NCBI RefSeq assembly: GCF_964204645.1
Contig: NC_134026.1
Span: 15,534,150 to 15,598,149, forward strand
Direction: 5' to 3'
Length of the DNA: 64,000 bases
Source: Tubulanus polymorphus
Taxonomy: Eukaryota > Animalia > Nemertea
Shown here one piece after another: positions 1-64,000 of this stretch. Under the pieces are notes generated by a model that had not been told where the DNA came from, made no database searches, and worked only from the letters and a program-made list of their open reading frames with translations. Both the position numbers and the translations under genes were made by a program. Every line of letters starts with the position of its first letter. The first letter of the stretch is position 1.

Positions 1-945
1 GATACTACTGGTAACAGGTCATACTACTGTTACCCCGTAACCACTTACCAGCGATACTGGCCGATCCTTCTGGAGACCGGTGATACTACTGTTAGCCCGA
101 TACCAGTTACCAGTGATACTGCCCGATCCTTCTGGAGACCTGTGATACTACTGTCAGCCCGATACCACTGTTACCAGCGATACTGCCTGATCCTTCTGGA
201 GACCGGTGACATTACTATTACCCTGATACCAGTGATACTGCTCGATCCTTCGAGAGACCTGTGATACTACTATTAGCCCGATACCACTGTAACCAGTGAT
301 ACTGCCCGATCCTTCTGGAGACCTGTGATACTACTGCTACCCCGATACCACTGTTATCAGTGATACTGCCCGATCCTTTTAGAGACCGTGATACTACTGT
401 TACCTGATACCAATCGTCCATGCTTTGGTTGTTCGGTGGTTACCAGAACACCGTTTCAAGACGGCGGCTACGTAGAGGGCGCTTTAGGACAATACAGTGA
501 GAAGAGAACAGCACGACCATAACAACACGGGCCGAAAGCATCCGTAGTAGCGCCTGGTAACACTAACAGTGCTATCGGGGTAGCAGTAGTATTACCGGTC
601 TCCTGAAGGGTCGGGCAATATTGCTGGTAACTGTGGTATCGGAGTATCAGTAGTATCACCGATCTCGCGATGGATCAGGCAGTATCACTGGTATCAGAAT
701 TATCGGGGTGGCAGTAGTATCACCGGTATCAACCAGTAGCAGGTGGTCCCTGAAGGATCAGGCAGTATCACTGATATCAGAGATATCGGGGTAGTAGTAG
801 TATCACCGGTCTCGGAAAGGACCAGGCAGTATCACTGGTAACAGTGGTATCGGGGTAACTAGTACGGTATCACAGGTCTCCATAAGATTCGGACAGTATC
901 GCTGGTAACAGTGGTATCGGTGTATCAGTAGTATCACCAGTCTCT
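1..945. repeat. Inverted pair of ~63-bp tandem minisatellite arrays (foldback-like); left array runs off the window start
   Basis: Unit like GATACTACTGTCAGCCCGATACCACTGTTACCAGCGATACTGCCTGATCCTTCTGGAGACCGGT repeats over 1-~410; its reverse complement (…GATCAGGCAGTATCACTGGTA…GGGGTAGCAGTAGTATCACCGGT) repeats over ~560-945, with a ~150-bp unique spacer. Confidence 0.85.
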
Positions 946-2881
946 GGGGCATTGGATTTAGTTTCTCCTTCTAAGACCGGAAGAAAATACAACAGCTTAT
1001 TCCATCTAAACACTTGTTTACAATCCATTTCCAACTGAAAAATTGTAATTTATTAAATGAAAACAAATGAACACAAATAGTCTAACGCGAGGAATTTTAG
1101 TTACCTTAAAGAAAACGTGTAAGTACGAAACACACTGTTTTTACAAAAACACACCAATTACATTATCTACAGTTAATATATACCGTACTCACGCAGATAC
1201 TCACACAACAGTACACAGCAGAATACAGTTACCACCAGTTACGTGCTCACTCACCCGAACAAACAATTTACAACATGCAACGTTCCCTATCAAGTAAAGA
1301 TAAAGAACGTAAGGACATCATACGATATATATGCAAACGGCGATATCCAGTAAATTTTGATTTCGAGGCCTTACGTATAATATCCTAGCCTTCAATTAGT
1401 ATTCGTATCGCGCGAAGTAAGGATTGTCGATTTAGGTAAATCTCTTAATCGTATAAGAAATTTTAGCAATCAAGAGATGTTGATTTAGTATGATATTATA
1501 CCGTCCAATCAATGAATCGTTTCATCGTCATGCCTCGCCAATCCTCGAGGTCAAAATTTCATATTAAATACACGTCAAAAATGATTTTTACCCGTCAAAT
1601 GACGTAATTTGATTTCAAATCTGTTATGATTTATTACAATATAACATCATTATATCAAGGCATATACGAACTTAGGCTAACAAGACACTTGCCCTTTTAA
1701 TGTGAACCTGGTGTATCAAACCATCCACTCTAGAACAGTTTATCTTATGCTAGGTTCACACGCACACGATTTTTCGTCGAGGAATTGATCAACTCACAGT
1801 CGAGCACAACTATTTTGAAGTCATGTGTGTGAACGAAAAAGTTGCTCAATTTTCCTCGACAAAACTCTAGTCTCGACAAGTTGAGAGAAATATAACATGA
1901 TCTATTTCTCTCAACTCGAGGAGTCGATAGAAATCTAACCAATCAACATACAGTATGTTCGCGCGCATTTTGATAGTCTTCCTTCTGGTAAGAGAGAGCA
2001 ACTTATGTCTACGATTTCTAGAATGAAAGAATAAATCTCTCAATAATCTCATGTCTCTGAGATAGTTGATATATGAGACTCATGAATTCTCTTTTAGAAT
2101 TTCTGGAGTCAGGCGGTTCCAGGATCCCCTAACACCGGGCATGATATCCATGGATGCTAGATAACCGACTTCGTTTTATCTTGTTGATTTCTGCTTAAAT
2201 CATGATTTCTTGATCATCCTTTCCTGGGTAAATGCACTGCTGCATCTACACCCAGCTGGAGTTATGTGAACTATGCTGTGTGTGGGTGGGTGTGTGTGTG
2301 TGTTTGTGTGTGCGTGCGTGCGTGCGTGCGTGATGAAAAGATCTTGTAGTTCACTCGGCTGTAAATTTAAAGGAACTATTGGCCTGACATAATTAATTCT
2401 TTTATTTTTTGCTGTTTGAAAAATCATAAAATTGAATGAAAATTCGATTTTTTATCAAATGTTATATTTTTTTACCGGCGGTGGTTTAATCCCGACTTGG
2501 GAATTGAATCATTTTTTATTAAATGTTATCTTTTTCGACCGGCGTCGATTTAATTTCGACTTTTTCACGAAATTAAATCATTCTTTGTTTTACTTTATCT
2601 TTTTTCGACTGGTGGCGATTTATTCCGACTTTTGTCACGGAATTAAATCATTTTTTATTTAATTTTATCTTTTTTCGACTGGTGGCGATTTAATTTCGAC
2701 TTTTTTTCACAAATTACTTTTTATTAAATGTTGTTTTTTCGACCGGTGTCGATTTAATTCCGACAAATTTCGTGATCGTTGTCGTAATAACGGAGGTCAC
2801 TTCGATTGAACGCACGTATATTCCGATACATGCATTGCATGCTGAATTGTCTTGGACTGCTTAATAAGGATCACACAGGAG

Positions 2882-3790
2882 ATGAAGGACCTCATTGTGG
2901 CTCTATTTCATCTTGGCTTGAAATATGCAGAAATTATCGAATATTTATGAACTTATGAATTAGGTGTTTTGCCAACTTTGCCAATGTTTTGGACGTCTGC
3001 CTATTTCTGCAGAAGAAACTTAACTTCTCAGGAGAACGTCATGGTTACCGTTGGTTTTCATGTTCAAGCAGTGATGGCTAAATTTGTTGTAAGTCAAGAT
3101 ATAATACGTCAAATACTTCAGGTGATCGACCGGGTTGGCATTGAAATACGAAGCTGGCGAAGATTAAGGCGCCGCCTTTACAGGGACAAAGGGCCGAATA
3201 TGACTTGGCACATAGACGGCTATGATAAGTTATAACCATATGGGATCTGTATACACGGATGTATTGATGGCTTTAGCCGTAAAATGATATGGCTCGAAGC
3301 ATATACTACAAACAACAATTCACACATTATCACCGGTTGCTACTGGCAATCAGTTGAGGAGTTGGGGCGAGCGCCCACTAGAGCTAGAGCCGATGATGGC
3401 ACGGAGAACTCGGTTGTTTGAGATATTCAACGGGCACTCCGAAGAAATCATGACGATGGTTTTCAGGTGACAATAGTTTTATGTACGGAAAAAGTACAGC
3501 AAACCAACGTATTGAGGCCTGGTGGGGTCAGCTGAAAAACCACGCTGCTGGATTTTTTATATAACTCTTCAAGAAAATACAAGATGAAGGTTATTTCACA
3601 GGTGATGACCTTGACAAGTCACTAATCCAGTTCTGTTTTCTTCATCTGATCCAGGTTAGTTACTTCTGATGTGAGTTAGTTTCGATCCCTTGTACAAAAG
3701 AAGTGTCTACTAATTTCGAAGTATCATTTTCATGACGAGCTTGATTGTGTTAAAATGGAACTTTCACCGTATTCGTAAATGCCGTACAGC
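2882..3790 (+). pseudogene. Integrase-core (DDE) transposase remnant
   Basis: MKDLIVALFHLGLKYAEII start; KGPNMTWHIDGYDKL*PYGICIHGCIDGFSRKMIWL, RADDGTEN and GKSTANQRIEAWWGQL motifs; in-frame stop at 3233-3235, frameshifts, probable intron donor near 3655. Confidence 0.8.
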
Positions 3791-4545
3791 CCAGCACATT
3801 CCCACCTGGCGATGATTAACCCACAATCAAGGAAATAAGTGAAATGGAATTTGATGTTTCAACCCAAATTCTATGAAATTAGCTAAATTACGAGTTTTTG
3901 AAAATTGCTCATGGCATTTGAAAATCCTCTTACAGTTTCCCTTCGATTGTGGGTTTATTTATCAACTGAATTAGACAGTTAATTGTGTATGAAAACCAAT
4001 TACCTAAAAAGATCCATTAATCGGCAGACTTAAAATCAAAATGTTATGACAAAAAATTATAAAGGGAATTCCATGCACGAAACTTTTATTATGAAAAACG
4101 AAACTGCTTTTATTATAGAATATTATGAATATTCTTTAAAATGATAATCTTACTGTCAAATCCAGACCAGGAAAACCTTTTTCTACTATTCTTAGCCGCA
4201 TGCATATATAGCCAAGTGTATACACTGTGTACAATTGCAATATAAAAGTATTATTCAGTAATTACAAAATTGTAATATTTCCATGCTTGTCAATATCACC
4301 AACCTTCGTACAATCAATTATAATTACCTGAATTCGTTAACGAGTTCTCTAGGGAAACTTCCTAGCTGGAGATTGGTAAGGGTAAATGAATGCGGTAGTT
4401 GAGGTATTTTGAAATCTTAATAAGGAAATAATTACATAGGAGATTACATAGAAATTTCATATCATTTGAAAAAAATTCTATAATGTACTTTTAGCCTTAT
4501 AAAAATACCTCATCGGCTATTTCGAAATAAATTTTCGAAATTTAT

Positions 4546-5895
4546 CTACAGAATATCTACGCTCCAATATTCTTGACTACCAGATAAGATCACTCTTAAC
4601 ATTTGATTGAACTGAGCATAGTGATCTATTTCGGAAGGAAGTTTAAGGGTTTTTCCGTAAGTGTGTCCGATTGGCCGTCGGGAAGATTCACTCATAGGTG
4701 TAAATGATACAAGGATTTCGCCCACTGTTAGGAGGACCGACCCTGTACAAAATCTAAGCAACTTTGCTATTTCAGTTTCATCCACTTCTTTTTCTGACTG
4801 ACTTAATGCAGATACAACCAACGTCTTCAAAACTCCTTTCGGATTCGGTGTTAAATCTGTATAAATACGCTCAAGGGTAGCTAGATCTACGGGTGATTTA
4901 CTAGAAAATACAACCCTCATGCATTTTGCAGTATAGTTTGGTTTTTGGATTAGCTCTTTATATTATGTGCTAGTTCCTTGACGATATCACTGATATTTTC
5001 AGCATTGGGAGCCTTTCGACATTCATATGAATACAATACTTCTATAAGATCACCAAAATTAACAAATTCGAAATCTTGTAAGGCCTTCTTCAGAATATCT
5101 CTGCCCATCCTACTTAAGAACTTGAAAAAAATGATTCTTGAACGTCTGTTATATGAGTACCAAATACACACGATTCAATGAACGGTTTAGCCAACCTGAT
5201 GGGCCAGTAACCACAGTCATCGTGACCTTTTACCACAATCCGGGCAACTGCCATTCGGCCCTTTTCGTAAAAATCATGACGCAAAAATGGTACTTTAACT
5301 TCATGGCCAATGCAGTTTTCAATATAAAAACGTTCCCAGGAATGAGTGAAGACATCTCTGATTACACCTATACCGACACCGACTTCAGTTTTACCATTTT
5401 CGATGATTCGTTTCATCTGTATTGGTCGATGAAGAGTTTTATTATCATCAAAAGCTGATATCATATCTTTTATTATTTGGACATGACGAATTATTATCTC
5501 GGTGGGTTCAATACCGGGGTTCAATACCACTGGTGCCAGCTGTTGGTTCCATTTCTTTTGCATCCCGAGAACCCAACTCTCCTTAAGCATATTCAAAAGG
5601 CATTTTTTATTCTTTAGCGTCTTTTTATCATTTCTCAAACAACAATTGAAAATTGCTATACGATCTCCAAACGCCGGTACATGCGGTACATAATGCTTCA
5701 GCTGAGCATCGTTCAAGGTAGTGGGACGTTCCCATCTACAAAAAAATAAGACGGGTGCATTCATCTTTTAAATGAATTACAGTTTTTTCTGCTCCTCGAA
5801 TTATTCCCTACGAAACATACCTTTTCTTCCTCAAGATGCTTCACTGTCTTCTCATCAAGAAGTGAAGGAAGAAATAATTTGAAGTGTTCCTCCAT
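4546..5895 (-). pseudogene. HECT-domain E3 ligase-like gene remnant (G2E3-like), transposon cargo
   Basis: ORFs 5114-5764, 4950-5171 and 4546-4920 give EVGVGIGVIRDVFTHSW, VPFLRHDF, WPIRLAKPF, KLLRFCTGS and RRPIGHTYGKTLKLP (the HECT PxAHTC catalytic motif with Cys>Tyr). Short putative first exon MEEHFKLFL at 5895. Confidence 0.75.
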
Positions 5896-8800
5896 GACTG
5901 GAAATAACGACAACATACGTATATAGGTAATCATCAAAACATCGTGATAAGGTTTTCTAACTATTTCAGTGATGCCTCCAGCAGTCAGAGTGGGTCCTCA
6001 TTTTATCAAGATATGGTTAAATTTTAAAGGTTAAATTTTAGATCAGTATGTGGCTTTTCTTTCCATTTATTCTCACGGACGGCGGATGGGTGGGTGAAGC
6101 TAGCCACGTGAGCATGATACACCTTTTCGGTGCTGTAATATCGACTTTACCTCATTCAAAGTAGGCCACCTATTTTGCTGCACTATAGCACAAAAGTGTT
6201 TAGACCTCTTACCCTTGTTGACTCGTTTTGGGGGATCGAGGTGCTCTGATGGTCTCAGAATGACTATAGGTGGACATGCATTTTATCAAACGCCTAATTG
6301 CATAATCTGCAATCAGAGACCATGAAATCAGAAATAATGTGACTCTCATTTTTACGCGTTTACGTATATACAATGTATATATACCGGTAGGCCCTATGAA
6401 CCGAATCAAGTGTATTATGCAGCTCGTACGCGTTTTATTAATGGCCATGTGTAAATCTTATTAAGAGTGAGGATGGGGTGCTAAGTATTCTTTCCGGTCT
6501 CTCTTTCACTATAATGATTCAATGAGATTACGTACCCAAAAATGCTAAAGCTCTGTGCTTCTCAGTTATACGTCTGCTTACTACGACTGTATAAACGTAT
6601 ACGTCGGCTGACTGCAGCACCGTACCAAGTGAGAGCATTTCAGAAACGATTTAATTTCATGGAAAAAAGTTGGAATTAAATCACCACCGGTCGAAAAACA
6701 TAACATTCAATGAAAAAATGATTTAATTCCGTGAAAAAAGTCTGAATTAAATCACCACTAGTTGAAAAGAGATAAAATCAAATGAAAAAAGATCTAATTC
6801 CGCGGAAAAAGTCGGAATTAAATCGACGCCGGTCGAAAAAACATAACATTCTATAGACAATGATTTAATTCCGTGAAAAAAGTCTGAATTAAATCACCAC
6901 TAGTTGAAAAGAGATAAAATCAAATGAAAAAAGATCTAATTCCGCGGAAAAAGTCGGAATTAAATCGATGCCGGTCGAAAAAACGTAACATTTAATAAAA
7001 AATGATTTAATTCCTTTTTCAAACAGAAAATAAATAAATTGATTATGTCCCCAAGACGCTTCCGTAAATCTGGGAACAATTATCTTAAACAATTATATTT
7101 AAGCAAGGAGTATTTTTATCTGTGACAGTGGATTGTGTTTTTATGTTTCAATATCGTAATCAATGTTTTGCCGGGTCATTTGTAGCTAAGAAAACATATC
7201 TGTAGATTTTTCCTATGTCCATTAATGGATCTAAACTTAGTCTTTGTCACTTTTACCCGGATACAGTTTTGGTAGCTCAAGTAGGTTGTCTTGTTTAATC
7301 AGTATTTCTTATGTCCAGCGAACTGGCACTATTTTTGAATAAGTGATGAAATAGCTATATAAACAACTCTCAACTCACCTGCCCTCGCAATTAGTTTAGC
7401 TCTCATCAGGTAATTAGTGTCTTTATACGTCATTAAGATTTGGATGAACCAATCGCTAGAAGTTTTGGTCACTAATTTCTTGATGGGAGTGTCTTAATTA
7501 ACTTGGTTTTGGGCAGCACAGATTTGATCACGCTGTGCCTGCTTTCCATTTGATTGAGACGTTTAATAAACCAGTATCAATAGATTAATTCAATCGTTCG
7601 TATTTTCAATTCTGCGAAATTAGCAACGCGCAAAAAGTCCGTTGCTAAATTTACAAAATAAGATTTGATAATTGTAGTGCATTATTGTATTATTGTATCA
7701 AACATTTCAATGGTTGATTATGGTTCGTGAGGGAGAAGTCATTAGGATGGGCGGTTGATTTAGCCCGAGTACCCAATCAAATCATAGTTTTACATGAAAC
7801 AATGCGTTAGTAAAAATCAAAACATAGATTTTTTAATTTTGAAAAGTCGCTAAACCGATATTCAATACGTTCTAATCTGCGTTTTGCATTAATTACGATT
7901 GAGAAAAAAGTGAACAGTTCAACCAACAGATAAACAACTACAGTTAACAACATTTTCATCTCGTAACCATATCGGAGAGAATGTATACAGAAGTAGGAGG
8001 AAAGATAATCTTACTAGAAGCAGTCGGTGGACACAGAACAAAGCTTTTGATTTGAGTTTTTTTGTTGTACCAGCGACATTTACCTTAGGGTGTATTTAGC
8101 CTGGCATCTTTACCTAGAAGGATTTCTACCCGGGGGATTTGTATACGTTACCTAATTGACACATGTATAGGCCTAAACACGGCAAGTTGATCATGACCAT
8201 AAACGACCATATAGGTTTGCAAAGTTCTGTATAGAAATTAGAAACATCGCTCGTTGAATAAAATGTGCAATAAAATCATGATTATGGGTGTTACTTGTAA
8301 AATGGTCGATTTTGATGAACGTCCTTGAGGGTGGTTCTGTACAGGCCGTACCTTTGGTAATGAGGCACAGGAAAGGCTACTGAGGGAAGCAAGGATTCGG
8401 CGATAATCCCCAAGGATCGCTAGGCTAAGCGTTACTGGGTTACGTGCTTCAATTTCTACTTCAATTTCTACTTAAATCAACTTTTCCGATAATTAAATAC
8501 ATTTTCAGGGGAATCTGAACCACGGACTGAATGAGAAAGCAGATCTTACATATTCGATGACTCCGTTTAGTATTTCTTGGATTTGGCAGCTTAAAATTGC
8601 AGTTCAAATTTCACTGAAAATGAACTAATTTTCACACGAATAACCCAGTTAAGTGCTTTGTTGCCGGAATCCCATTGATTGGATTAAAAATTTGATACCT
8701 TGTTTCTCCACTCCGCTGAGCTTAAAAGTTGACCTGGCCGGCCACCTATCTTCCCTGTCCATAACTTAAAAAAATTCGTGATCAATTTACCATTACAGAC

Positions 8801-10606
8801 CCGACGGCTATAGAAATGAACTGAATACAAATCTTACGAGACGAATTTCACAAAAATGACTTGGCCGCTGCGGGGAAAAAAGGTATCATTTTTAAAGCCC
8901 TATAACTTTTTGCATCACTACTGTGAAAAATGGCTTTGCTATAGCCACAAAGTGAAAAGAATCAAAATGCAATATTTAATTGAGTCATGGAAAATAAGTT
9001 AATCCAGGAAATCTTTAACGTCCATCGCTGAAATGACGTTAATGAATTAAGTTAATCTCCTTTTTTTTCACGACGGAGAAATAGGATTCAATGCTGAACA
9101 GAATTTTATCCGATGTTTCATGGTAATATGAAGTTGTTCGTTTCACGAATATTTCACGAGGCTACACGGTAAAGAAATTTATGTAATTATAAAAATTTGA
9201 TTCACTAATCCCCCTTTCTTTCGGTTTTAAAATGTTTTACAAGATTTACCCAATAGGAACTTCATTGTAAAACCTTAAAACCATTGGACATTCGGGAAAA
9301 GTTCGCCGAGAATATAAATGATCAGCTTGCTTTTCAAATAATGGTCAAGAAGGTCACGTTTTTGCCATTTGACCTTGGGAGGTTTAAACTGCTCGAATCC
9401 CATTCGCAAAAAATCGGTCCTTTTTGTCGGTTATAGTGAACGCACATGGAGCGCGTTGTTTCCATCGTGCGCCGACCGCGATTTGTTCAGGAATATAATA
9501 TAAAATCTCAATTGAGATCACAGGCGGATATAGAGCCCTATATCCCACACTTACTACATAACTGCTCTTTGAATAAAGTTCACATTAACGTTAAGATAAT
9601 TTGCATTATTCACATACCAACAGCGTAGGATAAGGTAAACCAGCAGTTCATTGTACTTAAAAGGCACGTACTACGTATTTCTATAAATCGTGAATTCTAT
9701 AATTCACGATTACCATGACAACACGGAGTCAACCAGCAGTTCTTCGTATACATGTGCTTCCTAGTTAGGTTGATCGAAGTAGCATCCGTAAACATATTAA
9801 GATTACATAACATCATAGTATTTCCAAGCAGATATTCTGAATTATTATCCCCAAAATAGGTGGTTGCTGAGGAGACTATACACATAAAATAGAAATTACA
9901 GCCAGAGTCTAAGTATACTGATGGAACAATCAATTAAGCATTTCTAAGGTCAAATAAATGTTTCCCATCCCTTTCAAATCTTACCCGCATCGGAAAGTTA
10001 ACCAGCAAAATTGCCATAAAAAGGTACTCGCCGTCCCTTTTCAAGACTCTGTAACGTATAAGTCTTTTTCATGTTTACATCAAAGTGCAATTTTCGTAGT
10101 AAAATAACATAATCACATCATCTGATTTTGTAATATTCTTTAACGATCGATACGTTCATTTCGAACCTTATAACCCGCAAGTGAAGTGCTTATTTCAGCG
10201 CAGTGTGGAGGTTTCTTTTAAATATTTGAATCTCAAGGTCGTTGCGTCATTGTGTGGATTTCCCGTCTCAAACTGTTCATATCTGTTCAGTGATGTAAAG
10301 CGATAAGCCACCATTACGGCGGCCGACCATAGATGCGACCGAAGTAATAGCAAATAAAAATATAAGATACCTCCCACATCTCAGAAATTTCATTTCTACC
10401 TTCGAAAAACTCAGTAAGAATATATACCTCCTGCATTTATCATGGCTTACAAAAGAGGTGTGATTAGAAACAAGGTATCATTTGTTTCGGTCTCAGTAAA
10501 ATAAAGCTTAGGCCTACCAGAATTCGACGGTGTATTAGTTTTCTATGATAATTGGACGCAAAAGCTTGTCAGGACCGCATTGGTTATCATGCAAAAAGTA
10601 GGAGAA

Positions 10607-11878
10607 CTAGGTAGAAACTTTCAGATTATTGTGCTCACGGACACTTGGGCTATTTGTCCTTCCCGTAAAGACAGTTCGACAGCGATTGCTGAAGTTGAGG
10701 TATCCTCGTAGACGGTCTTTTGTTCTGTCGGACATTTTCCACGAGGCATAAAGCACCGGGTTTGTGCAAGTTGCTAGAAACCCTAGCCAAGAGAACGTTA
10801 TATATGTAATGTCCATAAAGTTCTCTTTTTCTTCAGTCTCCTCGCCAACAAATGGAACAACCAATGCCATGATGTGCAACGGGCACCAACAGAAACCAAA
10901 TACAGTCACCATAGATATCATATACTGTTGATTACGTTTCTCTTTATAGATATCCAGCTCATCTTCATTTTGGTTAGATACTTGGTCTTCAGTTGTACAC
11001 ATATCCTGTTTATGTGCGGATGCAATACTAGTGCTTTCAGGTTCGTTCTGAGTAATCGACGACCACGTTCCTTGGTGGTGATTATATGCGTCATCCCCAT
11101 TACTACATCGTTCCTCCTGCCTACCATTACTATTGGCAAACGTAGAAATCTGCGTTTTCAATTCAGCTGAAACCTTGATATGCAGAAAAGCAATAACCGC
11201 CAATGGCACTGCGTACATTGTTACAAATATGGCTCGAACAAATTCCGCGTAATTCTCTCCGATACGAATATAGCATATACCGAAGCCATCATATTCAGGA
11301 AGGAGGTCACCGATATTAATGAACCTGAAGTAAACAGCTATAGGTAGCACAAGACACACAGATATGCCCCATGCTGCTATGGTACACAACCCAGCAGGGA
11401 CGCGCGGTTTCATCGGGTACAATATCAACCTATACCGATCAACTGCTATAATCACGAATGTCAACATGGACACATGTATGGGAAAACTCTGTAGCATAGG
11501 TAAAAAGTAACAAAGAAAACTCCCAAGTATCCAATTTCTTAATAATATATTGGACAACGTAATTGGGAGCACTAATGTAGTTTTTATGATATCCGATATG
11601 GCCAGACTTCCGATAAAAAAGTGTGTTGGATCATAAAACAGTTGCCGGCGAACTATAATCCAAAACAAACACACATTACTTAGCGTTCCAAAGCACGCAA
11701 CGATTGCATAAAAGAAGACAAACACTGGGTAAAGAATGCTCAAATTTGTACGTATCTGATTCCACTCAGCGCTTATAGTATCATTCTCATCCATGTTATC
11801 GTGAATCCACTTGATAAGGACATTTATATCGGTGATTTCGCTAACAGATTTAGCTGCGGGGATCTCGGATTTAGCCAT
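10607..11878 (-). CDS. Intronless class A (rhodopsin-like) GPCR, neuropeptide receptor of the NPY/PrRP/sNPF-like group
   Basis: 423-aa intact ORF with seven hydrophobic segments, TM2 LAISD, WILGSFLC, DRY, CWCPLH in TM6, NPVLY in TM7, N-terminal N-glycosylation sites (NDT, NLS) and a long third intracellular loop. Confidence 0.93.
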   Translation of the reverse strand: MAKSEIPAAKSVSEITDINVLIKWIHDNMDENDTISAEWNQIRTNLSILYPVFVFFYAIVACFGTLSNVCLFWIIVRRQLFYDPTHFFIGSLAISDIIKTTLVLPITLSNILLRNWILGSFLCYFLPMLQSFPIHVSMLTFVIIAVDRYRLILYPMKPRVPAGLCTIAAWGISVCLVLPIAVYFRFINIGDLLPEYDGFGICYIRIGENYAEFVRAIFVTMYAVPLAVIAFLHIKVSAELKTQISTFANSNGRQEERCSNGDDAYNHHQGTWSSITQNEPESTSIASAHKQDMCTTEDQVSNQNEDELDIYKEKRNQQYMISMVTVFGFCWCPLHIMALVVPFVGEETEEKENFMDITYITFSWLGFLATCTNPVLYASWKMSDRTKDRLRGYLNFSNRCRTVFTGRTNSPSVREHNNLKVST

Positions 11879-12763
11879 CTCAATAGATATAATTGACCAG
11901 CAGTCTATAGTATTAAGAACGGCCAGTTAAACATTTTCAATGAGGCTGTTACACTATTGTCGCATGACCCATAGGCCTATCCATGATGTGCAATTGTGAA
12001 CACCCAGTCTATATTCAACAACGAAGCATCCACATATATCACTTTTATAAAACATCAGCATCATAACCGTACTCCTTATTTTCCACATTCGAATTGAAAT
12101 TTGTCAAATTTGCAGTACTGCTTAGCAGCTATCACACCTACTAGCAAATATCGCGAAACGCAGTACTACGCGTGTAATGGTGGTCGACTCCTGATCACCT
12201 ACATGGTGCAAACGAATCGATCCCTGACAACCATCACCTCGTACAGTTCCACGTAGAAAAGCTCGCTGATAAAGGTAGCGCCTGAAAGCCGGACCCGGAC
12301 TCAGACTCCGGACTCAAAGTCACACGGACATGGACGTAATATTTCGGTCTTGGTTAATAATTAAGGATTTGGTAGAATAACGTAGTATAGTATTGATGTA
12401 GTTCCAAGCTTATAAATTTTTGTCAATTAACACGCGGAAATGCATTTCATTGTGAAGACTACAATATAATAATTATCTAAAATGACTAACGCTAGGGTAG
12501 AGAAAAAAGAAATTATAAGTTAGCAATCGAATACTGATGGACCAAAATGTCAATTGTAACAATACACATATCGGGTGAATGTACTTAAGGAAAATCTACC
12601 GTTCGGGAACATGATAATTGGCCATAGTTAGTAAATTCGATGACGTCACTAATTTGACAGTATCCCATCATTTTCTATCATTGCCTTGAAATTGTTGTAC
12701 ACATTTTATCTTTATTTCATATATACCCTTAATGTTTAAATGTCTGTAGCTAATAATCCATTA

Positions 12764-12975
12764 GGCGCGTTCACACGACGAAATTTAGACCGGTCTAAAT
12801 TTGGTCCGGTCCTATTTAGACCAAGCGTTCACACGGGCAAAAATACCGTTCCAAATTAGACCGGTCTAGTTTAGAGCGGTCTAATTTGGAACGGTATTTT
12901 CAGGTCCGGACCAAATTTTGGACCGGTCTAAATAAGTGTGTGTGGACAGAAACTGGTACCGGGTCCGGTCAAAAT
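12764..12975. repeat. Palindrome-rich terminal segment of a non-autonomous DNA transposon (Harbinger-like start GGCGCGTTCACACG)
   Basis: Repeated TTAGACCGGTCTAA palindromes and CGTTCACACG twice; no matching other end found. Confidence 0.4.
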
Positions 12976-13735
12976 CTTAATTCTGAATCTCTGCGGTATA
13001 GATTTCGCGACCTCTGCGGCAGAGTGTGAGTCCAGTTTCTTAAGTTTTAAATGCTTTTATTACCGTTTAATTATTCTTAAGAACTGTTTTTCCTCCCTCT
13101 ACTATGGAAATGTTTGGAGCGTCATTCGTATTCGTATATCCCGATCATCATTCATTTTACTGCCGTGCTTTGAACCGTGTTTAAACGACACGGAGTTTCA
13201 GCGTGATAGAATAAAATCGAATTGTCTAAACCAGGCCAGGATCTTAGCGACACATTGAAGTGGTTTCTGCCCCACATACCCAACCTTACTTTAAAAAAAT
13301 AATCGAACCTTTAGAAAGGAAGGGTATCCCAGTACAGGTATGCCAGTACATCCGAGCCGAATGCCCCACCGTGTTTGGTATCCATACTCCGAGCAAAAGA
13401 GGTCCAGGAAATTCCTTTTTTCATCATCATTCTGCCTCTCAGGACCAATGGATTTGATACAAATAACCGAAATTCGTTACCTATCCCATTTGCCGAAATT
13501 ATGGCAACATTTATGGGGACCTCTTCTTCACTCTAGCTACTATTTTTGGGGTCCGGTTTGGTCCGGCCCTACGCATCTTCGAGCTACTAACCTATTAATT
13601 GTGGTCTGATGCCAGTTGAAAATGTTAAACGGAGCCGAAGACGACCTCGTAGCAATTAAGGTAATGTTGAAACCATCCACAAAACGGAAGTGATATTGGA
13701 AAGATACAAAATGGCGGCTTTTTGAATCGCAGAAG

Positions 13736-14072
13736 GGATAGGGTTTGGGTCCAGGGTTTAGGGTCTAGAGGGTCCAGAGGGTTATGGTTAGGGTCAAGAG
13801 GGTCCAGAGGGTTAGGGTAAGGGTGAGGTTTAGGATTAGAATTAAGGGTTAGGGGACCAAACCGAAGGTTTGGAGACTCCACTAGTTATCGACGGGCAGC
13901 GGGTTATCCCTGTAAAGAAAAGTATGAATTAATTGTTGTAGTGAGGCGTGTCGAGGTTGATGCCTCGGGGCGTGTTCGTGTCGTACCTGTTCGTGTTCGT
14001 GTTCGTTCGTGCCGTACCTCTATCTGTGATCCTAACCCTCTGGACCCTCTAGACCCTAAACCCTGGACCCTA
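13736..14072. repeat. Degenerate TTAGGG-like tract with a short inverted copy
   Basis: AGGGTTTAGGGTCTAGAGGGTCCAGAGGGTTAGGG-type sequence at 13740-13855; reverse complement CCTAACCCTCTGGACCCTCTAGACCCTAAACCCTGGACCC at ~14030-14070. Confidence 0.65.
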
Positions 14073-15506
14073 AAAGATCCAACGTTTATCTAACTATATT
14101 ACTTAACAGCTTTAAATATACATTATAGATTGTACAAGAGTACACAAAAGAAATCAGTTCTACATTTTATCAGAATCAAGCTTTAAAGCCACAGATTCGC
14201 ATCGCTTGGGTTTGAATTCTGGTCCCATTGCTTCGTATTTTATTGAAATCCCCTTGGTTACCTCGGAATATCGCTAGCTTTTAAAGATTGGTCCCAGGAA
14301 AACCAAGTAAAGCTACATCTGTACATCCGCTGTTGACTTATTTTTCTCTGGTTGAATCAAGTTATTACTGAAATAGCGTTCGAATAGCCATTTTATTTTT
14401 ATCTTTTAAAATTGTGTCGTTTAGTTATCCTGCTGCAAATATCACAGTTGAAGTTCACTGCCCTTACGAAAATGGTACACGTGTAATTGTAAATGAAAAT
14501 ACACGTGTATTTCAAGTACACGTGTAAAATTTGCCCAATTTTACACGTGTACTTTATCCCAATTACACGTGTACTTCATCCAAATTACACGTGTACTTCA
14601 TCCAAATTACACGTGTATTACACGTGTACTTCATCCAAATTACACGTGTACTTCATCCAAATTACACGTGTACTTCATCCAAATTACACGTGTATTACAC
14701 GTGTACTTCATCCAAATTACACGTGTACTTCATCCTAATTACACGTGTACTTCATCCAAATTACACGTGTATTACACGTGTACTTCATCCTTATTACACG
14801 TGTTTTTCATCTTGTATTACACGTGTACTTTTCACGTGTATTTCATCCAATATTACATGTGTCTTACACGCTAAATACATGTGTCTTCAATTGCCATTTT
14901 TTGTTGAATTCAAATCAAACCACCATGTGAGGAAATCTCCTTAATCCATGTGCTGTTTAGAATGAACATACTCAAGAGATTCACATTTTCCATACTAACT
15001 GATTTATTCATCTTCATAAATTTTATAAATCTTTGAGTTATGGCATGTCTTATGTTGGCCTCTTTCGCACCCTTCTCATTTCGACATTGTTCTGAAATGA
15101 TAACCATTTGAAAAAATTAAGCAAAAGTATACAATGATTTCTCTACCCGGATAAATAATTCAACTTCAGCTGCTTGGGATGATGATTGAATTCTGTAGCT
15201 TTTTCTAAGATTCTTCTGCATATAACAGTTAACAGTTTTTGCACTCTTCAATGACTTGGTTTTAAGCCATATGGTGAAATGCTTGACAATCTGGAAATTT
15301 CAATTTTCAACGCCACCTGATGAAAAACAAGGGGTCTAGGGACACCATGCCCATATGGTTTCGAATGCTAACCAATCAACATAATAAAATAGAAACAGGA
15401 CATTGAAACTCACCACTATCATAAAACATGTCACAAGCTACAATTTTATAATTGATCGATGTTATTAAGTATTCATAGGTACCAAAATAAATTAGACAAA
15501 TTGTAT

Positions 15507-15670
15507 GGGATCATTCATTTATTACGTACGCATAAAATTTGAATTTTTCAAACCCCCTCCCCCTTTGTACGCAAAATCGGCCATTTTTTCATATACATTC
15601 AGCAATACAGTACGCAATTGCACTGACCCCTCCCCTTCCCCTAATGCGTACGTAATAAATGAATGACCCC
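15507..15670. mobile_element. 164-bp MITE
   Basis: 27-bp TIRs GGGaTCATTCATTTATTACGTACGCAT / ATGCGTACGTAATAAATGAATGACCCC, flanked by TAT on both sides (3-bp TSD). Confidence 0.8.
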
Positions 15671-17016
15671 TATATAATTCAATATTCAACTCCCCCTGGT
15701 GGTGAGAACAAAAACCTGGGTAACCCCAATTCCACATGAGATGAATACTACAACAGTGGTAACAATTATCAAATATCAAGACTATAAGTCAAAACCTGTT
15801 GATATTTTCCTTCAAAAACCTTTTTCTATCTATGAATAAGAACTGATGACACTAAGATGGCTGCCAAATGTGTCACGCTTGACTGATCGAAAAATCTGTC
15901 TCGTATGTTTTAGATTGTTAAGAATGTACACCCATTACAAATTTCAAAGAAAAATTGCAAACCATTAGGCAGCTACAAGACAAAAATGACCTTTTTGGGT
16001 ACAAAAAAGGTCACATGATGGCCATCTTGTGTCAAGATTGAAGCATCTTCAAAATTTCCCTTGAAAACTTCAAAAAATTGCATAAGTTATGATTTTGGGG
16101 AATGAAAATGGCCAATGCAGTTGGCCATCTTGATTCGGACCAGTTTTGGGCTGGAGACATGGCTAGGATAGATATATGTATAACTTAAATATCAAGAGTA
16201 TTAAAACTTCCCAAAATACTGGATTCCAACAACAGACGAACGAAGGGTGAATGCAATAGCCCGCTTGGACTAAAGTCTCAAATGGACTAAAGGTGGGGAC
16301 ACATTAGGCAATTTCGTCAAGCACTTATGTTGAACAATGAAATCGTCGGTAAAATCACCTAGTTTGTCAGGGTCTGCGCCGACTGAATCGCCCGAATCCA
16401 ACACGTCCTTCGACTGAATCACCCAACGCATCAGGACACGGTGATTGTTCGCCTCGGGCCATATTAAACGTTAAACCCTCCCCTTTTCTGACCAAGTGCC
16501 CTTTTGAATCACAGGAGAAAAATTCCACCCTATGATCAAAGTGCACAAACCCCATACAACCGTTTCACACCGGGAGACCTGTATTGACTAGGGCCCTTTT
16601 CATAAAAGCTGAACCCTCGTTCTTCCAGCTTGGATCCGCCCCTGTAAATCAACAACAAATGAACGCTAGCCATTATATATTGAATTCATGTACTTACGTA
16701 TTATTTAGCCGACCCGGTTTGGGTCCAACTTTTTTCCTCATGGAAGACTTTCATTGCGTCGCATCCAGTCCAATGCCTTGACAATTAGATCTTCTTTTAA
16801 ATGAGTGGACGACAGCATGCATGCACCCAACAGTATTAGGTTTTCCGACTAATCAGCGTATGGCAGCAGCTGTTGTATCATCCAATAGTGAGTAGGCATC
16901 CTAAAATGAGAAGAATTTACAATGCTCACGCTGTAATCTATACTAAAACCATTTCGACGCTCATATAATCTATTATGTAAATACCTGATTTTCATCACAC
17001 TGTCGTTGTTGAGAAA

Positions 17017-20000
17017 TCAGTGGAGAATTGAAGACTCTCTCGCACTAACATCGTTTTCCAACAATCCCCTGGTGGACACATTTTTAAGCCAAAAAAATGG
17101 GAATTCCAATTTTATAGTGTCGGTCATTGGATCAATTCTTATTGGTGTAGACCCCATAAAGTTTGAAAAAAAATGGTCAAGAATTGATTGCACTAATGTC
17201 GTTTTTGTCCCCAATCGAAACTCCGACAGCGACCTAATTTCATGTCCAGCATACAAATTTAATGGCGATGATGGGCACACAACAAAATCAAAATGACCCT
17301 GCGGTTTTTAGATTGGATGAATAAACACCAAAGACACTCCATTTTTATCCCTCACGATTGGAATGATCACTCACAATTTTTAGGCCTACAAGTACAATAT
17401 TTACTTAGTCATGTTAGTTTTCATTAATGATATATTTTCTTCGTAACTGAAATATTTTTCCTTAGATCAATAATATAACTAACTTACAGTTTTTAAGTAG
17501 TTGTTTTAAAATGCTTAATTACCTTGCAGTTCTAAAATGGTATAACATCTCAATATCGTGATCTGGTATGGTGGCCATATTAAAAGCTTCGATGGCCTCG
17601 ATATTATTTTCACTGTAATAAAAAGCTATAAAGTTATATCTTATTAATGCAGTTACTTTTTTCAAATTTAAGGGCTACCCTAATTTTCAAATTTTAGGAT
17701 TTTTAGATTTGTATTTTTAAATTTCTCTAATATCTACCCTTCGAAGTATTCCATTATTGCTTGTCGTATCTGATTTTCTGGGATGACTAAAGTCGATTTC
17801 CCATGAAGATAATCCTGTATATTCCTCGCTCTATAATCTCTATAGGTGATGTTTGCTTGCATCTGTTGTTGATGTTGTATTTCCTGGTTAAGAATATATG
17901 CAAATACAAACATTAGGCCTAACATGCTAAGATTAGTGTGTTGACATCTAATCCATTACTTACATTAGGTAATAGTAATTGAAGCGGTAAAGGCAGATTT
18001 TCATTTCCCATATGTCTTGCGGAATTGTATAGAAGAATTGCCTAGAGAAATATATCATCCTTTACTGTCATTTACTGTAATCATTTTTCTGGCTTGAAAA
18101 TATTTACAAACATTTATCTGAACAAATACCCTGTGTTTTTTATGAGACTTTTCTCAACTTTCATATTTGCTGTATTGATTGATTTTAGACGATGAATTGT
18201 GGATTCCATTGGAAACATGTCTACGGCGTGGGCTGTTCCAAAACTTCTGATGGTATGAATAATGTGGTGATGTAGGTGAAAATGAGCTGTTAACAGAGAA
18301 GCAGGTAGACATTTTTCCATCTCTACTAAAGTTGAACTAAGTTCTACTGCAATTGTATCCCATTCCGCATTTGTATTTGATGCATATATCTCTGAAAAGT
18401 TAAGAACAAATCTTTTTTGTACAACAGTCGATTCACTGTACTCGTTTACCAGCAATTATTATTTATACCTACTTTCAATGATTTTACAGTATTTGAAGAT
18501 GGTCGACCTCTGCGAGTTACCCAGCATCCCTCTGAGACAATAAATAAATGGACCATTTTTAGCTGCCTGTGGAAGGAAAAAGGGAAATTGATAGATTGTT
18601 GAGCATTTCAAAAACCAATTCCTAAGTCAGCATGGTGTCCCTAGACCCCTAGTTAAAATCATGATCAAGCTAATCGTAGCAGACCTGGCAGTTATCAAAT
18701 TGTAACGAATACTTCTTCAAGCAAATTTAAACAGTTAACATCATTGTATGAAGGCATCTTTTACCTCGATGTAATCATACGATTTTGTTTGACTAGTTTC
18801 ATATTGAAATATCTGAACTGCCCTGCAATTCAATTTACGTAGCTAGATTAGAAACATAGTAAATTCAATAGGCTATTGTGTAGCTATACACAATAAAATC
18901 CCTGCTCAATGCTCAATAGCGATCTCATTTTTAGCATACCTTTTAGATAAGGGATCAAAGGCATCCATGTAAAATCAACGGTTTCCTCTGAACCGCATTT
19001 TTGACAATTTTGTCTGTCTCTATTTTCATACCAATACATCGTGCATCCGTTTACACAAACTTTCTCTTTGCGAAATTTACCAAATATTTGCCTCTCTATG
19101 GTTTCAAGCTGTTTCACTGTTGTTGGCGTAATGTTTGGTTGCGGTTAGATGTGATGAATAAAATACAGTAATTTATTCATTGCAGTTTTTGACATTTTCT
19201 GTCCTTTTGCGTAAAAAGAAGATACCATTCCGACAAACTGTATTAATTTTACATCGGAACCTTCGTAAATCATTTGTTCAAATCTTTCATGCTGTCCATA
19301 ATCCCCTTCATCATTATCACCATCTTCTACATCATCCCAATCATCACCGTCGTCTCCATCTCCACCATCATCTCCACCATCATCACCGTCATCTCCATCT
19401 CCACCATCATCACCGTCATCTCCACCATCATCACCGTCGTCTCCATCTCCACCATCATCTCCACCATCACCGTCCTCACCATCTCCACCATCATCTCCAT
19501 CATCACCGTCCTCTCCATCTCCGCCATCATCTCCATCATCACCGTCATCACTGGCATGATCACCATCTCCACCATCATCATTTACATTATCGTCATTGTA
19601 TCCGTCATAATTCTTGTTGTGTTGATCTTCGTGAATCTGTTCAAAAATGATAAGCTAAATGCTTCATAAATAATCAAAAATTCATATACATGTAGTCTTT
19701 ATATAGTTTTGATATGATTAAATACTACAGCATTTGTACCCCCCCCCCCTGCCACTAATGATATGACGCAATATCAGGGTTCTTTTGATTGAATTCATAA
19801 TATATTGAGTTTTGAGGTCATTGGTTTCAGTGGTATACGGAAAAAATGTCCCCAGAAAAAATGTCCCAGTCTATCATTACTAACTTGGTAAATGTAGTTA
19901 ATTTCACATCATAATAACACCAGAAAACAAACTTGGTATTATATTTTAATTAAAATTTTAACATTTAATAACAAATAATGGCTCTACTTTGCGATTAATT

Positions 20001-20594
20001 ATTTGTATTATAAATTTAGAATCTTACATTTGACTTATTATTTGAAGTAACTGTGCATTCACTTAATAACTTTTCATAATTTTCTCCATTAATGATATGT
20101 AATTAAGTAACTGCACATTCAATTCAATAGTAAAATCTCCTTAAATTTGAAACTAGGGAGCGTTGAATATTGAATTGTTAGATTGTTGAGCATTTTTAAC
20201 CACATCCCAAGTGGGTATGATGTCTCTGGTTTCCTAGACCTAACTCAGTTTCGTTTTACGTGCATTAAAATGTTAGATAAATGAACTATGTATTTACTTG
20301 AAGGTCTGCAATATTACATGTAGTTGAATTTTCAGAACTCTCATTGTACTCGCATGTCACGTCTAACTGTAATGTGCAATACATAATTTAAGTTATATCA
20401 TATCATAACTCCTAAAGTCCAGAGAACTACAGTCAGAAATGCTAAGAAAATGTTCTCGCATCAATACATACCTTTACATTCTTGATTCGTGCTTCATGGT
20501 CATCGAACATGTACTTTCGCTTATGTCTATACCGGGTGACACGATTGACATATTTTCCTTTGCACTTCTGGCACGGGCAATAAACCGTCGACAT
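17017..20594 (-). pseudogene. Spliced CACTA/EnSpm transposase remnant
   Basis: Exon 1 at 20594-20472 MSTVYCPCQKCKGKYVNRVTRYRH ending at GTATGT; Asp/Gly-rich repeat at 19310-19600; KVCVNGCTMYW..CQKCGSEE..FTWMPLIPYLKGML (18884-19117); LVEMEKCLPASLLTAHFHLHHHIIHTIRSFG..MFPMES (18114-18455, DUF4218-like). The central catalytic region appears deleted or degraded. Confidence 0.7.
19310..19600. repeat. Imperfect (CAT/CAC/CTC) triplet repeat that reads as a Asp/Gly-rich linker on the minus strand
   Basis: CATCACCGTCATCTCCATCTCCACCATCAT units; explains the three spurious low-complexity ORFs here. Confidence 0.8.
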
Positions 20595-21120
20595 TGCTAA
20601 ATTGAAAAAGAAATTATGAATACTCTGTGTCCACTGATTTTGTTAATTTTTGGCGAACCGTAGGTTTGCCTATGCAAACGGTCTTGTGAAACAGTTTTCA
20701 TTGAAAATGAATAGAGTACCGGTGTGTCAACAAGGCATAAACATTGGCCATTGAATCAATAGTGTTGATTTTTGGTGTCATGGTTTAGCTTAATGAATTC
20801 TCGAGCCCACAAAAAATTCATTGTGATCGAGTTATTTTTAAGGGACTTATTCTTGAAAAACACGTAAAAACCCTGCTTTTTAGCACTAAGTAATGTCACG
20901 TTTTTACGTATGACAATTATATATAACGAGAGAAATCCCACAATAAGTAGTGCCAAAACGAGAAACTTGAATAGAAGAGTTATATATATTTGCGCAACGT
21001 TTCGGCTAAAGACTATTAGCCATCATCAGGCGTTCTCAGTACTCGTCTCAACAATCGCCTTTTTTTATGAACCGTGGTGCTCTACTCTATATTCAATTTT
21101 CAGGTTCGAATCCCTGCTGC

Positions 21121-21310
21121 AGAGGGAGGATGTGTTAGATGGCGAACACCGGGGGAGATGCATCTAACAGTAAAGTATACGCAGCCTCTCAGAATGGCAC
21201 TGGGGGCTGATGCATAGTTTACAAGGTTCAGTTACCTGAACTGAACGTTCGTCAGAAATAAAGAGTAAGACAAGTAAGAAACGATTGAGAGTTTCACGTG
21301 TACGTGTACA
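21121..21310 (+). mobile_element. Orphan LTR with adjacent polypurine tract (3' end of an LTR retrotransposon)
   Basis: Purine tract AGAGGGAGGA (21121-21130) immediately followed by TGTGTTAG…AATAAA…GTGTACA (TG…CA, 180 bp). Confidence 0.55.
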
Positions 21311-23899
21311 TTCAATTTAGAACTTTATTTTTGACGTGGAAATATTAAACATCAATACATATCAATACATATAAGTTATTTTATTTACACAAACTCGAGA
21401 AATCGTAGAATATGGTCAGTAGTAGACCATTTTGGTCTAAATCCGGCTTGTGATTCACTAGTTATATTGTTTGTAGATTTGGGAATAAACACAGGTCGTG
21501 GTCACGGACGGACGTATTTTCGGCACGCTCCGGTACAGCGCGATTAACGATATCGATGTGAAGCAACGAGGTTAGTTAGAAACTTTTGTAAGACGATATA
21601 GTTTGTAGAGCCTCTGTTGGTGCTGCCATCTATAATTTAGTTTCGAAATTATTGTATCCGAAATTTCGCTTATCTTAACAAAAAGATATGTATACAGTAA
21701 TAAATCAGCGTCGGGAGTTTGTCGTCGTTATTTTGTTAATCGTTTGGAGGTTATGAAATTTGCTCTTCGTATCGCGCTTTTGTTTTATCGCATCCACCAC
21801 ACCTTCGACGCCGTTTTCACTCATGTGCACTCACGCACACCGATCAGTTTGGTCTGTAAATAAATCATTTAAAGAAAACATTACTCACGTTGCTCTTCGT
21901 GTCTGTTTCTATATTTCTTTTGTCTAAGAGGAGATATTTGTAGGACTTATGGTTGAAAATCGTGATTGGAAATGGAATTTGAACATTATTATATAACTAC
22001 GTGTACTGTTGCTACCATGGTGATAAAAACCGACGATTTCAATTCTGTCGGAAGTTCGTCGGAAAATCGTCGTTAATCCTATCCGTCGGTAATTAGTCTG
22101 TAAATAACCGCTAGATAACCGACGATATTAAACTGACAATTTACCGCTTAATTTCCGTCGATTTACCGACATTTAATCTACCAAATAACCGCTCATTTAC
22201 CGCAAGGGCCAATAGTGATTCCAATAAACATATTCTTTTAGTGACCTTGTGGTGGCCTGAAGCCCAACACAATAAACCTTTACTTTACTACATGTACATA
22301 ACAATAATCATACCTGAACAATCCACAACGTCCTTTAAACGCGGGATAATAAATGGCCTTCGATTTTTTCTGTTCCACTTCCATTCGAATCCACTCTACT
22401 AATTGTAATGAATCTAATCATTCAATGATCCACTATGTGTTTCACCTCAAACAAAGAAGCAGTGTCACTTTTGGTCCAGTTGTCAATGATCCCCTATTAT
22501 ACATTGTCATACATTAATGCGTTTTGAAATCATTATGAGAATAGAATACTGAATAGATCGTGAAAGCCTGTGAAAACGGCGTGAAAACGTGTTGCTTAAC
22601 AATGGCAATATGGCTGCCACCGCGCAGGGGTGCTTGGGAGTTTAATTGAAATAGATTATTTAATTATTAATAAGTTTTACATCTGCATTTTAGTTCTTTT
22701 AGAATTTAAGAATAATCGTGATTAGTGATATTTAATTAGTAAAAATAACTTATACTAAGTTATTATGAAGCTAAGGCAAAATCAATTAAGTAAGTTGAAA
22801 ATAACGATTCAGTGAAGAAATGACGATCATTTTAATATAAGCTGTATTATAAAAATAGACAAAAAGGTGCATGAATAAGGCCTGTTACTATTTAATTCAA
22901 CATTTAGATGAGATTAGATTTGTCTAGGTTTTTTCTGTTCATTGAAAACCATTTAATCGGAGCTCGTCAGTTCGTCAGTGAGGTTTTCATTTTAGTAGTG
23001 TTCCAAAATGGAAGACAAATAACATAAAGATGCACTTTTTAGTGGAAAAATTACCCGTAAATATCGATGTATACCTACCGAATTCGTCTTTTGCAAGCAT
23101 GGAGTTTGAAAAAGAAATTGCAAGTAGCAGGCCAGTTAAAATACGCGAGTAGGCCTACATGTTAAACATTTGGAGGTAAGATCATTTTAAATCTAAGCAA
23201 ATCAAATTGACTTTATTAGTTCTTATCAATTCAATGTTAAACAAGTATATTATTGGTTTGACAATAAAGTTGACAGGACTAACAAGAGACATGGAGAATT
23301 ATGCAATTGCATAGGCCAATTGTTTAGTTTAATGTTAATGTTGTTAGTTTTTACAAGAGGGCTCAGTTCTAATTGAGGGGATGGCCTCTGTATGTCTCAG
23401 TGGACGATCGCATTGTACCACATACTTTTTATGTGTACAACATACAAAACATGGTGTATACATATATAATGGATAATGTATGATAGACAATGCTATGTAT
23501 TTCGTATATAAGCCCTTACAGACAAAAAAGCCAGGTCCGATCTGGTACGTTATGCATGAGGTTTACTGTTCATCGCAACAATAGGCTACGAAATCGCTAG
23601 CTGGAAAGCAACCTACGTATAGGCCTACTGTAGCCTTAAGTTCTATATGCTTGGGAATAATTTATTCTCAAATTACTTCTTGTTTTGTAGATGGTAATAT
23701 GTTGCTAAATGATGGACATTTCGATTTTTCAAGAAGTCGATTTTGAGAATCTGGAAGATTTAAGAATTGAAAATGGCCACAATCCACCAATAATGCAGAC
23801 AATGGTTGTGACGACGTAAGTTAGTAATACAGTGCCTTATGACTAAAGTGAATGCAATCTTAATTGCCAATCTACTCATCCGATATGAACTTGACCAAT

Positions 23900-24400
23900 C
23901 ACCACAATGTTTAATCTAGTTTGCAGCCACAGCTCATTGATGGAAATAGATGATCCTCTCCACACAAATGCTGAGGTGACCCTTCGTGGGGCTGTTACTA
24001 CTATTATGACGTTCTTCCTCGAAGCTGGATCCACATCAACTGTTTTGACTGGATTGTTGGATCGGTTGAATTTACTGTTACTGAAAAGCGGTTCTACGCA
24101 GTTCTAAATGCCTATTTTGAAAAGATTTTCTCTATGTGCGGAGGTGAACAAATATTACTGCGCTGTATATAAGACATTATTCAAAAAATTGCAGGTATGA
24201 TACAAATGTTCATTATGTGATATACAGTATGATAAGGCAACATTAGAGGAAAAAGGACATTTTTTGTGTACATGCCCATTAATGAACAACTGAAAAGACT
24301 CCTCGGCTAAGAAGAGCTAGCTAGCAAAATTAATGAATGGGCCTACAAGGAAAGCAGAACACTTGGAGCTGGTGACAGCAATATATTCAACATTTTTCAT
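23900..24400 (+). pseudogene. Second CACTA-like transposase N-terminal remnant
   Basis: Broken reading frames give YYCAVY…YKCSLCDIQYDKATLEEKGHF..YMPINEQLKRLL, a Cys cluster plus the YxPxxxQL motif typical of EnSpm transposases. Confidence 0.45.
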
Positions 24401-26734
24401 AAATAACATTGTAATTCGGGGCTTGGGCAGTCCCCTAAGCCTCTAGTTATCTTGATAATAAATGAAATATCCAAAATTTTTTGTTCAGATCATGATTTTT
24501 GTGAAACAGTTTTTGGATTTATTCAGAGGGCAACAAAGACATGTGCTTCATTCATACAGGATCCAATCTAGTCAATACAGGACAAACAACATGACTTTTT
24601 TGACACGGCATCCTGGAAAAAACTACTAAATGAGGATCAAACAATTAAAAAGACAGGAGATTCCTTCAATTCTCCGAACATTACATGCAAAATCTTACTT
24701 TTTATGAAATCATGTGAAGCCAAATGATGTAATTACAAATTTTATTGCAGTTCACAAAAGTGACCAATTATGAGAAACAAGGTACATGTATAATTTAGCC
24801 TAGTACATGCATCCAGATTGCACATGTATTTCAGAAGCCACACATGAATTTACACGTGTTTTTAAAATACACGTCCTAAGTTACACGTGTATTTCAAGAT
24901 ACACATCTTCAGTACACGTGTAATTCAAAATACATGTCCAAACTACACGTGTATTTTAGAAATACACGTGTTTTACACATGTACTTCAAAATACACGTCA
25001 AAAGTACACGTGTAATTTCATATTACACGTGTATTACACGTGTATTTAGCTAAATACACGTGTACCATTTTCATAAGGGTGGTGGCATCTGATTGCATGA
25101 AAAATAATCACTGCTATAAGAAGTCTTTTCTTGGTATCTGTATGTCCATCTAAAATCAACTTGGCCTATGATTCCTCCTTTTATAGATAGTCTAAAATAA
25201 GAATTGATACATTTTTCTAACAGATGGTATGTCATTTCTTTTAAAAAAACCTGATAATTATCTCACCACAGCAAATAAATTGTTCATAGGTTTTCATACT
25301 TCACGCATACTGTTTATGCAAGTCTCTATAACCAAAAAGAAGGTGGAGACTAAAGCAAAGGTTCAGGACTCGGCAGCGGCCCCGGCCCGGAAAAAAATTC
25401 AAAACGTGTATCGTCGGTTCCTAGCACGATTTCAGCGTTTTTCGGGAATTCCCTGAAATGTCAGCGTTTTTTTGGGAATTCTCTGAAATTTCAGCGTTTT
25501 CTTTTCAGCGTTTCAGCTTTTCAGCGAAGTTCAGGAACCGCGTAATCACACTATATATCCACATTAGATGTTTGATTTATCTAAATCCATGCGACCCAAG
25601 TCTCAAACGAACTTAAAAACCGAATTTTAAAGGAGAGCTACGAAAAATACGTCACTACTTCGCTTATGTGCACCAACCAATTTGACGCTCATATGAGCAG
25701 TTTTCCCGGGCCTATTTCACTGTCGTGTGATCGCGGCTAACGATGTCAATGCAATATTTCTCTTCTTAACAAAGTGTATCATATTTGTCAATTCCTTATG
25801 AGTTGTATATCAGATGAGGAACCATGCATTTGTGAAATCACCTCAATTGATTCTAGCTGAATTTGAAAACTACTCAAACAGATGGATTAGCTGAATTTTG
25901 CTGTAATACGTATTTTGACAATAATCACTTCAATGCTAACCTATGCTGAAGTGTACCGCAAACGATAATCCGGTTGGGGGTTATTTGTTAATTATTTATT
26001 GAATACCAAATTTGATACGTACCAACAATTACTCCAAACTGAATAACTGAATTATTGCGATTTTACCTAGCGGATATTTACTGGGTTTTTACCTGTTCCC
26101 AAGAGAATCAATACCAGTATTACGGACGTCGTAGATAAAGCCGAGACAGGACGTGAAACTATCGTTTTTTCTTTTCGTCAGATCTCTTCACCCCTAATAC
26201 CTTTCAACTTAATTTTCATTACCCATTTATTTCAATTGGGATTTCTTCAGCTTGTGTCAGTTGTATACTCATGAAAAGCGCATTGATTACAATTTACAGC
26301 AGTGTGCTACTTAATAAAAAAATAAGTAATTTTGATTATTACATGTATCAATATCAAATGTGAATTTGCAGGTGAAAAATAATTGATTTGATTTACGATA
26401 TGATTTGATCTAGATTGTTTGTTAACAGTATGCTTAAGAAGAGTAACGAAACGAAATTTAGTAACGGAATTTGCACGATGAGCATTTAAATAATTAGGAA
26501 ATGAATATCACAACCACCAACAACGATGTATGCATGATAAATACCTTTGTATAACGAATAGCGATATAGATATCTCATACGAACATTGCTATATTCTATT
26601 TCTTAATTTCAATACTAATAATAACAGCTTTCTAAAATCATTTGTCGCAGACCCTCAAATACCGCGCACCATATCACTCAAATTGCCTAAATATGTCTGG
26701 TGTCGCCGCGGCTATAGTTTACTATTTTCTGAGA

Positions 26735-26847
<113 letters not shown>

Positions 26848-27995
26848 CCATCATTCTAAAAACTCAGTTTTTTATGTGTTTTAGAGGTTTGGAGGAATGT
26901 TCCTCCCAAAGCCAATATTTCCAATATCAGGCCTAGGTCAATTTACCTTCGTTTGAAATTGGGAGGATATTATTATGAATATCTGAGGACTTAAACTAAA
27001 AATTAGTTCAATTTTTGATACATTTTTAGGAAGGTCACAAAACATTTAAGACTGCGTTATTTGAACATATCAGCGGAAACGCTGCTATATCAAATGTCTG
27101 GCGAAAATAATGCTAGCATTATTTTACAGCTAATCTACGGTTTTATTTCAAACTATATTTTAAACTATTTCAAACTACCGCGCTAATTTCAAACTCATCG
27201 CATTTGATTCAAGAACTGCACATGAACTCGCCTCGACTCGCGTTCAACGGAATTGGACTGCTTCATTTCTAAAATTTACCAAGTTAGCCGTGGCAGAGGT
27301 CGGATTTGAGCATAAAATATACCGAGTAAGGCGGTTTAACGAGTTGAGTGGTACCGAGTAGGGGATGAATTTATTACCGGTATAGGAATACATAGAGCTT
27401 AGAACATTTTTTGTGGAATCTCAGCGACGCAGCCGGTTTTCCGAGTAAATCAGTACCGAGTTAGCCGGAGTATACTGTATATCTATTTCATAGCTAATAT
27501 CTAAAAAAACATAAAATCAAAATATGTGCGTAGATTAGTAAAATGCATAAATATTCAAGCTTATATTCAGTCAATTCATAGATGAGCGGATAAGCGAAAT
27601 ATTTATTCCAAAAGCTACATGAACAGATTGCTGCCTTATAGTAAAATCATTCATGAATAATTTTTACCTCATGGCATTCGTTGAAGAAGAGTTGGTGTGC
27701 GGAAATATAACCATCGAAAAAGGGATTAATTCAGACAATGGTAAGTAAAGGAGCTACGTATAAACACTTGCTACCATTCCCGGTTTCCTATTTAAATGCA
27801 GTAATTACCCTGACCTATCGTAGGCCCATTATGGAGTATCATAGTTGGCGATCGATTCATCACTGAAAGTCAAATGAATAATGAGTTAGAATGCTGGGTT
27901 CTATCCAAGGGCTGTTATCCAGATTTTCGGTTGCCGGTTCAAAATTCATCATGTTGGTAATTTTTGAATTGGTTCTTCGGGAATTTAGGGGATTG

Positions 27996-28821
27996 AATGC
28001 GGGATATCGACAAATTCAAGTTCTTGAATTACTCGTTTGATGGCGCTAGTCTGAACCGGAAATTGGAACCTAAATCCGCCATGTTCTAGTTCATTTGCAA
28101 TAAAAATCTCTCGCTTCAAGTTTTTAGTTAGCGATATTTTACTTACTATGCAACGGCACGCATAATCCTTTGAGTATGATATCCTGATAATGTGTTGAAT
28201 TCGATAAAACCTCACTTCAAACGCTAAAGATTACTTGAAATGTCAAAAAACTACCAAAAATAACAAATTTAGCGATGACGCTCGAAGCAGATAATGGAAG
28301 TAATGACTGGTGCCGGGTGTAATCACTTTGTTGTTGAGTTCAAGACTCTTAAGGTAAATTTATTGCAGGCAACACTGATAAATATGAAATAATATTATGA
28401 AATAAAATTGACTTTACAAGGACTAAACTCGTAGATTTATAATAAAAATATGAAAAGTACCAGGACTGGAACCAACAATCTTAATTGGGCCGTCAAGTGC
28501 CGCCACCATGTGATACCTGGCAACCAGTCTTTACATCGTCAGCCGTTGCAAAATGTTTTTTAATAATTCTAGGGCATTTATAGTGATTTCTAGCCTTTGC
28601 AGTGAGGTTTTATCATATCCAACGTAGCGGTAGGATAACATATTTCAAGGATTATGCGTGACGATATATAGTAAGTAAAATATCGCTCATTGAAAACTTG
28701 AAGCGAGAGATTTTCATTGCAAATGAACTAGAGCATGGCGGATTTAGGTTCAAATTTCCGGTTCTGACTAGCGCCATCAAACGAGTAATTCAAGAACTTG
28801 AATTTGTCGATATCCCGTATT
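27996..28821. mobile_element. Non-autonomous element with ~220-bp TIRs (long-TIR MITE)
   Basis: 28000-28216 is the reverse complement of 28601-28817 (CGGGATATCGACAAATTCAAGTTCTTGAATTACTCG… / …CGAGTAATTCAAGAACTTGAATTTGTCGATATCCCG). This explains the near-identical mirror ORFs at 27985-28215 and 28698-28892. Confidence 0.85.
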
Positions 28822-29996
28822 GCGAAGTATGTATGTCCTGTCAATTTCACGATACGATTGACCGGCCAAACTGGTTGGAAATAGATCAATAATAAAGTTA
28901 TCTATATATAGTTTTCAAGTTTTAATAGTTTTCTTGAGAAAAACTTTAAAGATTAGTTATCTATATTCCAGTTATCTAAATAAGTTGTTCTCAGCTATTT
29001 GCACATTGATAAAAATGTGATAACAATATTTAGATATAGTATGAATATTATAAATTAAATGTCTTTACGAAATGTTTGTCTTTGATATATTGTTCTTTTC
29101 CAGTACACATCCATGCAGTAGTTCAACACTTCTTCTTGACATGCTGTAGTTGCTCCTTTTTACATAATAATTTACATAATAATCCTTCTTGGAAAGTTTT
29201 AGCTGTAATGAGGAATGGATGACGGAAATATAAGTGATCGAAAAGTGTAAATTTGAAGGAATTTTCACATCGCGTAGTTCGTCTGACACCCATGTAGATG
29301 GCGCTGATGATGACACAATATGAGCTACATGCTGAATTCAAGCCAGCGCAAATTCCTAGTTTCATGCTGATATACATGACATATAAAGTTTTAGGTTTTA
29401 GTTATAGGTTTATCTTATATGACCGGCTTTACTGCATAGTATATATTACACTCATCAGATCCTGGTATTAGAGCCGTGGGAAACACTACCGGTACTGATC
29501 ATCTGAGTAGTCGTGTTTACCTTGCCGGCTACCGCGCTGTACTAGGCCGATTGGAGGTAAAAGTGTGTCATATCTTGATTATTTGTAAATGGTTACATTT
29601 CTGATGAAAATAATGATATAACCAATAGCAAGTAGTCAGTGCACGTTCAGAAAATTCGTGCACCTGTTATTCAGTAATCAGTAATCAGCAATCAGTAATA
29701 GGCCTATACGAATTTTAAAATCCTGCAAAACAGTTCAAAGAAGTTCACTGTTCACTGGTCCAATCAAAACAACATTGAGGTATATGTGAAGGATCGATGT
29801 CAAATGAAAATTAATAGACATTAGCAGCGGCGGTCCAGGATACCATGGAGGAGGTGCACAAATCCAAATAGGAGGGGGGGGGGGGGGTCTGAGGGTCCAA
29901 CCCCAGAAAATAGCAATTTGAATAGTGATTTTCAAACTTTCATGAACGATGCAGAACTGCCGCAAAAAAGCGCTGGTAATTGTAAACGACGACATA

Positions 29997-30089
29997 AGTA
30001 ATTAGAAATTGTGGCTTTCAGGCCAGAGGGCGAGAGGGCGAGACACCTCTCATCACCACAAGTAATTTTTTTTTCTTATAAATGGGAGA
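29997..30089 (+). repeat. Polinton left TIR (~93 bp)
   Basis: AGTAATTAGAAATTGTGGCTTTCAGGCCAGAGGGCGAGAGGGCGAGACACCTCTCATCACCACAA…ATAAATGGGAGA; one mismatch to the right TIR in the first ~64 bp. Confidence 0.95.
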
Positions 30090-33000
30090 GAGTGAACAAC
30101 ATACAGAACAAATTGATGTTAATGAAAATCAATTTTATTGTACATATTGTAAAAAATACATTGATAAAACTCATAAAGCACGACATGAAAAAACCGTAAA
30201 TCATATAAAAAATGTTATAGATTTTGAAACTCCAGAAAATTCCAATGAAAGAAAAGAACGATTAGATGATATGAATGTGGATGAAATAAAATGTGAAGTT
30301 TGTCATGAATTTATAGTAAAAAGGAATTATAAAAGACATATCAAATCACAAAAACACCATCAAAATTTGAGTAATAATGTTTTAGGAATAGATTATTTCG
30401 GTGATAAACCTCAACAAGTAAAAAAACCAACTTCAAAAACTAAATCCATTTCAAATAAACCTTACATGGAAAATGTTAGAAATTATATCGATTCACTAGA
30501 AATAAAAGTTACAATTGAAATTTTAGAAACATTACATAGTTTAATTGGTCCTGCAGCCATTATATTTAGATTTTTTAAAGGTACAACAATAGAAGATTAT
30601 AGTAAGTTTAATGAAATAATGGGAAAAATACTAGATTTGATAACAGATGTTGAATATCCAAAAATTAGTATCTCTGGGAAAGTAAGTTTTTTAAAGTCAG
30701 AGGAGAAAATGGATTATAATATTCAAACACTCTCTGAAGAAATAATTTCAAAAACACAAATAAAAGAGAAGTTAGAAAAAATATTTAATGAATTTAAACG
30801 TCACATTGAAGAAAGATATTTTGAGGGTTCTGGTTTAACATTGAATGAAATTATATTTTTAGATTTAAATGATAATGTTACAAAAAGGAATAAAACATCA
30901 AAAAGTAAAACAATGTTTAAAACTGATCCAAACTTTACTACAGAAAAGGATATTAAAGCATCAAGTTATATCAAATTACCATTTACAACAAAAGCAGTAA
31001 TAAATGTTCAAAATGAAGATAATAAATGTTTTCCATGGTCAATTATTAGTTGCTTACATCCAACAGAAGAACATGTTTATAGAATAACAGATTACCGGAA
31101 ATATGAAACATTATATAAAATTGATCAATATCCAGTAACTATAAAAATGATAGTTAAGATAGAAAAAGTTAATAATTTTTTATAATAAATGTATTCGAAT
31201 TAATGTAATTACCAAAGACAAAAGGTGAAAATATTAAAGATTATACATTAGAAGCTTTATATTTAACAGAATATTATGATGATGAAAATGCTATAGATTT
31301 GTTATATTCAAAAAAGATGAAAATGAACATTATATGTGGTTAAAACAAATTGATTTATTCTTTAGAACAGAAAGTGATCATCATCGTAAAATTTATCTAT
31401 GTAGAAAATGTTTATCTAAATTTATGACTGAGAATACATTATTAAAACATAAAGAAGTATGTGACAATAAAGATTTTTGTAAATTAATAATGCCAACAAA
31501 AAAGATTGTAAGTTGAAATTTACTAATCATAAATTTAAAAATATTGTTCCATTTGTAATTTATGGAGATTTTGAATCGTTGATTAAAGAATTAACTGATC
31601 AAGATACAAAAGAAATATACAATAAAAAGCAATTTTTAAAATCAATGGATAAAGGAAATGAATTAAATGAAGACATAATTCAAGATCCACCAATTATAAA
31701 CACAATTTAAAAAGTTCATCAAAGAGCTGCTGCTTATGGAATTTTACATAAAGTCAAATTATCCTGAATTATATGAAAGTCAATATATTTCCTTTAGGTT
31801 AATGATTTTTGTAATGAAATAAATGAATTAGAAAGTGATTTTGCAAAATTATTGAACAAAAATAAAGGAATAGTTATGACAAAAGAAGATGAAATTCATT
31901 CTAATTATGCAACTCATTGTTGTTATTGTGAAAAACGTTTTTATTCATTTGATAAAAAAGAGATCATGATCATTTAAATTCAAAATACCGCGGAGCTGCT
32001 CATAAAGATTGTAATTTACAAGCTAAGAAAGTTAATTTCGTACCAATATTATTTCATAATTTATCAGGCTATGATACCCATCTATTTATAAAACAATTAT
32101 CGGGAAAATTGGGCGCAATTAATCAAGAAATAGAAGAATATAATGCTATGAATGGTGCAAATGTAAGGAAATATGATTTTAAACTATTAGCTAAGACATC
32201 TGAAAATTATTTTTCACTTCAATTTGGTTGCATTAGATTTTTAGATTCTTATAGATTTCTAGCAAGGTCATTAGATAATTTAGCAAACGTTTAGTTGATA
32301 ATGATTTTATAATAACTCAACATTATTATCCAAATGAACAATATTTTAAATTATTGAGATATAAAGGCGCAATTCCTTATTCATTTTATAAAACACATGA
32401 TGATTTTAATGTAACAGAATTATTAAAAGAACAATTTTATGATCAATTAAGAGGAGTATGTGAAAGATGAAGTGTTTAATAGAACATTAAATATTTGGGA
32501 TCACTTTAAGATAAAAAATCATGGTGAATTAGTAGATTTATATTTAAAATCAGATGTTGTGATATTGGCTGACATATTTGAAAAATTTAGAGAAGTTAAT
32601 TTGAAGTCCTGGTTTAACCTGACAATGTGGTTTAAAATATACAAATGTAGAATTAGATTTATTAAAAGAACCAGACATGGTTTTATTATTTGAAAAATCA
32701 ATAAGGGGGGGGGGGAATTAGTGGTGTTATGGGAGATAGACATTTTAAAGCAAATGATGAATATAAATTATTATATATTGACGCCAATAATTTATATGGT
32801 TAGGCAATGATGCAACCTCAACCATACAAAAATTTTATATTAACTGAAGTTGAAAATGATGATAAAACTGACTGGGAAAGCGCAATTACGAGTTTAAAAG
32901 ATGAAGCACCAATTGGTTATTTCTTTGTAGTTGATTTGGAATATCCTGATAACATAAAGTTTGAAACAAGAAATTTACCTTATTGCCCTGAACATTTAGC

Positions 33001-35067
33001 TGTAGATGATAGTTATCTAAGTGAATACCAGAAGAATATAAAACCGAAAGATCATGTTTTTACAGAAAAATTAATACTTACTCAAAATAATAAATACAAT
33101 TATATTGTTCATTATAGACTGTTAAAATTTTATCTAAAACAAGGATTGAAATTAAAGAAAGTACATAGATATATTGAATTTAATCAATCGAAGTGGTTAG
33201 AAAAATATATAGTTATTAATACTCAACAGAGAACCATATCAAAAACAGATTTTGAAAAAGATTTCTTCAAATTAATGAATAATAGTTTTTATGGTAAAAC
33301 ATGTGAAAATATTAGAAATAGAAATGATATTGAATTAGTAAATAATTCTGAAAGATTAAGACATTTACAATCAAGCCCTAGACATTTAGGAAATAAAAGA
33401 TTTGAAAATTATTTAACAGCAGTAAAATTAAAAAGAATGTCAATGAAATTTAATAAACCTATATTCATTGGTTCAACTGTTTTAGAAGTATCAAAATTAT
33501 TAATGTATGATTTTTATTATAATGTTTTACAACCACTTTTTGGGGAAAAACATATAGAAATCTTATATTTTGATTCTGTAACAGCTGACACCCCAATATT
33601 ATTAAAATGTAATGATAAAATATTGAACAAAATGAACGTTATATTTCATATGGTGAAACAGAATTAATACAAATAAATGGATTAATGGATGTTTGGACAA
33701 GAAATGGATGGAAAATATTAAAGAATATTATTAGGCATAAAACAAATAAGAAAATCCATAGAGTTAGAACTAAATTAGGGTTTGTATATGTTACAGAAGA
33801 TCATAGTTTAATTAAACGAAATGGTGATGAAATAAAACCAACTGATATAAAAATTGGGGATGAATTATTACATAAAAGATTTTTCCAAAGAATGAATCAT
33901 ATGTCATTTGATGAAATAATTGATAATATTTATAATATAGAACCCGAAACATTAGAAGAAAAAGAATATTTTATCGAAGGAATTTTTATGGGAAATGGTT
34001 CAGCAGGTGTGTATAATAGTGTTAGTGGAACTTAATATTGTTGGTATTTATGCGATCAAGATTTGAAATTATTAGAAAGAATTAAGAAATTCTGTGAAGA
34101 AGTTTACTCAAATAAAACATTTAGAATCATGGATGTTATGAAATCATCAGTAGTTTATAGAATACTCGTTAATAACCCTAAAGATTTTGCAATTAAATAT
34201 AAAGATGAATTCTATATTCATGCAACAGTTAAAAGTAATACTTCAACTAAAGAAAAGATAGTGCCAAATTATTTATTAAATGCAAAAGATGATTTAAGAA
34301 AATGGTTCTTCATTGGATTCAATGCTGCAGATGGTTCAAAAAGTTTCAAAAACCGCAAAACAATATCTTTAGCTCAAAAAGGAAAAGTTGCTATATCAGG
34401 ATTGAATATATTATGCAATTCATTAGGTTTTAATATGAATATTGGATTGATTAAATCTAAACCAAATTGTTTTAATTTAAGCCATGTAGAAAATGAGTTA
34501 ACTGAAGAAGTTAAAGATTTATTTGAAATATATAACCCATCAGATTATGTTTATGATTTATCAACTGAAGATGGAACATTTAACTGTGGATATTCATTAA
34601 TAGCGGTCAATACGGATGCCTACATACTAAAAATCAAGACAAATGACATAACAAAAGACTTAAAAACATTAAAACATCATTTTGATTTTAGCAATTATCC
34701 CAAAGATAATGAACTATTTAGCAATGATAATAAAAAGATTCCTGGTAAGTTTAAAGATGAATTAGGGGGTGATGAAATGATTGAATTTGTTGGGATAAGA
34801 AGTAAAATGTATAGTTATAGAACAAAAGATCATGAAGCTAAAAAGTTAAAAGGAATAACAAAACATGTGGTTGATAAACATATAGAATTTCAAGATTATA
34901 TAAAATGTTTATATAACTCATTTGTAATGAAACATAAAATGAATTGTTTAAGATCAGAAGATCACGAGATGTACATTAATGAAGTTGAAAAAACTAGTTT
35001 GAATCCATTCGATGATAAAAGATATATTTTGGGTGATGGAATAAAAACATTACCTTATGGTTATTAA
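30082..35067 (+). pseudogene. polB: Protein-primed family B DNA polymerase (pPolB) with N-terminal zinc fingers, EndoVII-like insert and intein; multiple frameshifts and stops
   Basis: SSYIKLP..AVINVQNEDNKCF; ExoI VPFVIYGDFESL; ExoII FHNLSGYD; FLDSYRFL; ExoIII YLKSDVVILADIFEKFR; motif A YIDANNLYG*AM; motif B KLMNNSFYGK; motif C YFD/TDA split by the intein; GKFKDE, RSKMY, KLKGI, FDDKRY. Confidence 0.95.
33575..34611 (+). mobile_element. Intein with LAGLIDADG homing endonuclease in pPolB motif C (one frameshift, one premature stop)
   Basis: Block A SVTADTPILLK after YFD; block B GFVYVTEDHSL; LAGLIDADG-like YFIEGIFMGNGS and FFIGFNAADGS; block F YVYDLSTEDGTFNC; terminal Asn (IAVN) followed by +1 Thr (TDA). 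Frameshift near 33615-33625, TAA at 34033-34035. Confidence 0.93.
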
Positions 35068-36377
35068 AACGTAAAATCAATATCATCATACTCGAAATCA
35101 CTACTGGTTTCTTCATTTTTATTTAATTGTTTAGGTTCTTGCATTTCATTTTTCTCATTTAAATAAAGTTCTATATTGTACCACATTTCATCTCGCTCTC
35201 TTTGTTTCTTTTTGTTTGTTAATTCATCAAATGGAATTATAATATCGATGTTTAAAAAATTTACAATCTTATTTCAAAAGAATTCATAATTAATTGAATC
35301 TATTATTCTATTATTTACATAATATCTTAATATTTTTTTGAATGTTTCTTTTATATTTTCCATATCTTCTTCTGTTAATTCAGGTTTTTTATAATAATCG
35401 TTAAATAATAGATGTAAATACATTTTCTTTCCTTGTGTGTTAAATGTTGATGGAATAATTGTTTTTATAATATCTTTCTTAGTTATTTCACCATTTTTAT
35501 TTTCTATCATTTTAATTTTTTCAAGCCATAGCGTATATTCTGGTGTATGATCTTCCATAGAAAATATCTTAAAAATTTCATCTAGATATTTTAATTTTGG
35601 TTCTATAAGAATATCTCTAGTTTTTTCATCACCCCATAAATTTTTTTGCCATCCACATTCATTACAAAATATCACAGGTCCTTCTTGTCTTAAGTGCCCA
35701 TAAATACATTGTGGGCATTTTTTTCTATCATTTCTTGGTAAAAGACCTTCATTAAGCTCTTGGTATTTTCTTACGTTTTCTTTATGTTTTATTGTTCTAT
35801 TATGTAGATTTGAATTACTTGTTGTAATAAACAATTTACAATATTTACAATAATATGTTTTTCTTACTAATTCATTATATTGTTTTTCCAACTTTTTAAG
35901 TGTTTCTTCATTATCTGGCAACGTTTTCTCATATTTTATTTTTTCTAATATTTTATTTTTTCTTTCATTGAATTCAGTTTCAAATTTATTAGAAATTTTA
36001 TCTATATGTGCTTTACGAAATTGATGATTCTCCCAATCTTCTATATTTTCAGGTCTATATTTTATTCGACAAGGCTCACAGAAATATTCTTTTATATTAT
36101 CCTTATTATAGAATAAGAAAGGTCTTTTCCAAATAATTTCAGATTCAACTTCAACAGAATTACTACTACTTTCGTTACTATCAACATTTACCGTTGTGTC
36201 ATTAATTTTACACTTCTCTGAATGTTTTTCAACATAATTTCTTGAGAATAATTTATTACAATTTGGGCAGTTTATTTTAAAGGGTTCATAATTTTTATCA
36301 TGTTTTTTCATATGTCGAGCCATATTACTTTTTCTTTGAAGTTCACCACAAATTTCACATGGTATCTTCTCATCCAT
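35064..36377 (-). CDS. Multi-zinc-finger protein (C2H2/matrin-like fingers plus a C4 ribbon), with an in-frame TGA at 35274-35276
   Basis: CEIC..HMKKH, CPNC..H..C, CEPC..H..H, CKYC..H..H, CPQC..CNEC. The frame stays open for a further ~69 codons past the TGA to TAA at 35064-35066, which overlaps the polB stop. Confidence 0.75.
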
Positions 36378-36444
36378 TAATTTAGGAAAAAATTTATTAA
36401 AATTAATTTTTAGTGATGAGAGGAAATTTTTTGTGCTATAAATA

Positions 36445-37203
36445 ATGGGTGAATTAAAAGAATATATAATATTTGTTGATTCTAGAAGGCTTACAAATTA
36501 TAAATCACATAATTTATTGGTACAATTAGATAGAGAATTTAATAATTGTGTTGATTTAAAATTAGTAAATGTAAGTTTATGTAAATCATTTTACAATATA
36601 TCGAATAAAACTAATGAACATAGAGCCTTTTTAATTTTTAATAAAAATAAAAATGAATGGGCCTATATATATTTAAAACCGGGGTTATATAATTTAGATA
36701 CATTGGCACAAGAAATTAATAGAAAAGCCTGGCACAAGTCAGGTAATAATTCCGGGTTTAATATTAGATTTTTAAAAAGAGAGAGTTCTAACAAAATAAA
36801 GATAAGGTTGGCTGATATTGAAAAACATTAATTTATGGTAAAAAAACCTATAGCTAAACTGTTAGGAATTCCTCCAGATAAATCTTTTACAAATATTGAT
36901 GCAACACCAAACTTGATACCTTTTACACACTTTTATATTTATTGCAGTTTAATCGATCCTACAAAAACATTCGAAGCAACTAAAGATATAACTTGTAATT
37001 CTGGTTTATTAAACATTTTACCATTGAAGAATGTTAAAGAATTTGGAACGCAAATAAATTATAATTTAGCTGATTGTGATTTCAAACCATGCATTCCTAA
37101 ATTTAATAATTGTAGATTAGAAATTAGAAATCATAATGGATACTTAATTGATTTAAATAATTTCCCTGTTACTTATGAATTAATTATCAGATGTAGAGAG
37201 TAA
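36445..37203 (+). pseudogene. Minor capsid protein (penton, single jelly-roll), one in-frame stop at 36829-36831
   Basis: IFVDS, SFYNIS, KPGLYN, AKLLGI, FYIYCSLI, LLNILP, LEIRNHNGYLIDLN pattern typical of Polinton mCP; the two ORFs are in the same frame. Confidence 0.75.
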
Positions 37204-37218
37204 TTTTTTGATATATAA

Positions 37219-37560
37219 ATGAATATAACAGTAGGGCCGAGTATATGTTTTGGGTTTGATTATAAACATGGTAAAAAAATTAGAATTAAACTAAATGATG
37301 TAATTACTGATATTAAAAGTAAATCATTTAATAATGTATCAATGATTAATAAAGAAAATTATATTATAGAAAAAGTAATTGATTTAATTAAAACACCTTT
37401 AGAATATTATGAATTAAATGAAGATGGAATTATCGATGATATTAAAAACATATTATCCAAAATATATGATAATCATAAAACTAATAATACTATAAATGTT
37501 GAAATAATCATAAATAAGATAACTGATTATTTTGAAGATAGTAATTTCTTTTCTAAATAA
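37219..37560 (+). CDS. Hypothetical Polinton protein (113 aa)
   Basis: Intact ORF with T-tract plus TAAATG start context shared with neighbouring genes. Confidence 0.6.
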   Translation: MNITVGPSICFGFDYKHGKKIRIKLNDVITDIKSKSFNNVSMINKENYIIEKVIDLIKTPLEYYELNEDGIIDDIKNILSKIYDNHKTNNTINVEIIINKITDYFEDSNFFSK

Positions 37561-37782
37561 ATGGCGGATCAGAAGTGGAACATAACTGGATTATATAATG
37601 GAGCATTACTATCAGTTGGAACTGTTGGTTATTCAATGGTATTAAAAAAAGTATTTAAAATGGGAAGTTTTAATGTTGATAGATTTGATATAAATGATAT
37701 TTTAAAATTAACGCTAGCAGTTACTTTATCTAATGTAACTGTTGATTATTTGGAAAAACAAAACTATATTCCTCCTATATAA
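37561..37782 (+). CDS. Small hydrophobic/amphipathic Polinton protein (73 aa)
   Basis: Intact ORF, two hydrophobic segments, ends NYIPPI; TAAATG start. Confidence 0.65.
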   Translation: MADQKWNITGLYNGALLSVGTVGYSMVLKKVFKMGSFNVDRFDINDILKLTLAVTLSNVTVDYLEKQNYIPPI

Positions 37783-37806
37783 ATACCTAATTTTTTTATT
37801 AAATAA

Positions 37807-38208
37807 ATGGCATCTGCAATTATAACTATTATAGGATCGGCAATTGTTAACGCTTTAGCATTTACTGGTGGTGGATATTTGTTTGAGCATATTGATAAAA
37901 ATAGTTCATTAGCAGAACAAAGAAGACATAACTTAGCGTCAGAAAAATATAATAAAGCTGCAGAAGAATATAGAGAAAAGAGACAAAATTACATGGATTA
38001 TATTAACAAAGAATTATATGATCAGAAGATTTCACATAGGGATTTTCAATCAGTTGATGATGCAATGAGTTTATATAACGCAGTAACAAATAAAGAAAAA
38101 TTACATCTATACAAACCTAAATTATCGGATTATTATACCCCAAGTAAAGAACAACAGAAATATGAAATAATGTGGATTTTAGGTGGAACAGTTATTGTTT
38201 ATTTGTAG
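37807..38208 (+). CDS. Polinton membrane-associated protein (N- and C-terminal hydrophobic segments, central coiled coil)
   Basis: MASAIITIIGSAIVNALAFTGGGYLF…EQRRHNLA…PKLSDYYTPS…ILGGTVIVYL; TAAATG start. Confidence 0.7.
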   Translation: MASAIITIIGSAIVNALAFTGGGYLFEHIDKNSSLAEQRRHNLASEKYNKAAEEYREKRQNYMDYINKELYDQKISHRDFQSVDDAMSLYNAVTNKEKLHLYKPKLSDYYTPSKEQQKYEIMWILGGTVIVYL

Positions 38209-38247
38209 CATATAAATTTACTAATTAGTAATTTTTTTGCTAAATAA

Positions 38248-38661
38248 ATGGATGATGAAGTTGATAATAATGATATTATTCCTCATGATATAAATAAAAC
38301 TAAATTAAAAACATATTTAGAAAAACAAACATTAGAATTTGAAATGACTTAAAGATTAAAAAAAAATATATATTATTTTATTATTAGTGGTTCAGTTACA
38401 ATTAGTTCTGTAATAACATTTCTAGCAATATTCAGTCCATTAACACCTTTAGCTATATCAATTGGTGTGCTAGGATTATCATCAAGTGTTTTAACTGGTA
38501 TAAGTTCAAAATTGAATATAAAAAGTAATAAACAAAAAATTAAAACTAATATAAAAGAAATTAATAAATTAAAAAATACACTAGATTATAAAATGAGTTT
38601 AAATGGTCATATAACAGTTGAAGAACAGGACAAATTATTAAAAGAATTAATGAATTATTAA
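38248..38661 (+). pseudogene. Two-TM coiled-coil protein, disrupted
   Basis: TAAATG start at 38248, stop/frameshift near 38350, then YYFIISGSVTISSVITFLAIFSPLTPLAISIGVLGLSSSVLTGISSKL. Confidence 0.6.
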
Positions 38662-38678
38662 TTTTTTTTATTATATAA

Positions 38679-39990
38679 ATGGTAGATAGTTTTCCAAAAG
38701 CTTTCCAATATAATAAATCGATTAAATATAATATTCCAGCAATAGATCTTAATAAAGATATTTCATATGGAAATGAAGTTTTCGATTCATTAATTAATTT
38801 AGATATTTATGTTACTGAAACTAATAATTTTAATGCAAAGATGGAAAATATATTTCATGTGTATACAATTAATTTTAAAAATCTAAATGAGGCAAAACAA
38901 TGGTTATTAAAATCTAATATGAAGTATTGGCAGAACCAATTAAATTTTGCTGTTTATTGCGCAACAACAGGGTGCGGTATAAGTTGGAATGATCATTTAA
39001 ATAAACCAAGTTTACCATTGCTATTATCACTTTTTAGATTTCATACATATTTTCAAATAAAATTAATGAATGAAATTAGAATGTCCTTTACCAGGTTCAA
39101 AATATTTTAAACAATTGGATAATAATATCAATTTTTCTAAGTCTTATAAAATATGTAATGAATTTGATATTAATTTGTCTATTAATGATTTTAGAGCAAA
39201 AATTGGAACAATGGGTGGATTAGGAATATTATATACTAAAGAATTTGGTAAAATAATAGCAAATTCAGATATAAGAATACTAAATTGGAATGAATTACCA
39301 AAATATTATAATAATATACAACAAAAAAATAATGGTTGGATTAATTTCATTTTAGATAATATTGAAGGTTTTACAAAATCAGGTATACAAAGAATAAATC
39401 AATCTATTAGAACTTATTTGATATGTGTTTTGGAAATGATAACACTTCATTTGATGCGCAGAAACAATTTAAAGTTTTATTTGAAGATTTCATACATATT
39501 GATAAAAATAGATCGATTCCAGAAAACATAGTTAGGTACCAAAATTATTTAGATAAATCACATATTAGATTAAATTATTGTATAGGCCCTAATCTATTAA
39601 TTATTTCTAATGATTTAGTATTAAAGATGGGAAATATAATTGGTTATAATAATTTAATTAAGACTGCAACAATAAATAATTCATTTGGATTGAATGATAT
39701 AAATAAAACGATTATTACTGCTCCAAAATTAATGGAAGGTGAAAACATTAAAAAACATTTTCAATCAACAGAAACTAAAACTAAGAATATTAAATAAAAT
39801 AATGATTCTAAAATAAAAGATTACAATACTACAGAAAATGGTGCCGTACGGCACCCACACGGTGATATAAAAACTGATATTATTCAACATGACATAATTA
39901 AAACTGATAATGATGATAAATCTCATGAAAATACTAAATTAGCTATTACTTGTATAGGAATTGTAATAGAAGGAATATTATATTTTAAAT
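38679..39990 (+). pseudogene. Conserved unknown Polinton protein (YWQNQLNFAVYCATTGCGIS motif), frameshifted
   Basis: Three overlapping ORFs (38679, 39070, 39423) join by frameshifts; hydrophobic tail near 39940-39990. Confidence 0.6.
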
Positions 39991-40011
39991 TTTATTTTTT
40001 TTATTATGTAA

Positions 40012-41433
40012 ATGGAAGTAGAAGGTGGAGAAGATTATGAAATGGGAGAAATGGGAAATAATAATGATGGGTATATTGATGATGATTATAATGATGCTGA
40101 AACTAATATTGATAATGATAATGAAACAGCATATAATTCTAATTTAGCAGATAGTGGTTCTAAAGACCCATCAACAGATGAATTTGATAGAAGAACTAAA
40201 TCGAGAATAAATCCTGAAAATCCAGATTTAGTAAAACAAAATTTAGAATATAATGAATATATTTATAATTTTAAACCTATATTTGAAAGATCTGGGTATA
40301 ATATAAATGCCAGAGGCGCCAGACTTTTAGTAACAGAATTAAAATCTTTAGATGGTGAATATTATTATCATTTGAAAGATGATTATTATATTAATATCAC
40401 TTATAAGAATCAAAATAAAATATTAGCAGAATCAACTTTGAGTAATTTAGAATCATCTAGAATTAAAAGAATAAGTAATAGCAATGAAATATAAAATGTA
40501 ACACAAGAAGAAGTAAATCAAAATAAAAGAGTATTTAAACAAAGAATTGATAATTATTTGAAACAATCAATGATAATTTAGAAACAGAAACAACTTCTGA
40601 ACATATAACTTCCAAAACTAGTAAACTTAAATCAAATAAAGTTCCAATTGAAAAACTTTTACTAAATGGGTTACTTGACGCAACAGATCAAGAATTAGAT
40701 ATATTTTCTGATAAAGCAATTAGAGAAATTATTAGTATAAGACTTGCATCTGATAAAATTGCGCATGATAAAAGTATAAGAGATTTTAAAATTAGAAAAA
40801 GATAGAACTGATAAAATTAAGGAAATAGAACAATTGAAATTAGAAAGATAATAAAGTTATTGAAGAAATTGAATTTAAAAAAAGAAATGCATATTTAGAA
40901 AAAGAAAAAGATGATTTAGAATATAACATAGAATTTCAGAAAGAAGAAATTAAATTATTAAAAAAATCACATGATTATAATATTAATAGATTAAAAGTTA
41001 TTTTTAAAGATTTGTTGATAAAACCAAATTCTGAAATATCATTAAAAGATAGAATAAAATTATAATTTAAACTAGAAGGTATAACAATTCTTTCAATTCT
41101 AACAGCTGTAACTATGTTATTTACAATAATTGGTTTAGCTATTTCAATTTCATTAAAATCCACGCCTACACCCAATAAACTGGATAAACCACCAAATAAT
41201 AATTTATACAAGATAAAGTGAAAGATGGTTTAAAAAAATTAGCAAAATATTTATGGGAACTATCTAAAAAATCTGCCGCAGCTTCACCCGGAGTTATAGC
41301 GTCAATTGTTGGTTTTATATTGAAATCTGCAGGAAGTATTATTAACTTTGCTGCTGAACATATTATTTTATTTTTAATTACAATTGTTAGTGCTATTATT
41401 TTTGGGTTAGTGAATATGATAAAAAATAAATAA
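40012..41433 (+). pseudogene. Acidic N-terminus / coiled-coil / C-terminal membrane protein, disrupted
   Basis: ORF 40012-40494, broken coiled-coil middle, EGITILSILTAVTMLFTIIGLAISI, then ORF 41218-41433 (PGVIASIVGFIL…IILFLITIVSAIIFGL). Confidence 0.6.
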
Positions 41434-41453
41434 TCAATTTTTTTATTAAATAA

Positions 41454-42701
41454 ATGAGTGGGAGTTATATAAATCCTTCTAAGAATTCTAGAATATCTAA
41501 TGCTATTAAAGCAGAGAGATCTCATCATATAATTACTCATAATCCTTCTAATATTAATCCTGATGAAACATTATATGTTAGAATCCCGAGATTAAATCAA
41601 AATACTTTTTATGTTCCAAATAGTATTTATTTATCAGCTGATATAAAAGTAACTTGTCATGATGATAATTATGTTGTAGATAATGTTGGAAGATATTTGA
41701 TTAAAACATTAACTATAAAGATTAGACCAGAAACAGTTTTCTCATTAGATGATTATAATTTATTTATGCATTATAAAGATGTATGGTTAACAAAAGAAAA
41801 TAGAAATAATATGATATTTCAAGGCATCCAATCAGAAAATCAAAATAAATTAAGATCTGAAGCTAATAATGCAGTAGTAACTAATGCTGTAGATAATTTA
41901 ATCAAAAAGATTTATGGAAGCAAATACCAAATTCCGTTAGACTTTGAATTGATAAATAATAATGCACCTTTGTATAAATACGCAATTCAAGAAGATATTA
42001 TATTCGAAATAACATTTGCTCCTGTTAATGAAATTGTATTATCAAGCGTAGTTAAAGATATGGGTTATAAATTATCGAATATATGTTTAGAATATGATAC
42101 AGTATCTGATGAAAATATTGCTAACACAATTCAAACTCAATACAATCAAGGATTTTCATTATTATATGATTACATTGATAAATTTAAAACTGTAACTATT
42201 AATGCAAATGAAGAAATAATTAACGAGAATATTAACTTCCCAAGGAGATCTACTAAAGGCGAATTAATATTCTTTACCATTGCAACATTTCTAATGGCGC
42301 AATAAATGTTGATGATTATTATAATCCTGAAATATCAAAAGTAGAAATAACAATTGAAGGTATAGCAAATAAAATATTTTGTCAGAGAATGAGAATGATA
42401 GATCAGTGGCCAGAAATTAGAAAACATTTTATGAATGAAAGAAATAAATCATCTGAAAATTGTAATATTAATCAAATTGATTATTATACCGGCAATAAAT
42501 ATGGATTATGGTTAGATTTTAGAACAACAGAGGATAATTCATTACGTGGTTCTGGGAAAAAGCTGCAGAATACTAAAGATGGGATACAATTATTCATGAA
42601 AAAGAAGAAAGGAATCAAAAAATTTCAAAATGCACATTTATATTATATCTGACGCGCAATTAAATATTATAAATTCTCAATTAGATAGTATTCAATATTA
42701 G
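41454..42701 (+). pseudogene. Major capsid protein (double jelly-roll), two frameshifts
   Basis: KAERSHHIITHNPSNINPDETLYVRIPRL, VDNVGRYLIK, YKLSNICLEYD, NINFPRRS, KYGLWLDFRT, GSGKKLQNTKDGIQL, HIYIISDAQLNI; ~415 codons. Size and position next to the integrase fit an MCP; family recognised from memory. Confidence 0.75.
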
Positions 42702-42731
42702 AAATATTAAGTTAAAATTAACGATATATAA

Positions 42732-43794
42732 ATGGGTGTTAAAAAAACTCCTAATACTAAAGAACAATAATTAAGAAATTTATATTACAACCCTGGGAGT
42801 TCGGTTGCTTATTCTTCTACCAAAAATATATGGCGTCAAGTAAAACAAGATAAATTAGATAAGATAATCCCACAAAATTTAGTTAAATATAATGATATAA
42901 ATGATTTTATGTTAGAACAGCCAACATATACAACACATAAAAAAATTGTTAGAAAATATAAAACTCGTAAAACTATGGTAAGTTATGTAGATCAACAGTG
43001 GCAAGGAGATTTAATTGATATGAAAAATGTTAAGAAAGATAATGATGATTATTGGTGGATATTAAATATGATTGATATTTTTAGTCGTTATGTATGGAGC
43101 TTCCCACTTTATAGAAAAGATGATGTACAAACATCAAATGTTTTAAGAAAATTTCTTTCGGATGATAAACTAAAACCAGAAAAAATACAATTTGATGATG
43201 GAAAAGAGTTTGATAATTCACTTGTTCATGAACTCTTAGATAATCATAATATTAAATATTTTTCAACAAAATCGGATAAAAAAGCAGCAGTTGTTGAACG
43301 ATTTAATAGAACATTAAGAACAAGAATGTGGAAATATTTTACAGCAAATAATACTTTTAAATGGATTGATGTTTTACCAAAATTGATAGAAGGATATAAT
43401 AATTTTTATCATTCTTCTAATTTATATGGAGCATTTCTTGTAGATGATTTTGGTGAACCTAAATTTAAAGTTGGTCAAAATGTTAGAATTTCTAAGTATA
43501 AAAAGATATTTGACAAAGGATACGATCGATTTTACTAGGGAAATATATAAAAGGTTATAACAACAAAACCATATGTCTATAAATTAGAAGATTTAAATGG
43601 TGAAGATTATTGATGGGTATTTTTATGAAGAAGAATTGAGTTTAACTACTGAAAACCTAGAACAAGAATATAAAATTGAAAAAGTATTAAAAACAAAAAC
43701 TATTAAAAGAAAAAAATATTCTTTAGTAAAATGGGTTGGATGGCCAGATAAATTTAATGAATGGATATTATCAAGTAAAATTAAAAATATATAA
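42732..43794 (+). pseudogene. Retroviral-like (rve) DDE integrase with C-terminal chromodomain
   Basis: LYYNPGS, QWQGDLIDM, IDIFSRY, IQFDDGKEF, KAAVVERFNRTL, PKFKVGQNVRIS, chromodomain YKIEKVL..LVKWVGWPDKFNEWI; stop at 42768-42770 and frameshift near 43535. Confidence 0.93.
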
Positions 43795-44049
43795 ATGAAT
43801 AAGGAATTATTTATATTTGAACCTCATAATGTGTTAATTTCTGGTGTAACAAATTGTGGAAAAACTTATTTTATATCAAATTTATTAGAAACTATTTATA
43901 AAAACTATTTTGATAATATAGTATTATTTTGTCCAACATATGAATTAAATCAAACTTATGATATAATATTACTAGAAATAATAAATTTATTATATTAGAT
44001 CCTAAAACAGTTAAAGAAAATTTAGATGATTGTATTAAAATAGCAATTG

Positions 44050-44127
<78 letters not shown>

Positions 44128-44476
44128 GTATAAAAGATCTAATACATTATTTATCATAGATTATTGTGTTAATCTACATGATTCAAAAGTTAGAGAAAGT
44201 GAGTTATGCTATTTAGCTTTTTCTGGGAGACATTTTGGGATAACAACATGGGTTTTAAATCAAAAATATAATTCAATTGTTAAAGATTTTAGAGAAATTA
44301 TTAGATTTTTAGTTTTATTCTACAATAAAGATAGGAAATCGATGAAAAATGCACTTGAGGAAAATGATATTATTCCGCATGATTTACATAATGAATATAT
44401 GGATAAATTGAAAAATAATAAAAGATCAAATTTACTATTTCGATTACAACACCCATTTAAATATGAATTCATTTAA
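43795..44476 (+). pseudogene. A32/FtsK-like DNA packaging ATPase, frameshifted and interrupted by a microsatellite
   Basis: Walker A ISGVTNCGKT, degenerate Walker B LFIIDY, GRHFGIT..LNQKY motif. Confidence 0.88.
44050..44131. repeat. (AT)n/(ATGT)n microsatellite inside the ATPase gene
   Basis: Direct reading of the sequence. Confidence 0.95.
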
Positions 44477-44695
44477 ACTCAACTAGCTTGTTAATCTAGT
44501 ATATTTTTAGTTACATTCTAGTTGAAATCTCGTTATTGGTAGTTGAAACAAAAATCAAATAAAATTCAACAAAAAATAAATAAAAATAACAATATTTCAA
44601 CTAGCTTGTTAATCTATTATGTGTTTAGTTACATTCTAGTTGAATTCTAGTTGAATTCTAGTTGCAACAACACAACTAATTTGTTTGTTATATAA

Positions 44696-45265
44696 ATGGG
44701 AGGTGAAAAGAAAATAAAATCTAAAAATAGTGATGTTCCAATTGAAAAAACTTTAGATGATTTAGGAATATTAGAAACAAAATTAACTCCAGATGATGGT
44801 TCTTTAAATGATATTACCACAAATAATAATTATGAATATTTTCTTTATTGCAAAAATCAATTAGAAATATTAATAGCATCTGGGAAATGTAAAAATTTTA
44901 TCGGTAAAAATTTAACTTATAATGAATTAGATACAATGAAATCAGATGAAATTGTTAGATTATTTAAGATTTAATTTTAGAACCGCGAGAACAGCTAGAA
45001 TTAATTATGTAAATATATGCTACCAATTCAAGATAAAAATAAATTATATTCCGATTTAAAAAATGATTATTTAGTTATGGCTGAATTAAATAAATGGATT
45101 GGATATTTATCATTTCAATTAGGCGGATTTATGACATTATTATCAACTGGAGTTATAACATTTTCAAATATTGGAAGTAAAAATTTTTCTATAATAAATG
45201 AGCGAAGTGCGAGAGGTGAAGGAATTAGCTGTGAAGAAAAAACCGAGAACTCCGAACCAAGTTGA
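44696..45265 (+). pseudogene. Unknown Polinton protein, disrupted
   Basis: ORFs 44696-44974 and 45017-45265 after a TAAATG start; hydrophobic C-terminal segment. Confidence 0.55.
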
Positions 45266-45553
45266 ATGGTCTCGGCAATTAGGAATTAAATCACAAGAAT
45301 ATAAAAAAGCTGTAAAAGAAAAAATAAATAATGAAAACGTTAATAAAAATGGTGAAAATATTGTTATTTCTACTTCTTCTAATAATAGAATATTTAATAT
45401 CTATATTTTACAACTGGATTTGTAATTGTATTCATTTTGATTGGGTGTAGTTGGTATAAGAAATCAAATAAAATTTATGATATTAATAATTCTGAAACTA
45501 CTGCTATTAAAAATGAAAATACTTCTGAAATTCCAAAATTCACAATGAAATAA
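45198..45553 (+). pseudogene. Small Polinton protein with a TM segment, frameshifted
   Basis: TAAATG start; the homologous copy at 63030-63300 retains the TM frame (CLYFTVGFVIVFILIGCNWYKK). Confidence 0.55.
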
Positions 45554-45592
45554 AATGGATTAATATTTCAGAAAAAAAGCAAAAAAAAAAAA

Positions 45593-47250
45593 TTTTTAGC
45601 GAACCTATGGTTCGCTTCTTATGCCAACGGTCTAGTTGGCCTTGTGCCAATATTGCTAGAAAGTGATGTTAATAAGCCACATTTTGAAACGGTGATAGAC
45701 CCGGTCGTATTTCTTGTTGCAGATGATTCAAATAGCCACTGTATTTTCGAATAAACACTCGCTATTGTGCGAATTTCGTTGCGATGTGATCGATCTACGC
45801 TGTAAAATTTTAGATAATTAGAAAATTTCCTTAGCTTTTATATAGTTTGACATGACCTGGAATAACCTAAGTCATGAATAATAATTAGCAGATGCGCATG
45901 CGCTTAACACTGCGTAGAATGACAGGTGGATCCTCGCTAAAATAGATCCATTTTGTAAAATATCAAGCTGTGTATTGTCGATTACTGTTAAGAAAACAAA
46001 TGGCGGAAAAGCACGTTACATTTTTATACTTTGGTCACTGATCGACACTAGAAATAAGAGTACCGTCGACGTCAAGATACTCGAAGAAACCGTAGCGTAT
46101 TAACTTCCACCAGTCGTCGGGTATGGTACATGTACGAGGGAGGGAGGTAAGTCTTCAGTTTCTCCTGATGAATTAACGAATCACAATGTATATCCAATAA
46201 AAAGACCTTCATTTTTTCATGACTGGACCTCGTTTGTAAAAAAAATGCCTGCTGAATCGGAATACAAACTTCTTTCAGCTATATCGTTTGCCCCTATAGG
46301 TTATTAGGAGAAAAAAAAAAAACTTCCACCCCTCCACTTTTTACTCAATGGATTTGCTGGCCTTGCGATTGCGCAATACCGATTAATGATGGCAGCACCA
46401 GCTTGCCAATTGAAAGCTCTCCACATTTTCGGCTGTCCCTGAAGCTATTTTAATAGCGAATGTGCGATTACTGAATTATTTCCGAAAAAAGTTATAACAA
46501 CATAATTAAAGACCTGATTTAGCGATATGAACGGTGGGTTTGAATTGCTTTGTCTTCTTATCTGTCGCTACAATGCGTGTTTGTGCATGAAAACAGTTTC
46601 TTCAATGATTTTGATAGAACATTGCACAGGCTTTTAAAACATTTCTTGAGGGTGGCCAGGCTGAAATTTCGAGATGATACGAACGAACTTAATATTCAGC
46701 GTAATTTAGCAACTCGCGATATTTGGTCATTAATTAGTTTGCTGGGGCAATGGAATACAGAAGCATCAGTAAAACATATATTGTCCTCTTGTTTAGGTAA
46801 TGATCTGGCGAGTAGCAGTCATTAAACTTATAACGAAAATTACGACGTTCACGGGAAACCATAACCTAGATACACGTACGACGGAACATCTGAACTATTC
46901 AAGATTCCAGTTATTGTAAAAAAATTAGCTTTTTATTTTGCAAAAAAATAAAACATTTTATTTTATATGAAGTGTTACCTCTCTATCTCACAGTTCTTTG
47001 TCAACTAAGTTTTGATTATTACCCCCCCCCCCCTCCGCCCCAATTTCAAATGCAAAGTTCAATGTTACCCAGGATTGACTGGTAAGATTAACAATGCCAG
47101 ACTTAATCTCTCGATGAGATCTTCCTGACCAATTACTTATTGGGACCAGGTCAGCAGCCACTTCTTTGAAAGCATATTTCGCCTTCTTCCTTTTACTTCT
47201 CAAATTATCATATCGGTGAGCTTCTGGGCCATTGGTCCTTTATTTTTGAT
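45593..47250 (+). mobile_element. ~1.66-kb secondary insertion in the Polinton, Helentron/HINE-like
   Basis: Absent from the second copy, which is continuous at ~63340. 5' T-run plus palindrome AGCGAACCtatGGTTCGCT; 3' GGTGAGCT, short stem-loop GGGCCATTGGTCC and T-run; higher GC than the virus. Confidence 0.7.
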
Positions 47251-47358
47251 TAATTGAATATCTCACTACTTTTGACTATCTACGCGGAGCAATTAAATTG
47301 TCCACATAAGTCATTTCGGATTCTAGATATACATTATTTTTATTATTTTATTTTTTAT

Positions 47359-47685
47359 TTAATCAAAAATTTCTAAATCATGATGACCGTCTTCATTTTT
47401 TGCATGATAGATTATTTTAAATCCTTCTAAATCTTTTAATTCCTCTATACTCAATGAAACCCATTTATCAGGTAAAAATACTTTAAATTCTCGCGTTGTA
47501 CTAACACTACAGTAACTTAAATTCGCTGATACTTTCTCTCTATATTTAGTTTTTATCTTTTCGAATTTCAATATTTTATGTTCAATTTCTTTTGTAACAT
47601 CGACTAACTTTTTTATTTCAAATTGTTTTTTTGCTGGTTTTTTTCTGTTATTTATTGTTGCTAAGAATGCTTTTCTATCTCCCAT
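47359..47685 (-). CDS. Hypothetical Lys-rich Polinton protein (108 aa) starting within the right TIR
   Basis: Intact ORF; its ATG is the TIR-mirrored equivalent of the polB ATG. Confidence 0.65.
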   Translation of the reverse strand: MGDRKAFLATINNRKKPAKKQFEIKKLVDVTKEIEHKILKFEKIKTKYREKVSANLSYCSVSTTREFKVFLPDKWVSLSIEELKDLEGFKIIYHAKNEDGHHDLEIFD

Positions 47686-47770
47686 TTATTAGGGGAAAAA
47701 ATTATTTGTGGTGATGAGAGGTGTCTCGCCCTCTCGCCCTCTGGGCTGAAAGCCACAATTTCTAATTACT
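47678..47770 (-). repeat. Polinton right TIR
   Basis: Reverse complement of 29997-30089, followed by GACATA. Confidence 0.95.
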
Positions 47771-49079
47771 GACATAAGTTTACACATTTTCTGGGATTTT
47801 CACATGGTTGTCATCGTTCTCACGAAAAGGTCATTCCATGAAAAATTACCGAGGACTTTAGGGGGTGCACGTGCCCCCTGTGCACCCTCTGGATCCGCCG
47901 CTGATTAGATTGCCAAGTAGTGAGTGCCACCATTCAGTACCTAAGCAAATGTAATCGCTTGTTCATTTACGAGACTGAGATCAATGGTTCCCTGTCTTGA
48001 CTGTCCCAAATGATATGTTTTTTAAATGTGACTATATAAAAAATATCAGTCTATTATTTGAAGAAATATCCCTTCGTATGATTTGTAAACATTATTAAGA
48101 TAGGTTTGCTATACCTGTATTTTCGAATAAAGCTATTCATATCAAAGAATGCTACACAAAGAATGCTACGTATATGTGAGCGAAGATATGATACCATAAT
48201 CCAGTTCCTGAGACAGTATACTCATCCCTGGGGGAATGAACAATAACTCTTTCTCACACTCTGATAAGCCAATAGGCGATCTTCATAAAGTCACGGGTAA
48301 TGTGAAATAAAGAAAAAAAAACTATCGAATATTGGTACATGAATCAATTGAAGAAATTACGACGAGTAAGAGAAAAGGAACGTTTTTTAACGTTCGTTTT
48401 CTTTTCACTATTGCAATGGCTTTGCACCACAATAAAATGCCATCCGCAGAGTTTTGCTAAGCTGTTGTTAAGACAGCTGAGAGAAATTCAATTTCAACCA
48501 CGCATTATCATCTAGTGTTCATCATATTTAGCTAGTGTTCATCATCTTGAACTAGTGTTCCTTTAAGTCTTCCGACCAAAGCTTTGTCCTAAGTCCATAA
48601 CCTCGATTAATGAGCCGCGTTCATGCAATTCTCAAAATAAGCTAAAAATGTGTAATTAGCTAAATTAGTCTTCTCACTGCGGATGGTTACATTTCATTTC
48701 ATTTTTATTGTTCCACAAAAACATGTTTTGCACAGAACATTCATACATTCAATCTTAACAGTAGATGGCATTTTACAGCGAAGCACATCGTTGATAAACA
48801 TATATACATACACACAATACACACACACACACACACACACATGTACGATGGGTAAATATTACGGGACCTCGTTTACGCACCCCCAATTAATTTACAGAAG
48901 TTACTTAGTTTTACCGCCATTTTGTGCGTATGGTAAACTTCCCCGAGGTTTTCTATTCTTGGTACCCCCAATAGTAACGCGAGAAAAGGCGCGCTCTTTC
49001 GTTAGCATATACAGGGCATTCTAAAATAGCATGCCTTTCATCCCCCAGGGTTTGGGCGTTACACTTCGTAACTGTCATC

Positions 49080-49870
49080 TCGTGCAAGACGATGGCTGAA
49101 TGAACTCCATTGTCGAATAATCAACTACAATATCGCAATACACAGCGCTGGTTGCCAAACATGTTATCAATACACCCCACATTATTGTTGTGGCGTTTCT
49201 ACGGATTTTGATGGTATACGGTCCAAATAAATCGCATGCTGAATGTAGAAACGGTGCACTTTGGCGTAACGCGAATACTAGGTCGATCAGCCATATATTG
49301 TTGTTCAACGTTTGCTTTCAATGTTTGACAGAAAAAACACTTAAAAACGACTGACTTACGATACCATTCATTCCAATGATCCAATTTTCTTTTCTTGTTT
49401 TCGCGCTTGTCGCAGCAACGCCCGAATGACCAAATTGATGTTTATATTGAACCACCAATTTTGATCGAGAGCTATTCTTGGTCAACAATGTAGGGTGTTT
49501 TTGGTCATAGCTTACATCGGAATGTCTTAATGTGCCCCCGACACGAATTATGCCTCTTCATCCATGAATGGAGATAATTGAAGATATCCTGACTTAAAAT
49601 CACAACTCCCCAGATCTGCTTGAGCTCAATACACCAATTTCAATTTGGCTTTCTTATTTCGTTCGCCGTGAGAAAATCGTCGATTGTATTGTTTCTTTTC
49701 TACACTTCATACGTAAAATATTTATGTAACGCATTACAGTCGTAACAACACGAATTAATTTAACGTACCTATCCTTTCTGACAGGGTAATTAAATGATTG
49801 TCTCGGGCGATTATTATACGTGTATTACTGGCCGCTGCCAACGATACGTCTTGGGTTATGCGGTCGACTC
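49080..49870 (-). pseudogene. BEL/Pao LTR retrotransposon pol (integrase region) remnant
   Basis: YDQKHPTLL, HQFGHSGVAATSAKTR..WII, QYMADRP, PFLHSACDLFGPYTIK, WGVLITCLATSAVYCDIVVDYSTMEFIQ; frameshifted. Confidence 0.8.
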
Positions 49871-50457
49871 TGGTGACTTTTTTATTCTGGTCGCAGTCGT
49901 GGTTGGCCTCCCCAATAAACCATTTTACAGTTGCTAGCCGCCATTTTGTTAGGGAACTTTCATTCTGTATTGTTGGGTCATTTTTTCTATTTTTTAAAAA
50001 CTATTTGTGATGCGTGTTTTATCCTATCTCATCTGTCCCTGGATGGATTTTGACAGTTTTTGCAACATTTAAACCGTGTGAATCTCTAGTTTTCATTTAT
50101 GCAAAGATCATTTCTCAAATTTGCAACAATGCGACATGAGAGCGATATGAAAATTGGTGGTCATTTTTTGCCGCCCGCATAAAAATCCAGGGTACTGAAC
50201 TCCAGGGTACTTCATTATTTTCAGAAACAATTTTCTAAAAAATCCAAACATTTCAAGAACTGTGCGTATAAACGCCCCGTTTCGAGTGAACTTAAAATTT
50301 TAAGATATCTTGCCTATTTTTTTATCGTATGACTCTTTAACTGCAGCGCGTGTGTTGTTATTCATAGTTTCGGCGCTGTTTTCTATGCGTGTATGACAGT
50401 ACATGGGTGTTATTTTTACTTGTTTCCACGGAAAATGGCCTCACGCAATTTTATGGT

Positions 50458-50463
50458 CTACAA

Positions 50464-50496
<33 letters not shown>

Positions 50497-50525
50497 ACAA
50501 CGACAACCAACAACGACAACAACAA
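50458..50525. repeat. (ACA)n/(ACGACA)n microsatellite
   Basis: Direct reading of the sequence. Confidence 0.9.
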
Positions 50526-50817
50526 CTTGGAATCTGGTTTTTTTTCAAAAACAAGCCAAACCAAAACGCCAAATTGTGTACAGTTAGTATTACATTGGAG
50601 AAATCCCCTTCACGCGATTAATTGGTGGCCAAATATGATCTACCGTGGACTCTGCATCTGGCGCCAAACGAATTTTTGTATCCAGAACACCATTCGATAT
50701 CAAAGGGAACACATTTGTTTTGGTAGTTCCTAAGACTAAGTGTTGTTTTCGAAATTTACCAACTATGCCAATTCTAATAATCACTCATTAATCAACACTA
50801 ATTAATAAACACTCATT

Positions 50818-50858
50818 CACCTGATGAAGCTTCTATACGTTAGTAGCGAAAGCTCGTG
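50818..50858 (+). ncRNA. Minimal type I hammerhead ribozyme of the Penelope-like element kind
   Basis: CAC-CTGATGA-A-GCTTCTA(TACGT)TAGTAGC-GAAA-GCTC-GTG: CUGAUGA and GAAA cores, stem II GCTtCTA/TAGtAGC, short palindromic stem III, stem I CAC/GTG. Confidence 0.65.
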
Positions 50859-52519
50859 TGTAAAATAAGAAGTTATCCTATATAGTACTACTCGTCTCTT
50901 TATCAATTCTAATAATGTAAGTCTTTATTGTTTCTTTTTTGCTGGAACATGCATAACTTTTTCTGGACAAACTTTTATAATCTGTCAAATCATGGAATCT
51001 GAAACGATTGAGACGTTAAGACATTAAAACGTCCATAGTCAAATGTTTTTCGGCTATAATGAATGTAACTAACTCCCTGGGGCAATGAAGCGCACGATGA
51101 AATGATCCCCCTATTGTAATCCCACTCTCATCGCTCATCTGCTCGGCTGTCCAGGTACGCGCCTCCCTCACACTTAATACTGTTTCGTCCGGGGCAAAAC
51201 GAGCGGCGGGGTTGTTGACAGAGAGATCTCCCGCCAATCTCACCACTCGACTGTCCGCGATGCGTCTTTCTAACGATTGCTTGGAAACAGAAAGTTTCCT
51301 CGACGACGATGGCGTCAGCGTGACTGGCCATTTTGTTGCGATACTAACAGCATCACGAGACCGTCAAATTATTCAAATAAAATTCGGTTAAGCTCATTTT
51401 CATGAATTTGATGTCCGGAACAAACAAAATGTTAATTTTTTCATACAGAAATTCGATTTCAGGATAGAAGGCGGTAGAAACAAATAAAAAACATAAATCT
51501 TCGATAATAAAAATTAAATAATAAAAATAACGGTAATAAAAACTAAAAAAGAATGTTTCCTAATTACCGAAATGACGCAAATAAAGGCGGCGGATCCGTG
51601 CTCCAACTAATTAAAAAAAGGCCTAAGCTACGTAACTTGCCACAGGGGCCATTTTATATAATATGGTAGAATGAGGTATAACAGAATATTGTTGCATGGC
51701 CATGAATGACACTATTGCTCACGTTAAGCTTTACAATATGATCCTGGATGGATTACATGGATAGATTATCGGCCCAATGACAAGTGGGACAAATGAGAAT
51801 TTTGGCCCGGGACGCGGAACCAAACGATGCGGGCCCAATGAGATATGGAAACCAATGAGCTGTGGGACCACATACATCATCCTGGGAATGAACTCGACAG
51901 ATTTCAAGTGGTAATTTGCCTCTTGTTGGGTTTTCTGTTGAGTAACTTACTAACTGATGGAGTGAGATGGGATGATACCATATTCACGTTGAAATGGTGA
52001 TAACACCTAGCACCTAGGAAAGTTACACAGTCACGGCTAAGATTAAGAGATTGGTCCACTGGGCTATATGGAATTAGTTCAAAAATTTTCAAAAATTATC
52101 AATCATTATACTCATTGACGATTAAACATCAACTAATTGCATTGGAATTATGTTGTTACTTTCAGAAATTCACAAATCGAAAAGAACGAAAACTCTATCC
52201 AAGACGTAAGTGTTTATCAACGGAATAGTATCGTTGTTCCAGGGTCACCCTGACACAATACACAGACGGGATATAAAGCTTCTGATTATATATGACATAT
52301 TAGCTTTCATTCATAAGACATATGAATTCTGGAATTACAAAAGAACATTTTGAAAATTAAACATTGTTCATGACGATTTACAACTTCTTTTTTTAACATG
52401 TCAGAATTTTTCTGGTGTTGTCACATTGCGGAAACGCGAATATTTTCCAATAACGCGATATTTTATTGTAAAAAGTACGGGATTATCCCCTGTGGGACAA
52501 AAAACTACCAATCGATGTT

Positions 52520-53905
52520 AAGATTTAGTTCTTAATCCCGTCCCGTCTCCTCCAGTACACAGATTTAAGACATCTAGTTTAGCTTTACCAAGTAGAGTCA
52601 TCGTAGAACTATTCCACATCTGCGTTATCTCGATGTAACGCTTCCATATCGTGTTCACGTTTGCACCACTGACGAGTTGAAACTTGACTTCACATCCGTT
52701 CACGAATATTCGGGCACTGATGGGATCAAGCTGTGGCTGTACACCATAAAGAACACGTAACCGGTCAATAGTTTAATCGCTGTCTGACTCTGACTTGCAG
52801 CTTCAACTGCTTTTACGACCTTGGGTTTTGTGCACTAGGATTTGAAGTAATTTTCCCATGACAGTTATTGCACGTCATTTGCAAGGCTTGACATTTTTTC
52901 ACGACAAAAATCATGCTGATACCCATAGACCATACATTCTCGGCTAGTTGGTTTCAATGTATCGAGTCGGCTTCGATAGGGCTTTTTAGTAGAACCCTGT
53001 CAAGGTCAGGCCCGTACTCAGGATTCTTTTTAAGGGAGGGGGGTTCTACTTGGATAAATAGGGCAACATCAACGAGAATGGCAGGCACCCAAGTGATGGC
53101 AGGCGCGAATCAAAGAGGATGAGAAAATTTTGATATTTTACCAGCTTTTAGATCACTTTAAACATACACATGGGTGGATCCTTATAAAATAGGCATTATC
53201 CACGAAAAACGAGGGGGTCTTGGGGTCCTTCAGAAATTTTTGAAAATTTACAGATTTTTTGTGCCAATTTCCAAGCAATAAATAGCTCCTGATACGAATT
53301 GCTTTCTGAAATTTACTGCATTAAGATGTAGTTTCAATAAGATGAAATCCTGAAGAATGATGTACCATTTTGTTGAAAAAATATCTACTTTCACGAATGC
53401 ACGGTTCGAATGCACGGCATGGCTTAATCATCTTCACCCGGGGACAGAGAACGCTATCTTGTCTCGACCCTTTTCTGTCCCGAAATTGCACGACGTTGCA
53501 CTCTTGCGGAGTCCTGTGAGGTATCATTCACCATTTGTTGCATTCAATGCACCAAATGGTTCAATCTGAGAGTGTTCCAGAATCGATGCGCTTTGAGGTT
53601 AACGTTTTATCGTTATTTTTATCATCCCCGTTCTCGTTCCTCTCAAATTGATCATTGATTTTAAATACCTTCAGCCCGGCACAGTGCGATTTACTTCTTA
53701 CCTTCGTTTCGTTACACGTACCTAGTGCTACTGCGATTTTCGGGAAAATCACCAACCGACGTTTCCATATCTTAACATTTTCAGCGGCATTACCGTCTGC
53801 AAGATCTGCGGCGGGGGATGGAATGATCCCGGCGATCGACATTTTCACGTTGCACGATGCACGTTTTTCGCCATATTATCTCGTTATCCAGTCCGGTCAC
53901 CAGTT
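52520..53905 (-). pseudogene. Ty3/Gypsy gag-protease remnant
   Basis: PBS-like TGGTGACC near 53902; gag-like start PSPAADLADGNAAENVKIWKRR; degenerate zinc knuckle (CQALQMTCNNCHGK) near 52860-52900; protease VNGCEVKFQLVSGANVNTI (degenerate DxGA). Confidence 0.65.
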
Positions 53906-55171
53906 AAATTAGTACGTTCTAAAAACTGATAATGAGGTCAATTATTAGGCAAAACAAATCGCTTGTAAACCTATCGTCAATATTACTGACGGCGATATTT
54001 TATACCTTAGCCGAAGCTTTGAATTTACCTGGCTCATAAGAAGACCGATAGCTTCAAGCAATGTCGGTGAAACAGCAGAAACCGTACTAATTTGTAGAAT
54101 GTATGTTTTATGCTATCTGGCCCACTACGCATTTTACACGGAGTCTTATTTAACGCTACAAAATTCAAACTGCATCTCGAACAGGTGTGTACCGACAGGG
54201 TCTATGATTAGATAAACGCTCCTGTTATTTCTGTTGTTTTATCAAGAAAATAGAAGGTATTGTATCTTATATTTTAGATTCCATAACGACCGCACCAGAT
54301 TTTGTATGACAGGCAAAATCTGGTCCAAGTTTTGCACGAAAATGGGTACCAAGATGATTCAAAAGGTAGAAAAAATGAATTCTCGATTATCGTTTTTGGA
54401 GGCCAATACTCCTTATTTACCATCTTTAAAACCCTTATCGAATCGTATAACGGCAATTAAAATTTCAGATATTGTTCAAAACAATCTTTGTCATTGTTAT
54501 TGGATCATTCTGTAAGTAAACTCTTTGACCGAGCTCGGTTCTGTATAAATGCTATTGCAGCGGTGTACGCTTGCATAATAATAAAAATAAATTCTCACAC
54601 GCTCGAATTTATTTTTATTTTTCACTCACTCAACCTTTCAACCTCTGATATGAAAATACATATACCCTATTACCCTGATAATTTCATATTTATATGAATA
54701 TAATATATATGATCATGGCAGCTGTAGCGTGGGTCGAGCTGTTTCACTGAGCGTCTAGGATGAACTGCCGCCTTGTCTATGAATAACTATAGATTTCAAG
54801 CATATGGAATAGTTTCAGATTATGACGGTGCAGTGGAACTATAAACCTGTTAAATATGGTATTTGATACACGGGGAATTACTATTAAAGGGTAACTGACA
54901 CTTTTTTTTTTATTTCAAAATTCGATAAGTTCTATCGAACTAAGGAAGACTTTGAAATAGTTCTGTTCAAAAATGTGTAGTTTCCGCTAAAATCGTGATT
55001 TTATAAGACAATTTTTGACCTCATTTCGTTGTATACATCGCGTTAGAAATCATCGGCAATTTCCGTCGATCTCCGGCGCTGTGACGTCAATAAAGTGAGC
55101 ACTGAAAATTCTCTTCTATGAGATAACGTTGCGTTTTTACTACTCGGCGTGTTTTCACTGCTTTTTCTCAA

Positions 55172-58100
55172 ATGCCAAATCGTTGTGTTTGCTTTGGGTG
55201 CGATTATTCGGATAGGGGTATATTTCTTTTTCCGAAGAATCCTGTTCTTCGAGAAAAATGGGCTTCTTTTGTAGGTTTAAAGCGATTGAATTGGAGCGGC
55301 CCAACGTCGAATAGCGTCGTGTGTTACCGGCATTTTACCAACGATGATTTCGTTAATAAAATGCAGTATGATGCACAATTTGCAAAGAGGTAAGTTTCAT
55401 TCAGTCATCTTAACATTTATTCGAGACATGGTTTGAGAATAATTATTGTATGGGCTTGAAAATCACTGTTAAAAGGGTCGCATTTTCAAGTCCAATTCAA
55501 ATCAATAAAATTTATTTTTTCCACGCGCGGTATCCAATTCATAATTTTTTATGTCAAAATGCCGTTTAACTTTTGTTTGCTAAGCGTGATTGTAAAACCA
55601 TGCCTTCTAGGTCAGCTTACATCGTGTGACAATAGAAACATCTTTTCATTGAACTACTACTATAGGCCACAGTGCATTGGCCATCGTACAATAGGCTTTT
55701 ATTGTCATTGTGAGTGCCTTACTTCACTCACTAACTACAATAACAAAATGAATATTTCACGAGCCTTGTGAATTAACGGTTGCCTTTTGCTTGAAATAGA
55801 TTGTTGCTGAAACAAGGAGCCGTGCCATCGATCCACACTGTGATAGAAACCCCTGAATCTACATCTCAACCAGAGGATTTCTTCTCGCCACCACGAAAGC
55901 CTGGACGAAAAGTGTTTGAGAAGAGGGAGAGACGGCGAGTCATTGCTGAGACTGAGAGCCAGGTTTTGCATAATCTTCAACCAAATTTGGTTGAAGATTA
56001 TGCAAAACCTGGTGAAGATGACGGCGGGGAAGTGTATGCGGAACCCGGTATCAAATCAGAGTTCGAGGCGACAAGAGAATTTGCTGTGCAGGCTGAACCG
56101 GATTGTAAATCTCGAGGTAGGATTTTCATGATGGTATGGTGTATCATTGTCATTCAGTTTTGAATATATCACTGTAATCATTGAATTTCATGTTATTTAA
56201 TGATAATTTTTTCTAGGGATGCAAACGCTGAAAGAAACTGCACAGGTGAAGACCAAAATTGTGTACCGCATCAAACCTAAGATTATCTACAGAACGCCAT
56301 TTAAGGCTCAGCGTTCAGTTGGAATCCAGGAAAATGCATTGAGTGAGTATTCTTTATTCAGTCTATATCGTATTATGGTACGGCTTGTATTATGGGGTTT
56401 TTTATGATATCATCTATTCTCCCTATCTATTTAATCCTACTACTGTGATTGGTCTGTTTTAGCCCGAAACATTGGTATTCAATGTAAGCGACCTGCTGAA
56501 GAACTTACAAATACCTCAAAAGCCATTTGTATTGGAGAAGAATCAGATTTAGGGAGTGACAGTGAAGATGATGACTATCATCCAGATTCGGCAGAAGAGT
56601 CAGAGATGGACAGTGGCTCTGAGGATGATTCTGAAGGCAGAGTTATGTTTGAAGAAATGAGGTTAGTAAAGTATAATATTTTAATCATGAATGATATTTT
56701 CCTTTCTTTTGTATAAAACTTCATTTATCATTGCAGTGATGAATCGGATAAGTCGTATAAAGACCAAACCAAGATTATTGTGTTCCAGTCAGCAATTCTG
56801 CAGCTGTTACAATACTGCCGGCGCTGTGGAAGAGAGAACCAAGTTTGGAAGAGGCACAGAGGAACAATGTTGACTGTCAGAACAAATTGTTTGAATTGTG
56901 GTGAAACTACTGAATGGTCCAGCCAACCAACAGTTGCTCGAGGAATTCCTATATTGGATGTTTTATTAAGTGCCATGGTTCTTTTAACAGGAAGTTTGCC
57001 CACAAAAGTTTTTCGACTGTTCAAGTAAGTTGCAGTAAAAACAATACTTTCAGTCTAATCAAACATAATTTTTTAAAGTTATAAATGTAATGGTCAATCC
57101 AATTTCAGTTTCATGAATATAAAGGCTCAGAGTACCAGGACATATTTCCGGTACCAGAAAAACTATCTTCACGATGCTGTTTCATCTGTGTGGGAAGCAA
57201 GTAGATCGGCACTTGTCAACAAATTACCAGGGCCACGATTGCTTGCTGGTGATGGACGTTGCGATTCTATGGGTCATTCTGCTAAATTTGGAAGTTACAC
57301 TCTGATGGATTTAATAACTAACAAAGTGATCGCGTTTCAACTTGTTCAGGTATGTCAGAACCATAAAATCTTGCTTTTTCCTGAATTTAAAACAGAGAAA
57401 GGTTTACGTCTATCTTTGTTATTGATTTTTTTAGTCGAATGAGGTAAAGAATTCAAATGCAATGGAATTGGAAGGCTTAAAGCGTTGCCGAATACAGATA
57501 GGAAACCTGAAAGTGATGGCATTTATTTCGGATATGCACATTCAAATTACTAAATGGACAAGGGAAGTTTGGAATGTAGCTCACTATTATGACTGCTGGC
57601 ACGTTGTTAAAAGTAAGTTCAAAAATTCTTTGTGTAGAATTTACATATCACTCACGGAATCAAAAATGAGACGAAATACTAATTTTTCATTTCAAGGTAT
57701 AACTAAGAAACTAGAAATAATGTCAAGGAAAAAGGAATGTGAAGAAATCAAGGATTGGATAAAGTCAATAAAATGTCATTTGTACTGGTGCACTGCATCA
57801 TCATCACCCGGGGATAAAGAAGGCATCAGTAAAAAATGGTCATCAGCAGTCAAACACATCCAAGACAATCATGAAGACTGCAGCCATGAACCCATAACAT
57901 CAGAAAAGAAATGGCTTTATCCAGGTAAGATATTATCTATTGCAACTACTGAATCAGAAATTATATCTAATTTCATGTGATGAAACATTTGATGTACTAT
58001 TTACAGGATCTTTGGTTGGTGATTCTATGCAAAAATATCTGACGAATACACGGGTTATAAATAAAGTGAAGATGATGTCACCATACGGCCAGACCAGTAA

Positions 58101-58667
58101 ACTGGAGTGTCTTCACAGTTTATTCAATCATTTTGCCCCGAAGATGATTCAGTTTTCTTACAATGGAATGACAAGCAGGTAAGCAAAGTATATAACAATT
58201 GAGTGATTTCTATTTTTTTCATACATATGTCCCTGCTAAGACTTATATCAATGTCTTATGTCTTCTCTTAGGTTACAAATAGCTGCCCTACATTTCAATG
58301 AGAATAGTGACAGAATACAAGGCACAAAGATTGATGGGACAAAAAAATATAGCATTGTCTATCCAAAATACAAGGACACCCACACATTAGGAAAACTACT
58401 CACTGATGCCACTTATGGTGAATATTAAAGTCATTAACTAAACTTATGTAAATAATTCATTACCAAACACATTGTTGGCTAACAGTGTTTTTTATTTCAG
58501 AATATGTCGACATTTGCTGGAACAAGATACTCCAGGACGTGGAAGAAGCAGATAGGCCGAGGAAAATAATCACAGTACCACCAAATCTCACATCAAACAA
58601 AGAAAAAATCACCAAAGAGGAAGCCATCGCAATGCACAGGACAAGATTCAAAAAAACTAATAGATGA
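55172..58667 (+). CDS. Kolobok THAP-domain DDE transposase, 11 exons, ~759 aa
   Basis: Exons 55172-55389, 55800-56116, 56217-56342, 56463-56661, 56737-57024, 57109-57349, 57435-57612, 57697-57924, 58007-58178, 58272-58417 and 58501-58667 join at GT-AG sites into one open frame (2280 nt). THAP MPNRCVCFGC..FP..W..VCYRHF..AVPSI; catalytic GDGRCDS, ISDMH, DCWH, TSKLECLHS; AALHFNEN. Confidence 0.9.
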
Positions 58668-59363
58668 TTGAATGGTAAGTCTCTTGACATTTGTATTGAA
58701 GGTATAATTTCATTTAAAATTGTAATACATGCACATGAAAACATTATTATTTTGAAAACATTATTATTATATTGATTTTCTTAAAAAATACATTCTTTTT
58801 AGGTCTGCGGAAAAAATGATGACCCGAAGTGATGATTTAATTCGAAAAATAATGTACGAAGAAATATATTTGAAATTTGGCAGTTCAAAGATACCGAGTA
58901 CGTTTTATTTCAACATCAGGAATCATGATATATCTTGTATTCGTTTTATAATTCAACCTAAAATATTTTTCATGTCTTTTTCAGGTGATAAAGACAAAAT
59001 ATCTACATTTGCATGGGAAGATTAATGGTGAAACTACAAGTCTAAGTGAAAGTTGTAGACACCAGTTCACTCAATAAATGATCTGTAGAAAATTGATAGG
59101 AAACTGAAAATAAAATTATTGATCTGCTTAAGCATAACAAAACTGCTCCTTACTTGAACAATTAATTGCGATCAGATGTTTAAATTAGAACTCAATGGAT
59201 TGAAAGCAAAACGTTTTATACATTATAAATATGCAATAAAATTTATATTTTATATCTAAGCGATGTCATTGTTTTATTAAAATATCTGTAAGAAAAGCAC
59301 AAGTTAAGAAGAATATATAAACATCGTTAGAATTTTTAAGTTGAATTCTTCTATTTTAATTCA

Positions 59364-60313
59364 TTATGGTCCATCAATCGACACATTACGAAATCCTTTA
59401 TATACATGGTCCTCCTCATAACCGTCCTCAGGGAAATGTGCGCGGATGCACGAAACGACACAAGCAGGCAAAATTCTCCTATTCTCCTTGCCCAAATATC
59501 CCCAACACCACCGAACAAATGATCTGTATGCTACATGTCTTAATTTCGCATTTGCTGGCCCTTCAAAACTTTTCCGTCCGTACTGCCGTTTAAATTCGGT
59601 CCACATCAGCTGCAGGACCCAAGGGTTCAAACAGATCGAAGCGAAAGCTGCTGTGTCCGTCATGCAGGTCTCTTCATTTTGTCCGGACTCCTCCCAAACC
59701 CATTCCAGTCTTCTTTTCACGACATCAATCTCCATACAGCACACACACTCTTGCTCCGTCTCTAAGATCTGACAGTGTCCACATTGGCACCTAAAAAGAT
59801 TATCCATAAAAATATTTTTAAGGTATGGATATAGGTATCTACTTGTTGTAAGCCTATGCTGATGCAATGCAGTGCAAGAATAGTCCAGCAGTGCCAGCAC
59901 AACGACGTTGAATCGCACTGAGCTTTTGAAACGAACATGATAAGATTCTCTCAACTTCGCCAACAAAGCTCAAAAACCTATAATTAAATCTACGGCTTAA
60001 TGAATCTTAAAATATATATTTTTAAGTTAATTGTTATATGAACATACCACTGATTCAGATTATCCAGCTCCAAACGGTTTATTCGGCCTTCGTCGTCGTC
60101 TCCCTCTGCCTCCGGTCTGGGTCCATCGCCGTTTCGCTTCGGTTCTGCCTCTGGTTCGTATAAATACGGCCCGATCATTAATTCCTCTTCGTCACTTGTT
60201 TCCTGCCATTCAAAATCACTAAGCGATTCATCTGAATTTGATGCCGAAGTGGCATTAAATTCAGATGAATCGCTCCCATTGTCCGATTCTCTATTCATTT
60301 CTATAGACGCCAT
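59364..60313 (-). CDS. KolX accessory protein (P2X7 cytoplasmic/nanor-like Cys-rich domain), 2 exons, ~230 aa
   Basis: Exons 60313-60048 and 59790-59364 join in frame (693 nt): acidic N-terminus, PYLYEP, WCQCGHC, ECVCCME, RHVAYRSFVRWCWGYLG, LPACVVSCIRAHFP. Confidence 0.88.
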
Positions 60314-63026
60314 TATTGAGTCGCTGCCTTTAATGACGTAGTTCTATAAATAGCCCGCAGTACACGTGTTTTTCCGGAACGATGTAAACAAAACGAGGCG
60401 CGCGAAAATCAAAATCATCAAATATCATTATAAATTGAAATTTTTTCCGATCTTTCAAATTGTCAATCTCAATAGTATACTATAATGAATCATTTTATTC
60501 CAAAAGTAGAAAATTCTTGAAAAAGTGTCAGTTACCCTTTAATCCTCAAGATATAGGCCTACGTGATTCGACTGCGCCATATTTGATAACGAAATCACCC
60601 ATAATCCAGCCCGAAAGACAGGAAACAACCCTATCTAAGTCAGCCATGTGTAAGCCCGAAGCATTCTATTATCCAAGTGTACGGCTAAGCTCCCCGGGGG
60701 CCTGGTGTAAGTGTTCCTACTATTCTACATACCATACGTGTTCTCTTCTGTACTAGATCAATGCCAGTAATCCTTTTTGAAAAATTATGATGACAGTTTC
60801 CCATACAAATACCATTGTTTCATGATTAGATCATATTTTTCATTTTGAAGGTAATGTTATGTATTATACCACTGTGCGAATCCTGCCTGCGATGAATTTC
60901 AATTACTTTATCAAATGCCGTCTGCAGTTGGGTTGTTCTTGTATAAAATCAGAAGTCTTAGTATATACTCTCCTAGCTATTGTCCTATCAGCTAAGTCAG
61001 TGGTCAAACGTTGTTCATCGGTCATATCGTTGTAAGTCGTCGTTTTCCTGTCTATTAAATTTGATTCTCATATTCAATTGCACTGCAATGTCTAACACAA
61101 CGTTAACCTTACTTGAACTAACAGTACTAACATTAGTAACTTAAAAGGAGACCATCAAATGTAAGATACAAATTTCAGAGTTATCTGAATCAACTGACAA
61201 CTGACTCAAATATAAACAATGAACCACCTTCCAAACCTCCCAATAACTTTGATAAATCTACTATCTAAGTTGAATCAAGCATCTATTTAAAATACCAATT
61301 AAAGGACTGTATATCAACAAATGTGTTATGAAAAACACTTGAATGCTCCAGAAAGCCTTTACTGGATTTCACTAAAATCTGACGAATTTTTAGATATTCA
61401 AAACCGTTACCTGGCAAATCCCAGTTCCCTAATTTGTTTAAATACAAACTTTTAAACCCAATAATTAAACTTTACATATGACTTAAGCGCTTAACAAGTC
61501 ACTCATAAACATTTTTATACGAAGTATGACGATAACTTCCCTGAAATTCAAGGGATTTACACAACCACTTTGGTTTACCAATAAACCTCATTTCACCCTG
61601 GAATATCACAGGAGATATACTTTACTGCCTTGAGTAGGACAAAATAAAAAACCTCGACAACACCTGTAATTTGACAGGGCAAGCTTTAAACTTCAATATC
61701 AAGTTAATATACACTACATTCAATCACCCTGTAATATTGCAGGAATAATCTTTTATAGCATTTAGTATGTCAGAATGAACATATAACCTTCGCACTGCCT
61801 TAAGTAGGTCAGGATAAACATACAACTTACACGCTCAGTATTCAGAGCAAAAATCTTCTCACTGCCTTAAGTAGGTCAGGATAAGTTTCAAACATATATC
61901 TTCATCAAGAAATTACAAATTATCCTTCAAACATTAAAAAAACCTTCGTCACTTTGTTTCTGGGGTTATACTCAGTGATAGTACGGCGCGGGTCAATGTA
62001 TAGTACGCTGCAGAGCGCGTCTTGTCTATTTAAAATGATCAGGTCATAACTTCGTTATAATTCATCCGATTCTCTTAATTCTTGCTTTATTGAAAGAAGA
62101 AGATTTTGGGCTATCTGTGTATGTAATTTGTTTTCAGATTGATCATCATTTGCGCTACAAAAATCTATCCCGAAAACTTCCGTCGCTCAGAAAAAAATGA
62201 GCGGGATTTTCCTATTAAAGTTCACGAGTTGATTTATGTATCCAATGCTCCAACCTACACTATTCTAAAAGTTCCTGGAAAAACATGTAGGTTGGAATGA
62301 TTACTTCAGTACTTTAGCCTCGAAATGGGCTATTTTTGCACTGAACCATAACTGAACAGATAATTGGTTTAAGAATTCCCGATTTTTTTTCTACATTAAG
62401 ATTGAAATCTTGAAGAAATGGAAGAGTTGAAATCTCATTCGTATAAAATCCCGCTATATTAGTAATTTTGGTGATTTCATCGCCTTTTCGACTCGGCTAT
62501 ATCCGTATCAATGACGTGAAATTTCCTGGTTGCAGGGAGAGAAAGGTCACCGAGAGCTGGCCTACATACGGTAGCTCGCGCGAACTGCCTGGAAATACTC
62601 TACATAGTACCGGGACACAAGCGGTGCAACAAACTTCACACAGTAACCTTGAGTCATAAAACCAAAAACCAAACAGGTGCAGCTCTAGTGCATACTTTGG
62701 GGGTCAGAAAACTTTTTACCTAAAAATTGTATAAAACTGGATATTTCAATACCATCTAAGCTCCTTATCAGCAATGTTGTGTCAAAACTTCATCGAAATT
62801 GAACAAAAATTGAATATATTGAAAATACAGATTTTATGTTCAAATCCGTTATTACTGGAGGAATTTTTATGAAAAAACATCCATGGAATCAGTGAAATAT
62901 AACTAAGAAAAAGAATATGATCAAAATGATTTCGAACATATATGAAAAAAGTTTTTTTGAATCGTCATTATGGTACTGTGTGAAACTGGTGAGAGCCAGA
63001 TGTGTTTGTAAACGTTATACACAAAC

Positions 63027-63445
63027 TAAAGGAATTAAATCACAAGAATATAAAAAAGCTGTACAAGAAAAAATAAGTAATAAAAATGTTAATAAAAATA
63101 GTGAAAATATTGTTATTTCTACTCGTTCTAATGATAGAATATTTGATAAATGTCTATATTTTACAGTTGGATTTGTAATTGTATTCATTTTGATTGGGTG
63201 TAATTGGTATAAGAAATAAAATAAAATTCATGATATTGATAATTCTGAAACAACTGCTATCAAAAATGAAAATACTTCTGAAATTCCAAAATTGATAATG
63301 AAAAAAATGGATTAATATTTTAGAAAAAAAAACAAAAAAAATAGTTGAATATCTCACTACTTTTGTCTATCTATGCGGAGCAATTAAATTGTCCAGATAA
63401 GTCATTTCGGATTCTAGATATTCATTATTTTTATTAATTTATCTT
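63027..63445 (+). mobile_element. Fragment of a second, related Polinton copy
   Basis: Colinear high similarity to 45282-45592 joined directly to 47251-47345. Very AT-rich sequence continues to ~63760 but does not match the first copy. Confidence 0.88.
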
Positions 63446-64000
63446 GTTTTTTTAATTTGAAGTTTTTACTTGAATATTGTATTACAGTCGTTTCTTATTA
63501 TTAGTTTTTTCTTAAATTGAAAGATGGCAGCACTGGGTGTGATGCTAAAATGAACATTTGAATTTGAATTTGTTAATCAATTAACATGGTAATTGATTAC
63601 TAATTTGATTTAAAATTATATCATAATTAAGTTAAAAATCCATAATTCATTTATCAGTTTTCATTCCTATATTCTTTTCATTCGGAATAATTTATAATTT
63701 CAAATTTCACATATTTCTTTAGTAAACACCAACAACATTTACTTAGGTGTTTTAGCTAAGTATATAAGGCAATTCATTCCAACGCTGGAGTAGCTCTGGC
63801 CAGCAGAGGCATTTTGAAAATGCACTCTCCGGGTTTCTCCTTCGGTTTCGAATTTCGAGATTGTTAGAAATTACATTAGGCGCCTTTAATATAATGTGAT
63901 TTCTGCCAATCATTGAAGGAGATCCCGGGTGACGTGGGTCGCGGGGTGTAAGTAGAAATGACGGGGGATAAGCGTCCCGTGGCGCCTTTCAATAATGGGA

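Follow-up and report, generated by a model that had tools for sequence, protein, structure and literature searches.

A decayed pol-c intein in the DNA polymerase of a Polinton integrated in DNA of animal type, with probable traces of homing among its relatives

In the window, as we call the complete 64,000-nt stretch of DNA analysed, a 1,037-nt insert (33575-34611, + strand) interrupts the protein-primed DNA polymerase (PolB) gene of an integrated Polinton. Its identity as a true intein of the known pol-c allele is confirmed at the level of sequence. The reading that we hold to be probable is that of a dead intein copy in a Polinton polymerase, intact copies of which are predicted to splice and have likely spread by cutting intein-free copies of the gene. 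What appears to be new is the kind of host: the known pol-c allele here occupies the protein-primed polymerase gene of a Polinton with many copies, and is accompanied by putative signs of homing.

Terminal inverted repeats combined with a 6-bp target-site duplication are a feature of Polinton/Maverick elements. The element in the window spans 17.8 kb (29997-47770): its left terminal inverted repeat (29997-30092, + strand; 96 nt) is 93% complementary, with seven differences, to the right one (47675-47770, - strand), and identical 6-bp target-site duplications are found at 29991-29996 and 47771-47776. The GC content of the Polinton is 0.25, against 0.35-0.38 in the flanks. An integrated Polinton in animal-like DNA had been proposed in a preliminary description of this sequence, and its integration is borne out by the inverted ends and the perfect duplication. 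The window also carries a rhodopsin-family GPCR gene (10607-11926, - strand; a single ORF, E 4e-40), and because this flanking gene resembles animal receptors, the host is likely an animal, as proposed. Another ORF in the host flank (59364-59969, - strand) has a P2RX7_C domain. Two stretches inside the Polinton (45281-45588 and 47251-47363) match one host repeat (63030-63456, 91%), with approximately 1.7 kb of higher-GC DNA between them; we read these as nested insertions made after integration.

Besides its ends and target duplication, the Polinton features of the element are a protein-primed PolB, an rve integrase and a weakly matching A32-type ATPase. The polymerase section upstream of the intein (30082-33574, + strand), delineated by tblastn with the intein-free polymerases P0066 and P0067, contains several frameshifts and stops; its last 257 codons are 71% identical to those two proteins, and one piece of it matches Pfam DNA_pol_B_2 (E 1.5e-5). 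The C-terminal part of the polymerase (34612-35067, + strand) is an open frame starting from Thr, 76-80% identical to the intein-free P0066-P0068. Relatives from the genomes of oyster, wasp, mite and spider are among the matches to the polymerase. The retroviral-type integrase is encoded at 42771-43538 (+ strand; Pfam rve, E 4.1e-10), and the packaging ATPase (43795-44476, + strand; Pox_A32, a weak E of 0.0022), with its Walker A motif in the ORF at 43795, is split by a TA microsatellite. Two ORFs at 41454-42652 (+ strand) are the pieces of what we presume to be the major capsid gene; neither for this candidate nor for a double jelly-roll protein, a minor capsid protein or a protease was a match obtained in Pfam, PHROGs or PDB sequences. 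U1-type zinc fingers occur in a 407-aa ORF (35274-36497, - strand) and at the N-terminus of the polymerase (30082-31185, + strand).

Many ORFs of the element share a peculiar start: TAA stands immediately 5' of the first ATG in 12 of its 27 ORFs, as against two of 54 ORFs in the flanks. Such starts, often preceded by a run of T, are found at 30082, 37219, 37561, 37807, 38679, 41454, 43795, 44696 and 47685, among others. We take this signal to be a late promoter of the poxvirus type, and it suggests that the element depends on a cytoplasmic large DNA virus. There is no mention of such a TAA-ATG signal in the excerpts of PMC11296320 consulted.

The preliminary description had the insert splitting PolB motif C, and six-frame reading places the split exactly as claimed: the polymerase motif YFD ends at 33574, a Ser opens the insert at 33575, an Asn closes it at 34611, and Thr-Asp follows. 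Every sequence landmark listed there was located. Splicing block B, Thr-x-x-His (33790-33810, + strand), is invariant across an alignment of 104 rows; the first LAGLIDADG motif (33976-33999, + strand) lacks its catalytic acidic residue in the window copy; the second (34315-34335, + strand) is identified by a LAGLIDADG_3 match and the alignment; and splicing blocks F and G with the terminal Asn (34546-34611, + strand) by six-frame reading and the alignment. The insert is thus of the class 1 type (Ser first, Thr-x-x-His, Asn last, Thr at +1) with a LAGLIDADG endonuclease domain, in a broken copy. It sits in the catalytic motif of PolB, between its Asp and its Thr-Asp, and is akin in sequence to pol-c inteins, the two properties that assign it to that allele. 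Exact excision restores the host motif, as seen in reads that skip the 1,037 nt; intein-free relatives read YFD-TDS, and in intact relatives the frame is open.

In the penultimate position, where His is common, albeit not universal, in class 1 inteins, the window intein has Val. The preliminary description used this missing His as a marker of affinity, for which it is poorly suited: within the Polinton intein clade this residue may be Val, Ser, Lys or His, and a residue other than His was found in 72 of the 182 non-Polinton inteins tallied. The alignment offers a better marker in block G, where the five main Polinton inteins and one group of giant-virus inteins both have a gap of one residue.

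Profile searches, proposed in the same description, matched both expected Pfam families. With the stop read as X, a truncated piece of the window intein matches Intein_splicing at E 4.5e-6 (27 bits, below the cut-off of 35.8) and LAGLIDADG_3 at E 9.8e-5 (23 bits, above the cut-off of 22.5); the relative P0063 exceeds the Intein_splicing cut-off (37.7 vs 35.8). Among PDB sequences, a profile of the 104 relatives matches PI-PkoII (E 1e-14). An AlphaFold model of the intein based on the 104-row alignment reached a pLDDT of 89 and a pTM of 0.89, as compared to a pLDDT of 35 when folded from the single sequence. Foldseek ranks 1-12 for the alignment-based model are all endonuclease-bearing inteins, including TliVMA (E 1e-14), PI-PkoII, PI-PfuI and PI-SceI, so that the window intein is predicted to have the Hint splicing fold.

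To judge by its lesions, the window copy is dead and could not work. It had been described as broken by a frameshift near 33620 and a TAA at 34033; the in-frame stop within the endonuclease domain (34033-34035, + strand) is real, while the supposed frame slip is better described as a gap that shifts the frame. Compared with an intact relative, about 30 nt are missing from the N-terminal splicing region (~33620-33650, + strand); tblastn with P0008 gives an alignment interrupted from 33631 to 33652, with 17 residues passed over. The acidic residue of the first LAGLIDADG motif, lost here, is kept in 13 of 13 intact Polinton inteins, and 219 of 223 reads of a public run differ from the window's degenerate version of that motif. 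The polymerase upstream of the intein has many further breaks.

The search of raw reads for intein-plus and intein-minus forms that the preliminary description called for recovered both. In a public run, of which 11% of the reads were sampled, 5,152 reads aligned at 85% identity or more, over intein and polymerase alike. Thirty-six of them, from 27 different starts, skip exactly the 1,037 nt of the intein, and in 34 and 10 further reads the intein is replaced by other intein-free versions of the site over a stretch of the same length, so that 80 of the 5,152 reads in all cross an intein-free site. Summed read depth is about 175 inside the intein, as against roughly 310-350 in the flanking polymerase. 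The read genome thus holds a multicopy Polinton family, about half of whose copies have the intein; it may be that of the window's species or of a relative. Four runs carrying the family, which come from a single study and bear a single species label, share 0.31-0.36 of the window's words and may represent a related species; the run sampled is a further one with this label.

The intein is not an isolated single case: inteins of the window type occur in at least four other Polinton lineages. The same intein is present at the same site in the intact Polinton-type polymerases P0008 (59% identity), P0063 (48%) and P0010/P0011 (40%), as well as in the truncated P0070 and in fragments P0002-P0006. 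In all 13 full-length Polinton inteins, both endonuclease motifs keep their acidic residues, and the lineages are 33-48% identical to one another. Carriers are rare, four among the best 120 of 1,185 polymerase matches in a search biased toward intein carriers; the insertion site was unreadable in three of 124 polymerases. None of the polymerases closest to that of the window (71-80% identity) has the intein, and each intein-bearing Polinton lineage has closer intein-free kin. On a polymerase tree of 42 rows, the intein state changes six times, and a single clade of carriers is rejected (AU p 1.7e-51; the 42 rows being hand-chosen).

Several other proteins retrieved may be recorded here. The empty Polinton polymerases P0335, P0337 and P0074 have Cys for the conserved Thr beside the catalytic Asp and are candidate target-escape alleles. 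Inteins of this family also interrupt type II topoisomerase-like proteins (P0009, P0021, P0022, P0237, P0287), at different sites and in some cases several to a protein. In the compact DNA_pol_B_2 polymerases P0050, P0042 and P0007, which do not look like Polinton enzymes, a pol-c intein (a mini-intein in P0042) groups with archaeal-type inteins, possibly the result of a separate entry into that polymerase family.

Fixed differences between closely related full and empty copies lie near the insertion site. The cluster of P0063 (90% identity) has 136 members, on contigs of up to 1 Mb; among the 15 listed, seven are intein-plus, six are empty and two do not cover the site. Between the intein-plus and empty copies (13 of the 136 members, 1,191 alignment columns), all 10 fixed differences in the polymerase fall at -7 to +44 residues from the site, the members compared being not necessarily independent loci and perhaps alleles or repeat assemblies of one locus. 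Of 10 polymorphisms shared among the empties, five are no more than 10 residues away from the site, while the intein-plus copies have none of their three there, and two far-off polymorphic columns are common to both states. The exact flank of the intein-plus copies was found only in 12 of 27 empty sister proteins. In the P0069 family (three intein-plus and two empty copies, again perhaps not independent loci), all three fixed differences lie at -3 to +5.

Such clustering of differences around the site is the footprint expected of homing, with putative cutting by the endonuclease. Either the flanks of the carriers were co-converted from a sister lineage, or the surviving empties may be changed targets that escaped cleavage. 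Both readings would need an endonuclease active at some time.

In the mechanism that we propose, the precursor would splice by the standard Ser/Asn/Thr route and so restore the catalytic motif; the Polinton would need this splicing because the insert splits the catalytic aspartates. The freed intein would cut empty polymerase genes, and repair from a full copy would copy the intein into the cut Polinton. Decay and target escape would then yield new empties, with re-invasion among close relatives. Homing probably takes place mostly among free, replicating Polinton copies that integrate later, while a large DNA virus infects the same cell; we favour free copies because the TAA-ATG starts, read as a late promoter, suggest a life within the infection by such a virus.

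The same cycle could be set in the chromosomes. A comprehensive version, in which a functional intein cycles in animal germlines, converting chromosomal Polintons and selecting resistant alleles after an ancient giant-virus capture and a second, independent one by another Polinton lineage, is possible but doubtful in our estimate. Homing between integrated germline copies as such, the chief competitor of our reading, would have empty Polintons cut wherever they are scattered in the chromosomes and filled with the intein by ectopic repair; we judge it somewhat unlikely. Many integrated-type copies of both states do coexist, in the reads and on the long P0063 contigs, and the local tracts with shared distant polymorphisms fit gene conversion. 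However, conversion among free copies before integration would give the same pattern, and the TAA-ATG starts, read as a late promoter, suggest transcription by a helper virus rather than in the nucleus.

Alternatively, homing may not be ongoing at all: the intein would be inherited vertically and lost many times, intein-plus and empty subfamilies would transpose separately, and one old recombination would account for the local differences. This agrees with the near-identity of the P0063 intein-plus copies to each other, as if from one founder, and with the congruence of the intein and polymerase trees and their similar identities. Yet the six changes of state would demand that one lineage after another lost the intein precisely; the endonuclease motifs have stayed intact in every full-length copy; and the P0063 empties show three versions of the site, although five of the six copies are 97-100% identical in the 100 residues upstream. 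We consider this account improbable.

The source of the intein was sought with profiles and with intein and polymerase trees of 50, 53 and 42 rows, hand-chosen from larger sets. The best 150 of 1,814 profile matches are mostly pol-c inteins of RNA-primed PolB. In IMG/VR, 12 of the 13 best viral loci among the matches listed are giant-virus MAGs; by alignment scans, 136 of at least 160 loci with an intein match have an RNA-primed PolB and none of the 160 listed a Polinton-type polymerase. Scans of IMG/VR with the single proteins P0008 and P0189 gave no matches. The kinship with giant-virus PolB inteins that had been proposed in the preliminary description is thus upheld.

The five main Polinton inteins, including that of the window, form one clade (100/99). 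They branch in the same order as their polymerases, with similar identities (e.g., 54/60/60% against P0008), and because of this match we favour one old entry followed by long co-divergence. A single ancient entry into the Polinton clade from giant-virus-type pol-c inteins is likely, and not a recent jump. Of the earlier proposal that the intein moved between a giant-virus and a Polinton polymerase, the kinship stands, while a one-off event is replaced by a jump that is likely ancient. The separate intein and polymerase trees suggested at the time gave a divided answer: in a quick tree the Polinton inteins are sister to a giant-virus group (SH-aLRT 91), but this relation is absent from a careful tree in which viral rows were fewer, other rows being nearest (94/85). 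The donor link to giant-virus inteins is accordingly of moderate strength, and we infer the direction, from giant-virus-type polymerases to Polintons, from the nesting and the archaeal-type outgroup. A first FastTree, which left out Cys-start inteins and those under 300 aa, put two unrelated-looking rows beside the Polinton clade; this weakly supported placement was set aside.

P0069, P0344, P0345 and P0351 make up a distant Polinton lineage with a different-looking pol-c intein and with empty sisters (P0343, P0349). The P0069 intein is 49% identical to inteins of RNA-primed PolB, as against 33-38% to other Polinton inteins, and is without the block G gap, which suggests a second, independent capture. 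These features could also speak for giant viruses having passed inteins directly to individual Polinton lineages, recently or more than once, a scenario that we regard as very improbable and disfavour for the window's own lineage. The window intein groups firmly with those of four other Polintons, its identity to the nearest viral inteins is only about 40%, and its GC content equals that of the polymerase; even P0069 is compatible with one origin (AU p 0.305, a single origin including it not being rejected). That the whole is an assembly artefact or a contaminant contig is next to incredible, in view of the inverted ends, the perfect target duplication, the host repeats within the Polinton, the animal-type genes in the window, the independent reads holding both intein states, and the existence of intact relatives.

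The yeast VMA1 intein passes through a cycle of invasion, decay and re-invasion, in which it homes at meiosis from one allele of its host gene to another. As PI-SceI, it is a fold match to our model of the window intein; the targets of the latter would be the copies of a mobile element, whether dispersed or free, rather than the alleles of one host gene. Closer counterparts are the pol-c inteins of Mimivirus and archaea, which, in the passages of Ogata 2005 (PMC549080) used here, occupy the same catalytic-motif site (there YGD/TDS) and likewise have Ser first, Asn last, Thr next, the Thr/His block, LAGLIDADG motifs and about 350 aa. Those inteins sit in RNA-primed PolB, whereas that of the window interrupts a protein-primed polymerase, encoded by an integrating element of 17.8 kb in animal-type nuclear DNA. 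Endogenous giant-virus polymerase inteins on algal and labyrinthulid nuclear scaffolds, as excerpted from the Anaeramoeba paper (PMC10710043), are also virus-borne and nuclear, but they belong to NCLDV polymerases of non-animals, while here a multicopy Polinton has empty copies alongside.

Polintons/Mavericks ("adintoviruses") resemble the window element in their inverted ends, 6-bp duplication, pPolB, rve integrase and A32-type ATPase. A term search of PMC8502044 yielded no occurrence of intein, homing or LAGLIDADG. Nuclease domains in Polinton polymerases have been described as HNH/VSR inserts in pPolB2 of nematodes, oomycetes and molluscs, according to the excerpts of Jeong 2023 (PMC10748475) and Krupovic 2024 (PMC11161782). 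The excerpted text of the former contains none of the words intein, Hint or LAGLIDADG; that of the latter suggests, in one sentence, that the inserts stem from intein invasions. Unlike the inserts in these excerpts, that of the window comes with a complete splicing domain and defined splice junctions, and alleles that lack it exactly are present as well. The literature check advised in the preliminary description turned up no report of a Polinton intein in the freely accessible article texts searched.

Inteins are said to be absent from metazoans in the parts of PMC5784728, PMC11409957 and PMC8529194 consulted. The Polinton-borne intein is an exception to this absence, though not in a host gene; among the intein-bearing Polintons, the tie to animal DNA rests on the window element only. 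It also gives the one-sentence guess of intein invasion in the excerpt of PMC11161782 a concrete example, for which both splice junctions and empty alleles are at hand. The intein would have crossed from RNA-primed to protein-primed polymerases, a distance judged implausible for ordinary homing in the excerpts of Ogata 2005 (PMC549080), and it may record, as a fossil, that Polintons of animals once met large DNA viruses. Since sequenced genomes contain hundreds of targets, full as well as empty, both the cycle of homing and the escape of targets would become directly measurable in a multicopy element.
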